Of a stretch of 64,000 nt of DNA, positions 1 to 64,000 are shown in pieces. This stretch comes from Botryllus schlosseri (taxonomy: Eukaryota), in the NCBI GenBank assembly GCA_051294905.1, contig CM119372.1, forward strand, positions 4,466,001 through 4,530,000. Direction: 5' to 3'. The position numbers and the translations under genes were made by a program. The notes under the pieces were generated by a model, which did not search any database, was not told the DNA's origin, and worked only from the letters and a program-made list of their open reading frames with translations. Numbering within the stretch: position 1 is the stretch's first letter; each line of letters begins with the position of its first letter.

Positions 1-744
1 GCATTTCGCTCTAGGGTTATCTAGTTGTCCAAGTCTTGTTCACACTACTGTGGCCCATGTGATGCTACTTCTTGAACGTGTTGTTATCGAGTCTTGTGAC
101 GTCACAACCCGCAACAGCGTAAACAGGGATTTTACAGTCGGATTATTCTGATAACAACTACACCCCATGAATTATTGATTTTGCCTTGAAATACCTGACC
201 GCGGGTGACTAATAAGGTTATTCCAACATGCAGTCTCGAGATTTCGTTATTTTGCTTTCAAGTGTCGTAAATCCGCTGGATTCGGTATTCTAACGCAGGT
301 TTGTGCACCGTTTTAGCACTATAATTCCATCCCTCAAAGTATCCCGATATGGAGATCAATAGCATGCTGTCTTAGTAATGTAATCCATCTTATTAGTTCA
401 TGATCCATCCGATTTTAGAATGCCAATCTACTTAGACGGGTCGATATGTTCTTAAAATATAGAATCATGAATGATACAGTCTTTTAATGCAGAGTTGAAG
501 TGCTGTAAGTAGTTGAACTCGTTATATCATGCTGGATTTCAGTCACGTAAGCTCGCACTTGCATACAATTCTGGCTATGGTATCAGAAACAGCCTTCCTC
601 GTGTCATGCTTTCATATTTTACTAGCTACTAGTGCGACGATCGGAATAAGTTAACGGATATATCATACCCGGTTTTCGGCGAAACGGCTGATTCAGCCAG
701 CGTATATTATCCGATTATCATGTATCTCTTGCGTTGTGTTTCAG

Positions 745-3700
745 TCTGTAAATATGCGGCCCACGAGAGATGCGTCAACCAAGTTCCTTCGACGTGTATC
801 AACACTTACGTTAAATCGACGCGCGAAGCCACGGTAGGAATAGGCTGCAGTGTTTTCTCGGTAGTGGGTTAATTTTTTTTTATTGCCTTTTTTCAGAAAT
901 TGAACCACTTTTGGGTGGAGGGCAACAACGCGGGGCCTTGCGACAAATGCAAGAAGCCTATTAAATGTTATCAAGGTTTAACTGGAACTCACTGTAAATG
1001 GTGTCAAGCCACGGTTAGTATGTGCTAAAATCTGAATGATTTGTGTGTATCTCGATGCGAGTTTTCTTAATATTTCCGCCATTGACAACTATTCTCCATA
1101 TTTTGTTTGTCAGCTTTCCAATCCGGATATCAGCACCATTACAATTATATCGCACCTAATACGGATTAACTGTTAATCTTCTGCGTCAATTCAGATCTGT
1201 GTGCAATCAGGCCCTGGTGCAATTTTGCCAAATAAATCTTTAGATAAATGGTCAGCGCACAGAGGTGATTACTGATCAGTAAAGAAGTACTTCTACTTTT
1301 AGGGGTATTCAAGTAGATTTTGTCTGCCTGTGCTCCTTTCTCGAGTGGTTTTGGTTTTAACTATATCTATTTCTACCAGTAACAACGAACTTTGCCCGCC
1401 TCTGTTAGAGCAAGATGTTGTTTGACGTCACAGTTTCCCTGCATTCACATGACCTTTTTTGTTTGTTCTTATCCTTGTCGATACAATTTCGCCGAGCCTC
1501 TAACTATGAGCGCACAATTCGCGCTGTGACGCGCGCGAGTGTGTTCGTTCTGTTGCAATATCCTACCGAACTCTTTCTGACAATGCGTGAACTTTGTCAA
1601 TGCCTAGGATTCTTGTTCTGTCCTCGATGCGTGTTTTCGCAAGACGGCCTGCATTCAATGTAGAACAAGAAAGGGGTCGGCGTTTATTAGAGTATGGATG
1701 TTATACAATAGCCAGATTGACATCAAAGCCAACGCGTGTGTAGCAAATCTTTACTATGCAGTTGCAAAATCATTATAAGGCTTACATTGTAAATACATGG
1801 GTAGAAAGTAGGCGCGGTTTCTAGAGCTTCTCTGAGGTACAGAACTTCAATACACAATCGAATAATATATTCATATTGAAATAAACCCGAATATTTTCGG
1901 CTGACACTAGTCATGGCCTCATGGGTAATCGTCAGCCACTAGTAGGAAAAAAACATTGTATATCAACAATCGCGTCACCAGCAGTGTAGTTTCAAAATTT
2001 TCACAATGGAGCATGGCATAAAACGGACTGTCGACACTTTCTGGTTCCAAATTCTGCTTTCACACCATTTCCGATGGGTTCAAATGAGTTGAATGCGTAT
2101 AAATGCATCAAATTCATCATAGCGGAGACATATCACAGGGTGAGCTGGGTTCTATTTGCGTCGTCTTGTGGTGATAATCGAAAACAGAAACCACTCTGAC
2201 CCTGTAATAAATCTACATTGATAAATCTACATAAGAACTGGTGTATAAGGCTCGTCTTCACGCATTGTAACGAGCGTGAAAGCTAGATTTTGGGCCAGAA
2301 AGTGCAGTTCACCTGATTTGCACTCTATAGTACGGTGGAAATCGGAGAAATACACGATTTTCGTTTACTGCACTGTATAAAAGTAGTGGTATTTCGGATA
2401 TCTTTTCATTGCATGACGCTTTTGATCGGCTTGGTTTACAACAACATACATTTATTACCGAACAATCGTAGTCTGGCTATCCGCATATTGTGTTACCGCT
2501 TGTGCAATGTACATGTATAGTACGGTCAGTTCGTAGGATATCACGAAGTGATTTACTTCCGATTTCCGTTGCAGTATCACAACAAATGTGCGTCACACAT
2601 TCCGCCAGAATGCGATCTCGGAAAGATGAGACCGCACACGCTACCGCCGACTTGTATATATCCGAGAGTGCTGGTAGGTAGACTTTTTATAGTCGTCGCT
2701 TGCTGTTTTGCTGATTCGGCCGCCATATTTATAACTTGATGGCTTGTATATTATCTGATGACGCCGGCTGGGAGCTTGTTAACATGCTGGTTACAATGTC
2801 AGCGGCGTGGCTGTTTATTGGCGTTTGTGGTGATGAATTTGAACACCAGACTTCATGGATTTTATGCACTTAGTTGTGCAAAGCTTGGCCTTATATCATT
2901 CTAGAATCTAGACCTCCTGTGTGCTCTGAGACACTGGAACGACTCGGCAAAATCATTTTCTTCGCGAATTACTGTTAAAAATAACTCCGTAATGGAGACG
3001 TATTAATCCAGATGGCATTGTGATACCGTTTATAGCACGGGTAAATACCAGCGAGGCCTGTCAATAGAATGTATTGTGCTGAAAATTCGTTGATATTTGA
3101 GTTGATGATGCGCTTGGTATATGGAGGCGAGGCCATGTTGCCGTAACTACGCTTTTTCACGCGTCAAACTTCTAATCCTGGATATTATTTAGTATTTACG
3201 TTACATAGACTTAAATCCGACACGCAATTGCTGTATTTATGTCACTGCTCGGAACTTTTGTTCGTAAAACGTTGCCTTTCCTTCGAAGGTGTCGGTTTAA
3301 TTATACCCGACCTGCTAGTGTGAAAATAATTGAAACAAGGCATTGATTTACAACACGATCCGTTTTCTGAACTTTAGAATCTAAATAACATTGAATTTGA
3401 CTGTTTTCTACTTCTAAATCCTAAAGTAATTCGTATTATATTTCTAACTGCATCGTCATCATGACAATGTGAACGTGGCTTCTCAGTTTTGAAGGAGAGA
3501 CTTGGATTGACGACGAAATGCGGAAATGTTTGTCAACAACGCAACCGCATTTCGTCACATCAGTCGCGTTAACAAGTGGAACTCTATTTTAGGGTATCTT
3601 CTAGTAAAATGTGCTGCGAGGGTCATACCCGTGAGGGTCACATTTGTACCCGTGTATAACGGTCTGTGCAAGGGTGCGAATGCACACCTTTTTATGGCTA

Positions 3701-6700
3701 GGAGTAAGAGTGTACGTGACTGTACGATTATACAGTGCAATACATATAGGGAGTAGCGTGGCGAGTGCGCTATTAAATGGCTTGTTCTACTTCTCAGGAG
3801 CGACACCGGTCTCGCGAGGACAGTTCCAGCGAAGCCGTGGACGAATCAGGTGGGTTGATTACGCGGAACATACCGAAATAGCACAGAATACACGGCCTTT
3901 TATTGCGATTAGAAGCACACCGGCGCCGTATTCCAATCTGCGCACACGTATATACACGACACTGCGACACGTATATGCACCGCATACGCAAATGCGTGAA
4001 TAAAACCGCGGTCTTGCTTTTCTCTTGATTTGTTAGCGCTATCGACCGTGACGTGACGTCATAGTCAGCGTTGTCATCGTCTGTATTACAAACCTGCGTA
4101 AGTTTGTAATTCATAGCGTCTCTCGGCGTTTCGTAGCGATACCGCGACAATGCGGCGTGGAAATTTGAACCGGGCGAAAATAGGACTGACTTGTTGCTTT
4201 GTGTTTGTGTCTATGAGAAAAACGGAAGCGCTAGCATATATAGCACGCGGAAGGTAATCAAGTAATTATAATGGGACGAGAGATGGGCAGTTGGTTTTGA
4301 AACGATTGCGCGCGTCGGGGACAGCAGGATATGACCTTTAATAGTATAATGCACTATGCAATTGATTCTCAAACTTCAAAATATATGTTTCGGACCGGCG
4401 AACCTTCAAGAACCGAAATTCACCCAAATTTTATTTCCGACAAATGCGTGCAGCTGAAATGTGATATTGAAAACTGCGGATCATGATGTATTCTTGATAC
4501 TAGATATTAATACGTGGTTTCGCTTGGATTTTCTGCTAGGCGAAGCTCGCGAAGTCCCGTTAAAGACCGCTAACCTGATTGCCATTGTTCGGTGTCCTTT
4601 GGCAGAAATGTGACGCAGCCAAGTGCAGCTTAATTGCACGGTCCGAATTTAACGAAGTTTGTTCAAATGTCCCCGTAGCATTCGCGTATAACTATTCCGA
4701 AACGAGTTGCTGGCTACTTTCATACAATTTGTTGGCACACTTGCACCATTGCGACTTGGGAAGGACGCCCAATCGAGCTCTGTATTGCGACAACATACAC
4801 AAATACGTTCCACGCAAATGCACGCTCCGCGATTTGATACTTTGGTGCACTGGATGATCTCGATTCGTCATGACCGTAAATGCGTCAGATTGTCCACTGT
4901 CCATACGTCACCGCTTCCTAATTGCGCCTCTCAAAACCGCGTGGTTTTACGAGTCCCGCGCGCCTAGTTTTATTACCGCTGTATACCGCACTGTTAGCCG
5001 ACCGCGTTTACGTGAGCAGCCGCTTGCTTGTTGCACGTGTTTTGAAATTGAATGATGTATACATCGAAATAAACACGGATATTTTCGGCTGACACTCGTC
5101 GGGGGTAATCGTCAGTAATCTGTACAGAATTGAATATACGATGTTCTTTCCGATTCTCTACTAGTTGCTGACGATTGCCCCTGACGAGTGTCGGCCGTAT
5201 TTCAATACGAACACACTATCAAATAACATACTGAAGCTCTATCTGCAACTTGAACAGTCTGATCAATTTCTTAATTACTTTTTCGCGCAGGCGCAAAGGT
5301 CAACATGAAGAGAATGAACTCGATGAGCCTGGACGGGCAAGGTCTCATTATCAGCCCTCTCGCGGGCACGCAGCCCCTGCTCGTGTTTATCAACCCCAAA
5401 AGCGGAGGGAAACAAGGCGTGAGGTGGGTGAGGTCGTGTTGCGAGCTCGACACAACGGTTCGGAGCGTCGTACATGGTCGAACGGCAGTGCCCCCTCATT
5501 GTATGATTGAATTTTTTGCCCGTTTTGAACCACGGTATAGATTATTATAGAACGAACACTGATTGCGTCTCGTTTGACAATAGTGGTTTACTAGGAGATG
5601 TCGGTACCGAAGTACTATAAGTTTTTCCCAACTTGCTCTACTGAAGTGGTTATGTTTTATACTATATCTTATTAACAGATCTTCAGACTTTTTTACTTTG
5701 GATTTTATGAAGTAGTAAGTGGTTTTGCGATAATCCCTTGTCTGTATTATGAGTGAAACTGTCCTGCCTGCTGGGCGATAGAGCCCCGGTACCGCCGTGT
5801 CTGTATGTAGTTTCGTAAATTGCACATATTTGATTTTGATCATCATTTCTTTGGCGCTAAAACGCACCCAGCATCTTCGGAAGAGGCAACCTACGATTAT
5901 CTGATCAACCTAACGGAGGAGTATCTCTGAAACTACTTTTCGTATCATCATTTTCGACTTTTACTGAGAAGTAGTTTCAACATGTCCCGTAAATACTATT
6001 TCTACATGTAATTGAGTAGATATGTTCTGCGTTTACTTGAGTCACAACGCCGACTACTTTCACCGCCTCTTGAGTTTGCGCATGCGAGATATACACTCTC
6101 GCGTTAGCTCTACTATAACTATGTATCTTCCGCTATCAGATTACTGCGGAAAATGCAGCACCTCCTCAATCCGCGCCAGGTCTACGACTTGACGAAAGGC
6201 GGGCCCACGCCCGGCCTCAACTTCTTCCGGGAGCTGAAAAACTTTCGCGTTCTATGCTGCGGCGGCGACGGAACCGTGGGATGGGTCCTGGACTCAATCG
6301 GTGGGTAAAGTGCGGGAGTCGAAACGTGGGCGCCGCATGACGGGTACTTGTCAAGACCGAAGCTATAATTCTAATTTATTTGATACTTGCACCCGTTGAA
6401 ATGGGTGTAAACGCAAAATTGTGTATCACCAATTGCCTTTAGCATAATCGCGGCCTGCGCTATTGGCGGAAATGGTCGAGGTACACGATTCCCGTTTTCG
6501 GTGTTGATTTTGTGACAGCTGTCCCCTGGATTTTTGTGTTGAAAGTGTAAAGTTCTGCGAATTTGCATAGAGTATCCGTAGTGACGCGATAAGCTAGGCG
6601 CGGCCGCCGCGATTGCACGCGAATTCGTTTTATAGATTTCAACTTGGCGCGGTTGATTTATTGCTCATAAAACCTGAATTGCGTGTATGCAGACAAAAGC

Positions 6701-9700
6701 GGCATCACGAACCGACCTCCTGTCGCGATATTACCACTCGGAACCGGAAACGACCTCGCCAGATGTCTTCAGTGGGGAGGAGGTACGAATCTGGGCCTAA
6801 TTCTAATCTAATTTGTGTGAAATATTTCTATGCTCATTCTGCTTTCTGGTTCTGGAACTGTATAATGCGAAACGAGCCAGGCTTGCTGTGTACAGACACT
6901 TGCTATTCTCATGTTAGTGAGAATGAACTATTGTTTGATAAGCCGATTAGCCGATGTCCAAGTTATCGGGAATCCAGAAACTCTAATCCTTGTCAAATTT
7001 GGAAAGAGCTGTGGAGCTATAATTCTAATTTTAATGGAATTTGGGAAAAAAATCTTTATCTACAGCAGTTTTAATTCTAATACAATTTCGAAAAAGTCTG
7101 AATCTAATCTCGCTGATATGGCCTGCAGGTTACGAGGGCGGCAGCGTGATGAAATGCCTGCAGCAGATCGAGGCCAGCCAGACCGTGATGATGGACCGGT
7201 GGAATCTCCGGGTCGATCCGACTCCGGACACGGAGGAGAAGGGAGATCCGGTTCCGTTGAACATCATGAACAATTACTTCTCCATCGGCGTGGTGCGTAT
7301 TCGCTGTACACAAAGCTCGGCTGGTTTAGCTCTATACAGCTATCTTGTAGCATTTTCAGGAAAACGAGAAATTAGATTAGAATTAAAATTAGAGCATTGA
7401 AAAATTTCGCAAATTAGATTAGAATTACATCATCGGCATTTCGCTCTTAACTGATGTAACTAGCCAACGAGAATTGTTCAATTGTCGAAGTCGTGGTGAA
7501 ATGGGCTCGATACGCACCAACTCTTATTGAGATACATCACATGGTGAGAGTGGGTTCTGTATTCGCGTGCCACCCCAAGCCAAGAAGTTCAAAAGGTTAT
7601 AAACGTAAATTTTATTTGTATTTCGCGGCATTGATTTTACGCTCGCTGATCGCCGAGGGTTTACGTTCGCGTTAGTTCCGCCGCGGTCGGCGTTCCCGAG
7701 AAAATATTTGATTTGCGGAGGGTATTTTTAGACGGGCGGTGATTAAAATTTGATTTCGAGAGTAATTTCGTTTCACGCCGCGGATATTGAGTGCCCGGTG
7801 ACGCGTTTGATGTTAGTCACGGCGCTAATGCTTATCGAGTGGATGCTTAGCGTCGTATTAAAACAGGATGTTGTTGCGGCCATTTTTGAACGTATCGTTT
7901 TTAAATTAAATATACAAGCCGTGAAAATCTAAACGATGTTCGGGACAGTTGATGACGCGTTAGTCATCGATTTTTCTTCCAAGAAAATATTTGAGAGCTT
8001 CTTGGAGGTACAGAATTCAATATACAATTGAAGAATATATTCATACTGAAATAAACTCTGATATTTTCGGCTGGCGCTCATCAGGGATAATCGCCAGCAA
8101 CTGGTGCAGAATTGGAAAGAACATTGTATATCAACAATCGTATCACTAAACACAATATTTTTGTCTGACAGTTTTCAGCGGCTAATAGAGACTTGTTGAT
8201 ATACAACGTTCTTTCCCATTCTCTACTATGGTAGCTGACGATAGAAAATCCCTGGCGAGTGTCAGATGACAATATTCGGGTGTATTTCAATATGAATATG
8301 TTATTCAATTGTGTATACAAATGTCGGGGGCACGAACTTAAATGTACATAATGAACATTACGCAGTGAATATCTTGTTAAAATGTATGTTTTTCTTCGCG
8401 CTGACCGCCTGTTTTCATTAAGGACGCGATGATCTGCCGGAAATTTCACGTTATGCGGGAAAAGCACCCTGAAAAGTTCAACAGCCGAATGAAGAACAAG
8501 CTCTGGTATTTCGAGTTCGGCACGTCCGAGACGTTCGCCGCCTCCTGCAAAAAGCTTCACGAAAGCCTCAAGATCAAGGTAATGGTTTCGCGATTCTTAT
8601 AATTCATCGACAGAGGTCAAATTATTGTCGCTCGACAACTAATTACGAAACTATTTCAGGTCGACGGGAAAGAAATCGACCTCCAAAACGGGCAGAGATT
8701 TCAGGGCATCGCGGTGCTCAACATTCCGAGCGTGTACGGCGGCACGAATCTCTGGGGCACGACCAAGAAGCGTAAGAAGAAGCTTGCCCTTCCCGCCTCG
8801 GGTTCAAACAAAGAAGAGTTTGATATCAAGTACGCCGGGCAAGGTATGGTGATGTCTTCGGTTGCATTCAATATACATTTCCAGACAGGGATAATACGTT
8901 AGGTTTGTTGTTGTTAGGTTTGTTGAGACACTTGGACGGGGTTATGTAAATCTGCATCGCGACTTGGAATTTTAAATGCGCTATAAGCGAAAATCGTAAT
9001 TTCACACCCATTTCGATTGGTGTAAATCAATAACCAACAGTTAATTGTCGTAAGCACGAGAATGCCGAATGTCTGTACAGCAAGCTTGGCTCGTTTGGCA
9101 CTATACAATTCTCCTGTATCATTTTCAGGAAAACGAGAATTAGATTGGAAATGAGACTAGAGTATAGAAATATTTCACAAATTAGATTAGAATTAGATTA
9201 CCATCGTTTAGATTTAATTAGTCTAATTATTCAACTAAAATTATCTAAAGTTGTCTGAGTCTGGCGTGATGGCTATTCGGCGAAACATTCATTTCGTTAT
9301 TGGTTGCAGAAGAATGATTATCAAATACCTCGTGGGTGTCGGCTCGGTTTCATTTGTATTTGTATTTGAATAAACACCGCCCGACGCTATTTATATCGCC
9401 TGTGACGTGTGCTGCTGCAACAGAATTTCCATTTACCACCAGCAGCGTTGTTTATTCGACATCCGGTTATTGTGAACATAACCCATACGACGTCTCGCGA
9501 GTTGATTCGTGTAAATCCAACGCAAGTACAGCGCTTTCCATACCCGTAACGTTTTCTTCGCGAACTCGACCGGCTATTCGATAATATTGATAGTTTGGTT
9601 AAAAAGCTCCTGCGTGCCAAATTCGGTTCAATTCCAAAAGAATAGTATTCAAGGTGTGAAAGTCTAAAATTCTCAATTGGCAACTACCCACCGTAAATAC

Positions 9701-11947
9701 TATTATTTAAAATCCAAAATTTTGAACGCCATTAACTTCGGTTCTACCCGAGTATAGCCTAGCTTCTAGACGCTGGAATTGAGCCAAATTTGGTGTGCAG
9801 CGCTTTTTAGCCAACCTAACAATTCTGTCAAATACCCGGATAACTTTAAAGAAATAAGATATTTGTGAACAATGCTAATATACAGTATTGACATTTTAAT
9901 AATATGCGTAATCGTCAATCCGTGTTTATATTATAATCGACCGTTGTTTTCCAGGCATGGGCGATAAGTTTTTGGAAGTGGTCGGAGTGGTTGGCGCCAT
10001 GGAGGTGGGCCAGATTATGGCCGGTCTGAGAGCCGGCAACCGACTCGCGCAGGGACAGGTCATCGAAATCAGGTAGGTTTCGTTTATCTCTGTGGAATAG
10101 TCTAATCACACACAGTACAAGCTACCGTTATATAAATGTGTATTTCACGATATAGCGTAAGGTGTAGCCTAAATCAGGGGAACTTCAATTTCTAGTAAAT
10201 GGAGACCTCTACTTACTTACCAACTTGTATTTACATCTGATTGCCTCTTTTCCTGGTCAGCCGCGATAGTATTCTGATTGGTTTGTTATTCTGCAGTACG
10301 ACGAAGCTGTTTCCGATGCAAGTCGACGGCGAGCCGTGGATGCAAGTTCCTTGCAAGGTGATTGTTTTGCATATTTGGTGATGCGATTGTTGATATACAA
10401 TGTTCTTTCCTATTCTTTACTAGTTGCTGACGAGCGTCGGCCGATAATATTCAGACTTATCTCAAAATGAATATACCATTCCATTGTATGTTGAAGTTCT
10501 GTACCTCCGAAAAGCTCTTCAAAGTTCTTTATAACGCAACGGCCGATGCGTGGCCTGATAAATATTTAATAAATATCCGACTCTATCGGATTTATACTTT
10601 TGCGCGTAAGCCAACCAAGGCGATTGAAACGGCTGCTCAAATCGATGGCGAACTAAATAAGGAAAACCAGCTACAAAATCTCGCCACCTGCTCCGTCTCT
10701 TGAGGCGCAGGGGCGTTAATCCCCGTTGAAAGCGCACTCATCTTCCTTGATGAGTTTGATAAGGCGCATACCTTAGATATGACCAAACCCGGTCGCATTG
10801 ACTTCCAGTAATTGTGTACTGGTTGTCGGAGTTTCATAATTTTTGATGACCTTGCGTGCGAACCGGACTTGTGTAATGTAAACTGCTGGACTTTTAAAAT
10901 TCGCAACTACAACTAGAGCTGTGAACTTCTCGCACATTTTACAATGTGCAACTTTAACTCCTCACTGCTCAAAAGTTGCAGCTACAACTAGTACTACTCC
11001 CTTTTCAAAAGTCGGAACTATGGAACTAAAACTACTCGCTTTTGAAAATCTGCAACTAGAACTAGAACTACTAACTTTTCAAATGTTGTTACCAGAACTA
11101 GAACTAGAACTACTCGGTTTTCAAAAGTAGCAACTAGAACTACCCACTTTTAAAAAGTCGTAACTGAAACTAGAACTACTCACTTATAAACTGCGCAACT
11201 AGTACCTGAACTAAAACTTTTGAAAATCCGCAACTAGAACTATACTAATAAACCGATAGTTAGCTGAATGCAGGGTTGTAACCAAGTCACAAGGTTCCGA
11301 GTCACAAGTCAATATCACTTTTATTGTTTTGACTCGAGTCAAATCGAGTCATTTTCAATTCACCCTCGAGTCAAGTCCGAGTCCAAGTCATTGAGCTGAG
11401 GGTCGCATGTATATTATTATAATTTTCCTCACTTTTAGCAGTTTCTGGTCGCATTTTCAAGTACCAGTACTAATCGGGCGAAATCAAAGTGGGGTGGTTA
11501 CTTCACAATTCTTCGAAATTACGATGAAATGTCGGTCTTAGCCGTCTCAGTCTCGAGTCAATGACTTGGTTCGAGTCATGCGCAATGACTCGAGTCCAAG
11601 TCGAGTCAATAGACAGATTGACTCGAGTCGAGTCGAGTCATTTCAGTATTTTTTTAAAATGACTCGAGTCAAGTCGGGTCATCAGGAAATCGTGACTCAA
11701 TCGGACTCGAGTCGAGTCATGACTCGAGTCATTACAACCCTGGCTGAATGTGAACTAACTAAATTGGTAGTTTGTACATGTACAATGTACATGTATGGTG
11801 CGAAGACTGAAATAAACCGCCTTCTCTCTATTTCAGATCGAGATCAACCACAAGAACCAGGTACCCATGCTGATGGCGTCGCCCTCCCAGCATTCTTCAA
11901 TATGGTCGTGTTTCGGGCGCAATAAGACTGTGTGCGAAGACGCGTGA
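745..11947 (+). CDS. DGKB: Diacylglycerol kinase, type I (DGK alpha/beta/gamma-like), 5'-partial, 13 coding exons visible
   Basis: GT-AG exons with consistent phases: 745-833, 897-1013, 2575-2673, 3798-3849, 5291-5423, 6140-6300, 6693-6782, 7129-7292, 8423-8578, 8660-8843, 9955-10072, 10297-10357, 11837-11947 (TGA). C1 domains (CKYAAHERC..., [36 protein letters not shown]). Catalytic motifs [37 protein letters not shown]. Accessory domain [56 protein letters not shown]. The symbol is approximate: probably a co-orthologue of DGKA/B/G. Confidence 0.95.
7992..8320. mobile_element. Hammerhead-bearing dispersed repeat (Penelope-like/retrozyme-like fragment), inverted pair
   Basis: Consensus gattgttgatatacaatgttctttcc..ttctctactagttgctgacgattacccctgacgagtgtcagccgaaaatattcgggtttatttcaatatgaatat...gaagttctgtacctccaagaagctcttc. 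Other copies at about 1822-1975 (-), 5055-5240 (inverted pair), 10380-10522 (+), 21083-21237 (+), 33165-33210 (-), 45085-45170 (+), 52635-52660 (+), 61450-61622 (inverted pair). Confidence 0.7.
8056..8098 (-). ncRNA. Hammerhead-like motif copy with canonical CUGAUGA core
   Basis: Minus strand reads GCTGGCG-attatcc-CTGATGA-G-cgccagc-C-GAAA-atat-cagag. The cleavage site and stem I are degenerate. Confidence 0.5.
11271..11742. mobile_element. hAT-type MITE rich in GACTCGAGTC subterminal palindromes
   Basis: TIR CAGGGTTGTAA...TTACAACCCTG, perfect TSD GCTGAATG. Inserted into an (ACTAGA/ACT)-rich repeat spanning about 10900-11775. Other copies at about 49634-50312 (reverse), 52825-53281 and 58115-58569. 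Confidence 0.92.
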
Positions 11948-13610
11948 TGTGGCGACACCGCAGTAAATCCTACCGTTTGCACCTCGCCGCGTACAGACAC
12001 ACACGGTGTCTTTTTCGGATAATTCTTCAACGTGTCTTTTTGTGACATTCCCGGTATATTACGTATTTTAGCGCCGTGTAGCAACGCAGCGTGTTTTCGG
12101 CGTCCGACACTCGCTTGTTCGACGGAAGCCGCTTGTGGGATGATGTAAACGCGCGTCGCTACGATAACTTTTTACGCCCCGTCAACAGATTTGCGTGTTC
12201 TGCTGTTTAGTGTCAACCATGTTGTTTTAAAGTGTTGGTCTGGAACATGAAGCCATGTTTATATGGAATGGTCAAACTGGTTTTGTGAACCTTGAATTTT
12301 TGCTCCAATTTTTATTTTCAAGTTTGACTAAGTATTCGATAACTGCATTGGAGCTATACCATTCAAGTTTTGTATCTCCGACTAGCTCTTCAAATCCATT
12401 GGCGATGTTTTGTGTGAATATCAAGTTGATGTTTCAAAACTGTCGCATAGTTCATAACATAATATTTCTGTACACCTTCCCCAAATGCTTGTTATGGGTT
12501 GTATCGGTATCAGCTTAAAATACGACATGGATCGGGCTCTATCCATCACAACAGTAGGTACGGGGTCGGGCTACGCGGGTGACTCTATATAGTTCGCGGT
12601 GGTGTTTTGTTACATCTCACTGACTAAAATAGACACCCAACTTCCCATTGAAATATTTCACAAAGCCACTTTCATCCTATACAGAGGATGGACTTGTGTT
12701 TAGCAATTGCCTGCATTTTCGACGGTATTGCGACAATACGATTTTCGGAGTGTTATGTTCTTACGGCGTTCATACGACGCGGAGCGTTCCTGCGTTTTAT
12801 CTCTCGTGTGTGTTTTTGGTCCTTTTTGAACGATATGCATTTCCGTTTTTGTTCGTGTTTCAATCTATTCTCGTTTTCCTTCCATCCGATTTGTCTATTC
12901 GCCCCGAGATTTCCTATATCTTTGCGATCGATCAAAGTTTCTGTTCCGTTGAATTGAGAAGCGAGGATACTATGTTTCTGAATATACTGTACGACTGAGA
13001 AGGCTTGGGCAGTTTCGTATGGGTGGGTCTAAGGTAGGGGCAGGCATCTGTTTGATGCTGGCAAGTTAGGGGTGGTGTGTGCGTATGAATACAATCTGTT
13101 ACCACTGACTTCTGGCAATCATTTGACGGATAATGATCCGGATGTAGGATTGGTGGCTATGTCTATAGAGTGAGATAGTGTAGTCCGTAGTGGTACGCTG
13201 GCTGCAACAGTATAGTTTGCTAGTTCGGGTCCCGCCGACTCCAGAACTCCTGCCAAAGTGTTGGAAGTATATCTAAGCTCCTTACCATATGATCCGCGGA
13301 GGTGCCGTCTTAAAAAAGCTTAAAACTTCGTCGGCACATCAGGGACCATGAAAAAGCATTAGCGGCATCGAGAGGTGGTAAAAGTAGTCAGTATTGCCAC
13401 CCGGCCATATTACAAGTGAGAAGTAGTTTTGTCCTCTAAACTACTGTGAGTTGAAGTAGGAAATGTAAGGTTCAATAAGTTCCCAGGTGAGTAGTTGTTA
13501 GATTTGGTTGCGGGTTCGCATACTTTTGGCAGCTAATTAGCTGCGCGTACTGTCGAGATAGCGAGATGGATCTTCGCTATACTAATGCTAAATGACGAAT
13601 GACGCTAGAT

Positions 13611-14873
13611 CAGGGGTTCTCAACCTGGGGGGCGCGGGAGGCTCTCGGGGGGGCGGGAGAAATTTTTGTATATGTATGTATAAATTGTGACTAAATATGT
13701 ATTTCACAAGCATTCTGAAGAGACGATTATTGAAGATTGAACTTAATTCGTATTCTAGAAAGCTTGCCAAACTCAAACTCCAGCAGTCGCGCTCAACGGA
13801 GTATAGGCTGACTTCAACTTCATTTGAGCAAATTTCTGATATTCTTTGAAGATTTAGAGAAATTCCTACGTGCAAGTCATTAATTACTTAATAGCTTCGG
13901 CAGTAGCCTAAATCTCTGTGCGCTAGGTGGCTGTTGTTGATAGCTGGCTAACTGCACTGCCTAAGACAGACTTAGATGCAATATAGGTTGCCCGGTTTCG
14001 CCCTCAATTTGGCTATAAATCAACACAATTTAATTCATTTCCAAAACTGATCAAATTTAGCATGGTAGGACAAAACGACGCCGTGCTCACTGTAGTCACT
14101 ACTATAGCATCAGGATTAGTCTCTGTGCAATATACCTTGAAATTAATTGATGTCCTTTTCAATGTTTCTTTGTTATTTTCAAACAAGTTTGGGAAAGTTT
14201 GACAGCAATGTAAAAGACTAAACAACTGGAATGCGGAACCAAAATTGGCGTAAGATATACTACATGTATACTATTAGATTAGGGGTGGGCAGCCCGTACG
14301 GCCGCATGTGGCCGTAGAAGGGGATCTGTGCGGCCGTCGACGCCTAATTCATTGTATGTGTTGGCGACCGTAAACATGCAAATTGCAATTACGAATTCAC
14401 TCCCGAATTTTCGAGAGATTTTATTTAATCTTGAAATTTTCTTCGCGCTCCGCGCAATTCAACAAGACTTCATTTTTCGATTTTAATGCAGTAGCGCCCT
14501 CCTTACTTGGAGCAGGACAATGTGCACTCCCAGCAACTATTCATAACATTGCCACTCGCGATTTCGGTGCGTACAATAGGCCGTTGTGAAAAGTAGAGTA
14601 GTCCGGAGTTAACCGGGAATGGATATGGACATTGGACAGTTTACCATAGGTATTTTGCATCCAGATCGTTCATTGCGGCTATGCCCGGGAATGCGGCCTT
14701 AGGCTACATAAGTAATCGAAATGCGGCCATGATTAGCAAGAAGGTTGCCCACCTCTGTATTAGATGATGTGCTCTTTTTGACATGACGATAAATGTGAGG
14801 GGGGTCAGGGGGGACGCGATTTTTTTGACCATTGCCAAGGGGGGCGTGTGTCAAAAAAGGTTGAGAACCGCTG
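13611..14873. mobile_element. hAT-type non-autonomous element
   Basis: CAGGGGTTCTCAACCT...AGGTTGAGAACCGCTG; TSD cgctagat/cgctagaa. Confidence 0.85.
14280..14757. mobile_element. hAT-type MITE nested in 13611-14873
   Basis: TAGGGGTGGGCAGCC...GGTTGCCCACCTCTG; perfect TSD TATTAGAT. Confidence 0.88.
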
Positions 14874-14959
14874 CGCTAGAAATAAGTAAAATCTTCGCAG
14901 TTAGTGCGATGGATATTTCGCGCGGTTCATATGGTGATTTCACTCATAAAAGTCTAAAA

Positions 14960-16779
14960 TAGGGGTTCCCAACCGGTGGGGAATTCCGCACTCGTGGGGA
15001 ATTCATGGTTTCTTGTGGGAATAGACGCAATTGTTAAACATTATATATAGGATAGTCAACATATTTACGGAGATACATGCGCGATTACCGTTACCAGTTA
15101 ACAGCTCAGGATTAGGAAGGTATGTATCGAAAATTATAAATTGAAAGTGTCCTCGGAGGACGCCCAAATGTCCTCTTTTTTGGTAATTTGTCCTCTTTTT
15201 CTCTGAAAAGGATTTAAATGCCACAAAAAATGCGACTCCGGCGCATCGAACGTCAGAGTTTCGTAAAAAATCAGGAACCGAGTCAAAATGACGACCTATT
15301 TTTTAGTCAACACAATACTATTGCCGAAAATTTTTCAAAATCATCAGTTTTCTTGTAGCTTCCAGAATTTACCAAGATTATCCTCTGTTTAGGATTTCAA
15401 AATATTGTAACCCTATTTTAAAGGATATGTAGGAGTTTTGGGCAGGGCCGTAACAGCACTTCGTCAGCCCCCCCCCCCCAAAAAAAAAACGTTGGTCTTG
15501 AGCCCCCCATAGGGTGATAAAATGAACTCCCTCAGGCTAGACGCTGTTTACTGCTATTTATCATCTACATCGAGTGTCCATTTAGTCAACTTTCTCGACT
15601 AATCAAGCGAAGCGCGAAAAATTTCTATAATTCATGATTCAATCGGTCAGTATAATCGGGAATTGCATATATATTGCTATCAATTTTTATCCTCTCTCTG
15701 CTCACGTAATCAGACTAGGCCGAGTGTGCAGTGTTTGAAAAGGTAGGACCACTCAATAATAATTGAACATCCTCCCGTTCGCAGGAACGAAACAGCACTT
15801 CGTCAGGCCCCCCAAAACAATTGGGTCTTGGGCTCCCGTACGGTGATAAACCGACCCCCCACCACGTTGTTCGCTTCTGCCACGAAATTAGTTGTACTGT
15901 TTAGTGAGCCAGCGCGAAGCGCGAAACTTTTCGATAATTCAAAATAAAATATGTCAATAAGATCGGGTATTGCATATATATTGCTATCAATTTCTTGTCC
16001 TCTCTGCTCACGTAATCAAATTTACCGGTAGAGCTGAGTGAGGTGTCTTGGAAACTGTAGGGCCCGTAAATAATAATTCAACATCTTCGGACTGGCGGAC
16101 CCGTTGGTATGATTACGTTACATGATGCTATTTCGTGACCTCCAGTATGCTATATCAAAAAATATAGAATCGCCCAAACGTACTAAACTAAAAGACGCAC
16201 ACGATTTCAAATTGGTATTTCTTCACTGGCATATAATTCTTCCCTGCGGGATGGTATTTGTCTCGTGAGGTTCAGATTGTCAAGACAGGAACATTCGGCG
16301 TCAGTCATTTATAGGCGCATATGGTCAATTATACCTATATGTATTTTGTATACATAACGAAGTTTTCGGTCAGCGTAAGGGCAGTCCTATTCGGCCTCGG
16401 TTTTCTCGTTGCCGATCGTTCTGGCACACTTCTTGGAGTCGCAAGTCGCATGTTACATGGCCTAAAACTTTATATGTCTTCATGCGTCGTGGCGCGGTAA
16501 TGGCCAACGCCGATATGCCCACTACTATAAATCTTGTGTATTTATCTTGGTGACAGAGTACCCAATATTGAAGATATTTGTAAACCTGGAATCGCGCTAA
16601 TTTACTCTATAACTTATGCCAATTCACGAAATAAATTTGGGCCTTCTTCGATCTCGCCCCCCCTCCAATTGGGGGGTTTGGGGTGCGGCAGTTATGGTCC
16701 TGGTTTTGGGTAGTGGGGAATGAAGACTCGGAATAAACCTGCAAGTGAGGAATGAAGACAAAAAGATTGGGAACCACTG
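14960..16779. mobile_element. Composite hAT-type element (host family X) with nested guests
   Basis: TAGGGGTTCCCAACC...GATTGGGAACCACTG, TSD gtctaaaa/gtctgaaa. Contains guest 15443-16702 (CAGGGCCGTAAC...GTTATGGTCCTG, TSD GTTTTGGG). Confidence 0.85.
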
Positions 16780-19091
16780 GTCTGAAAGGTATAAGGAGCT
16801 TTTCCTGAAAAATTATTTAATCAATTCGGAAGGATACAATGCGTACCACATACACCCTCGAAATCGTCGTCGTTTCAACAGTTATAGAACGTAGAGATCA
16901 TTAGTACGGAATGGATGTTCTGATGATGATGATCGCCGACCGTAAAAATGCTGCATAACAATGTAGTTCTGGGTAAAGATATTTTTGGTCTGTTAATGAC
17001 AGTGGTCGGATCTTTTTTCGTCGAAGAAGCCATATATTTACCCTATATTTTCAATTTTACTGATCATCCTTTGGCACGTCACACTTCGTTTCATTGTGGC
17101 TAAAAAAATCAAAAACACGTTTTACACAGGGGTCATGTTTTAAACATTTAACATTTTTGTTTTAATGCAACCCTATTCGTACCACGTACATTTTTTACAT
17201 TTTTCACAAATTCAAGTTAACATATCGGTGTACCAGTGTCGCTCGTGGGCAGTATATTTTCCTGAAAATAATGTCTGGGTTTTAAGCCATGGTAATTTGT
17301 ATGTGCACGTATAATTAAGCCATGGTGGAATCGTCTCGGTCAAAAAATTCTTGACCCGTGTTTGGTAACTGAGATGTTGTTTTGATAACGCACCATTTAT
17401 CCTACGGGAAAATTAAACGACCGCAAAGTTTAATATCGATGAGAATGCAGACAGGATATCGGATATTGATATGTTCATTAGAGGGTGAATCGAAACGCTT
17501 TCGTGAAAACAATGGCAGAGCACCATGCAACCGCACGTCCCATTCACTCACTGTGGCCAACAAAATCTTAACTCGTAATGAAAAAGAATGACTCTTAGTG
17601 TATCAATATCAATCAGAGGTTAATGCATATTAATCAAACTCGGCGGCGATGGATTTTACTTCTCTTATGATAACTTCGTTTAATAATAATCGATTGATTG
17701 ATCAGTAAGTATTTGGCGAAGAAAGGCGAAGCGACGGATTGATTTCGGCTATCGATGGCTCCGCATGTTATTACACAAACAACTGATATAAGGTGCTGAT
17801 TCGCGGAAAGAAATCCATTCCAACGAGCCATCCGGGAAAGAGTGACAGCGTTTTGAATAGCAGCGTTTACGTAGGTTAAGTAATTAATTTTGAGCATGCA
17901 AATTAGCAAGGTCTCTATAACTCTCGTCGATAGTACGCGGGATACAAATTTGTCTTGACTTCGTGTCATTTCGTTGGGCAACGTATATACCGTTGGAGTT
18001 CTGATATATTATTGCCGAATATTCAACGTTGGACTGCCTGTAACGATGCTAGTTTGGTGATAAATCATTATGCTCAATGCTCATGCAGTATATAAACGAT
18101 GGAACACATGCTCGACAGTAATTTTGGATTTCGTATAAAGATTAAGAGAGTACAATCCCGTTATGGGAATGCTTCTAACCACAGAGGTTCCCAGCGTGTT
18201 AGTAATTTCACAGTATTAAGGAGGAATTTGGCGACAGAGCAGCGGTGCCACAAGGCGCGCAATCGGGTGAAGTGACCCTTTCCGACAACAGCAGGTTCCC
18301 CGAGGTTCCCTTGGACAGGCAATAGGCATCATGCATATTATCTTAGTTGGAGTTTTGGCTTGACAAATCGAATTTCCCTTTCGTGTCTTCGCCGCATTCT
18401 GTTGTCGAGGTATTATCGTTATTCAGTGCAAGCTCGGAGCCAACTGTCCTATCGCGATGTTTTAACATTTTGTAGATCAAATTATGATGTATCTGGGGCG
18501 GATTTCCGGTCAGCAATGGCCGTATCATCAGGCCGCTCGGAAAACCTTCGGTCCCTTGAGCTATTTTGCACCAATCAAGATTTATCTTATTGAATTTCCG
18601 TTCTCGTTGTCATCTTGCGGCAACAAATAATGGGCAGTTGAAATCAAAGAATGGTGGTCAAAACTGTTACTGTTTCTGTACAATCCTGGTCTTTCGAAAC
18701 AACGCGGGCCTGTAAATTTATCCAAGTGTGCTCACACACATGTGAACAGAACCTTCCCAACGGCCACCTTATTTAACTTTTGACTTCCGACTAAACAATA
18801 ACCCAATGCAAACGGATCTATATTAATTAGTTAATATTGCTGAAATGAATATGGGGGATTTGGGTATGAAAATGCTATTTAATTAGTCTAACTATAATGG
18901 ACTCTTTCAGCATGCGAATGTCATATGTCATATTATATAGAAGGGTATTTGCCGTGGCAATACGTGTGTATGATGTATGTGTATAGTCGGCTGTAGAGGA
19001 ATTCAAGGAGTCGAATCAAACTATTTAAATGCTTTTTGTAACTCAGCAGATCTTTTTTAGATTATCAATACCTAACAAAATCTCGTCTAAT

Positions 19092-19658
19092 ATGACTTCT
19101 GAATCGAAGGTATGTACCAATTGAATGAGCCAGGATAAACCCGTAAACTTGTATTAGATTTCCTTACTGTGAGTATTGAAGGAGAATACATCTCCGACGT
19201 TCCGGCTCGTAGTCTCGCTGGCAAACATTTTCCCGGGATTGCCGTGGGTTGGCATTGCTCAAAATATGTTCTCTTCGATGTAATTTGTACCCCAGTTAAG
19301 TCGATCGCATTGAGCCTTTAAATGCGTAATTATCTCCATCAGATCGTTTTGTACGAAGACGAAGACTTTGGTGGAAAGTCCTTAGAGCTATCGGCAGCTA
19401 CGTCACGCTTAGATGCCTTTAACGACATTACTTCATCAGTTGTAGTGAAATCCGGCACGTGAGTAATGTGCATCCTGTACGGTGTTAATAGAGAAGGCAT
19501 GTATGTACTAAAAGTTTTTCCTCGCGTTAAGATGGTTGGTGTTTGACGGAGCTGAATTCGAAGGCAGTTGCTATACCTTGACTCCGGGACGGTATCCGAA
19601 TCCGGGATCGTGGGCGGGAAAAGACGACGATATATCATCGGTTAAACCTGCTAATTAA
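19092..19658 (+). CDS. Single-domain betagamma-crystallin (Ciona Ci-betagamma-crystallin-like), 86 aa
   Basis: Exons 19092-19109 (MTSESK|gtatgt), 19343-19458 and 19532-19658 give MTSESKIVLYEDEDFGGKSLELSAATSRLDAFNDITSSVVVKSGTWLVFDGAEFEGSCYTLTPGRYPNPGSWAGKDDDISSVKPAN*. Two Greek-key motifs (Y/FxxxxFxG...S) and two N/D-N/D-x-x-S-S signatures. AATAAA at 19898-19903. Not in the ORF track. Confidence 0.93.
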
Positions 19659-20059
19659 TAGCCGACTACCAGCTGCACGGTCTATTTTATTACAACGCCA
19701 CGAATATTTAACTATACCGATATAAATCCCGTAGTAAAGCATATAACAAATGCAGGTGTCTCGAGTTCAATGCGAAATTATAGCAGGTGTGCAAAACATG
19801 GAGGCGATTCACGCGATGCCAGATAAGATTACCAGATCGAGTTCAAGTGAGAATGCCGTTTTAGGCTACAGATGAGCAAGACGCTGGAATGTTAAGCAAT
19901 AAATTCAATCACCGCGTATTTATCCCTACTTCGTGATTAAATGCAAAGGGAATGCTATTGTATTTGGGACCATATTGTGTATATTATGTCTCAAAGGGTG
20001 CAGATAACCAGTGAACATCGGTGAAACCTTAATGATAGTACAACATACATGGATATAGT

Positions 20060-20613
20060 TAGGGTTGTGTTTAAAACAAAAAACAATATAAAACAAACCT
20101 GTTTAAAACAAGGCACTTGTTTAAAACATGTTTTTTATTGTTTTTTGTTTTGTTCATTTCTAAGTCAATACGTCACGCATATTCAATTGCGACGTCATAG
20201 TGTATTGATATTCACAATTGAAAATTTAGGGTAATTATAGCTCCTTTGGCGAAATAGGCTTCCAACCCCTGTCGCATACGGACCAAAAATATCTTTAACC
20301 AGGACTACATCGTCATGCAGCATTTTAAAGGTCGGCGGTCATCATCATCAGAACATTCATTCCGTACCAATGATATATATCTACGTACTATAGCTGGTGA
20401 ACCAACTATTTCGAGGGTTCCAACAAAGCCATATCTTATACGTCGGCTATATGGGGTGGTAATGGGCATCTGTATAGGCTCATACAACATGTTTTTGAAA
20501 AGCATTTACACAACTATGGCATAATTATACAACTTGAAACAAAAAACAACTGTCCTTTTAATATATCTTTGTTTAAAACATTTAAACAACCATTTGTTTC
20601 AAATGCAAACCTA
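20060..20613. mobile_element. MITE family with TTTAAAAC(A) subterminal repeats
   Basis: TAGGGTTGTGTTTAAAACAAA...AAATGCAAACCTA. Homologous copies at 40043-40448 and (reverse) about 16800-17175. Confidence 0.8.
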
Positions 20614-21127
20614 CTTATAGTTGACCCCAATCAAGTTTCTCAAAGTGATATTCATTGATGAAATATCAACCCTGCTTTTGACAACAACCTTGATAACCAA
20701 GACCGCAAACTGCGAAGCTGCTCACAAGTATACCATCAAATGCTTTCAGGCGTCAGAGCGGAAGGAGGGTTAGGTCGTGTCTGCTCTACATTGCATTGTC
20801 GGTACTATATCTCATCCGTGACTATGACATCACGTGAAAAGTATTCATGTAAATAGTTTGGTAAAGTAAATTTGGTGGAAGGTTTACTTACTTTTGACCG
20901 TTATAACGATTATAATATAATCGGTGGCGGCTACTTTAAACTGCAAGATGCGTCTATCAAACAATCACTAATGCCGCTACAATCTTCGAAAAAAAAATAT
21001 TCAGCCGTTACCCAGATATCTTTTAAACGGGTTTTGTATGCCTTTTCCAACTTATCCAAAAACTAAAATCCAAAGAAAATATGATACGATTGTTGATATG
21101 CAACGTTCTTTCCATTTCTGTACTGTT

Positions 21128-21171
21128 GTTGACGATTACTACTGACGAGTGTCAGCCGAAAATAATCGGGT
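21128..21171 (+). ncRNA. Minimal type I hammerhead-ribozyme-like motif (best-preserved core of a dispersed repeat family)
   Basis: GTTGACG-attacta-CTGACGA-G-tgtcagc-C-GAAA-ataa-TC-gggt: CUGANGA and GAAA cores, 1-bp stem II, NUH triplet AUC. Stem I is imperfect in this copy (acta/gggt; family consensus accc/gggt). Confidence 0.6.
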
Positions 21172-21400
21172 TTATTTCGATATGAATATAGTATTCAGTT
21201 GTATATATTGAAGTTCTGTACCTCCAAGAAGCTCTGCAAAGTAATTTCGTTTTATATCGTAGTGCAAGTAATAGGCTAAATTGCCAAGTAGGTACTTAAA
21301 ACAAAGTGGAAGTTATTTGTTAGTGAACACTTCTGAAAACAGTTATGTTCGCTATGTTCTCCGCAGTAACATCAGCTATAAGGCGCTGATGGTTGCCACT

Positions 21401-24400
21401 TCATCGATAGTACACGAACAGTACGACCATCGCTATTAGCATTAACACGCAGAACACGTTGACGATGATAGAAGGCACTTTCTTTTCCGTGATATCTGTT
21501 ATGACGGGCGCAGGTACGCTTCCAACTGCGGTTGTGTCCTTCAAACCGCAGAAAAGGTCGATACCCTTTTTGTAACATGGCTTGTCGACTTCTGGATGAA
21601 ATATATTTTGGTATCGACATTGGACAATGATCGCGGGAAGGAAATTGCGAGACGTTACCCTGTTCTGCCGGGACGGGTTTTACCCTCTCACTGTTCCCAG
21701 GAAGGTCTGTGGTATTTTGTTCTTCGTCGCTTGAAAGTGCTGGGTTTACCACGCCAGACATTTCCACCTGTTTAGCACGTTAAAGTAAATCGTATTTCAG
21801 CGGATGCGGCACATCAATATAATAGGACGCAGTATCTTTTCGTTCTGTTTCCACGGCATATACACCGACTCATAATACATATACAATACACGGTCTGTGC
21901 ATATGCAATTATGCATACTATGAGCATGGGGCATATACCGATGGACTTGGACAAGGAAGCTGCTTGTAGCTCGGCTAGATGTCACCAAAGAACATCACGA
22001 GAGGAAAACCTTACCAAAAACACAGTCCACAGCGAACATCATGCATGTTATATTGTATATTAACGCCTTTTTACGGGGTGCGAATCACGCTATATACCGA
22101 TACAAGAAGCTGAAATGCCTAGAAGGAACAATTTATCACATCTACATAAACCCCTTAAATCAGTGGTTCTCAACCAACCGGTCCGTGGCAAGTTCCCTGC
22201 CCGCCACCAAATATATTCTAATGTTATCTCCCAATTCCAAAATGCAAGAAGCTGGACGCTTTTTCTTTCATTTGAAAAATAAAACATCACATTTCAAATT
22301 GATTTATGGAAGTTTGGACAGTATTTTTCCGCATGGTGTTGTAATAGAGAGTATAGTCTACTGGGGTGAAATCACAATGTCATTCGAAATTGTTTAAAAG
22401 TAGCCTACAAATCTTTTTGGACGAGTTATATGTGAAAGATACGGAGACTGTTAAACAGACTTCGTTAAATCCGACCGTGCAATTAAGCGACAATTGGCCG
22501 TATACTAGAGGTTATAGCAAACAGCCAAGTCGCATTTCTGTCAGGGATCCATAACAACCACAATCAAGTTAGTGGTCTCAGGAGTTCACGAGCTTCGTCG
22601 TGCAGAGACTTCACTAGAATCATGCATAAATATCTAGTGTCAAACAGGCAGAATTAAATGAGCTTTCCAATACAACATTTGAGTTGCATACATTTGTCGC
22701 AATTAAATTTAGGGTTAATATTGATTTTTGAAGGCTCATCGCCCGCAACATGTGCTTTGCAGTTTTACCGCAGTCCGCGAGGTCAAAAAGGCTGAGAAAA
22801 ACTGCCTTGAACCGTAAAATCAACGATGGATATATTGCCAGAGTGATTAAATTCAAAACTGCATCATATGTTATCTTTTTTCATTATACCCAAGCACAGG
22901 GTGAGATAGTTTTTGGATTAATAAAATGTATTGAGACGGACCCTGAATAAATCCAATCGGATATAAAATGATACTTGCGGCCATAATAACTAGAATTCAC
23001 AGCTATTATCAAGTAAATTAGAATTACATTCTGAGCCAAAGTACATTCGAATTGTAATGATTGAATTCGCGAAGAGTTGGACAATGAATGTAGTTAGGCT
23101 CATATCAAATCAGATTTCAATCTAATAAGCATTTGAAGGGCAAATGTGTGTACAGCAAGTTTGACTCGTTTCGCGCTATACAGTAGCATTTTCAGGAAAA
23201 TCGGAAATTACATTAGAATTAAAATTAGAGCATAGAAACATTTCACAAATTAGATATGAATTAGATCACCGACATTTCGCTCTAATTAGTCAAATTAGAC
23301 AGCTAGAATTATCTGGTTGACCAAGTCTGATATTAATGCAATGCCTTACTTCAGCCCCCTTGGCAGTTTCCTTATAAATTGGTTTCCTTTCGGCTTTACT
23401 GTATCTCGTATACCATGTCAACCGGTACAGCTGTGATGCAGGCGTCGGATTCAGTCGTTTAATGCAGTCCATCTTTTAAACGGCTACTTACGTGTTCTGC
23501 CGGGATCGCGGGAGTTAAATATGAAACCACTACGGCGATGACGAGAGTGCAGCCGGCCAAAATGAGCGCGAAATGCAGATAGTGAACCTAGAAATGAAGA
23601 AACTGATTTAGGGGTATGGCGGCATCGCTGAATAATACCTTTCGCGGTAGAAGTATAGGTAACATGTATCACGCAGGCTCGGGAATAATGCAAATTTCAT
23701 GAATACTGCAGCTGCAAGCATACGAAGTTGAATTGACACTTTCTGGGAATGATTGATCGATGCAGTGATCAGTTTTGTAAGAAATGCCGCGTCGCATATG
23801 CAGTCACGATGTAACAGGTGTGAAATATCATGCAGAGTTGCAGACCTGTTCGCGACGGCACGAATTCCTTGTTTACATGTAATGTAATTGATTTAATACG
23901 GATTATTTGCATCTGACATTGCGCGACTGCCAAATGAAGGTTCAACAGCGGTTGTACGATACTATAATACTGACTTATTAAAGCTGGAAAGTTGGTTTTC
24001 TGTTGAAGACATCGGCGGAGGTTATACTATCACTTTGTAGACGGCAATATTAGACACTATGGGCATGGGTACCATATACCGAAAAGATACCGTAACGAGG
24101 CTGAGCGTCCGGCTTCTTGATTGCTAGTGGATCGGTTCAATCCCCACCCATTACTGAATTCACACTCTTTTCGCTAAGAGTTCATGAATAGGTCTTACCT
24201 TATAGAGAACAGCTGGTCGAAATTCTTCCTCTCCGCATAGCGGTGCTCCGTACGCAAAATCCATGATCATGCGGATCAATCCAATGACAAGTCCTATCAT
24301 TAGCGCCCAAAACGCTCCCTAAAATACCATTAATAGACACCACGCGCGTTAATATACCAGATAAACGTCATTAATTACTCACGGGCTCGTTGAGTCGCGG

Positions 24401-27400
24401 CCAGAAAATGGCGAGAACAAAAATGACAGCGATGGGAGGACCCAGATAACTCGTGATGGACTGGATGTAGTCGAAAAGCTGTCCGCCGGCGGATACTTGC
24501 ACGATTGGAACCCAGGCGATGCTGATTCCCACCATCACCAGTATAAAGACTCTGTAAGGTAGATTTTCGTCATTTATATTTGAGCATTTACCAATAAACT
24601 TCACCCATGGCCAGATTTGGTCAGTGACGAAGTATGTATTTATGAGCACTGAAGTCGATTTTGCATACGGGGACCTGGCCTACTTTAGGGTTGCCATACG
24701 TCCGGAATTTCACTGTTCAAACTAGCGTCCAGGAGGAATTTTTAAAATATGCCAAATGTCCGGAAATTTGAAGACTTGACGTAGGCTCATAATATTTTCG
24801 TAAATCAACATAAAAACATTATTTTTGGAAATATTTATGCTGATGCATGATATTTTTCTTCGCGCTGCGCGCGATTTACTATCATATTTATTGATTTTAA
24901 TAGGAGGACTACCACCCTCGCAAAAACTCCAATAAAATATAAATAAAAACAACCTTCATTTAGTGGGATAAGCCTAATTGTAATCGTAATTATAGGAGAA
25001 CGGTATATTCCCAGAGATCGTTAAGGCCGTTTATATGCTTTATTCAAAGATAGTGGCTCCAAACGTGGGGGTCATTTGCCCTTATTCTGGGGTTTGCGAA
25101 TATGTTGAACGTAATCAGCTTCCAAAATAGCCCATGAGTAAGCCTGGGCAAATGTGCTGACTTCTTTTAGTAATCAGCTCGTCAAATTTTGATCTGGGTC
25201 ACGGAACATTTTCAAATTGGAGATGGAGTCGCGGCCATAAAAGGTTGGAAACCACTGGATGTGGGGTGTTTATAAAGCTCCGTGGTGCGCACCTGCATAA
25301 GGCTGATAAACAATCTTATCGATCTCGCTTCTCATGACATGCCGCCCTATTTCTTGTCGCTTCCTTTTTCTATACTATCTCTCTTACTTTCATTCAGTGT
25401 GCATGCTTCCTCTTTACATCGCCTAGGCCAAGGTGGGTGTCTGATTCCATAGACAACTCCTAGTCGCTTCGATATCTTCCTTTCTTTTCATTGTATCGCA
25501 ATTTTTGTGGTGTATTGAACTGATAAAATTGCTAATAAACCAATGATGATGATGATGGGACATGAACATGACTTAATGATGTACAATTACGCTCCCTGCA
25601 TTTTCGAACTCATCATCCTCCACCAGCTCGACCGCTAACTACTCATCATGTGGGCGGAGAGTAGTAACTATATAGCAATGTATGGAACAACCAATCTTAT
25701 TAACAGAAGTCAGTCAAACGATTTAACGACCAGATGCATATAGAAACCAGTTTCATATAGCAAGCACCCCCTACACCCAGAAGTTGCATCGGGGCTGAAA
25801 AATGTGGTTTCGGTCCCGGTTACATAGGGTTACCATATTTTGGAAATCTGAAAAGTGGACAATTTTTCAGACATTTCAGACTTGCGAAACCGGAGAGGAA
25901 TTCTTACAAAACGGTAAATTTTTCCCACTTTTTGGTCGGCTGACTAAAAAAAAAGGTGAACTATCCGCCCAGCTCTCGAAATACCCGCCGGACCGTCACT
26001 TCGGCGCTGATTTACGGCATATCAGTCGTATTTTGCTATAAATCTGACCTATATTCTCAAAAAAGAGGACAAAATCTCAAAAAAGAGGACGAAAAGGTGT
26101 CCTCCGAGGACACTTTCAAAAAAGTCAAAGAAGAGGACAATTCCGCTTAAAAGAGGACGTATGGTAACCCTAGGGTTAAACAACACACATCCACATACTC
26201 CTGAACCGGATCGTGGCCACCTCTGGTCTATGAGCAAAGCTTTGCTAGTGTGACGCCATAACTCATTTTGAAATCCACCAGTGGGCGCTAAAGAGTGTCC
26301 GGAATTCGGGTCACAGAAATATGGTAACCCTAGCCTACTTAGTACTACTATGGGTACTGCGTCCTGAAGTGTCTATGTCTCCATACTTCTACTTCTACTT
26401 GTAATAGAGCAGAAATTTACTGTTAGATTTACTTCTACTTGAGTAGCAACACTGGCTACTTTGACCATTCTGCACTTGAAGCTGTAGCCTAAATACTCAT
26501 TACTCGCCTTCCAACAATCATGAGCTCCCTCTGGGACGCGTTTTTCCGAATCTTAGTCCAAATGTCGCAGGTGAATAGCGTGGAGGCGCTGTTGAATACG
26601 GATGTCAAAGACGACATGAGGGCAGCCATCATCACCGCCAGCATGAGACCTGAAAATAACTTCTTGAATAAATATTGCCAAAAGGTCGCTGTTAACTCAA
26701 AAAATCTGAGTCATTTCGGCCTGCCATAATGTTCAGCACCCAAAATAAAAACATTTTTGCCAGCTAGTAAAACGGAAATTGAATTGGTACGTTTGAGTTT
26801 GATGATGTTATACAATTCTTTGGTTGGTTCAGGCGAACGTTACAAAAACAAAAAATCAGGTTTAGCATTCTGCATCAGCCCAGACTTTGCGGTTCCCTTA
26901 GCTTAGCCAGTAAGGAATGATCGTTTTTTAACGATATCGTGTATTTGCTTACACGAAATATCATTGAGATTATATCCAGCCTTCAAGATGCTCGAAACTG
27001 ATCCAATTAATAGGCTGCCTCTTTGTTTGCACCATTGTGGCTGCATCGAAGAAGAATTGCGCCACATCCTCGCGTGTGAAATGGCCCAGATGTTACGGAC
27101 AACGTCGAACAATGTTTGCAATAACAATCAATTTGTTAGAAAACCTTTTTTAAACCAACAATTCAGTATGTTTCATGGCTACGGTAATTTTTCAGAAGGT
27201 TAGATCAATTTGTTGGAAAACCTTTTTAACCCCATCACTCAGTATGTTTCGGGGCTACGGTAATTGTACGGATTCAAACACAAATTCTCGTCTAAAAGTC
27301 TTGTCAAAAGTACGAGCAACTAACTAGGAATAAGGAAAACCAGGGGATTTTTTTAGCGTCCACGGAGGACCATTCACATTTCTTCGGCAAATAAGAGAAC

Positions 27401-30400
27401 TCCTAAAAGAGGTCATATTATGGTAGGCGTAATGTTATTTCCGTACGAAAATATTTAGCGAGTATTTCAAGTTAAATGCAGTCTTTATCTTGTTTTTACC
27501 TTGCCGGGCATCGCTTCGCTGAGAAACATGCTGTATTACGAATGGTAAAACTATTTGAACTCAGCGATACGAGGTCATAATCGCCGCCAGTAAAGCGTCC
27601 GCAGGATGGTTAAGGCTAAGAAGCGACGAACGCAAAATAGCGGTAAATAACCAGTTTAAAGAGTTGCCGAACAACCAGAGGCGAGCGCGCTTGCAGAGAA
27701 ACACTATTAAAATACCTTTCAATCCTGTAGGTAAAATTTTGAGCAATAATTTAGGGTAGGCGATGTTGCTACATCCGACTTTCGTTCCACAATACTTCAT
27801 ACACTCATCGGGATCGGCGCAAGCAACGGCATCTGTAAATATACAACGAAATGAAATTTCGCGCATAAAAAGTAAGGCTATTATTAAGCTCTCATACAAT
27901 TTAAGCCCCTAAAAGGTATTACCGTAACTGCCATATGCATAAAAATTTAATATGATACTGATTCAGGCTGCATTTATGCAGGTGTAGTGACTCTAAAGAT
28001 GATAATATTGAGGTGCCATTTGTCAATGATTTTCAGGTTTTGAACTATAATGGGAGAGTGCCTTGGAGTCGCGAAAATTGACTAGCCATAACCGACCTGG
28101 ATTAGAAAATTTCTAGCTTTTCTAAATTTTATTAGTGTTAGAATCATAGCTATACTATTTTTTCCAAATTAGACTAGAAATATAATTATAACTACATAGT
28201 TTTTCTTTCAAATAAGATTAGAATTAGAGTGAGAGCTACACAGGTTTTTCCAAATTAGATTCGGATTATAATTCTGAATTCGCGAAGACTTAGAAATTGA
28301 ATCGCGTTCAGTTCCTAAAGTTCGTTCTCATTAATTCAATCATTTATCCTCATCAAAATTAGAATTACTGAATTCGCGAAAGCTTGGACTGGACATTGAA
28401 TAAGTTCAGTTCATATCAAATTTAGAGTTCATTCCCGTAAGCATGAGGCTGCTGGCAAATGTCTGTACAGCAAGCTTGGCTCGTTTCTAGCTATACTGTT
28501 CTCCTGTAGCATTTTCAGGAAAACCAAAAATTAGAGCATAAAAATATTTCTCAAATTAGATTAGAATTAAATTACCGGCATTTCTCACGAATTAGTCTAA
28601 TTAATAGACAATTAGAATTATGTAGTTGTTAAAATCTGGCTACAATAAACTCATTATGTTCGCTTCAACAACCTGTGAAAACCACACGGCTAATCATCCC
28701 CACCATCACCATCATGTACATTGGCAAGATTTTCAGCAAACCAGCGAACACGCAGCCTCCCTTCGCGTGAGTCAAGCTACGCGCAGCCAAGGTACGCTGC
28801 ACGATCACCTGTTAACGAACATAATATCATCAGAGGTAGGAAAATCAGTCGTCGTCGTCGCAGTAGCAATTTGTAAGACATCTCAAAACTGTACTTCAAG
28901 TGGATGAAGATAATTGCAGGCCTGAAAAATCTGATTCGAGTTATAATTCTAACGATTCGAGTATAGAATAGTAGGAGATTAATTTTGCTAGTACTGAAAG
29001 TATTCAGTCGTAACACATTCAAAGCCTGCAATTCTATTCCACCTACTTGGTCCGTGCACCAGTACCACGTGGCAAGTATCGTAAGACCAAAAGTCAGTCC
29101 AGGCCACGGTAAGTCTCCGGTAGCGGCATCTCGAAACACGCTGAAGGAGTCAGCTCGCGGCGTACCGCACGACTGGTTTTGGACTACGATCGACGGTGTT
29201 GCGTTCATGTATTTTTTCTGTAACTCATCGTATCCGCCAACATCGATGAAAGCTGGAATTGTATTCCTCTAAATTAGGGGTTTCCGACATAAGGGTTGTT
29301 GGCCTTGGGGTCGCGTAGAGGAAAATTAAATGCCGATGACTATCACGGGAATGCCACTATACCGGGAGCTATCAGCGGCTTATTTCAGATAATTTTAGTC
29401 AAAATAGTTTTTAAAAAAACGACATTTGAGTATAGTAAGAATGGTGTCTTTCCATCACTATTATAGTACTGAATAACTTATAGATCGTTATCTGTGTTTG
29501 CGTGGCGCAGGATTTCACGTGCTTCAGTACTTCGATGTGTTAGAGATATATATCGGTCAAAAAGACTTATATACGTTGCTGTGGTCTTGACAGACGGAGA
29601 TTGACGAGTTCATAATTGCATAATTGCTATTACTACACACATAGTTGCTATAGCTTCCCACATAGGTGGTGGGTTTGGTGGAAGGTGCTGACCATCTTAG
29701 AGTAATCAGAACGCCAAATTCAAAGGTGGATCGCGGAACATTCTCAAATCGAAATATGGTGCCGTGACCATAAGAAGGCTTGGAACCCCTGCTTTGCAAA
29801 TCAAGCCAAACGATGCTCTGTCAAATTTGTCGCGCGTATATACTAACCCAATATCATCATAGCAAATCCGCCGATGAGCATGATCAACGTCTGCGCTGTG
29901 TCTGTGTATATCACAGCCGCAAGACCGCCGGTGACAGTGTACAGCGCCGTGATAGCGAGGAGTAAAATCATGGCGAAATAGATGTTCCAGTGCAAAGCTT
30001 GGTTTATAAACACGGCCCCGGCGAATAGATCTGCCTGCAAATCAGAGGGATTACGTTAGGTTAATAGCTCGATTTTATAACGCGATTCGGTGTTAAAATT
30101 TTGTGTCCAGGATTTATGAATAAATTTTCCAAAATGGTAACTTAACCCCAGGTCTTCTACTTCGATACTTATGTGTGTAAATTAAACTTGGCATAGCCCG
30201 GAACTATCTGCTTTAACAAGATTAATAATTGAGCCGCAAGAGAACGCACGAAAGTCAGGAGAAAAGTCAATTCCACACAAAATATCGATGAATGTCAGTT
30301 ACTCACAGACACTTTCGTGAAAATAGACAACAAGAGAGACAGCACGGACAAGTACATCCGTATTCTTTGACCTCCGAATCTCTCACGTAAATATTCAGGC

Positions 30401-31876
30401 ATCGTCACCACGCCTGCCGCTATGTAGATTGGGGCAAATATCCATCCAAGTAACGTCAGAGTGATCATAGCCTGTAAACGAACGAGCGAAACAGTGTGTT
30501 TCTTCCAGAATTGAACGAATAGAACATTTTCAGCCTTTCTTAGTTAGATTATAATTGGAATTATAGCTGCATCTTTTTTCCAAATTAGATGACAATTGAA
30601 ATTATAGACACACAGTTTTTTATCCCAATTTGATTACATTTGGAATTATAGATACACATTTTTTCAATAAGATTATATTTATTAATATAGACACATTTTT
30701 TCCAAATTAGACTAGAATCAGAATTGCAGCTACACATTTTTTTAAAAGTAGACTATAATCATAATTGTAGACACACATTTTTTTCAAATTAGATTAGAAT
30801 TAGGATTATCGATACACATTTTTTTCAAATTAGATTAGAATTAGAATTATAGCCACACAGCTTTTTTTACAAACTAGATTACATTTGGGATTATAGATAC
30901 ACATTTTTTGAAAATTAGACTAGAATTATAATTAAAGCTACACATTCTTTCGATTAGATTATATTATAATTATTAGATCATTATTAATTATTAGATTATA
31001 CTTATGGATAGGCAGTTTCTTTTTCGGATTAGATTAGAATTGGTGTTACTAAATTTACGAAAACTTGGAGATTGTCCCAAGTTCAGTTCATATCAAATCA
31101 GAGCTCAGGCTGGGCACGGAATTGGACAGGGACAGCTAGAAGATTTTCAGTTTTTCCAAAATATATTAGAATTAGAATTATAGATATGTAGTTTTTTTCG
31201 AATTAGATTAGCAATAGAATCGCTGAATTTGTGGAAAATTGGATATTACATCAAGTCCAATTCATAACGAATCATGGTTCATTCTCAAAAGTAAGATAAT
31301 GGCAAATATCTGTACAGCAAAACTTGTCTCGTTTCGCACTATACAGCTCTCTTGTAACATTTTCAGGTAAACCAGAATAATTAGATTAGAATTAAAATTA
31401 GAGCATTAACCTTTCGCAAATTAGACTACAATTGTATCACCGGCAGTTGGCTCTAATAGTCCAATTATACAATTAGAATTATCTGTAGTTCTCCAAGTTT
31501 AACTATCTATTTCAAGCTTACGTTCCATTCGAAAGCGCCAACTGCGATACCCGCGGCTGCACCAGTCCCGGCCAAACCCACGAAATGCCCGCTTCCGATA
31601 TTGCTCGAGAACAGAGACGCGCCCACCGGTAGCCAATGCATATTTCGCCCAGCTAGAAAGAACCCATTCACGCTGCCTCGATTCGTACGAAACATGGTCT
31701 GAATATATCCAAACCTGTTACCTGACTCTAGTCTTATACTAATAATGTGCATTCAAAAACCTTACCCATAGTCCGACTGCTATTATGAAAATGAAATATA
31801 CAACGATCACTGCAATGTCGCCTCCTTCCAATTCCGCCTGGCTCGGTACCGTAGTAGTGCCGGCAGTAGTTGACAT
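21401..31876 (-). CDS. SLC5A: Sodium/glucose cotransporter (SGLT, SLC5A family), paralogue A, about 668 aa, 14 coding exons
   Basis: Minus-strand exons 31876-31766, 31698-31522, 30471-30307, 30034-29848, 29252-29047, 28808-28673, 27832-27716, 26649-26508 (GC donor), 24551-24383, 24318-24199, 23587-23492, 23430-23350, 21767-21659, 21591-21401; total 2007 nt, open frame. Motifs [86 protein letters not shown] and a terminal TM helix. Confidence 0.95.
24686..26332. mobile_element. Composite hAT-type element in SGLT-A intron 8 with several nested insertions
   Basis: TAGGGTTGCCATA...TATGGTAACCCTA, perfect TSD GCCTACTT. Contains a MITE at 25825-26172, another at about 25051-25257 and a LINE-tail-like segment ending AATAAA..(GAT)n at about 25330-25557. 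Confidence 0.85.
30530..31497. repeat. (ATTAG/AATTAG)-rich dispersed repeat family, here with tandem subunit expansion
   Basis: Recurrent aaattagattagaatt..atagatacacattttttt units and a shared core tgtacagcaagcttggctcgtttc.cactataca...cattttcaggaaaac. Copies at about 6800-7110 (reverse), 7305-7450, 8930-9263, 22990-23329, 28090-28638 and 43452-43786. Confidence 0.8.
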
Positions 31877-33588
31877 TGTGACTGTCGGCCTAGATCTACA
31901 GTGTTATAACTATACGGCTGAAAATAGTGAGTGCTCACAACTCAGCCTGCGGAATTGCTACCGAAAAGGTGTCGGGTAACAAACTGTTTCGCCCAGAGCA
32001 AGTTTTTCGCGCTAATTATTTGCAAGGTGAGTCAGACACTCTCTCCTTCAATTTTCTGGGATAAAAACGCAGCACGGAAGGACATTCCTCTTACATATAT
32101 TGCTGAAGTGGTACGGTTGATCGCACAAGGATACAGATGTTACAATGCCTGCCTGCTCGAAAGGTAATCGTGAATGCCAAATCGGTCAGCAGACGTTTCA
32201 GTTTTTAATTGTACCCACGCCCGGACGATTTCATGATTAAAACGAAATGTTCTTCCAGCTTAATTTATCATGTATCTGGTATTTCTTCTGGCCGCGCCTC
32301 TGCATGCGGTGCAGGTAGTATCGTACTCCAAGATGAATATTTGATTGTAATATTTTTCCAAATCGTTTCGGCTCATTCGTATCTTTTGATTGGGTCACCA
32401 TCTTGTGGCGTTTTAAATTGGTTTAAATATTTATAAACTGAACCTTATTGAAGACGCACTTACTTGGCGGAACCTTACTATTATAAAATCTTCAACTGTT
32501 TCCAATTATATTTATGTTGTAATAATGCTGCTTACCAACTCGTCCATTGTCTTGTTATCATCCCTCACATCTAACGTGCTAAGTGGATACGACTACATTA
32601 CAAATGCAGCTTGCATTGAATATTTGCATTCCGAGGTTAACGATTTGCTGTGTCCTTTGGCACGCTTACATGATGACATGAGGCTCGTCTGGGCGTGAGC
32701 TTTCAAACTTTCCGAAGCCAAAAGATATCTCATAAACATTACATATCAAAAAGGAACTATGACAACTGAGATCGCGATATGATTTATTACCTGGATAATA
32801 CTTCCTTGGATTTACGAATTTAGATATCCTGTTCAAGGTGCATCTATTCGTCAACCAAGGCTGTCTATAACGTTGGATGCGATACCTTACGCAGTTTGAT
32901 AACAAGTAGCTTTCTGGCGCATAGCACGTAACCACTATCAACCCAAAACTTATTTGAATACGCTCAACGAATTTCGATTACTCAGTTTGTAGTCAGAAGA
33001 TGGTGTTTTGAAGAACCCTTGTCATCTGTATGCGCTTTGTTCACGAGAAACAGAATGTACGTGTCTTGGAAATTTTATGCCGCTGTGTTTTCGCCGACTT
33101 GTCTCGAAAACCTATCCTGTCAAGCCATGTTTTTTAAAACGTTCACTTGGTTGCAGTTATAGATTTGAAGAGCTTCTTGGAGGCTATTGAATAGTATATT
33201 CGTATTGAAACGAACATACTATGTTCAGTTATATAGAGTTGCAAATATGTACAGTGCATATATTGAATACTAATACGTTTTATGCCACAAGCAAGATACA
33301 AAGTGAAGATCATACTAGTCAATAAGTCATGGCAATAGAATTTATTGATAAATCACTCCCGCTCCATTGAAATAGCTATTGGCTACGGAATTACAGACCA
33401 TATGCGGCCAAGATTTACAAGAATCCATATATTATTCCATGAAACGATGAGCTAATACGTAATAAGCTTACGTGGCGTCATGAAACGTCTAATATTACTA
33501 ATGCTTTTGGAATCTTGATTCGCATAGAACCGCCTATACCATTCATATTTTTATCGCAACCATACGCGTAAGCAATGTACAATGCGAC

Positions 33589-36500
33589 CTACGCGTAAAA
33601 TGCAAATAAAAAGACTCCTGCGCATAACATAACCAGACAAGCTAGATTCACGATGGTAGCGGGCCACCTTTCCTCTGTGATATCTGTAATCATCGCAGGT
33701 GGCGGGCCCTCCTGTGGCTTCACTTCGTCTAATCCGCAGAACAAATCGATGACTTTTCTACAGAGCGATTTTTCTAAAATGAAAAGATTGTTGTTTTACA
33801 AATCGCACTTCCTGAACAAATAGGTCGAGCGGTGTGGTATTTATCGGTAACAGCAGAATAATTCACAACAGTTGTAGCATAGATCTGGAACCTATGCAAT
33901 GCATGTCGTGTTGACAGCGCACAACGAACTCAGCTTAGACTTTGAAGATGAGCAATTCATGGAAATTACCGGGTAAAATATATCGTGACATTATGGTTTA
34001 AACACATTCATTCCTCCAAGACCAATAACTTCTTACCTTCCTTCCTTCATTCATTCATTCATTCATTCATTCATTCATTCATTCATTCATTCACTCATTC
34101 ATATTGTCAAGTCGAAGTGAAGAAGTTAATCCTGACATGCGCGCCAGAAGGAATTACTTCATTTACGGCAGTGGTCCCCAAACGGTGGGGAATTCCCCAC
34201 TTGTGGGGAATTCAATGGTTTCTGGTGGGGAATAGACGAATTTGTTTAAAATTATATAGAGGACAGTCTACATATTCACGGAGACACATGCACAATTACC
34301 GTTACCAGTTAACTGCTCTGGAATGTATGTAACGAAAATTATGTTGCGTGTGGTTCACAAAACCTCATTTTTAACTCTGATGGCCAATCATGGCGTCACA
34401 AACGCATCCAGCACGACTAGTGTGACGTGAAATAACGCTTTCGGAAAATTTTGAGCGTTACTGGTATCGGTTCACAATACGTTTCATGTTGTAGTTATAG
34501 GCGATTGTCTTGCGTACTGGCGCGGTTGTGTGTCTTGTGTAGTCAAACCAGCAAATAGCTGCCACGTGATGACAAAAGTGCTGGGTAGTGGGGAACAGGA
34601 CCGTAACTGCCTCACCTCAAACCACCTAATTGGTGGGGGGGGGGTGAGCTCGAAGGGGCTCAAAATAATTTCGTGAATTAACATAAATTGAAGTATTTTT
34701 GAAAATTTATGCCACTTTTTCAAAAAATTTTCGTGCTTGGTGCACGATTTAATATTGCCGAATATCTGATTATTGGGTGCCCTGCCCCCACGAAAATGCG
34801 TAGAATTAATAGAAATGGAGACTTCGGCGTCGGCCATTGCTGCGCCATGACGCACCGATGCATATGAAGTTATAGGCCATGTAACATGCAACCCCGAGAA
34901 GTGTGCCAGAACCATCAGCAGCGAGAAGACCTTGGCCGAGAAGGAATGCCCTTGTGGTGACCCAAAACTTATATATATATACAATATACTTATATGTTCA
35001 ATTGGCTAAATAGCTGGCACCGAATGTTCCTGTCCTGGCGATATGAACACCACAGGACAAATGCCATCCCGAAGGGGAAAATTATTTGCCAGTAAAGCAA
35101 TACCAATTTGAAATCGTGTGTTCCTTTTAGTTTGTCGATATCGATATCTTTTGACATAGCAGAAATAGGAGGTCACGAAATAGCATAATGTAACGAAGTC
35201 AATATACCAACGGGTCCGCCCGAAGATGTTCAATTCTTATTTAGGGGTCCTACCTTTTCCAACACACTTCACTCAGATCTACCGGTAAATCTGATTACGT
35301 GAGCAGAGAGGGGATAAATATTGACAGCAAAATATACACAATGCCCGATCATATTGGCCGATTCAAACACGGATTATATAAAAATTTCGCGCTTCGCGCG
35401 TTTAGTTGAAATAAGGCTACGAACTAAACAGTAGACCTAATGTAGCTGATAAGTTGCAGGGGATAGGGTACAAGCTCAGCGGGGCTGAGGGGATTCTGGG
35501 GGCCCAAAACCAACGTTTTTTTGGCCGGGCTGACAAAGTGTTGTTACGGCCCTGGTGGGAATGAAGGCTCGGAATAAATCTGAAGTGGGGAATGAAGACG
35601 AAAAGGTTGGGAACCACTGATTTACGGGGTCCTCATAATCTTTACTTTCATTCAGTTTCATCCTTACCTGACACTGTTCAGTATTCGTTATATCCTAATC
35701 TAAATGAAGTATCTCAATCCACTACACATGGACAATAATTATAGTTATATTTTTACACACTCGACTTGATCATATCGGGTCTATAAAGGTGTATGTTGGC
35801 TTGGCATTTAACGAAGTGTTGATTTACTATAACTGTAGTGCGTACACTGTACAGTAGGGCTCTTCAAAAATGACTTTTTTTCTCAAATCGTACTGGCTAC
35901 TTGATAAAATTGTTAGGTTACCTAATTTAAGCCTACACACAAAATTGGATTCAATTCCAGCCAGTAACCGCTTTGCTACACGAGAATAAAGTTTCTATTT
36001 ATTATATAAAAATAAATAACAAAAAATTTCAAAATTTTCTGTTCACCTCATGAAAGTGTTAGGCTGTCTATAGAAACGATGCTCACCAAATTTGGTTCAA
36101 TTCCAACCAGAGGAAGCGGAGTTATTGCCGTCGAAAAATTTTGATTTGAATAAAATAGTATTTACGGTGACCGATTCTTTGTTTATTTATTATAGTTGTG
36201 CTCACCGTAAATACTATTTTATTTAAATCCAAATTTTTCGGCGGCAATAACTCCGCTTCCACTGGTTGGAATTGAACCAAATTTGGTGAGCATCGTTTCT
36301 ATAGACAGCCTAACACTTTCATGGGGTGAACAGAAAATGTTCAAATTTTTTATTATTTATTTTTATATAAGAAATAGAAACTTTCTTGTCGTGTAGCAAA
36401 GCGGTTACTGGCTGGAATTGAACCAAATTTTGTGTGTAGGCTTAAATTAGGTAACCTAACAATTTTATCGAGTAGCCAGTACGATTTGAGAAAAAAAGTC

Positions 36501-39500
36501 ATTTTTGAAGAGCCCTACTGTACAGTACATCGTACAGTATGGTTAATTGGTTATCTCCAAAAAATACCAGTGCCTTCTGTATAAATTAGCAACCCTTTTA
36601 CTTTTCAGCCATTGATTACTGATTACGATATAAATCCAGTACAGCTTTTGGTTATGACGATACGGAACAGCAACCGTAAAGGATTGCAGCCATGCAGCGG
36701 CACCAGCAACCTGCGTGTGGTGTACCTAAATGTGCGAAATATGACGTCAGTCACGCTTGAATGAATTTGGTCGATTTGTTATTGTCGATCTATCTATAGA
36801 TAACTAACCTACCGCAGGTTAGTTATCTATAATCTATCTGCAGCAGTCATTTGACTTGAGAATTAGTAGCCTATGTTAGTCGGTTGTCTGTCATTGATAT
36901 AATAGATATTATTATTCCAAATAGATGTAGAATGATAGCGTGTGTGACTGCTGGATTGCTTGATATTACTGTTATCTTTACCAAAGCTCATAAGTCCAGC
37001 ACCATCCGCCACTACCTTCGAGTACACGCATGGTGGTACTATGACATATCCCCACCTTCAGCGTGATGAAAATAGGCATCTTCACTATGGTTTTGCTCTT
37101 TGTTTTTCTCACTGATCCCCTCGTCGTGTTCCAACGCTCTGTTATCGTGGCCTGGATGCGTCGCGGATTTCCGATGCGACTCGATCGGAATTCGCTTCTT
37201 TTTGCTGAGCCTAGTCCACCATGTCAGCCGGTACAACTAACAGATATACAGATTGTTATCAGAGGCGTCAACCTGCTAACCGATAAGTGCGTTGACTTCT
37301 CACATGTTTTTCGTCTATGGGAGGTGTGAACAAACTTATAACAACCGCGATGATCACAGTCACAGCTCCAAGTATCAATGCGAAGTATAAGTAATGAACC
37401 TGAAAGTAAAAAAAATCATCACTATTTTCATTGTGGTCAATAATGTAAATAAACGGAATATCCGTACGAATCTACGCCACGGGTCGGCATACTATCGGAC
37501 TACCAACTTACCAGAGATGAGCGGATTTGAAATTTCTATGTCCTAATCCAATCCAAATCCGAACCTTCAAATCCAAATCCAAATCCTAATCCATAACTTT
37601 TTCATATTCATGTCCATATCCAATCCTAATCCGATTCCAACTGGAAATTCAGAAAAAATACTAATTTATGCAATGGAGGGATTCGAAAATTTTCTTTCTC
37701 AACCAACGATTCACTTGATTCAAGATAACTTGCTAACCATGAGTACATTAATAACTGATCTGAATAAAGTTTGTCGCCATTCGCCAAAAGACATTTCAAT
37801 CTCCCAGAAAATAGGTAAATCCAATCCAAATCCTAATCCGTTTCGAAAAAAAATCTCTAATCCAAATCCAATCCAAATCCGACAAAATTTCACAAATCCT
37901 GTTTTTTCAAAACCTAATCCTAATCCATGCTCATCTCTGCAACTTACAACAAGCGATTTTGGTCCACTTCGCATTCGCATCAAATAAAACTAATTGGGGC
38001 ACCGCAACCGTTATTCAGCTAACATTTACAATTTACATGATTCTTGTTGTTTCTGATACCTCATCTACTTTTCTGGTGTTGACTAGTGGTATTTACTGAC
38101 ACGTTATAAAGCTATGGAGCCTCAGCACAAGATTGAAAGAGTTGCCGACACCTTATATAGGTTTTGAATTACTTGGTACGTTGAAGAGTCATCCAACATA
38201 TTTAGAAATATTATAGAAGACTTTCATATACTAGGCTGCATATGTCAAAGATACTAACTTTTGCGACCACTGCTGGTCTTGTGTCTTCCTCTCCGCATAG
38301 TGGCGCGGCGTAAACAAAATCTAAAATCATTCGTATGATCCCAATGACCAACCCGATGGTTAACGACCAAAACGCTCCCTGAAATGAACAGGATCGCACA
38401 TCACTGACACCCTTAATTTCAGGGTGCTGTAATTCATTATGAGCACCGTTTCGTTCAATCTCGGCCAAAACATCGCCATGACGAATATTACGGCAATAGG
38501 CGGAGCCAGGAAGCTTGAAACCGACTGAATGTAGTCGAAAAGCTGTCCGCTTGCAGCAACCTGCACTATAGGCACCCATGCGATGCTTACACCGACCATG
38601 CACAATATGAAGACTCTGAAATTATTATTCATAAACTTACAATCGACTGACTTTTCTAGAAAACGAAAAATGATTCTCCCGTACCGGCCGACCACCATCA
38701 GCTCTCGCTGCGAAGCATTTTTGCGAATTTTAGTCCAAATGTCACACGTGAACAAAGTCGAGCTACTGTTGAAGACGGATGTCAGTGACGACATAAGGGC
38801 GGCCATCATCACCGCAAGCATCAGCCCTGTTTTTATTTTTGTCAGATAAGGGGGAGACATTAAAATTGCTAACGTCCCCCCGTACCTCTTAGTCCTGTTG
38901 GCATTATTTCCAGCACCAGCTTCGGATAAGCCACATTGGTGCATCCAACTGATGTTCCGCAATATTGTTCACAGAGTTCCGGGACTGCACATCCAACAGC
39001 GTCTGTAAAGACGGAAATATGATGACCGTAACGGCAACATTAATAGCATTTGTTCTCATTTTGCGATAGTGGGGAATATATAATGTAGTTGGCCCTAGTC
39101 GATTCGGTGGCGCTGGCAGCACGACGGCTACCGGTTACAGTGTTCGCGCTGATACGAAGTACAAGCTGAATTGATTGCGAATACTGCTGTAGAACATGTG
39201 CAATGCGCATGTAGACTATATTGTATAAAATCAACAGATGGGAACGCATTGGAACTACGAGTGCCCTAAGGCCCAAGGTAGCAGAAGACTTTCATTATGC
39301 TACACAGTGAGAAATATAAATGGATAACGTTTGCCAGGATACGTAAGGTTCTACCAAGTCAGTCCAAGAAAGGATAATGGCCCATTTAGGGTAGGCTTAC
39401 CATACGTCGTCTTTTAAGAGGATTTGTCCTCTTTTTTGACTTTTTTGAAAGTGTCCTCGGAGGACGCCCTTTTGTCCTCTTTTTTGAGATTTTGTCCTCT

Positions 39501-39861
39501 TTTTTAGGATTTAAAGCAGATTTAGAGCAAATTGCGAGTGATATGCCATATATTAGCACAGACGTGAAGCTCCGACGGGTGAAAAACGGTGAATTTAGCT
39601 CTGAGCGAAAAGATGACCTTTTTTTTTTTTTTTTTAGTCATCCACCTAGCAATGTGGGGAGAAAAACGGTATTTTGAGTTCTGAGCGGAAGAGATGACCT
39701 ATTTTTATTTTTTATTTTTTTTTTTAGTCATCCACCTAGCAATGTGGGGAGAAAAGCGGTATTTTGAGCTCTGAGCGGAAGAGATGACCTTTTTTTTTTA
39801 GTCATCCACCTAGCAATGTGGGGAGAAAAACGGTATTTTGAGTTCTGAGCGGAAGAGATGA

Positions 39862-39894
<33 letters not shown>

Positions 39895-42199
39895 TTAACC
39901 AGTCACAAAGTGGGAAAAATTAACCGGTTTTTGAGAATTCTACTCCGGTTTTGAAAGTTGGAAATTTATGAAAAAGTGTCCTCTTTTTAGATTTCCAAAA
40001 TATGGTAAGCCTAATTTAGGGTCCAGGATAACGTCCCACCTATAGGGCTGCATTTAAAACAAACATGATTAAAACAAGGTCCTTGTTTAAACCACGTTTT
40101 TTCATTGTTTTTTGTTTGCTTGTTTTTAAATCCATGACGTCACGAATATCAAATTGTGACGTCATAGTGGTCTGAGATGAACAATTGAAAATATAGGGTA
40201 AATATAGCTCCTTTGACGAAGTATCTACGTACTAAAGCTGTTGAACCGACTATTTTGAGGGTTCCAACCACCCCATATCGTATACGTCGGCTGTAGCGGG
40301 TGGTAATCGTCCGTATAGGCTCATACAACGTGTTTTTTGGAAAGTATTTACACATTTATGGCATAATTATACAACTTAAAAAACACAATTATGTTTCATG
40401 ATTTAAACAAAGTGTTTTAAACAACCATTTGTTTTAAATTCAGCCCTAGTGCTATACCACGGTTCCCACAGAGCCATGGAGGTATACACGCGATCTCAGG
40501 TCTGGTATCAATATGGGACGGAAATAATTGCCTTTCGAACAAAATATTTTAAGAGTTGTGTTGCTCTGGGTAAAATCAAGACGAAACTTGTAACCTGCAT
40601 TATTTTGAGGTCAGTGAAGTGGATGCGAGAAACGTGTGCCTACTGCCTATATCACCAATTCGCCAGATGTGGTCAAAATAGTCACCGTGGCTACTCTCGA
40701 GTAGAAGTAAAAATACCGTCACGAATTTCTACTCAAAAATAAGTAAAAGTAGAAATTGTCAAGTCACGTCAAAATCTACTTCAAGTGCGTAAGTAGAAAA
40801 CGAAAGGAAAGATACACTTCAATAAGGAGCAGTATAAGCTTTACAATATCAATATCACTATCAAGACACGGATTAAGCACTATACTTAGGCCTATTTATT
40901 ACCAGTAAACACGATACGACTCATCATTCCCACCATCACCATCATGTACATCGGTAAGATTTTCAATAACCCAGCCATCACGCAGCCTCCTTTCGCGTGC
41001 GACAAGTTTTTCGCAGCTAGCGTCCGTTGGACAATTACCTAAAAGCAACCGTCCAAACGATCTCGCAGCAATCATTTATTTACTACCGGAAACTGACCTG
41101 ATCCGTGCACCAGTACCATGTCGAGATGACAGTCAACCCAAAAATAAGTCCCGGCCAGGGCAAATCACCTTCTACAGGGTCTCTTAAAACGTTAAAAGAA
41201 TCGGCACGAGGAACGCCACATTCAGAATGATTCTCAGGTTGTACAGATGGGATGGCATTCATATATTTTGGCTCAAGTTGGTCGTATCCTCCTATCCTCG
41301 AAAAAGCTGTATAACCAAGAACATTGCTATAATTTGTTGATCAGTCAAATACACGAGTATGGAATCATACATAACGCCATCATCACAATCGCTCCAGCGG
41401 TCATAATAAAGGTCTGTGCCGTATCGGTGTATATCACGGCCGCTAGTCCGCCAGTTACCGTGTACAGAGCTGTGATTGCCAGCAGAAGAACCATGGCAAG
41501 GTAAAGATTCCAACCAAGTGCTTCCTGTATGAAGATCGCTCCCGCAAACAGATCTGCCTGCAGACACAATCGTTGGTGTGAAATGTATGCTTATTTTGAT
41601 TGAAAATTATGGTAAAACCACCGAGATTTTGGTGAATATGTACAGCAGAAGTGATAGAATCGATAGATAAATTTGTATTCTTTCCCCGCCGAATCTGGCT
41701 TTCAGATATTCCGGCATCGTGACGATGCCAGCAGCGATGTAGATTGGTGCAAATATCCAGCCAAGCAAAAATAATGTCAGCATCGCCTTAATACAACACG
41801 AAATATGAGATAAAAAGTGTTACGATACCATATTCAACTTACATTCCACTCAAATCCTCCGACAGCGAGTCCAGCCGCTGCTCCGGTGCCTGCTAACCCT
41901 ACAAAGTGCCCGCTTCCGATATTACTGCTGAAGAGCGAGGCCCCTACTGGGAACCACGTTATATCTCTTCCGGCAAGAAAAAATCCGTCGACGCTGCCTC
42001 TGTTAGTACGGCACATCGCCTAACATAGAATAATTTTTACAAATCAGAAATAGACTCTTGTAAAGCGATCAAGATTACTCACCCATATCCCAACAGCCAA
42101 AATGAACGCAAAATACACTGCGATAACCACAAAGTCCCATACTTCGAGGTTGGCGCTTGGAAGTGAACTGGGGTCTTGAGTCGTTGCAATATCATCCAT
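33589..42199 (-). CDS. SLC5A: Sodium/glucose cotransporter (SGLT, SLC5A family), paralogue B, about 666 aa, 13 coding exons
   Basis: Minus-strand exons 42199-42083, 42019-41843, 41786-41622, 41557-41371, 41306-41098, 41038-40903, 39002-38886, 38826-38685, 38615-38447, 38378-38259, 37399-37304, 37236-37056, 33773-33589; total 2001 nt. Exon lengths 177/165/187/136/117/142/169/120/96 are identical to paralogue A. Same SSS-family motifs; ends ...[21 protein letters not shown]. Confidence 0.95.
34045..34102. repeat. (TTCA)n microsatellite
   Basis: About 14 CATT units. Confidence 0.95.
34169..35619. mobile_element. Second composite copy of host family X with nested guest
   Basis: CAGTGGTCCCCAAAC...GGTTGGGAACCACTG, perfect TSD ATTTACGG. 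Guest 34596-35554 is in reverse orientation relative to the guest at 15443-16702. Confidence 0.88.
35855..36517. mobile_element. Fold-back (long-TIR) hAT-type MITE, near-perfect palindrome with about 315-bp arms
   Basis: TAGGGCTCTTCAAAAATGAC...GTCATTTTTGAAGAGCCCTA. 8-bp TSD CTGTACAG at 35847-35854 and 36518-36525. Confidence 0.92.
37512..37939. mobile_element. hAT-type MITE with (AATCCW)n subterminal repeats
   Basis: TIR CAGAGATGAGC...GCTCATCTCTG, perfect TSD CAACTTAC. Confidence 0.92.
39392..40013. mobile_element. TAGGCTTACC-family MITE with internal tandem expansion
   Basis: TIR TAGGCTTACCATA...TATGGTAAGCCTA, perfect TSD ATTTAGGG. About 3.3 internal units of 70-90 bp containing poly-T (39601-39890). 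Confidence 0.92.
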
Positions 42200-42275
42200 T
42201 ACCACGGTCTGGCTAGAACAGGGAGTTTCAGCCCTTTTCCTTGTTGGTGCCGCTTGGTATTGCCTTTTTAACAGC

Positions 42276-42282
42276 TTTTATA
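42276..42282 (-). promoter_or_regulatory. Candidate TATA box of SGLT paralogue B
   Basis: GGGG-TATAAAA-G on the minus strand, about 80 nt upstream of the ATG at 42199. Confidence 0.45.
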
Positions 42283-42727
42283 CCCCTACTGCACGTGTGG
42301 ACTGAAAAGTATGTTGTCGTGATTTGCACGGACGTATGCAAGATGGGAGAGAAAATTATACGGTAGCCGAGAAATCCCAACAAATCTGGGATTCAATCGA
42401 TTGTGACGTAAGCCAGAAATATGACTTCGCCAAGTCGAGTCCAAAATCATGAGGGGGCATGACCACCTTTAGCACCTGGCTATACACTAAATCGTGAAAA
42501 GCGAATCTATTTTCTTTTCTTTGAATGTCCATTAGCGACCAGCTTTTAAATTGGTCAAACGTGTCTCTTTTTCATTATACCTATATTGATATCCTAAATG
42601 CAGCAAAAGCCGCACCTGACAGATCAAACGGTGCGATTAAATGAGCCTACGCCAAACTATCTAGCCGTGTCATCTCGTTTCATATTAAAACATAATGATT
42701 CCACCTGCTCGCGTCCAGGATGTACAG

Positions 42728-43363
42728 CAGAGATGTTCAAGAATGATTTTTTTTTCAAATTGCACTGGCTACTTGATGAAATTGTTACGTCACCTAAAAA
42801 CGCTGCACACCAATTTGGGCGCATTTCCGACCTATAGAGGCATTGTTACAAGAGAGAAAAGTTTTGGATTTATTTAATAAAAATAAACATTAATTGTTAT
42901 CAAATTTTACTGGCTATCTCACGAAATTGTTGGATTGCCCGAAAAAACGATGAACAACAAATTTGGCTAAATTCCAACCCGTAGAAGCGAAGTTATTCGA
43001 GTACAAAATCATGGATTTGGAAATTCTTCAATTATTATGTATTATCGATCCACCCACCGTAAATACCATGATTCGAAATTTCAAATTTTGAACATCAATA
43101 ACGTCGTTTCTACTGGTTCGAATTGAATCAAATTAGTTGAGCATCGTTTATCAGACAATCTAACAATTTCGTGGGGTAGCCAGTAAAATTCGACCAAACT
43201 TTATATTTATTTTTATTGAATAATTCCAATTTTTTCTGTTATAGCAATGCCTCTATAGGCCAGAATTGCACGAAAATTGGCGTGCAGCGTTTTTTAGGTA
43301 ACCTAACATTTTTATCAAGCAGCCAGTACAATTTGAAGAAAAAGTCATTTTTGATCATCCTTG
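42728..43363. mobile_element. Older, diverged full-length copy of the fold-back MITE family
   Basis: Imperfect palindrome homologous to 35855-36517; degenerate TSD atgtacag/atgaacgg. A further fragment lies at about 9570-9830. Confidence 0.75.
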
Positions 43364-44430
43364 ATGAACGGCTGTCTCGCTTCTAGGTGGCTTGAGTTCC
43401 CCTGGTTCAGAGTCAATCATCTGGAAAATGATACCAAGCGTACACCTAATGCCAGAGTTGGACAACTATAGGCTTAACTATTCCAAATTAGATTATAATT
43501 GGAATTGCTGAATTCTCGAAAGCTTGGAAACTGAATCGATGTCATGCGGTTTATATCAAATCAGAGTTCATTATTAAATGTATGGGAATGGCAAGCGTAT
43601 ATAGAGCAAGCGTGGCCCGTTTCGCACTATACATTCCTACTGTAGCATTTTCAGGAAGACCAAAAATTAGGTTACAATTAAAATAGAGCTTCACTTTTTT
43701 TACAAATTAGATTGGAATTAGACTACCGGCAAATCTCTCTAATTAATCTAATTAGACATTTAGGATAATCTAGCTGTCCAGGTCTGCCTACAGATAAAGC
43801 CCTCATCGCTCCACATTAACCTCAGTTAAATCCACACTCCACTCAATGTAGTTTAACATTATAACTACGGCAGTCCATAGCGGACAACCTGACTGGCTCA
43901 CAGATTTTAATTTTTCAAATAATCCGTTTATACTTCACGAGCCTTTTACATAATGGTAATTCACGATATGGAATGAAGGCTTCTGTGGACTGTTGAACAG
44001 TATTTGCGGATGCCTTTTGTTGCCATATGCAGCGACGGCCTTTTGGGAGTTTTAGAGCAAATACTGTCATATTATGACACAATTTTACATCGGTTGTTGG
44101 TTTGTAACATTGTGATATGAGCGAGATGTGAGTATTCAATTCCGCTTTGACTACACCAACATATACACATACAGCGTATTATATGAGCACTATAAATCTA
44201 AATATAAATACTTTTCGTTCGTTCCGGCTATGGTTCTCCCCTCTCACACTGCTCCTGGTGAAAATGTGAGTTCAGCCCCTTACGATCCCCCTTTGTCCTT
44301 CACGTCCAAATATTTGCGTTGTACTCACTGTAAGAGAAAAAATAGGGTACCGTATACGAGCTAACACGTACCGATGCATAGATTTGGAATTTCACGATGT
44401 TTGAGATCAATTACAGAATGGACAATATGT

Positions 44431-44892
44431 TAGGCTTACCATATTTTGGAAATCAAAAAAGAGGACACTTTTTCAGAAATTTGCAACTTGTAGATCCGGA
44501 GTGAAATTCTCAAAAATCGGTTAATTTTTCCCACTTTGTGATCGGTTGACTAAAAAAATCAAAAAAAAAAAAAAAAAAGGTCATCTCTTCCGCTCAGAAC
44601 TCAAAATACCGTTTTTCTCCCCACATTGCCAGGTGGATGACTAAAAAATAAAAAAAAAAAAAAAAGGTCATCTTTTCGCTTAGAGCTAAAATCACCGTTT
44701 TTCACCCGTTGGAGCTTCACGTCTGTGCTAATATGTGGCATATCACTCGCAATTTGCTCTAAATCTGCTCTAAATCCTAAAAAAGAGGACAAAATCTCAA
44801 AAAAGAGGACAAAAGGGCGTCCTCCGAGGACACTTTCAAAAAAGTCAAAAAAGAGGACAAATCCTCTTAAAAGAGGACGTATGGTAAGCCTA
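44431..44892. mobile_element. TAGGCTTACC-family MITE (reverse orientation, nearly identical to 39392-40013)
   Basis: Same TIRs, perfect TSD CAATATGT. Related copies at 25825-26172, 48261-48598 and about 63574-63850. Confidence 0.92.
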
Positions 44893-46359
44893 CAATATGT
44901 GGTCATTGGCGTACCACGCTATAGAATGGATGGATGCTTCTGACATAGCTGAGCATTCGATAGCTGAAATACATCAATCCGTGAAATCAAAACTAGAGTT
45001 AGTGAATATAATGCAACACGTTTACGTAGAGTTAAGATTGTTGTAGAACAATTCGTAGGTATTGTAGACAACTATAAAATGTAGCCTGCTTTCCCATTCT
45101 CCACCTGCTGCTGACGATTACCCGTGATTAGTGTCAGCCGAAAATATTAGGGTTCATTTAAATATAATTCAACTGCAACACAAATGGGTCGCAGGTCAAC
45201 ACCAGAATCCCTTCCTAAGTGTCGGAAGATTATCTAGGCCCTTTCTCGCGGCACACCCCCCCCCCCCCTAGCAATGCAATCGGCCCACTATATTGTGCCG
45301 CAACACACCGGTTGAGAACCACTGGGCCCTATGTGCTCACTCATTTTACCGAGTAATTAAATCGTTGCTCATTGGGCGGCTTTGGGACTAAATAGATCAA
45401 AGTAAAGCTGATAACCGATAAACTGGGAAAGAATATGTATGCCTCGGCTAGGTGTTTACAGGTGGAAACACAGAAAATACCGATATTTTCGCCTCAATTT
45501 CGTTGGTCTTGGTCCTTGAATAATATCTTTGTGGTAATATTGTTATAGTCAGGAACTATAGGTGACCCAGTTGCCATATGGGACAAGCTTCCACTTCAAT
45601 TTAGAGTACACGTACACAGGTACGCAGCTGGAATTATACTGTATTTTGAAGGTGGCAAAAAGTTGGTAATAAAGAACTGATGTTAAAGACACACTGTTTA
45701 TTAATAGTGTAATGTGACGTAGCAATGCTCAACACAACAATTGAGGATTTTTGTACCTCTTTCCCCCCGCGTGGCTATACACCAATGCGTAATTCGTATT
45801 TATGTATATGCAATATTTCGAATGAATTACCATTTGCGCTTTTTCGGATGTAATCGGAACGGAATTTGCGACATCTGACCCTGTTAACGTGCTCAATTTA
45901 AAGGCGTGTTCACTGTTCAGTTCATAGACCTACATATTTTCTTCGATTGGAGTTGTTCCTGTACCAACTAATCACACTGACGCATGTGACCAGCTGGTGA
46001 GACCGTAGCTCGAAATCAGATGGCAAGGGCCGGTAGACTTGATGGTAGGTAAGGTAAGCTAAGTTGGCTAACCTAACGCGGCATTACTAACTTGGCAGAT
46101 GAGCTATAGGTGCGGTTGCATGCATGTAGACCTAATATATAAACGAATTTTAAATCTGTTGACTGTTTCATCGAAAACCATTTCTTTTCTTATTTGCAAT
46201 GTTTCTCGATAATAACTGTCACGGATTTTCGATTTCCTATCGCCAACGGCAAGGTAACTCTTGCTACTATGATAGTCACGAACAATCTATGGCCATCTGA
46301 GCTGAGTTTTCACAAAAACACGGACCGTCACCAGCGTCGACTTCAGCTAAGAATTGACA

Positions 46360-49300
46360 ATGAATCGGTCGGCTATCATTTCAAACGCGGCGGGTGTGCT
46401 TCTAGCATTGACAGTGACAGTGAGCTGCCAGAAGTCGAGGTGTGATATTTCGGAAGATTGCGAGCAGCTAAACCTTCACAAAATCAACACAGAGGAGAGT
46501 CCTTATCCGGGCGCGAAAGCATGGACAGAGCCGAAGTGGCTAGAAAAGAAAGACGGTGTGAGTGAATACACATTATATAATTAATTAATTATATGAGATT
46601 GTATGCTTTTGACAGTACTAAACGCGAAAGCTTAAAGGTAACGCGTTTTAACGCATAATAACGATGTATCATCCGTACCCAGCTAAGCTAATATTTTACA
46701 TTTTCTTCCCAGAGGCTGATCAGCTCGTGGATATAATGTTTGTAGTCGACGGTTCATCATCAATGAGCGAAGGGAAATTTAGAAGAGTGCTACAGTGGCT
46801 TCTAGATTTCGTACGAAATTTTGACATATCAACAGGTTTGCTGTTCGATCGCTTTGATTAGCCCGAGATAGGTATTGAGAAGATAACTTTTTGCGACATT
46901 GCTGTTCGGTATAGGCAAACTTCAAGTTGGACTAGTTCAGTATTCGCATTGGTATCGGTGGAAAACGCTGTCAAATCAGGACGAAATGAGAACGGAAATT
47001 GAGCTGGGCTCGTGTAAGAATTTCACATGCCTGGGAGAAATATTCGAGGAAACACGTATAATCGTGAGTCAAGATAGTCTTTTGGTCTCTAACACACACT
47101 TGAGACACACCTGATTTATTGAATGGAGTCGGCCTTTAGGGTAATGCAGTGTACGACCAGGTTACTATCCTTTCGTAGCAAAAATCACGCCGCGTTTCTG
47201 TTCTGACCTTAACGCCCCAATTGGTATAATGACTCGATAACCTAGTGGCTCATTCTCATCTCCGTCGTTCAAGCAGCCTACCTCACTCAAATCCTCGATG
47301 GTACAGAGATTTATGCACAACTCCGACAGTCCTAACTCCCAAACAAGTAAGTTCTGTGAGTATGGGCAATGGGCATCCTATCACAAGGTGCATATAGATC
47401 ATTAATGAATAATCATACGATGAGAGGTTAGGTAGTATTCATTTGGCTTCAACTATCCCTACTTTTATCGACTATACGCTAAAGGTTTTGTAGAACAGGG
47501 TCACACAACTTTCACTGGATATGCCATCAACAAAACCGTTCAAGAGGACTTCCCTGCATCTCGTAGTTATCACGTAGCGACGAAAGTGATGATTGTTATT
47601 ACAAGCAGTAACTCTCACGACAACGTGCTTGAGTCAGCAAACAACGCAAGATCCATGGTGAGATACTAATTATATTATGGTATAAGTATTATCGTACGCA
47701 TTCTTGCCTAATCCTACTCCTCTTTATAGGGTATAAGCGTTTTTGCAATTGGTATATCTACTGACGTCGACTTCGCCGAATTACAAGACATCGCGACTGG
47801 AAACCTGACGGACAGCAGACGTATTTATTATTTGTGGGATACCGACGAGTTGGACTTGATAACCGAAAGTCTATTGAACGAGATACGATATCTTTACGTA
47901 CGGCGGGGTAAGGTTAGGCATGTTATTTAGTGGCGGATAGGCAGAAGTGATTAATGCACCAAAATGTGATACTCACACAAGTAATGCCGTAGATTTTGCT
48001 CAAGTTACGCAGGGGTAGTAATTTATATGGCATACCAGTGGCGAGATATAGTAGCGGTATAATCCACTGCTGCAGCACCAATAGGTTGTGGGTTCGAGTC
48101 GGACCGAGGTCGACGCCAGAATTTCTACCTAAGTGTTGAAGGTTTATCTAGGCTCCTTCTCCCCGTCTCATCCGCATAAGCGGTGTCTTAAATAGCCTAG
48201 AAATGGTCCTGGCTAGAAGTCGGCAGCTACGGAATCAAAATAGGGAATATCGACCTGATGTAGGGTTACCGTCCGTCCTCTTTTAAGAGGACTTGTCGTC
48301 TTTTTTTCAATAAATTGAAAGTGTATATGTCCACGGATTACGCATAAATGTCCCTTTTTGTGGGATCTGTCTTCTTTATCTAGAAAATGTATTTGATGCG
48401 ATCAAAAACTCGACCCGACGCAGCGAACGTCAGAGTTTCGTAAAAAAATCGGGTAAAACGGGAGTCGAGTCAAAGTGATGACCTCTTTTGATTTAGTCAA
48501 CAGAGTACTATCTGTCGAAAAGTTTCTTTTCCGGTTCTGGAGCGTTCATATTTTTTGAAAAATATCCTTTTTTCGGATCTCAAAATATGGTAACCCTACC
48601 TGGTGTGAATGATCATTGCGGTCGACAAACACCAATATGACACGCCAAACACATATTTAGGTATAGAACCAATAGCCATGCAATGATGGGTGTCTGATTT
48701 CAAAGACAGGCCTACTCCAAGTCTTTTCGAAAAGTTTTAAAACGATACAATTATTAATAAACAAATACTGAATGGTCAGAGGTGGTCAAAGTAGTACTCA
48801 AGTAGAAGTAGAAGTTACGTCAGAAATTTCTATTCAAGCAGAAGTAACGATTTTCTATCAGTAAGATGTAAGTATTATGGGGCTAGTTTTGTCTAAAAAC
48901 TGAAATCTGGCAGTAGTGGAAGAAGTCTTAAACATAACCACTTGAATGGGTATTACAAGTAGGCAAAACATACTCAAGCAGCCTAATCCTAAAATGTGGA
49001 AGTAATTCGTTACTGACCGCCTCTGGCAATGGACCAATTAGAATTTATTCCCAGCATGAGATGTTTTGACATGTAATAGTCACTTACAATATCGTATCGA
49101 AATAGATGGTTGTCTCATTGTCGATCAGCTGGAAAGCTACAAAGGAGATAAACTCCTCCATTATATTGACAGTCTGCCCACCAATCTCACCCTCCACTCA
49201 TGGCTTCGTGGAATGCTCCGAAGCAAATGCTATTGGATCTCAATGCTCCGCGAAATGCGGCTATGACGGATTTTCGGTTCTTGGATCACAGAATACATCT

Positions 49301-52300
49301 TGTCATCAACGAAATGGGGCTTTTGAGTGGAATCAAAACTTGGGGACTTGTGGAGGTGATGGTTGAACTTGAACATGAATTCGGTTTAGGGTGCTGTTAA
49401 TTATGCATCAAAGTATGATGGTCGTAGTTTTCAAGATCTCAAATCTGGTGACATTTTGTTAAAGCCTAATGCACAGGCGAAATTATGCATCAAAGTATGA
49501 TGGTCGTAGTTTTCAAGATCTCAAATCTGGTGACACTTTGTTAAAGCCTAATGCACAGGCGAAATTATGCATATGTAATAATCCAAATTTCAACCACATT
49601 AGTTGGTATAGTAACAATTTCTAATATAGTAAACAGAGTTGTAATGACTCGAGTCACAGTTTTTCGTTGACTCGAATCACATTTTAAATGACTCGACTTG
49701 ACTTGAGTCAATTTGTGTATTGACCGGACTTGTACCCGAGTCGACCAAGTCATATGACTCAAGACATTCTATATAACTTGATACAAGACCCGTGTATCAA
49801 GATCGATACTTGAAAGACAGGCCCAGAAACTGTCTTCTATCTGATTGAGTAAACGTGTCAAAAGTGAGAAACATGAGTATATTATGAAGGCGAGACCTTA
49901 TTAACACCCAAGAGTTTTAAAACAATGTCTTGAACCTGACTTTGAACTCGACCATGAAGAGTGAATACCATAATTTGGACCCTTTGCTGCCTGACTTGGA
50001 CTCGAAATTGATTTGGTGGTGAGTTAAAAATGACTCGACTTGACTCCAGTCCAAACTATAAAAGTAATATTGACTTTTGACTCAAAACTTTGTGACTTGG
50101 TTACAACCAATGTTCCCTCTAAGCTGCGCACGTGCGCAAATGCGCAGTGCTGAGACGGTCTCCGCGCACAGAAAATCTAAGTTGCGCACAAAAAATCCGA
50201 AATGATGACCTATTTTTAGTCGCTACGCACTGTTGTCCACGGGTCTGCGCAGTGAGTTGGTGAGTGTGCGCAGACTGGTCAAAAATTAGAGGGAACATTG
50301 GTTACAACCCTGGTAAGCCATTACCATTTATGCTTGAAAGCGAGTAAAGACCCTATTATTTATGTGATAGTCTGAGTGATGTCAATTCGGAAGATATTAT
50401 TGAAAGATATCTGTCTGTAACCAAATGAAGGCTCAGACAATGTTCCAACTTTTCTCTTTGCAGTGTGCCAGGACAAATTTGACTTGCTGATCATTCTTGA
50501 CTCTTCATCCAGTGTAAAATGTCGAGGTTTCTTCACTGTCAAAAAATTTCTAGCTGCACTAATAGATGCAATGCATGTTGGAAATGATTTCGCAATGGTA
50601 AACGCAATAAAGTGACAGTTTGAGAAGTGCATTATATATGTTCTTACTTTGTGTTATTTGCAGGTTGCACTGATGAGATACTATACTTTCGTTCATGATG
50701 AATTCAATTACAATTCACATCAAACTGAAGCGTCTCTTTTGCAAGTAAAACTTGCAATACCTGTTATTGCATACTCTTTTAAAAATGGCAAGACACTGTA
50801 TCGATGTGTTAAGCCATTGTTTACTAATATTTAATTCTGAACACATTTTATCAAATCCCACATTTAATATCAACATTGTGGTAATTATTCCCGCAATATA
50901 ATAATATTGCAATTGCATGCAGGCGATAACAACAATGAGGTATTGTGGAAAAGGCACTCGAACTGGTAATGCTCTGCGTTATGCAGTGAAGAATCAGTTT
51001 TCCGCGCGTAGAGGTCGCAGAAGAAAATATCCACATATCACATTGCTTATAACTGATGGAAAATCTCAAGATGATACCACAGGTGACACAAGATTATCTT
51101 CAACATTGTTTCGAATGTAGAACTATATGTCACTTGTTTTTCAGGTCCTTCTAGGGAATTGAGAATGATTTCCCATGTCTACAGCATTGGTGTGAGGCGT
51201 GCGAATATTAGTGATATGGAAACTATATCTTCGCAACCTATTTTGCCTGGCTTGAGTACCATTTTTTCGGACTATGAGAGCCTTCTCAATGTATCGTTGG
51301 TCAGGTAATAACTCACTGATAAAACATGAGATGAATCTAATGAATCCAGTGCGAGATAGTGTAATGGTTATGCGTCCAGCTTCTCGATCGGTAGGTCGTG
51401 GGTTCAATCCCCGGACGGGTCAGACCAAAGACTATAAAACTGGTATCCGCGGCTATCCAGCTAGGCGCTCAGCATCCATCGATAGCGCGGAGGAGAAAAA
51501 TACGGTGGTGCAGAGTGCAGACTAGATGACCTTACTTAAAGGTCGTATCGGATCTCCATCGTCAAAGCATCTCGATGGTGCCGGCGAAAATAAATCTGAT
51601 CTCTCTCTCTCTCTCTCCAAAAATATGTCTTCAGTTTTGAATCATACAACTTTTAGAGCTCATATCTTCTTGTAGTCTTGAAATGTCAGGTCACGGAATT
51701 GACCCAAAATTAGATAATTAGGGATTACTTGACTTGACTCGAGTCACTTTGAAAATTTGTATGACTTGACAAATTTTGAAAAGACTTGTCTTGGCTGGAG
51801 TCAAAATTTGCAAGCAACTTGCGACTCGAAGGTAGTGAATTGTGATCCCAAAACTGCACAAGGCTACCCGTTCACAGTAAAGGGGGTAATGCGGTTTATA
51901 ACCCTAGCTATGTGAGTGATCCTATAAGTCTGCCCTTAAAATCAGATTCTATGGTTGCGAAATCTATAGATATATGAATATGAATGATAATATGAATTTT
52001 TCAATAATATAATGTGTATTTCCTTTCAGAACATTGGTAGAAAGCTTTTGTAATGTTGCAAAACGGATGTCTACAGTCTCATGCGATGTCCAAAAGCTTG
52101 AATCTAATATCACTTGCAGCAATGATAATGGAGTGAATGAAAGGTATAAATCGCCAGGTACGGTTTGCCAGATGCCTTGTCCTGCTGGGTATCAGAATCC
52201 TGGCAAGTCCAGCGCTCTTTGTACCTATGGTGGAGTATGGTATCGAAAAAATTGGAAATGTGTTGGTAAGAATTTCATTTGTCCCATTCCCTCCGATAAT

Positions 52301-55300
52301 AATTTATTCTCACAATCTTTCACCAGAGAAGGACTGCGATCCATTGAAACTCACTGAAGGAGTGGTTCTAACTTGTAACAAGCCGGACATCAATCGAATT
52401 TGTCTCCTTCGTTGTAAACCTGGATATGAAATAGCCACTCCTGAAGACGACTCACATTGTGAGGTATCGTATGACGTGATTGACCTCTTCTGAGATATTG
52501 CATTTTGAAAAGGACTGTCCATCTTACCTTATTACATTTTGTTATGATAGAACTGTATGTCATATGTGAGGAAAACTTCCAGTTCGGATAACAGGAATTT
52601 TTCGAGCTGTGATCTGATATTGCGGTAAACTATTGCTCTGTACCTCCAAGAAGCTGTTCAAATATTCAATGTTGAAAATAAGCGTCACAGTTCGACGTTA
52701 GCATATTGATTTTACTTTTTTCTGAATAGACCTACTGAATAGGTATTCTGCTATTTCCTAGAGCGCTTCAATTTTTGAAATGCCTCCTGCTTCCGCAATT
52801 ACTCATATTTGAATTAGGTACAAACAGGGTTGTAACTAAGTCATAAGATTCTGAGTCACAAGTCTTACTAATCATTTTCAATTTACCACCGAGTCAAGTC
52901 CGAGTCCAAGTCTAAGAACAGAGGGTCGAGTTCAGGTCATTGTGTTCAGTTTCGAGTTCAACTCACTTTTTCAACTCTGCTCGGGTGATATCAAATGCCC
53001 CATATTCTATACATTATATAGTAAATTTCCTCTCTCTTAACAGTTTCTGGCCATATTTTTCAAATACCAGCACGGATAGACCAAATATTGAAAATGTGGT
53101 AACTTAACTATTCTTCGAAATTACAATGAAATGCCAGTCTTGTCTGTATGAGTCTTGAGTCATACGACTTGGTTGAATCATGCGCAATGACTCGAGTAGG
53201 CCTACGAGTCGACTCTATACATAAAGTTGAGTCAAGTCATTATGCGTTAATAATAAAATGACTGGAGTCATTACAACACTGTGGCCAGTAGAATTTTAGA
53301 ATTGGATTGCATTATTTTTATCTGTGCAATTGTGATCACCTAATTTTGTATTCAAGAGAACGGCAGGCACTATAATATCTTGCTCGAGCTCGTGCGAAAG
53401 AGTGAGAAATAGTGACCCGAAATGGAGCTCACCACCGATAACATGCTCAAGTACCTTACATGTAAACATATTGTCATTGTGGGACTCAAGCTATCTTCGT
53501 GATTGCCATCACAGAAACTCTCGGATGTAGAGATTCATCCTGTATCAATGGAAGATGTACGAAGGCTCATGGACGATTCCTTTGTCACTGCAGCCCAGGT
53601 TTTACCGGTGAACTTTGTGAAATAGATATTGATCACTGCCAAGGAGTGGATTGCAATAATGGGTGGTGTAGGGATGGTATTGAAAGTGAGAGATTACCTG
53701 TTACGTTGCTATTACTGTAATAGTTTAAAAATGGCGTTATTTGTTGTGTTGTCCAGCGTTCCAGTGCATCTGTGACAAGGGTTTTAGAGGAAGTCTATGT
53801 GAAGAAAATATCAACGAGTGTTTTTCTAATCCATGTAAAAATAAAGCTGTATGTTCAGATGAGGTAAACCGATGCTAACAGCTTGAAATTTTGGATTGAG
53901 ATGGATTTACGTTTTCCAATTTGCTACAGATCGATGGATACCAATGCAGGTGTCTACCAGGATACAGTGGGACTAATTGCGAACGGCAGATTAACGAATG
54001 TGAATCAAATCCATGTCAGAATGGTGCGAGATGTCGGTGAGGTTATATTATTGACCACGCTTCTAATGTTTTGTATCTCCAGCGAGTTACAATTGCCTTG
54101 GGTGACACATTCAAAAGTGGAGCTCTCCATTTAAGTAGGGATACGTAGGTTGGCAACTGCAACGGGTATTCCGGAAGTTGAGTCGGGAAAATGACATTTT
54201 TTCGCCTGTTTTTATAACTTGTAAAAAGTGTCCTCTTGTTAGGCTCTCAAAATATGGTAACCCTAATTTAGGTGACAAAAATAAACTACTTCCTTTCCTT
54301 TCACACGTGTTTATTCGAAATCATTTTAGTGACAAACAAATAAGTGTTGTGCTGTACGGTTTGTTGCAGTTCGTTTATCTTGACTTGTCACTCCAATTGT
54401 AGTCATGGCGATTATGACTCCAACAATCTTTTACTTGATAGTACATAGCAAATCACATAGTGGCTACAGCGCTTGCTACTTTTTTTAGAGACGGCTTGGC
54501 ATCCTACAAATGTGATTGTCAGTCTGGATACACAGGAAGAAATTGTCAGACTGACGTCGATGATTGCAAAGGAATCATCAGGTGCAACCGTGCGAACACC
54601 CAGAAATGCGTCGATAAACTGAATGGGTAAGTTATTCCTAATTTGGAACAAAATGTTACTAAGATAGTGGAATGTTACATCTCAATTCAATCCTGAAAAT
54701 ACCATAAATAAATTTTCAAATATACTGGTTCTAATTGCACCATTGTGTATATTTCCTTACTTTACACTCAATCGGTCAGTCACATGAGTAATCAGTAGGG
54801 TTCGCAAGACCATGCTACATAATGCTAGTACACAATGATATAAATTGACAGATTTTCAGCTATGAGATGTCATTACCGGCGCTGTCATTGTCTATTTCAG
54901 TTACGATTGCGTTTGCAAAAATGGTTGGATTGGTTCTGAATGTCATCAGGATGTTAATGAATGCATTGAAAATCCATGTGCACAAGGAAGGTGTATCAAT
55001 TTTAGAGGATCTTTCAGCTGCAAGTGCGAGAAGGGATACAGGTTTTAAAAAATTTGTTTGAACTACTTCATGTGTAAAATGTAGCAAGTGACATCACTGT
55101 GACACTACAGTACATTAAAATGAGAATTGTATTCCATGCTGAAATATTTTGTGCGTGGAATGATGTTTTTCTGATACCGTTTAGAGATCATACTGGGCGG
55201 CAGTATTGGGATCAAGTCACTATCTTTGAGTGACAAGTCAATTCGAGTCATTGCACATTTTGAGTTAAGTCAAGTCGCTCGATGTACGGAGTTGACTCGA

Positions 55301-58300
55301 GTCAAGTCACATGTCAAGTGGAGTGAAGTTGATTGAAGTGCAGATGGATTTACTATTATTGGTGAATCGAGTAACGAATATCGAGTTAATTACAGTGTAC
55401 AACGGGGCGTTGTATGACTATCATATACTAGGCCCCGTCGGTAACGCCAAACAGATGAAAAAATAGGAAACTTAAGAAAGTTGAAACAAATTGATATGAT
55501 GCAATACACATTACACAATCCACCTACACTTTCATACAATACATTTTAAACCTTCAACAATACCAATTGTTGATGATTAAAATAAGTTGTATAAACTAAT
55601 ATATCAATCCGATTTAAATTATACAGGAAGTACGTTATGACTAGCACTGAGCAAGAAGACACTTCTAGTATATGACAAAGTAAGCTCTAATCACTGTGTT
55701 GGCAGTCAATATATTTGCGACTCAGCGATGGAGTCTGAGTAAAATGAGTCCACGCTATTGATGAATGACTGGTCGCTCACCAAGATCATATCATCGTGTC
55801 GAGATCATGTACGTACAGATACAGCAACTTAGTTGACAGCTTTTACTTAATGACTTGAAATTGACTCGTAAGATTTTGCTGCGAGTCATGAGTCAATCCA
55901 CATTTTTGAGAAGCTGAGTCGAGACGAATAATTTTTGCAAAGTGACTCGAGTCAAGTCAAGTCATTTGAAAAAGTTGACTCCGACTCGAGCCTCCCGAAC
56001 ACTGCTGGGAGGCGCTGACCCCAACAATGATAGTATAAATGTATTTAGAGGCAATTTATGTCAGCACTTGATTGACTACTGTGAGAATCCCAAGTCTTGT
56101 CAAAATGGAGGACAATGCAAAAATGGTATTGGATCATACTCATGCATGTGCCAGGAAGGTTTTACCGGAAGTGACTGTTCCATTAATATTGATGAATGCG
56201 AATTTTCTAAGTGCAATGCTGGTCGTAAGTAAACTTATTGTGATATTTTGATATTGCTGGTCAGTATGAAGTCATGGTTGTCACCAGATCCATAAATTGG
56301 AGAGACAGTATTCAAATGTGTAATAAGACATTGAAAATTTGTAAGCTGAGCCTGTAAGCTTTCATATTCCGAACCTGTGTGGATATACAAATCGTGACAG
56401 TATGCTTATCACTTTGTTTTTGAAATAACAAAGATAAGGTTCGGTTAGCATCTTGAGATTTATATCAATTGTGGTGATGACAAGGTAAGCCAGTTTGGCT
56501 TAGTTATAGATCTGTTTGTTTTTCCCGCAGGATGTGTGGATGGTAACGGAACTTATGAATGCATCTGCCATCCAGGTTTTACCGGCAAATTTTGCAATAT
56601 CAAAATCAATGTGTGTGCTTCAAATCCTTGTGTTCATGGGATTTGCAGAGAGAACCAACTCAATGGTTACAGGTGAAAGGATATTGATTTGGGATGTACT
56701 CTCGATTTTGTTGTATGAGGGGGCTTCAAGAGGCGTAGGCCTGTACATATGTTGGAGATCTATTCAGGATAATACCGGTAATACTTAAATTGCCATGGGT
56801 AAAGAGATTTGTAAATTTGCATATCTGAATTTTGTATAGGCGAATTTCCACCATCTCCTAATTAATCAATCACCTGTTTGTTTGTGTAATATTGCAGCCT
56901 TGATTGTATTACTGTCTGTCAGTTTATTGCCACCTGTTCATCAGATTATTTGACAAATTTATGCTTTAGTATTTTCGACCCTATAGTACAGGGGTTCCCA
57001 AACTAGGGGTTGTTTGCCTATTCTCTGGGGTCGCGGAGACAAAAATTAAATACCAATGACCATTACGAGAATGTCAATTACGCAGATGCTATCAGCGGTT
57101 CATTTCTCAATATTTTAGTTCATTTTTCTAAATAGAAGTAAAAACGACCGCTATGTGAACCCGGCAAACAAGGTATCAGATCAGTTGAAGCGTCATTTTA
57201 AAGCGCTCCCCGGGGCCTACGATAAGCCTGTCTGGCTGTCTCATAAGTATGAATATCAAAGTGTTGAGAGCATAGAAACCAATAGGACGGGAACAGTATA
57301 ATGGATACACAGGACAGGGCACACACACCGAATTAAGTTATAGTTTGTTATCTGTATTTTGTGTGATGCAGAATTTCACGGTAGCACTTCTTGACTACTC
57401 TAATTGGATATAGATAAAAATCGTTCTAAATGAACTAAATACGTTGCTATAGTATTGATTGAGTTTCTCAATCCAAAGACGGAGGTGGACGAGTTGATAA
57501 TTTCATAACTGCCTTCCCACATAGACTGTGAGTAGGATTGAGTGAAGGTACTGACCAGTTTTTAGTAATCAGCACACCAGAGGTGGGGTTGCGAAACATT
57601 TTCAAATAAAATTTGGGGTTGCGACCATAAAAAGTTTTGGTAACCCCTGCTATAGTAGTATTTGATGTATTAATGCAAATAGTTGGTGTACTTATATTTT
57701 ATAGATGCAGCTGCCAGCCTGATTACATGGGTTTAAACTGTGGCATCAAAAAAAGTAAGCACCGCACTGTGTGAAATGGGTAATAAATGAAACCACACAA
57801 AATTACTATTGTGATACAGGGAGATGTCGCAAGATGAGCAATTCATGGCAGTGTGACGCAAGAAGCTGTGCTACCCTACAAAGGCTCAGGTCTTCCTCAG
57901 ACTTACCATATGTACTGGTACGGTGTAGAGTTGAATATAGTAACTAAAATATCTGTAAACTGTGTTTTCTAAGATATACCAATCTAATGTCAGAACTAAT
58001 GTCATGAACTAGGTACTAGGTATTTCTTTTTCCAATTTTAGGTCTTGGTTGATCACTAGAATAAAGTGATATCTTGCTATCAATTCATTTAGTTATTATA
58101 ATTTGTATTATAGTTGTGACTCGAGTCAAATCGAGTAATTTCCAATTCACCACCGAGTCCAAGTTGGGGTACACAGGGTCAAGGCCTGAGTCATAGTGTT
58201 GAGATTCGAGTCGGAGTTCGAGTCATTATGCTCAGTTTCGGGTTCAAGTCATGTTCGACCCATTTTTTACAGATCTGCTTGGGTGGTATCGAATGCCTCA

Positions 58301-61300
58301 CATTCTTAATATAGTAATTTTGCTTTCTCTTAACAGTTTTTGGATCTGTACCAGTACTGATAGACGAAATACTAATATAGTATTAACTTTACTATTCTTC
58401 GAAGTTGGAATGAAATGGCCATCCGAGTCTCGAGTCATATGACTTGATTGTGTAATGCTCGATGACTCGAGTAGAAGTCTAGTCGATGCATAAATTGCCT
58501 GAAGTCTAATCAAGTCATATTCCGTATTCAAGAAAATGACTCGAGTCAAGTCGAGTCATTACAACCCTGCATTGAACCACAAAATTCATTATTCATGTCA
58601 TAACCATTGAGAATAAACAGTGGATTATATTTAATCCATATGTGACTTGAACACTGGAACAGTCTTTCGCTAAAATTCAGTTCCTTTCAATGCAGGACTC
58701 TGCGAAAAACCTTCAAAGCGCAGCTCACGTAATCAAATGTTCCGATGGTTATCATGTAGGATCCATATGCACGCTGCTATGTCATGAGAGTTACTCATCC
58801 CAACGCAAATCCACAAGGTTTGAACTGTACTGATCGTTGATTTGCACCATATTGTTTAATTATTGAATGATTTTAAGGAAATGTCTGCCTGATGGATCGT
58901 GGTCAAGTGGACCGACACAGTGCTTGAAAAAGGGGAATGTCACCAATTCCATGCATTGCCGACACGAAGATATTCCGGCGATTCAAAACGGAGAATATAC
59001 CTGCACCGGTGGGCATGAAGCCGGAACGGAATGCGGGCTTTTGTGCAAGAGCGGATACATTCCAGAAAAACGATCTCCAGGAAAAATAACATGCGAGAAG
59101 CGCAATGGCTCTTTGTCGTGGCATAAGTCGGGAGGTAAGCATTTGATTTCATGTGATTTATTTCTCAGAAAATGTAACAGCAAGTTTTTTTCTGATTGTG
59201 TTCATTGTACACCAGGGGTGGCCAACCTTTTCGGCCAAAGGGCCGCATGGAATTTTCGAACCAGTGGACGGGCCACTTGAATGTTGATGACCATTTTTAG
59301 TAGTCCAATAGTAGCAAGCCGGATTAGGCAACAGTGAAAATGAGACTGATCTTTCTACGCATCAATGTTGATAACATTTATTTCATGAAAACTTTTTATG
59401 TCCTAGCAGGGCGAAGCGCGAATATTTTTCAAAGTTAATGAATGAATTCGGTCAATAATATTAGTACTTGCATATATTTTTGGGTCGCCTCTGTAAACCA
59501 CTGGGTTCAGTTCGCAAGGACAGGACTATTAGACTACCGGACATGATAACATTTATTTCATGAAAACATTTTATGTCCTAGCAGGGCGAAGCGCGAATAT
59601 TTTTCAAAGTTAATGAATGAATTCGGTCAATAATATTGGTACTTGCATATATTTTTGGGTCGCCTCTGTAAACCACTGGGTTCAGTTCGCAAGGACAGGA
59701 CTATTAGGCTACCGGACATATCAACGTAGAAAGTTTCGGCCAACATGCGTGTATCAGTCAGTGCCACCATTTCATCGCCGATGATCTTTCTGTGAGCGCA
59801 CCAGTGAAGTCGCATGTTAGACGACACGTTCTCTCATAATTGCGAATATAGTTCGCTCAATTTTGTAAATCGGGCGTAATTTTAATTTTCAGAATTTGCT
59901 ACCAATGTTAAAAGCAAGAAATCAAGCGTTATTCAATCGCGCAAGGCGCGAAGAAAAATTTCCCAAGTTAAATAAATCTGTGGCGAAAAATTCGACTTTA
60001 TGGTGTGACGTACAAAGATCCACAAAATTTGTGGTTGACTCTGGCTACGCCAATGCGTCGGGAATTTTATTTTAGTCGTTAACATCCCAAATTTTGCGGT
60101 CAGGCTAATCAACTTTTTGGTTGGCCTTGCAAGTTCAAAATAAATTTATTTTTTATAATATAACAAATTACGAAAATCACCAAATTACAACGAGTTGGCC
60201 ACTCCCACTGTACACTGTACATTAGGGCTGTTCAAAAATGACTTTTTTTCCTTAATCTTGCGGGCTACTTGATTAAATCATTAGGTTGCCTTAAAAAACG
60301 ACGCACACCAAATTTGAATTCATTCCAACCAATATTCGCGGTAAATTTTGAATTTGCCCAGAAACGCAAACAATTTTTTTTTCAAATTTTTCTGCCAACC
60401 CCATGAAATTGTTGGGCTGTCTTCAAAGACTATGCAAAACAAATTTTACTCAATTCCAAGCCGTAGAAGCGGAGTTATTCCAGTTTTTCTTTGATAATTC
60501 TGGGATTATCCTTGATCGGGGGATAATCCAAGAATTTTCATCGAAAAACTGGAATAACTCCGCTTAAGGAAAAAAGGTTATTTTTGAACAGCCCTACTGT
60601 ACATGTACACTCTTCATTCCTCCACTACTTGTTACAAAGTGTATTCATTTATTCAAATATCGTATGGTCTATCGATATATATATTTCTGCTTTAATACCT
60701 ATATTTATCATACACGTTTTTATAACATTGTCATTATTCCATCAGTGATTTGATGCATTATGTGAAACATGATTTCATACAATCTTTTTTATTCCTAGTT
60801 ATCATTATTTACTGTTATATACACACAACCTGCAATTAACTCAATACTTACATCATTTAACTGCAATCTGGTTACATCACTATTTTATCTTCTTCAAGAT
60901 GGAAAATTACTGTCATTGTAAAGCGGAAAAATTAATCTTGTTGCTAACTGTGTGACATGTACATGAATTTCAGACGATAAATGCTATTTGGAAGAATGTG
61001 AAACTGCAATTGACCTCGAGCTGGAACAGATACCGAAAAGATCACGTTTCTTTACTACTGTCAGCACTGATGCAACTGCAGACTCAAAATGGACCGGTAC
61101 ACCCTCCTGCAACGCGGCCGCAGTCATCTCCGTAAATGTAACGGAAAAAAGAAACGTAAGAATCAAACGCTATTTTGTCCAATGATTTCATTAATTTTTG
61201 GCGTGTTAAGATCTCAATGATACTGCGAATCGGTGGGTCTGTGTCTGGTAAATATTTCTCATTGCTCCTGAACAAGCAATTGGACAATTCAGACACCAAA

Positions 61301-62036
61301 GATACTGATGCTTTTTCAATCGAATTTGTTGGATGGAGCGTTATTTTCAAGGGGTAAGTTGATCATAAGTGTTGCAAGTGAAGAGATGTGAACATACCGC
61401 ACTGAACATATTTTCCAATCACCACGCTATGCTAACATAAATAATTATTTGAAGAGCTTCTTGAATGTACAGAATTTCAACATACAATTGAATAATATAT
61501 TCATATTGCAATAAACCCAAATATTTGATATATGTTCCTTCCAATTCTCTACTAGTTGCTGATCAGTCTCCCTGACCAGCGTCAGCCGCAAATATTCAGA
61601 TTTATTTCAATATGAATATATTATAAAATGAGAAATAATATTGATTTCCCCTTTACTATAGTGATCATGCCACGTAACCACACCAAGTAGGCCTATAGAT
61701 TTTAGCGTTCTGGGAAATAACACACCTTGACCCCGAGATGCTAGAAACATAATGTTTTCTTCATCTTACAGTAATTTTTATTCCATTAGCTTCAATGGGA
61801 CAGCACCAGTTTTGTCTGAAGAGGGAATATCACCAAACTCCACACTAGAAATCTTGCTATCCAACAACTATTGGAAGTTGAAATCGAATTCGAAAGAATT
61901 TGCCCTAGATTTGAAGCGTCAAAATGACGCTGTGACGTCGGATTCCGGTTACACTGTACTTGTGGGCTTGAATCGCGACTCAAAATCAAAACTGAGAGGC
62001 TACGGTCTCTGCAGAGTTTGTTTTGTAAGCTCTTGA
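46360..62036 (+). CDS. Large secreted mosaic protein: signal peptide-VWA-CCP-VWA-CCP-CCP-9x EGF-CCP-CCP-unassigned C-terminal domain
   Basis: Exons (first junction uncertain): 46360-46555, 46713-46834, 46915-47063, 47499-47657, 47730-47907, 49173-49355, 50464-50597, 50664-50744, 50923-51082, 51145-51304, 52030-52265, 52327-52463, 53357-53450, 53515-53685, 53757-53863, 53930-54036, 54489-54626, 54901-55041, 56049-56224, 56531-56672, 57705-57754, 57820-57917, 58696-58817, 58878-59134, 60974-61155, 61211-61353, about 61772/61790-62036. VWA motifs [11 protein letters not shown] and [11 protein letters not shown]...LITDGKSQD. Sushi Cys/Trp patterns. cbEGF starts DIDHC, NINEC, DVDDC, DVNEC, NIDEC. 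Confidence 0.88.
48040..48225 (+). mobile_element. Second tRNA-derived SINE family
   Basis: Degenerate A box and B box GGTTCGAGTC. Body ccagaa...cctaagtgtt.gaag..tatctaggctcctt is shared with about 13170-13330 and 45190-45245. Confidence 0.6.
48777..49025. mobile_element. MITE with AGTAGA/AGTA repeats
   Basis: CAGAGGTGGTCA...TGACCGCCTCTG; similar fragments at about 5930-6070, 13370-13500, 26380-26475 and 40665-40800. Confidence 0.65.
49399..49572. repeat. 82-bp tandem duplication
   Basis: Unit aattatgcatcaaagtatgatgg...gcacaggcga starts at 49399 and 49481, plus a 10-bp third start at 49563; the units differ by one substitution. Confidence 0.95.
50108..50300. mobile_element. 193-bp MITE nested in the TIR of a GACTCGAGTC-family element
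   Basis: TIR CAATGTTCCCTCTAA...TTAGAGGGAACATTG, perfect TSD GTTACAAC, internal TGCGCA palindromes. Confidence 0.92.
51350..51616 (+). mobile_element. tRNA-derived SINE
   Basis: Pol III A box (TAGTGTAATGG) and B box (GGTTCAATCC) in a tRNA-like head, followed by a non-tRNA body and a (CT)n tail. Degenerate head also at about 24085-24150. Confidence 0.7.
55201..56004. mobile_element. hAT-type non-autonomous element with GACTC/GAGTC repeats
   Basis: CAGTATTGGGA...TCCCGAACACTG; TSD ctgggcgg/ctgggagg. Confidence 0.8.
56989..57649. mobile_element. hAT-type non-autonomous element
   Basis: CAGGGGTTCCCAAAC...TTTTGGTAACCCCTG, perfect TSD CTATAGTA. Related diverged copy at about 29275-29791. Confidence 0.88.
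59213..60207. mobile_element. hAT-type non-autonomous element with internal 175-bp tandem duplication
   Basis: CAGGGGTGGCCAACC...GAGTTGGCCACTCCCA; TSD ttgtacac/ctgtacac. Duplication units 59369-59543 and 59544-59718. Confidence 0.78.
60223..60596. mobile_element. Internally deleted copy of the fold-back MITE family
   Basis: TAGGGCTGTTCAAAAATGAC...TTATTTTTGAACAGCCCTA. Perfect TSD CTGTACAT (60215-60222, 60597-60604). Confidence 0.9.
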
Positions 62037-62388
62037 AAGAGATGTATATTGTACATGCATGTTGTAAAATTTATTGTATCAATATAACAAAGTGATTGAA
62101 AATACAATACATTCTGCATAACACCATCACGATGTAACATAGCAGGGGAAGACTTGTTGTTCCAGCAGCCGAATGCTTTTAACACAGCGCGAGTCGCTTA
62201 ACATTAGAAACGACCGTAATTTTGTGATAACCGGAAAGTCCTGATCTCGAGAGCGAGCTTGAACAGCTGTTGAGCGCAAATCCGTCGAAAAATGTCCCAC
62301 GCAAGCTTTGCAAGCTACAATTTGACATAGTGGAGAAAGAGCAGAAATAATTGGCCGGAAAAATAGCAAGAAACGGGCTGCGAGCGAC

Positions 62389-64000
62389 TCAAGTGGCCAC
62401 CGCCTTTCCAGCAGTGCTTAATTTTGACTCGACTTTATTAAATCTGCAAAGAGTGGTACGAATTAGTACAATGATTGAGTACTGCAATTGCAGTTGCACT
62501 TACTTTTTGAGTTTGAATAGTTCTTTATTAGCTCCGTTAGATTGTCGCTGCAATCGCTGACTGTGATTGAGCGTGATGGGTTTAAGTTTTTTCGGCGGGA
62601 TAGCCTTTTTGCAGATGCTTTGTTGATATTCTGTCATGTTGAGATAACCTGCGGAATTGATATATTTATTGTGATCAAATTCTAGAAGTTTCCCAAAATT
62701 ACAAACACCTACCCTTGTCTCTTCGAACCTCGCTCAATTTTGTTTGAACTGGTCCTCGGCCTGATTGTTTATGGTGCCATTCGTTTCCGTACCCGCCACC
62801 AATCAACTTTGACATCGCGACAGGGTCAGATTTTGGCGCTCTGAACGATGGTAATTTGGTTGATTTTGGTTAAATAAGGTTCAGCTCGGTTTACACGCTC
62901 GCTAGTTATATAGTATATACCTGTGAAGTCGTGATCAATACTCACAGCACTGTCACAAAGCGCAATGAAATAGGTAAAGTCGAAAAAATATGAAACAATC
63001 TTTATGTGACGCCGGACTGGCATTATATCTTAGTGGTCGCATAAAAGGTACATATTCATACTGTTGTGGTGTCATAATGATCAGTATTTGAATACTAATA
63101 CTTTAAACAGAATAGAATCACCTCTGGGACTTGATTTTTTCCAGCCCGGGTGGTGAATATATTTACGCCGTCACGTCAAGTTTAGTTTATTAATAACTGC
63201 ATTACGGTACCTCAAAACACCGTAAGATTGAGATAAAAGAGTGAAAACAACTTGAAGTAGTCTTTCAACCAAACACCGGCCTTGGCCTAGAAGTAGAATG
63301 TGTATATATATATAAGAGACATGTACAATTGTACACTGAATTGGAAGTAATGGAAGATAACATGAACAAGAGGAAGAGCAATGAAATTAGAGTGTTATTT
63401 GGCATGTCAATATGAATCAATAGTAATAATAATCAATAATCGTCAGATTATATATTCATCGGATCAAGACACACACTATGTGCAATGCGATAAGACACAA
63501 TGTGGTCTCTGAAACTGGCCTTGACCTAGTGCCCGTTACCATAGTCCTTTTTCGATGATAATCTCTATTTCGCTAGGGTCACAATACCTCCTCTTTTAAG
63601 AGGATTTGTCCGTATTTTTAAAAGTGTCCTCGTAGGACGCCCAAATGTCCTCTTTTTTGACATTTTTGAAATTGTCCTCGGAGGACGCCCAAATATCCTC
63701 TTTTTGGAAATTTTGGTTAAAGGTACCGGTATGTTAAAATTCAACTGAGATATAGGAAATGAGTACTGAAGTAACGTTCCGGCGGGTCTTTCGGGAGTTG
63801 AGCCAGAATGTTGACCTTTCTTTTAGTCAACCAACAAGAGAATTCAATAAAAGTGTTTCTGGAGTCGAGTCAGAAAAATGCATCAATAAGTCAGCTATAC
63901 CAACTATTAGCAAGTCTGACAATCGTACGATTTGTACCATGCAGGAAGTTTCAGCATGTATATGTAACTGCGTTTACCTCTGTGATATTTCTGGAAGTTT
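62389..64000 (-). CDS. 3' end of a small basic protein gene, 5'-partial; weak resemblance to the CFAP77-type (DUF4483) ciliary protein C-terminus
   Basis: Phase-consistent GT-AG exons 62840-62713, 62648-62504, 62443-62389 (TGA) give APKSDPVAMSKLIGGGYGNEWHHKQSGRGPVQTKLSEVRRDKGYLNMTEYQQSICKKAIPPKKLKPITLNHSQRLQRQSNGANKELFKLKKFNKVESKLSTAGKAVAT*. A phase-compatible upstream exon end (KLPEISQR|gtaaac) lies at 64000-63978. The family assignment is tentative. Confidence 0.7.

Follow-up and report, generated by a model that had tools for sequence, protein, structure and literature searches.

A 6-bp pseudoknot covaries between families in minimal hammerhead motifs of Penelope-like elements from Botryllus schlosseri

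Analysis of a 64-kb window of the Botryllus schlosseri genome (the whole stretch of DNA under study, contig CM119372.1, positions 4,466,001 to 4,530,000), together with related loci elsewhere in the genome, revealed a 6-bp pseudoknot that joins loop II to the 5' flank of a hammerhead motif carried by Penelope-like retroelements. The pseudoknot is a real, well-supported structural variant, and the window copy in which it was first flagged is an ordinary decayed insertion. An initial annotation had proposed the pairing of loop II with the 5' flank from that copy; the pairing is strongly supported, by covariation between independent element families and not by the window copy.

A repeat of ~160 bp contains the motif, and about ten copies or fragments of this repeat lie in the window (Table 1). 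Genome-wide, the core pattern gave 8018 matches in total, main family included, compared with 5 for a reversed control, and a U3-A8 core variant gave 1375 matches compared with 64 for its control. The family rows have the features of type I hammerheads, namely CUGANGA ... GAAA ... UH, C3-G8 (or U3-A8) and G10.1-C11.1, and the window copy departs from them at U16.1 and C17. Stem I forms across the cleavage site with 4-7 pairs and shows matched changes between families, while being disrupted in the window copy. Stem III, whose two sides likewise vary in concert from family to family, consists of AAUAUU, AAGCUU, or palindromes with one or two central mismatches, for which cleavage as a dimer is predicted. 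A 1-bp stem II and the lack of an extra base after A9 are common to all 18 rows of the family alignment. The catalytic positions G5, A6, G8 (or covarying A8), A9, G12, A13, A14, A15.1-U16.1 and a non-G at 17 are kept across families, whose proteins share only ~45-67% identity. Rfam models, hammerhead models included, gave no match in the window at the gathering score and none in five loci at E values up to 10.

Several related repeats were observed alongside these families. An abundant lineage (L108, L138, L065) combines the U3-A8 core with the pseudoknot, as does one metagenome contig. A multi-copy variant (L110, L113, L118) has 4 of the 6 pseudoknot pairs and a change of U16.1 to C, and has been amplified though predicted to be inactive. 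Further multi-copy repeats (L094-L096, L097-L098, L099-L101, L143-L150) contain a hammerhead-like core (CUGANGAG or UUGANAAG ... CGAAA), with no evident stem I or stem III.

By its sequence, the repeat is the pseudo-LTR of a Penelope-like element with a minimal type I hammerhead motif. At least 1900 candidates of the motif repeat were found in the 495-Mb genome, with the end of an ORF upstream of the younger copies. One locus contains a 765-aa open stretch with RVT_1 above cut-off, and 1799 homologues were identified among 7994 scored candidates. Matches to GIY-YIG were weak and under the curated Pfam cut-off (E 0.014 and 0.0003), with PF01541 carried by 2 of the 120 homologues listed. In a sister family, 2778-bp tandem units identical to one another each contain an intact ORF of 850 aa that shares 58% identity with the 765-aa stretch, and here the motif sits between the stop and the next ATG. 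In every family with an adjacent ORF end, the motif lies 93-260 nt downstream of the stop of the RT and GIY-YIG-type ORF. The distance from the predicted cut to the ATG is 19 nt in the tandem family; in the main family, a corresponding ATG follows at 14 nt. The pseudo-LTR, the tandem arrays and the inverted 5'-truncated copies, with inverted partners in the window and at other loci, are Penelope-like traits. The published descriptions of this anatomy include tandem units, inverted truncated partners and a terminal-repeat hammerhead (PMC4209133; PMC8557442), and minimal type I hammerheads whose stem III is palindromic are described as cleaving only as dimers (PMC4209133).

The head-to-tail family with the 2778-bp period is very young, and was located at G000:C6:30409360-30417727, C1:22034516-22040105, C2:4939673-4942484 and C8:876776-879587 (L217-L220). 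Two units that were compared are identical, and the cleavage position of this family is occupied by U, not C.

Table 1. Layout of the flagged motif and positions of related repeat copies in the 64-kb window
Feature	Position	Strand	Remarks
5' strand of the pseudoknot helix	8093..8098	-	GCUGGC here; family form GCUGAC
Linker G between pseudoknot strand and stem I	8092	-	Invariant, 18/18 family rows
Stem I, 5' strand	8085..8091	-	One change relative to family form
Catalytic core C3-A9 (CUGAUGA)	8078..8084	-	Intact
1-bp stem II (G10.1 = 8077, C11.1 = 8069) around a 7-nt loop	8069..8077	-	
First base of loop II	8076	-	
3' strand of the pseudoknot helix, within loop II	8075-8070	-	
Core G12-A15.1 (GAAA)	8065..8068	-	Intact
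Stem III palindrome remnant and cleavage-site base	8059..8065	-	AAUAUC vs family AAUAUU; A vs family C17
Stem I, 3' strand	8051..8058	-	3/4 first positions pair (one wobble); second pair broken
ATG corresponding to the putative ORF start of the element	8042..8044	-	In the young family form, 14 nt downstream of the predicted cut
Whole 5'-truncated pseudo-LTR copy of the Penelope-like element	7983..8150	-	~89% identity to young copies
More decayed inverted copy, directly upstream of the 7983..8150 copy	8193..8316	+	83% to young copies
Same-family copy	21082..21248	+	U·G wobble at pair 2
Decayed copy	5134..5240	+	U·G at pair 3, GAAA lost; inverted partner 5132-5046 (-)
Decayed copy, insertion in core	1818..1978	-	
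Copy deleted between two direct CUGACGA repeats (flank, core)	10373..10530	+	Stem I gone
Decayed copy, core mutated	45079..45182	+	
Inverted pair of decayed same-family fragments	61443..61629		

In the flagged copy, the two minus-strand segments are GCUGGCG (8098-8092) and CGCCAGC (8076-8070) and form seven Watson-Crick pairs, as first described. The family form, GCUGACG with UGUCAGC, was likewise confirmed, and the wobbles reported for two other copies are present at 21128 and 5167 (initially given as 5168). The helix crosses stem I, and is thus a pseudoknot once stem I forms. Alignment with young copies revealed differences at 16 of 157 positions, including U16.1, C17 and stem I, and because these are altered the copy is predicted to be inactive. 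From its sequence it is a decayed and probably dead minimal type I hammerhead, with U16.1/C17, stem III and stem I broken.

Sister lineages were identified by pattern searches that left out the main family, each having its own stem I, stem III and flank and loop strands. Compared with GCUGAC/GUCAGC in the main family, their flank/loop strands were ACUGGC/GCCAGU, ACUGAC/GUCAGU and ACUAAC/GUUAGU, and further GCCGAC/GUUGGC, CGUGCC/GGCACG and UGUGCC/GGCACC. Scanning of metagenomes yielded 2 loci from 166 candidate stretches, on contigs with related ORFs (59% and 39% identity) that have UCUGAC/GUCAGA and UGCAUU/AAUGCU in the same register; support beyond this genome thus consists of two contigs. 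For the flank ACUAAC, each of the first 100 exact matches listed has the loop GUUAGU, though the pattern permitted GUCAGU.

In an alignment of 18 family representatives, the 6-bp helix is paired in 99 of 107 cells (92.5%), with double changes at all six pairs. The covariation score was 0.61, compared with 0.18 for shuffled alignments, and was reached by 0 of 500 shuffles, a count that is not a probability, the rows being hand-picked and related. Slid registers scored at most 0.09, with pairing of at most 34% across the 18 rows. Four different Watson-Crick types occur at pair 1, and pair 6 varies in the most distant row only. The pairing is weaker in the large UGUGCC/GGCACC family, which has only 5 pairs, and in F12 and F14, which have 4-5. 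Targets that match the core with no stem I or stem III (L068, L071-L077, L094-L106, L143-L145 and L148-L150) were left out of the alignment.

As a check against bias in the choice of rows, a filter blind to the helix, which considered nothing but stem I, stem III and U16.1/H17, was applied to all 146 distinct core matches. At least 5 of the 6 helix pairs were present in 62 of the 70 rows that passed, compared with 29 of 210 shifted flanks; among the rows that failed, many of which are decayed family copies, the figure was 33 of 76. A quick tree of ORF ends gave three clades in this genome and the outside rows, with supports of 100, 87 and 100. The helix changes fall on separate clades of this tree, and pairs 1-5 require at least eight double changes.

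The helix had initially been described as 7 bp long, which is correct for the window copy. Across the families, G faces U at the seventh apposition in 4 rows and faces A or G in the other 14, so that no family row has G-C there. Being mostly unpaired, it leaves a helix of 6 bp, and a seventh Watson-Crick pair was rejected, as the 4 of 18 rows that pair at this position all do so by G·U. The linker G might form a non-canonical cap.

The double change in the window copy proved to be poor ground for the helix. At pair 5, exact counts genome-wide were 3624 for A-U, 34 for G·U, 40 for A·C and 3 for G-C, the pair-breaking single change (A·C) being as frequent as the pair-keeping one (G·U). The three doubles compare with 0.43 expected (Fisher p 0.009, or 0.06 without the window copy, which had been chosen for having the change). 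Because older copies have more changes everywhere, an internal control was used, in which copies changed at flank position 5, 3 or 4 were scored at the loop partner base and at the same bases as non-partners. The hand-tallied samples comprised 87 copies for position 5, 100 of the 104 listed for position 3, and 78 for position 4, from which one indel-like row had been removed. For flank positions 5, 3 and 4, respectively, 6, 8 and 2 copies had a change at the loop partner, compared with 6/178, 10/165 and 4/187 for non-partners. This amounts to 16 of 265 copies with a changed partner vs 10.7 expected, an excess that is not significant (P 0.08, or 0.12 without the window copy); 8 of the 16 changes restore a Watson-Crick pair, 1 gives a wobble and 7 break the pair. 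With partner changes near chance level, a lone compensatory change is no evidence. An older subfamily with G-C at pair 5, considered as the source of the window copy, was rejected, since the three double copies have no other change in common.

An unselected sample of 37 copies from 704 kb showed difference rates of 7.2% for helix bases and 7.4% for core bases, vs 10.4% for outside bases. Single helix changes in this sample kept the pair in 10 cases and broke it in 13, contrary to the initial statement that other copies vary mostly by G-U wobbles. Double changes kept pairing in 3 cases and broke it in none, a count that includes the window copy and one gap-affected row, and this 3:0 split leans against pure chance. 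Selection would act only on transposing master elements while scattered copies decay neutrally, and the private double change of the window copy is therefore most likely chance, fitting neutral decay; the claim that it supports the pseudoknot falls.

The motif resembles the minimal hammerheads of Penelope elements described by Cervera and de la Pena (2014, PMC4209133) in being of type I, in lying in a pseudo-LTR beside an RT/GIY-YIG ORF, and in having G10.1-C11.1. It also shares with those elements a short palindromic stem III implying dimers, the U3-A8 variant, and thousands of truncated copies. In contrast, 56 of the 56 representatives in Fig. S3 of that paper have a stem II of at least 3 pairs, and nearly all have an extra base between A9 and G10.1, whereas the Botryllus motif has a 1-bp stem II, no extra base, and the 5'-flank pseudoknot instead. 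In the available text of a 2017 review, Penelope hammerheads are described as usually lacking the characteristic tertiary interactions (PMC6155905).

A second resemblance is to the PK hammerhead (PDB 8YDC; Zhan et al. 2024, PMC11300833), in which G10.1-C11.1 and a 6-bp pseudoknot take the place of helix II, the other strand lying 5' of helix I. In 8YDC a 5-bp helix IV, joined to helix I by an A-rich triplex (A-minor) linker, carries this 5' strand as its loop, whereas in the Botryllus motif a single G leads to stem I. Four of the six pseudoknot pairs in 8YDC are Watson-Crick, with A:A and G:A caps, compared with six Watson-Crick pairs and a possible non-canonical seventh in the Botryllus motif, and the Botryllus stem III, unlike that of 8YDC, is predicted to require a dimer. 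A helix IV in the Botryllus motif was unsupported by predictions on 16 family rows, with no enclosing helix predicted in 14 and a marginal one in 2. Lacking helix IV and the triplex linker, the motif was not placed in the PK hammerhead family.

The replacement of loop-loop contacts by a base-paired brace of stems I and II was previously described by Perreault et al. (2011, PMC3088659), with a pseudoknot-type brace predicted in ~40% of hammerheads across types I-III. For one tested example, in which stem II is 1 bp and the pseudoknot 6 bp long, disrupt-and-rescue showed that the brace is needed for fast cleavage (PMC3088659). That example differs from the Botryllus motif in being a type II hammerhead from a metagenome, and the stem-length analysis in the same study excluded type I motifs that are highly repetitive. 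Four loop-II words of the Botryllus families were not found in the available part of its alignment file. The proposal of an undescribed variant thus holds only for the setting: pseudoknot-braced hammerheads were published in 2011, and their occurrence in Penelope elements is without description in the available parts of the literature surveyed (including PMC7229834, PMC10085705, PMC6765202, PMC6155905 and bioRxiv 10.64898/2026.07.22.740005), while it may already be shown in the study of hammerhead variants from Penelope elements by Lunse, Weinberg and Breaker (2017). Since the pseudoknot design was already known, the surprise is moderate.

At one end the helix directly abuts C11.1, except in two families that have an extra base, and a single loop base stays free after G10.1. 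Its start lies at a distance of 8 nt (7-9) from the core, next to the distal end of stem I, which has up to 7 pairs. As it shares no base with stem I or the core, the helix most likely takes the place of stem II when the fold is active, and we consider it probable that the helix is an activating brace standing in for stem II. The initial suggestion, that the helix substitutes for the contact of loop I with loop II and stabilises a stem II of 1 bp, agrees with the solved PK hammerhead structure. In the proposed mechanism, the helix would stack on G10.1-C11.1 and hold stem I parallel to itself, and two motifs in a tandem transcript would pair via their stem III palindromes. Cleavage after position 17 would then free a unit-length RNA 14-19 nt upstream of the ORF AUG. 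The brace would be kept by selection on transposing masters only, with scattered copies left to drift.

Among indexed sequencing runs, no RNA data set was listed as a carrier of the motif. Raw RNA reads for two families, with coverage on both strands, showed no pile-up of RNA ends at the predicted cut, although fragmented cDNA libraries need not show such ends. A Penelope hammerhead from Anolis likewise gave no ends at its cut, yet cleaves in vitro with protein (PMC11167929), and for this reason the missing read ends are a weak counter-argument. In nearest-neighbour folding the hammerhead is not favoured and competing hairpins are; ViennaRNA cannot score pseudoknots or dimers. In the minimum-energy fold of the main family, loop II pairs with the core (CUGAC), and C11.1-A14 pairs with U16.2-G1.2. 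A loop II-core hairpin as a conserved inhibitor was rejected, since it occurs in the main family's fold only and is absent where the core or loop differs.

A fuller version of the brace is offered tentatively, and we regard it as unlikely in its entirety. The motif would be the most compact pseudoknot hammerhead, without helix IV, in which the one-G linker caps the helix by a non-canonical pair and cleavage occurs only in dimers; the brace would speed the cutting of tandem transcripts 14-19 nt before the AUG, and the cut or the fold would start cap-independent translation. This last step is motivated by fungal RNA viruses, for which a link of type I hammerheads just upstream of start codons with cap-independent translation was recently proposed (PMC13725137).

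The helix could instead form as a hairpin around the core during transcription, delaying or blocking cleavage until refolded by a protein or by a partner copy. Invasion of the core or of stem I is what one would expect from such an off-switch, whereas the helix overlaps neither, and its register is fixed to C11.1 and to the length of stem I, as in the activating PK hammerhead geometry; we therefore consider it unlikely. The 3' strand of the helix is nevertheless made before that of stem I, the simple hairpin is predicted at -7.4 kcal/mol compared with +0.1 for the bare hammerhead stems, and the helix is present in the minimum-energy folds of several families. There are also precedents, in the alternative tertiary structure reported to attenuate a viral satellite hammerhead (Miller and Silver 1991) and in the requirement of the Anolis Penelope hammerhead for protein in cleavage (PMC11167929).

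We give still less credence to the fold being kept for binding of the element protein, or for positioning reverse transcription or translation, with self-cleavage minor or dispensable. All catalytic positions are kept across families with proteins as divergent as those above, which argues against this role, although the lack of read ends at the cut would fit it, as would the Anolis catalytic mutants that left insertion in vitro unaffected (PMC11167929). The same applies to the lineage with U at position 17 and to the abundant lineage with a U3-A8 core, but U3-A8 is a known core covariation (PMC4209133). Very improbable is the absence of any RNA role, the helix being chance or a DNA-level inverted repeat matched by hairpin-templated mutation: the main family does have CUGACGA twice, 14 nt apart, the flank repeating the core, and double changes that keep pairing are slightly in excess among decayed copies, but other families retain the helix without this flank-core repeat, dead copies would also be subject to correction at the DNA level, yet their partner changes are near chance and half break the pair, and the four Watson-Crick types at pair 1 and the fixed register across families also stand against it.

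As a probable activating brace, the pseudoknot occurs in a group of hammerheads, those of Penelope elements, that have been described as minimal, slow and without tertiary braces. Its retention through at least eight matched changes points to selection on the RNA fold in transposing elements. The clade lends itself to a clean disrupt-and-rescue test of the importance of cleavage for Penelope transposition, and the genome has tandem arrays that are young and intact. The findings also suggest that descriptors requiring a paired stem II may miss a whole class of animal hammerheads.

The deletion from one CUGACGA repeat to the other, seen in one window copy (Table 1), was also found at L152:7692-7593, with slippage between the repeats as its probable origin. 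Other repeats in the window include a long inverted repeat at 35846-36526, with 325-nt arms 96% complementary and a 31-nt spacer, likely a foldback or MITE-type element, which has relatives near 42863 and at 60214-60501. Inverted terminal repeats at 39382-40025 and 44419-44902, ~5 kb apart, 88-96% complementary and with internal tandem duplications, likely belong to a DNA transposon. A 41-bp AT-rich tandem repeat at 30544-30973 is linked to a dispersed family with copies near 7300, 9050, 23150, 28150, 31300 and 43600. Near-perfect tandem duplications of 175 bp (59369-59719) and 82 bp (49399-49572) were also observed.

Follow-up and report, generated by a model that had tools for sequence, protein, structure and literature searches.

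Locus and repeat copies

The window, by which we mean the whole stretch of 64 kb that was analysed, covers positions 4,466,001-4,530,000 of the forward strand of contig CM119372.1 in the 495-Mb Botryllus schlosseri assembly GCA_051294905.1. It contains host exons, namely two pieces of a sodium:solute symporter and a Sushi-repeat exon, as well as several repeat families (Table 1). One inverted repeat, with 325-nt arms that are 96% complementary and lie 31 nt apart, belongs to a foldback or MITE-like family that has no relation to the element tails described below. A second pair of inverted arms (253 nt, 96%) is separated by 5 kb and has inner tandem repeats of 74-90 bp that are rich in T-runs; it might be a DNA transposon bounded by long terminal inverted repeats. 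In addition, a 41-bp AT-rich unit (TTTTTTCAAATTAGATTAGAATTAGAATTATAG...) forms tandem arrays and has scattered relatives, and a 175-bp unit is present twice, head-to-tail, the two units being 98% alike.

Dispersed among these features is a repeat in which the initial annotation had noticed about nine partial copies of a hammerhead ribozyme motif, and all nine of the named places do contain it. The 20-mer CTGAYGAGTGTCAGCCGAAA, when allowed up to three mismatches, finds eight matches in the window, compared to 0.00 expected (none in any of 100 shuffles), while the ninth copy (8234-8281) was found within repeat family D7 and on the blastn map, for which one natural element copy served as the query and which returned tail fragments. 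By contrast, a pattern that fixes only the core boxes (CTGANGA, 1-25 nt, GAAA) occurs eight times against 4.26 expected, with eight or more occurrences in 10 of 100 shuffles. The excess is thus a property of the repeat and cannot be attributed to the core boxes by themselves. All nine copies have decayed to some degree. The motif at 61558-61601, for example, differs from the intact 44-mer at ten positions, and the motif at 10415-10456 lacks exactly the 13 nt separating its two CTGACGA repeats, so that the 5' strand of stem I is gone and the region has become a plain hairpin, probably by slippage deletion. The window contains no reverse transcriptase (RT) or endonuclease (EN) ORF, nor any other long ORF, and repeat analysis revealed no short tandem arrays of the motif within it. 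At the level of the window, the copies are unremarkable, being defunct remnants of transposon ends in non-coding sequence close to host genes.

Table 1. Tail copies, parts of the motif at 21128-21171, host exons and other repeats in the window. Paired positions and strands are given in the same order.
Feature	Positions	Strand	Remarks
Tail copy	1823-1978	-	Motif 1885-1936; 8-nt insertion in stem I, C3 and G8 mutated
Head-to-head inverted pair of truncated tails	5063-5132 / 5134-5197	- / +	Motifs 5073-5116 and 5167-5197, the latter ending after GAAA
Inverted tail pair	7990-8150 / 8193-8316	- / +	Motifs 8055-8098 and 8234-8281
Tail copy	10370-10523	+	Motif 10415-10456; starts 13 nt past an exon-like end (...CAAG/GTGATT) at 10357
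5'-truncated tail of a Penelope-like element	21082-21240	+	Contains motif 21128-21171; about element positions 2568-2725 (numbering of the copy in locus L062); blastn 89% over 160 nt, alignment with 20 genomic copies
Pseudoknot strand a (from sequence and family covariation)	21128-21133	+	GTTGAC here, GCTGAC if intact; partner 21151-21156
Stem I, 5' strand, decayed	21138-21141	+	ACTA here, ACCC if intact
Core box CTGACGA (C3-A9) and G10.1	21142-21149	+	
Pseudoknot strand b (GTCAGC) and C11.1	21151-21157	+	Initially annotated as the loop of stem II
GAAA box, loop III, T16.1 and cleavage-site base C17	21158-21167	+	ATAA here, ATAT if intact; predicted cut directly after 21167
Stem I, 3' strand (GGGT)	21168-21171	+	
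Relic of the ORF start codon (ATG)	21182-21184	+	14 nt past the predicted cut; in-frame ATG in L062 and at the N-termini of homologues
Element scraps of about 30 bp	33186-33215, 52637-52666		blastn; the first (30 bp) sits between both symporter pieces
Truncated tail copy	45089-45165	+	Motif 45110-45153; C3 and G8 mutated
Inverted tail pair	61448-61526 / 61525-61624	- / +	Motif 61558-61601
Sodium:solute symporter pieces	28780-29268, 38363-38968	-	Host exons; Pfam SSF, E 1.9e-7 and 7.8e-28
Sushi-repeat exon	58867-59277	+	Host exon
Inverted repeat, 325-nt arms	35846-36526		Relatives at 42863-43229 and 60214-60501
Inverted arms, 253 nt	39382-39634 / 44650-44902		
41-bp tandem repeat arrays	30533-31220, 28117-28272		Scattered relatives at 7339-7447, 9107-9261, 23175-23329 and 43698-43786
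175-bp unit, twice	59369-59718		

Anatomy of the motif

The copy at 21128-21171 reads GTTGAC GATT ACTA CTGACGA G T GTCAGC C GAAA ATAA T C GGGT. Its core had been called intact, and every core letter is indeed kept, though the surrounding elements have decayed: two of the four pairs of stem I are lost (ACCC to ACTA), and so is the palindrome of loop III (ATAT to ATAA). The intact motif has the complete set of core letters and the G10.1-C11.1 pair; its stem I comprises 4 bp, an AAUAUU palindrome substitutes for stem III, and the gap between CUGANGA and GAAA is 9 nt in the window family. The hexamer GUCAGC directly downstream of G10.1-U is complementary to a GCUGAC located 4 nt upstream of stem I. 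In the predicted geometry G10.1 stacks on this upstream strand, with one base bridging the 6-bp helix back to its far end, as in a classical short pseudoknot loop. Two other placements of the ribozyme were ruled out: the first of the two CTGACGA boxes is not followed by a G10.1-C11.1 pair or by a helix II, and the opposite strand has no core box.

The host element

From its sequence, the repeat is the 3' tail, and thereby part of the pseudo-LTR, of an abundant and highly active Penelope-like element (PLE). Longer copies extend upstream into a coding frame, and in many genomic copies frames of up to 860-863 aa are open without stops. The 840-aa translation of the copy in L062 contains an RVT_1 domain (E 7.7e-9, 36 bits compared to a cutoff of 29.6). 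ORF matches on contig C16 (20951496, 20954188, 20956880 and 20959573) are spaced by 2,692-2,693 bp, head-to-tail, such that the frame continues from one unit into the next. Of the adjacent RT and GIY-YIG frames and tandem arrays that the initial annotation had proposed to look for, the RT domain and 2,692-bp tandems are present, whereas Pfam GIY-YIG stays below its cutoff (15.3 bits compared to 22.6, E 0.026, residues 35-62 of the last 157 aa). A string of the form VVYEY.C.C...YVGRT...R..QH was recognized by eye near the C-terminus, PF01541 is precomputed in one of 52 ORF homologues, and a Pfam search with a 345-aa C-terminal fragment returned nothing above cutoff.

Inverted partners are a further feature of the element, whose units frequently abut a 5'-truncated copy in the opposite orientation. 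In L021 a 323-nt arm is inverted with respect to a 335-nt arm and represents a 5'-truncated partner, and pairs of minus and plus elements are found many times genome-wide, including three in the window. Of 26 tail matches, five of which duplicate others because the loci overlap, nine have their 3' ends at element positions 2690-2695, 16 at 2718-2725 and one at 2706, which gives two main classes about 33 bp apart. PLEs are described as having an optional "tail" of 30-40 bp and two RT start sites (PMC8557442, PMC11167929). Since the RT domain, the tandems, the inverted partners and the two 3'-end classes are all marks of PLEs, as far as these are set out in the same two sources (PMC8557442, PMC11167929), the element is a PLE, and the earlier proposal of a ribozyme-carrying, Penelope-type family scattered through the locus is supported by these features. 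The comparison with retrozymes did not hold, in that the copies are tails of elements and not short arrays. An animal non-LTR retrozyme, with head-to-tail monomers of about 150-400 bp, was considered as the source and rejected, the copies being dispersed singles, inverted pairs and the ends of 2.7-kb units.

Homologues with identities down to 38% start at the same methionine and have the N-terminal string ..LKFCT..LFKYFR.RY in common, indicating that the ORF begins inside the tail, 14 nt past the predicted cut. The final part of each tail copy is therefore the start of the coding sequence, and the motif is located 37-71 nt from the 3' end of the insertion, within the piece that every copy retains. 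The 5' ends of the 26 tail matches are widely spread; as the region upstream of the cut had to be present in this sample, copies starting at the predicted cut would have escaped it.

Abundance of the intact motif

The exact intact 44-mer, which spans the upstream strand through stem I, is present in 2,539 copies in the 495-Mb genome, and the reversed pattern used as a control in none. The consensus initially drawn by eye from the decayed window copies is letter for letter this majority genomic sequence. When only the flanking sequence of the motif is specified, the number of genomic matches rises to 3,766 (control, 0). In an alignment with 20 genomic copies, the window-family copies have a common 3' end and variable 5' ends. 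The copies within this main family, as judged from the first 100 of the 3,766, vary only by scattered single changes, so that neither the pseudoknot nor selection can be tested within the family. When the window copy at 7985-8150 was used as the query, the same family was retrieved (87-91% identity), which makes the compensatory GCUGGC/GCCAGC of the motif at 8055-8098 an isolated case that could be due to chance. A candidate older subfamily marked by GAGCG was not upheld: the pattern has 129 matches (control, six), and the 100 that were listed mostly represent the young sequence carrying a single T-to-C change.

Covariation across element families

Distant protein homologues used as genome queries led to further PLE families with unit lengths of 2,722-2,825 bp. 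Two of the 17 loci obtained (L127 and L129) are without an upstream partial copy and hence without a readable spacer. In all of the 15 readable loci, which belong to at least six families, the same build is observed: six bases, a gap of 1-4 nt, stem I, the core, a G, one base, another six bases, a C, GAAA, a palindromic loop, U, H and the second strand of stem I, followed by 9-23 nt to the ATG. Ten sequences from at least six PLE families of the same genome were aligned (alignment A1), with L125, L133, L136 and L137 omitted as identical in the motif to retained rows, and L132 omitted as differing from L130 in one base ahead of the pseudoknot strand.

Standard pairs are found in 118 of the 119 cells of this alignment, and seven of the 12 pairs have changed on both sides, with covariation in the pseudoknot, in stem I and in the core pair C3-G8. 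The covariation score is 0.578, compared to 0.208 in shuffles, none of 500 of which reached it, and in controls in which the partner strand was slid the pairing dropped to 21-43%. For the pseudoknot helix alone, 60 of 60 cells are paired and four of six pairs changed on both sides, the forms being GCUGAC/GUCAGC, ACUAAC/GUUAGU, CGUGCC/GGCACG and UGUGCC/GGCACA; as all rows derive from a single genome and the families are related, such cell counts overstate the number of independent events, of which at least six double changes were counted in this helix. The core pair C3-G8 is switched to U3-A8 in six of ten rows and half-switched in none, G10.1-C11.1 is invariant in all ten sequences, and H17 is C or U throughout. 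Loop III takes the forms A-AUAU-U, A-AGCU-U, A-AGUUCU-U and A-AGUCU-U, which are self-complementary apart from a central U-U. Beyond the four aligned pairs, complementarity of stem I was noted by eye (UUCGCUA/UAGCGAA, UAUUCCC/GGGAAUA and UUAACUC/GAGUUAA). The core is CUGAYGA or its paired variant UUGANAA, the latter in three families (L122, L126, L135, L128 and L130-L132), and one copy (L128) has UCGAUAA, with a C at the normally fixed U4.

The spacing of these elements restricts the possible folds. In all ten sequences the gap between the boxes is 9-10 nt, which makes a hairpin helix II impossible, and the partner strand of the pseudoknot ends 1-4 nt before stem I, so that there is no room for the returning strand of a helix IV. 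On this comparative evidence, stem II is replaced by a covarying 6-bp pseudoknot with the 5' flank. The hammerhead with a 1-bp stem II that had been proposed initially is consequently upheld as a hammerhead by the covariation across sister families, whereas its bare stem with a free loop is not, the supposed loop being a strand of the 6-bp pseudoknot.

Between families, the spacer can be aligned at three places only: the hammerhead itself, the start of the ORF and a TGACGTCA-like box. This box (T[GT][AG]CGTCA) is found at L062:2553-2560, with equivalents in L121, L122, L124, L128 and L131; in these six families it lies about 55-95 nt upstream of the pseudoknot strand. The window copies begin further downstream and do not contain it. 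The box may belong to the internal promoter of the pseudo-LTR.

RNA reads and predicted folds

Four raw RNA-seq runs from two studies (X23, X21, X22 and X24) were searched. The depth in bins of the ORF is 0-8, compared to about 180-650 in bins of the tail, where it is similar on both strands, and 63-96% of reads across the runs (96% in X23) continue into unrelated flanks. The coverage is read as passive co-transcription of dispersed tails. In none of the four runs do read starts or ends pile up at any place, the predicted cut included, which indicates that single-copy transcripts are mostly uncut in vivo and argues against fast cleavage of single copies. The lack of read ends fits with the need for a dimer, and equally fits with no cleavage at all. 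For the PLE hammerhead of Anolis, it was reported that the RNA cleaves in vitro, that no in vivo ends were found at the site in the data presented there, and that the biochemically active hammerhead overlaps the ORF start (PMC11167929).

Minimum-energy folding gives a mixed picture. The hairpin of the pseudoknot is contained in the fold of six of the ten sequences. In F1, F4 and F5, the core box CUGAC is instead paired with GUCAG, in F2 stem I is extended, and a hairpin that sequesters GAAA together with the cut site recurs in F1, F8, F3 and F7. The Rfam hammerhead models, to which the initial reading would have directed a search, have no match in the window, either at the gathering score or with E up to 10, and none in a separate search of an intact copy (201 bases) with E up to 10; this holds for hammerhead families of every type, the pseudoknot hammerhead included.

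Comparison with known hammerheads

Minimal hammerheads (min-HHR) with a palindromic loop, regarded as a dimer design, have been described in the pseudo-LTRs of metazoan PLEs by Cervera and de la Pena (2014; PMC4209133). The Botryllus motif resembles them, as they are presented there, in the host element, the position in the terminal repeat beside the ORF start, the type I topology and the short stem I, as well as in the invariant G10.1-C11.1 and the reduction of stem III to a palindromic loop (PMC4209133). Thousands of dispersed, truncated copies and opposite-strand pairs 100-700 bp apart are likewise common to both, and the U3-A8 core is the same variant as that described for the PLEs of Schistosoma (PMC4209133). 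However, the min-HHR is drawn with a hairpin helix II of 6-8 bp that follows an unpaired base between A9 and 10.1 (PMC4209133), and the Botryllus motif is without it; here, the second strand of helix II is located 5' of stem I. In the table of canonical PLE hammerheads given by Craig et al. (2021; PMC8557442, File S2), all 38 rows have a two-stranded stem II with its own loop.

The use of a pseudoknot for helix II is known from other hammerheads. The crystal structure of the pseudoknot hammerhead is reported to show a 6-bp pseudoknot helix taking over the role of helix II (Zhan et al., 2024; PMC11300833). As in this bacterial and phage class (PK or RAGATH-1), the 6 bp of the Botryllus motif are predicted to involve the inter-box "loop" and to stand for helix II, with helices I and III in their usual places. 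In RAGATH-1, the partner is the loop of an additional stem-loop, helix IV, joined through an A-rich linker to helix I; the ribozyme is described as a fast monomer (PMC11300833). By contrast, the Botryllus motif has a single-stranded partner beside stem I and no helix IV, it resides in an animal retrotransposon, and its stem III is predicted to need a second copy. An RNA of type II reported in 2011 (PMC3088659) is also similar, in that the bases following G10.1 pair just 5' of the stem I strand leading into the core, and in that it has a 1-bp stem II and a 6-bp pseudoknot. According to that report it cleaves fast, and mutants of the pseudoknot are from 20-fold to more than 100-fold less active (PMC3088659). 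It is described as open at stem II (type II), bacterial or metagenomic in origin, and equipped with a normal stem III (PMC3088659), whereas the Botryllus motif has a dimer-type stem III and a pseudoknot strand that continues into C11.1, which would make it closed and thus type I. By its sequence features, then, the motif is a dimer-type PLE hammerhead with the architecture of the pseudoknot hammerheads: a known kind in a different build.

Lunse, Weinberg and Breaker reportedly worked on minimal hammerheads in PLEs in 2017. Among the titles and abstracts retrieved by literature searches, no pseudoknot hammerhead in PLEs was found, and Lunse et al. (2017) may already show the form. A search of metagenome contigs with a core and loop III pattern gave 34 loci, all of them unrelated and many apparently, by eye, inside coding regions.

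In the scheme of Craig et al. (2021; PMC8557442), the Botryllus motif would be classed as "HHR_core," a category that comprises Naiad and other PLEs with CUGANGA and GAAA at a distance of 7-17 nt for which the stem/loop descriptors failed. The "HHR_core" cases are left unexplained in the parts of that work concerned with them, and belong mostly to elements with an N-terminal EN (PMC8557442), whereas in Botryllus the putative EN is C-terminal and the pseudoknot explains the absent helix. Three consensus tails of nematode Naiads (PMC8557442, File S5), which are listed without canonical hammerheads, can be read by eye as complete hammerheads with another order of blocks. In these tails stem I, CUGANGAG and a stem II strand come first, followed by a long loop complementary to a run 5' of stem I, then a stem III strand, GUC and the second stem I strand, and finally a stem II strand, CGAAAC and the second stem III strand. 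This order is that of the non-circular "type CSG" of Eckert et al. (2023), as far as the type is laid out there, and the stems covary among the three tails. Nematodes are not mentioned by Eckert et al. (2023), and the titles and abstracts retrieved by literature searches contained nothing on a permuted hammerhead in Naiads.

A proposed role for the ribozyme

From the observed anatomy, copy numbers, covariation and element structure we infer cleavage, a requirement for a dimer and a role in the processing of 5' ends. The reading as a whole, namely that the PLE tail encodes a type I hammerhead with a pseudoknot for helix II and a stem III formed by a dimer, and that it acts in 5' processing, we regard as probable. 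The intact copy would be a type I hammerhead with a stem I of 4-7 bp and the full catalytic core. Its stem II would consist of G10.1-C11.1 only, with the next six bases pairing 1-4 nt 5' of stem I and thus standing in for helix II, while stem III, reduced to A15.1-U16.1 around a palindromic loop, would form only between two copies. Transcripts that start in the upstream partial copy, or read through it, would be cut after C17, 9-23 nt before the AUG, and this cut would define the 5' end of the element RNA. Reverse transcription would begin at either of two internal sites in the downstream copy, which lie about 37 and 71 nt beyond the cleavage position, so that each daughter insertion would have the ribozyme near its 3' end, and 5' truncation would then leave relics of 70-170 bp such as the nine in the window.

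The main alternative is that the knotted fold is kept for a role other than cleavage, either as a handle for RT/EN in target-primed reverse transcription or as a 5' leader that aids translation, with the hammerhead core retained as a fold and not as a catalyst. In its favor are the position of the motif, which is close to the 3' end in the piece that is always kept and shortly precedes the AUG, and the RNA reads without cleavage ends. From related elements, it was reported that hammerhead-dead mutants of the Anolis PLE insert as well as the wild type in vitro (PMC11167929), and that the in vitro activity of PLE hammerheads is low (PMC4209133). However, the letters that are fixed are the catalytic ones, and C3-G8 and U3-A8 are exchanged only as pairs, as demanded by catalysis or at least by an active-site fold. 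Moreover, position 17 stays C or U and loop III stays palindromic, for which a protein handle has no need, so that we consider this explanation unlikely.

A second alternative accepts the ribozyme and denies the knot: a minimal hammerhead with a 1-bp stem II, a free 7-nt loop and a stem III formed only by the dimer, in which the upstream complementarity is an accident of a 13-nt duplication of CTGACGA. In the window family the upstream strand does overlap a second CTGACGA box, and the copy at 10415-10456 has lost precisely the 13 nt between both boxes. Yet the families F2 (ACUAAC/GUUAGU) and F3 and F7 (CGUGCC/GGCACG and UGUGCC/GGCACA) are without a second box and have nevertheless kept a perfect 6-bp match, and the complete pairing of the pseudoknot helix, with changes on both sides in the majority of its pairs, is not what an accident would leave, which renders this version quite improbable. 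That the core boxes are a chance look-alike within a repeat that has no RNA function is hardly credible, despite the frequency of core-only patterns in the window, the unrelated and, by eye, mostly coding metagenome matches and the absence of an Rfam match, since the same architecture recurs at the same place in at least six diverged families whose surrounding spacers cannot be aligned with one another, and compensatory changes affect three helices or pairs.

Significance

The preferred reading, a cleaving dimer-type hammerhead with a pseudoknot, bears on how ribozymes are counted in PLEs. The descriptors for PLE hammerheads demand a hairpin stem II, and elements that fail are scored as "core" or as having no ribozyme, which has contributed to the view that the ribozyme is dispensable. 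Every PLE family with a readable spacer examined here (at least six families, 15 loci) uses the pseudoknot build, a form that standard searches miss and of which a single family contains over 2,500 intact copies. The motif links the hammerheads of eukaryotic retrotransposons with the pseudoknot hammerheads of phages and bacteria, and yields a concrete descriptor for the re-screening of PLE tails, along with natural compensatory variants, including C3-G8 to U3-A8. We tentatively suggest, as a conjecture that may well fail, that knotted or re-ordered hammerheads are the rule in the PLE lineages listed without canonical ones, and that tails scored as "HHR_core" or "HHR_half_core" are working ribozymes. 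If this is true, hammerheads would be near-universal in PLEs and would have gone unseen by stem/loop descriptors.
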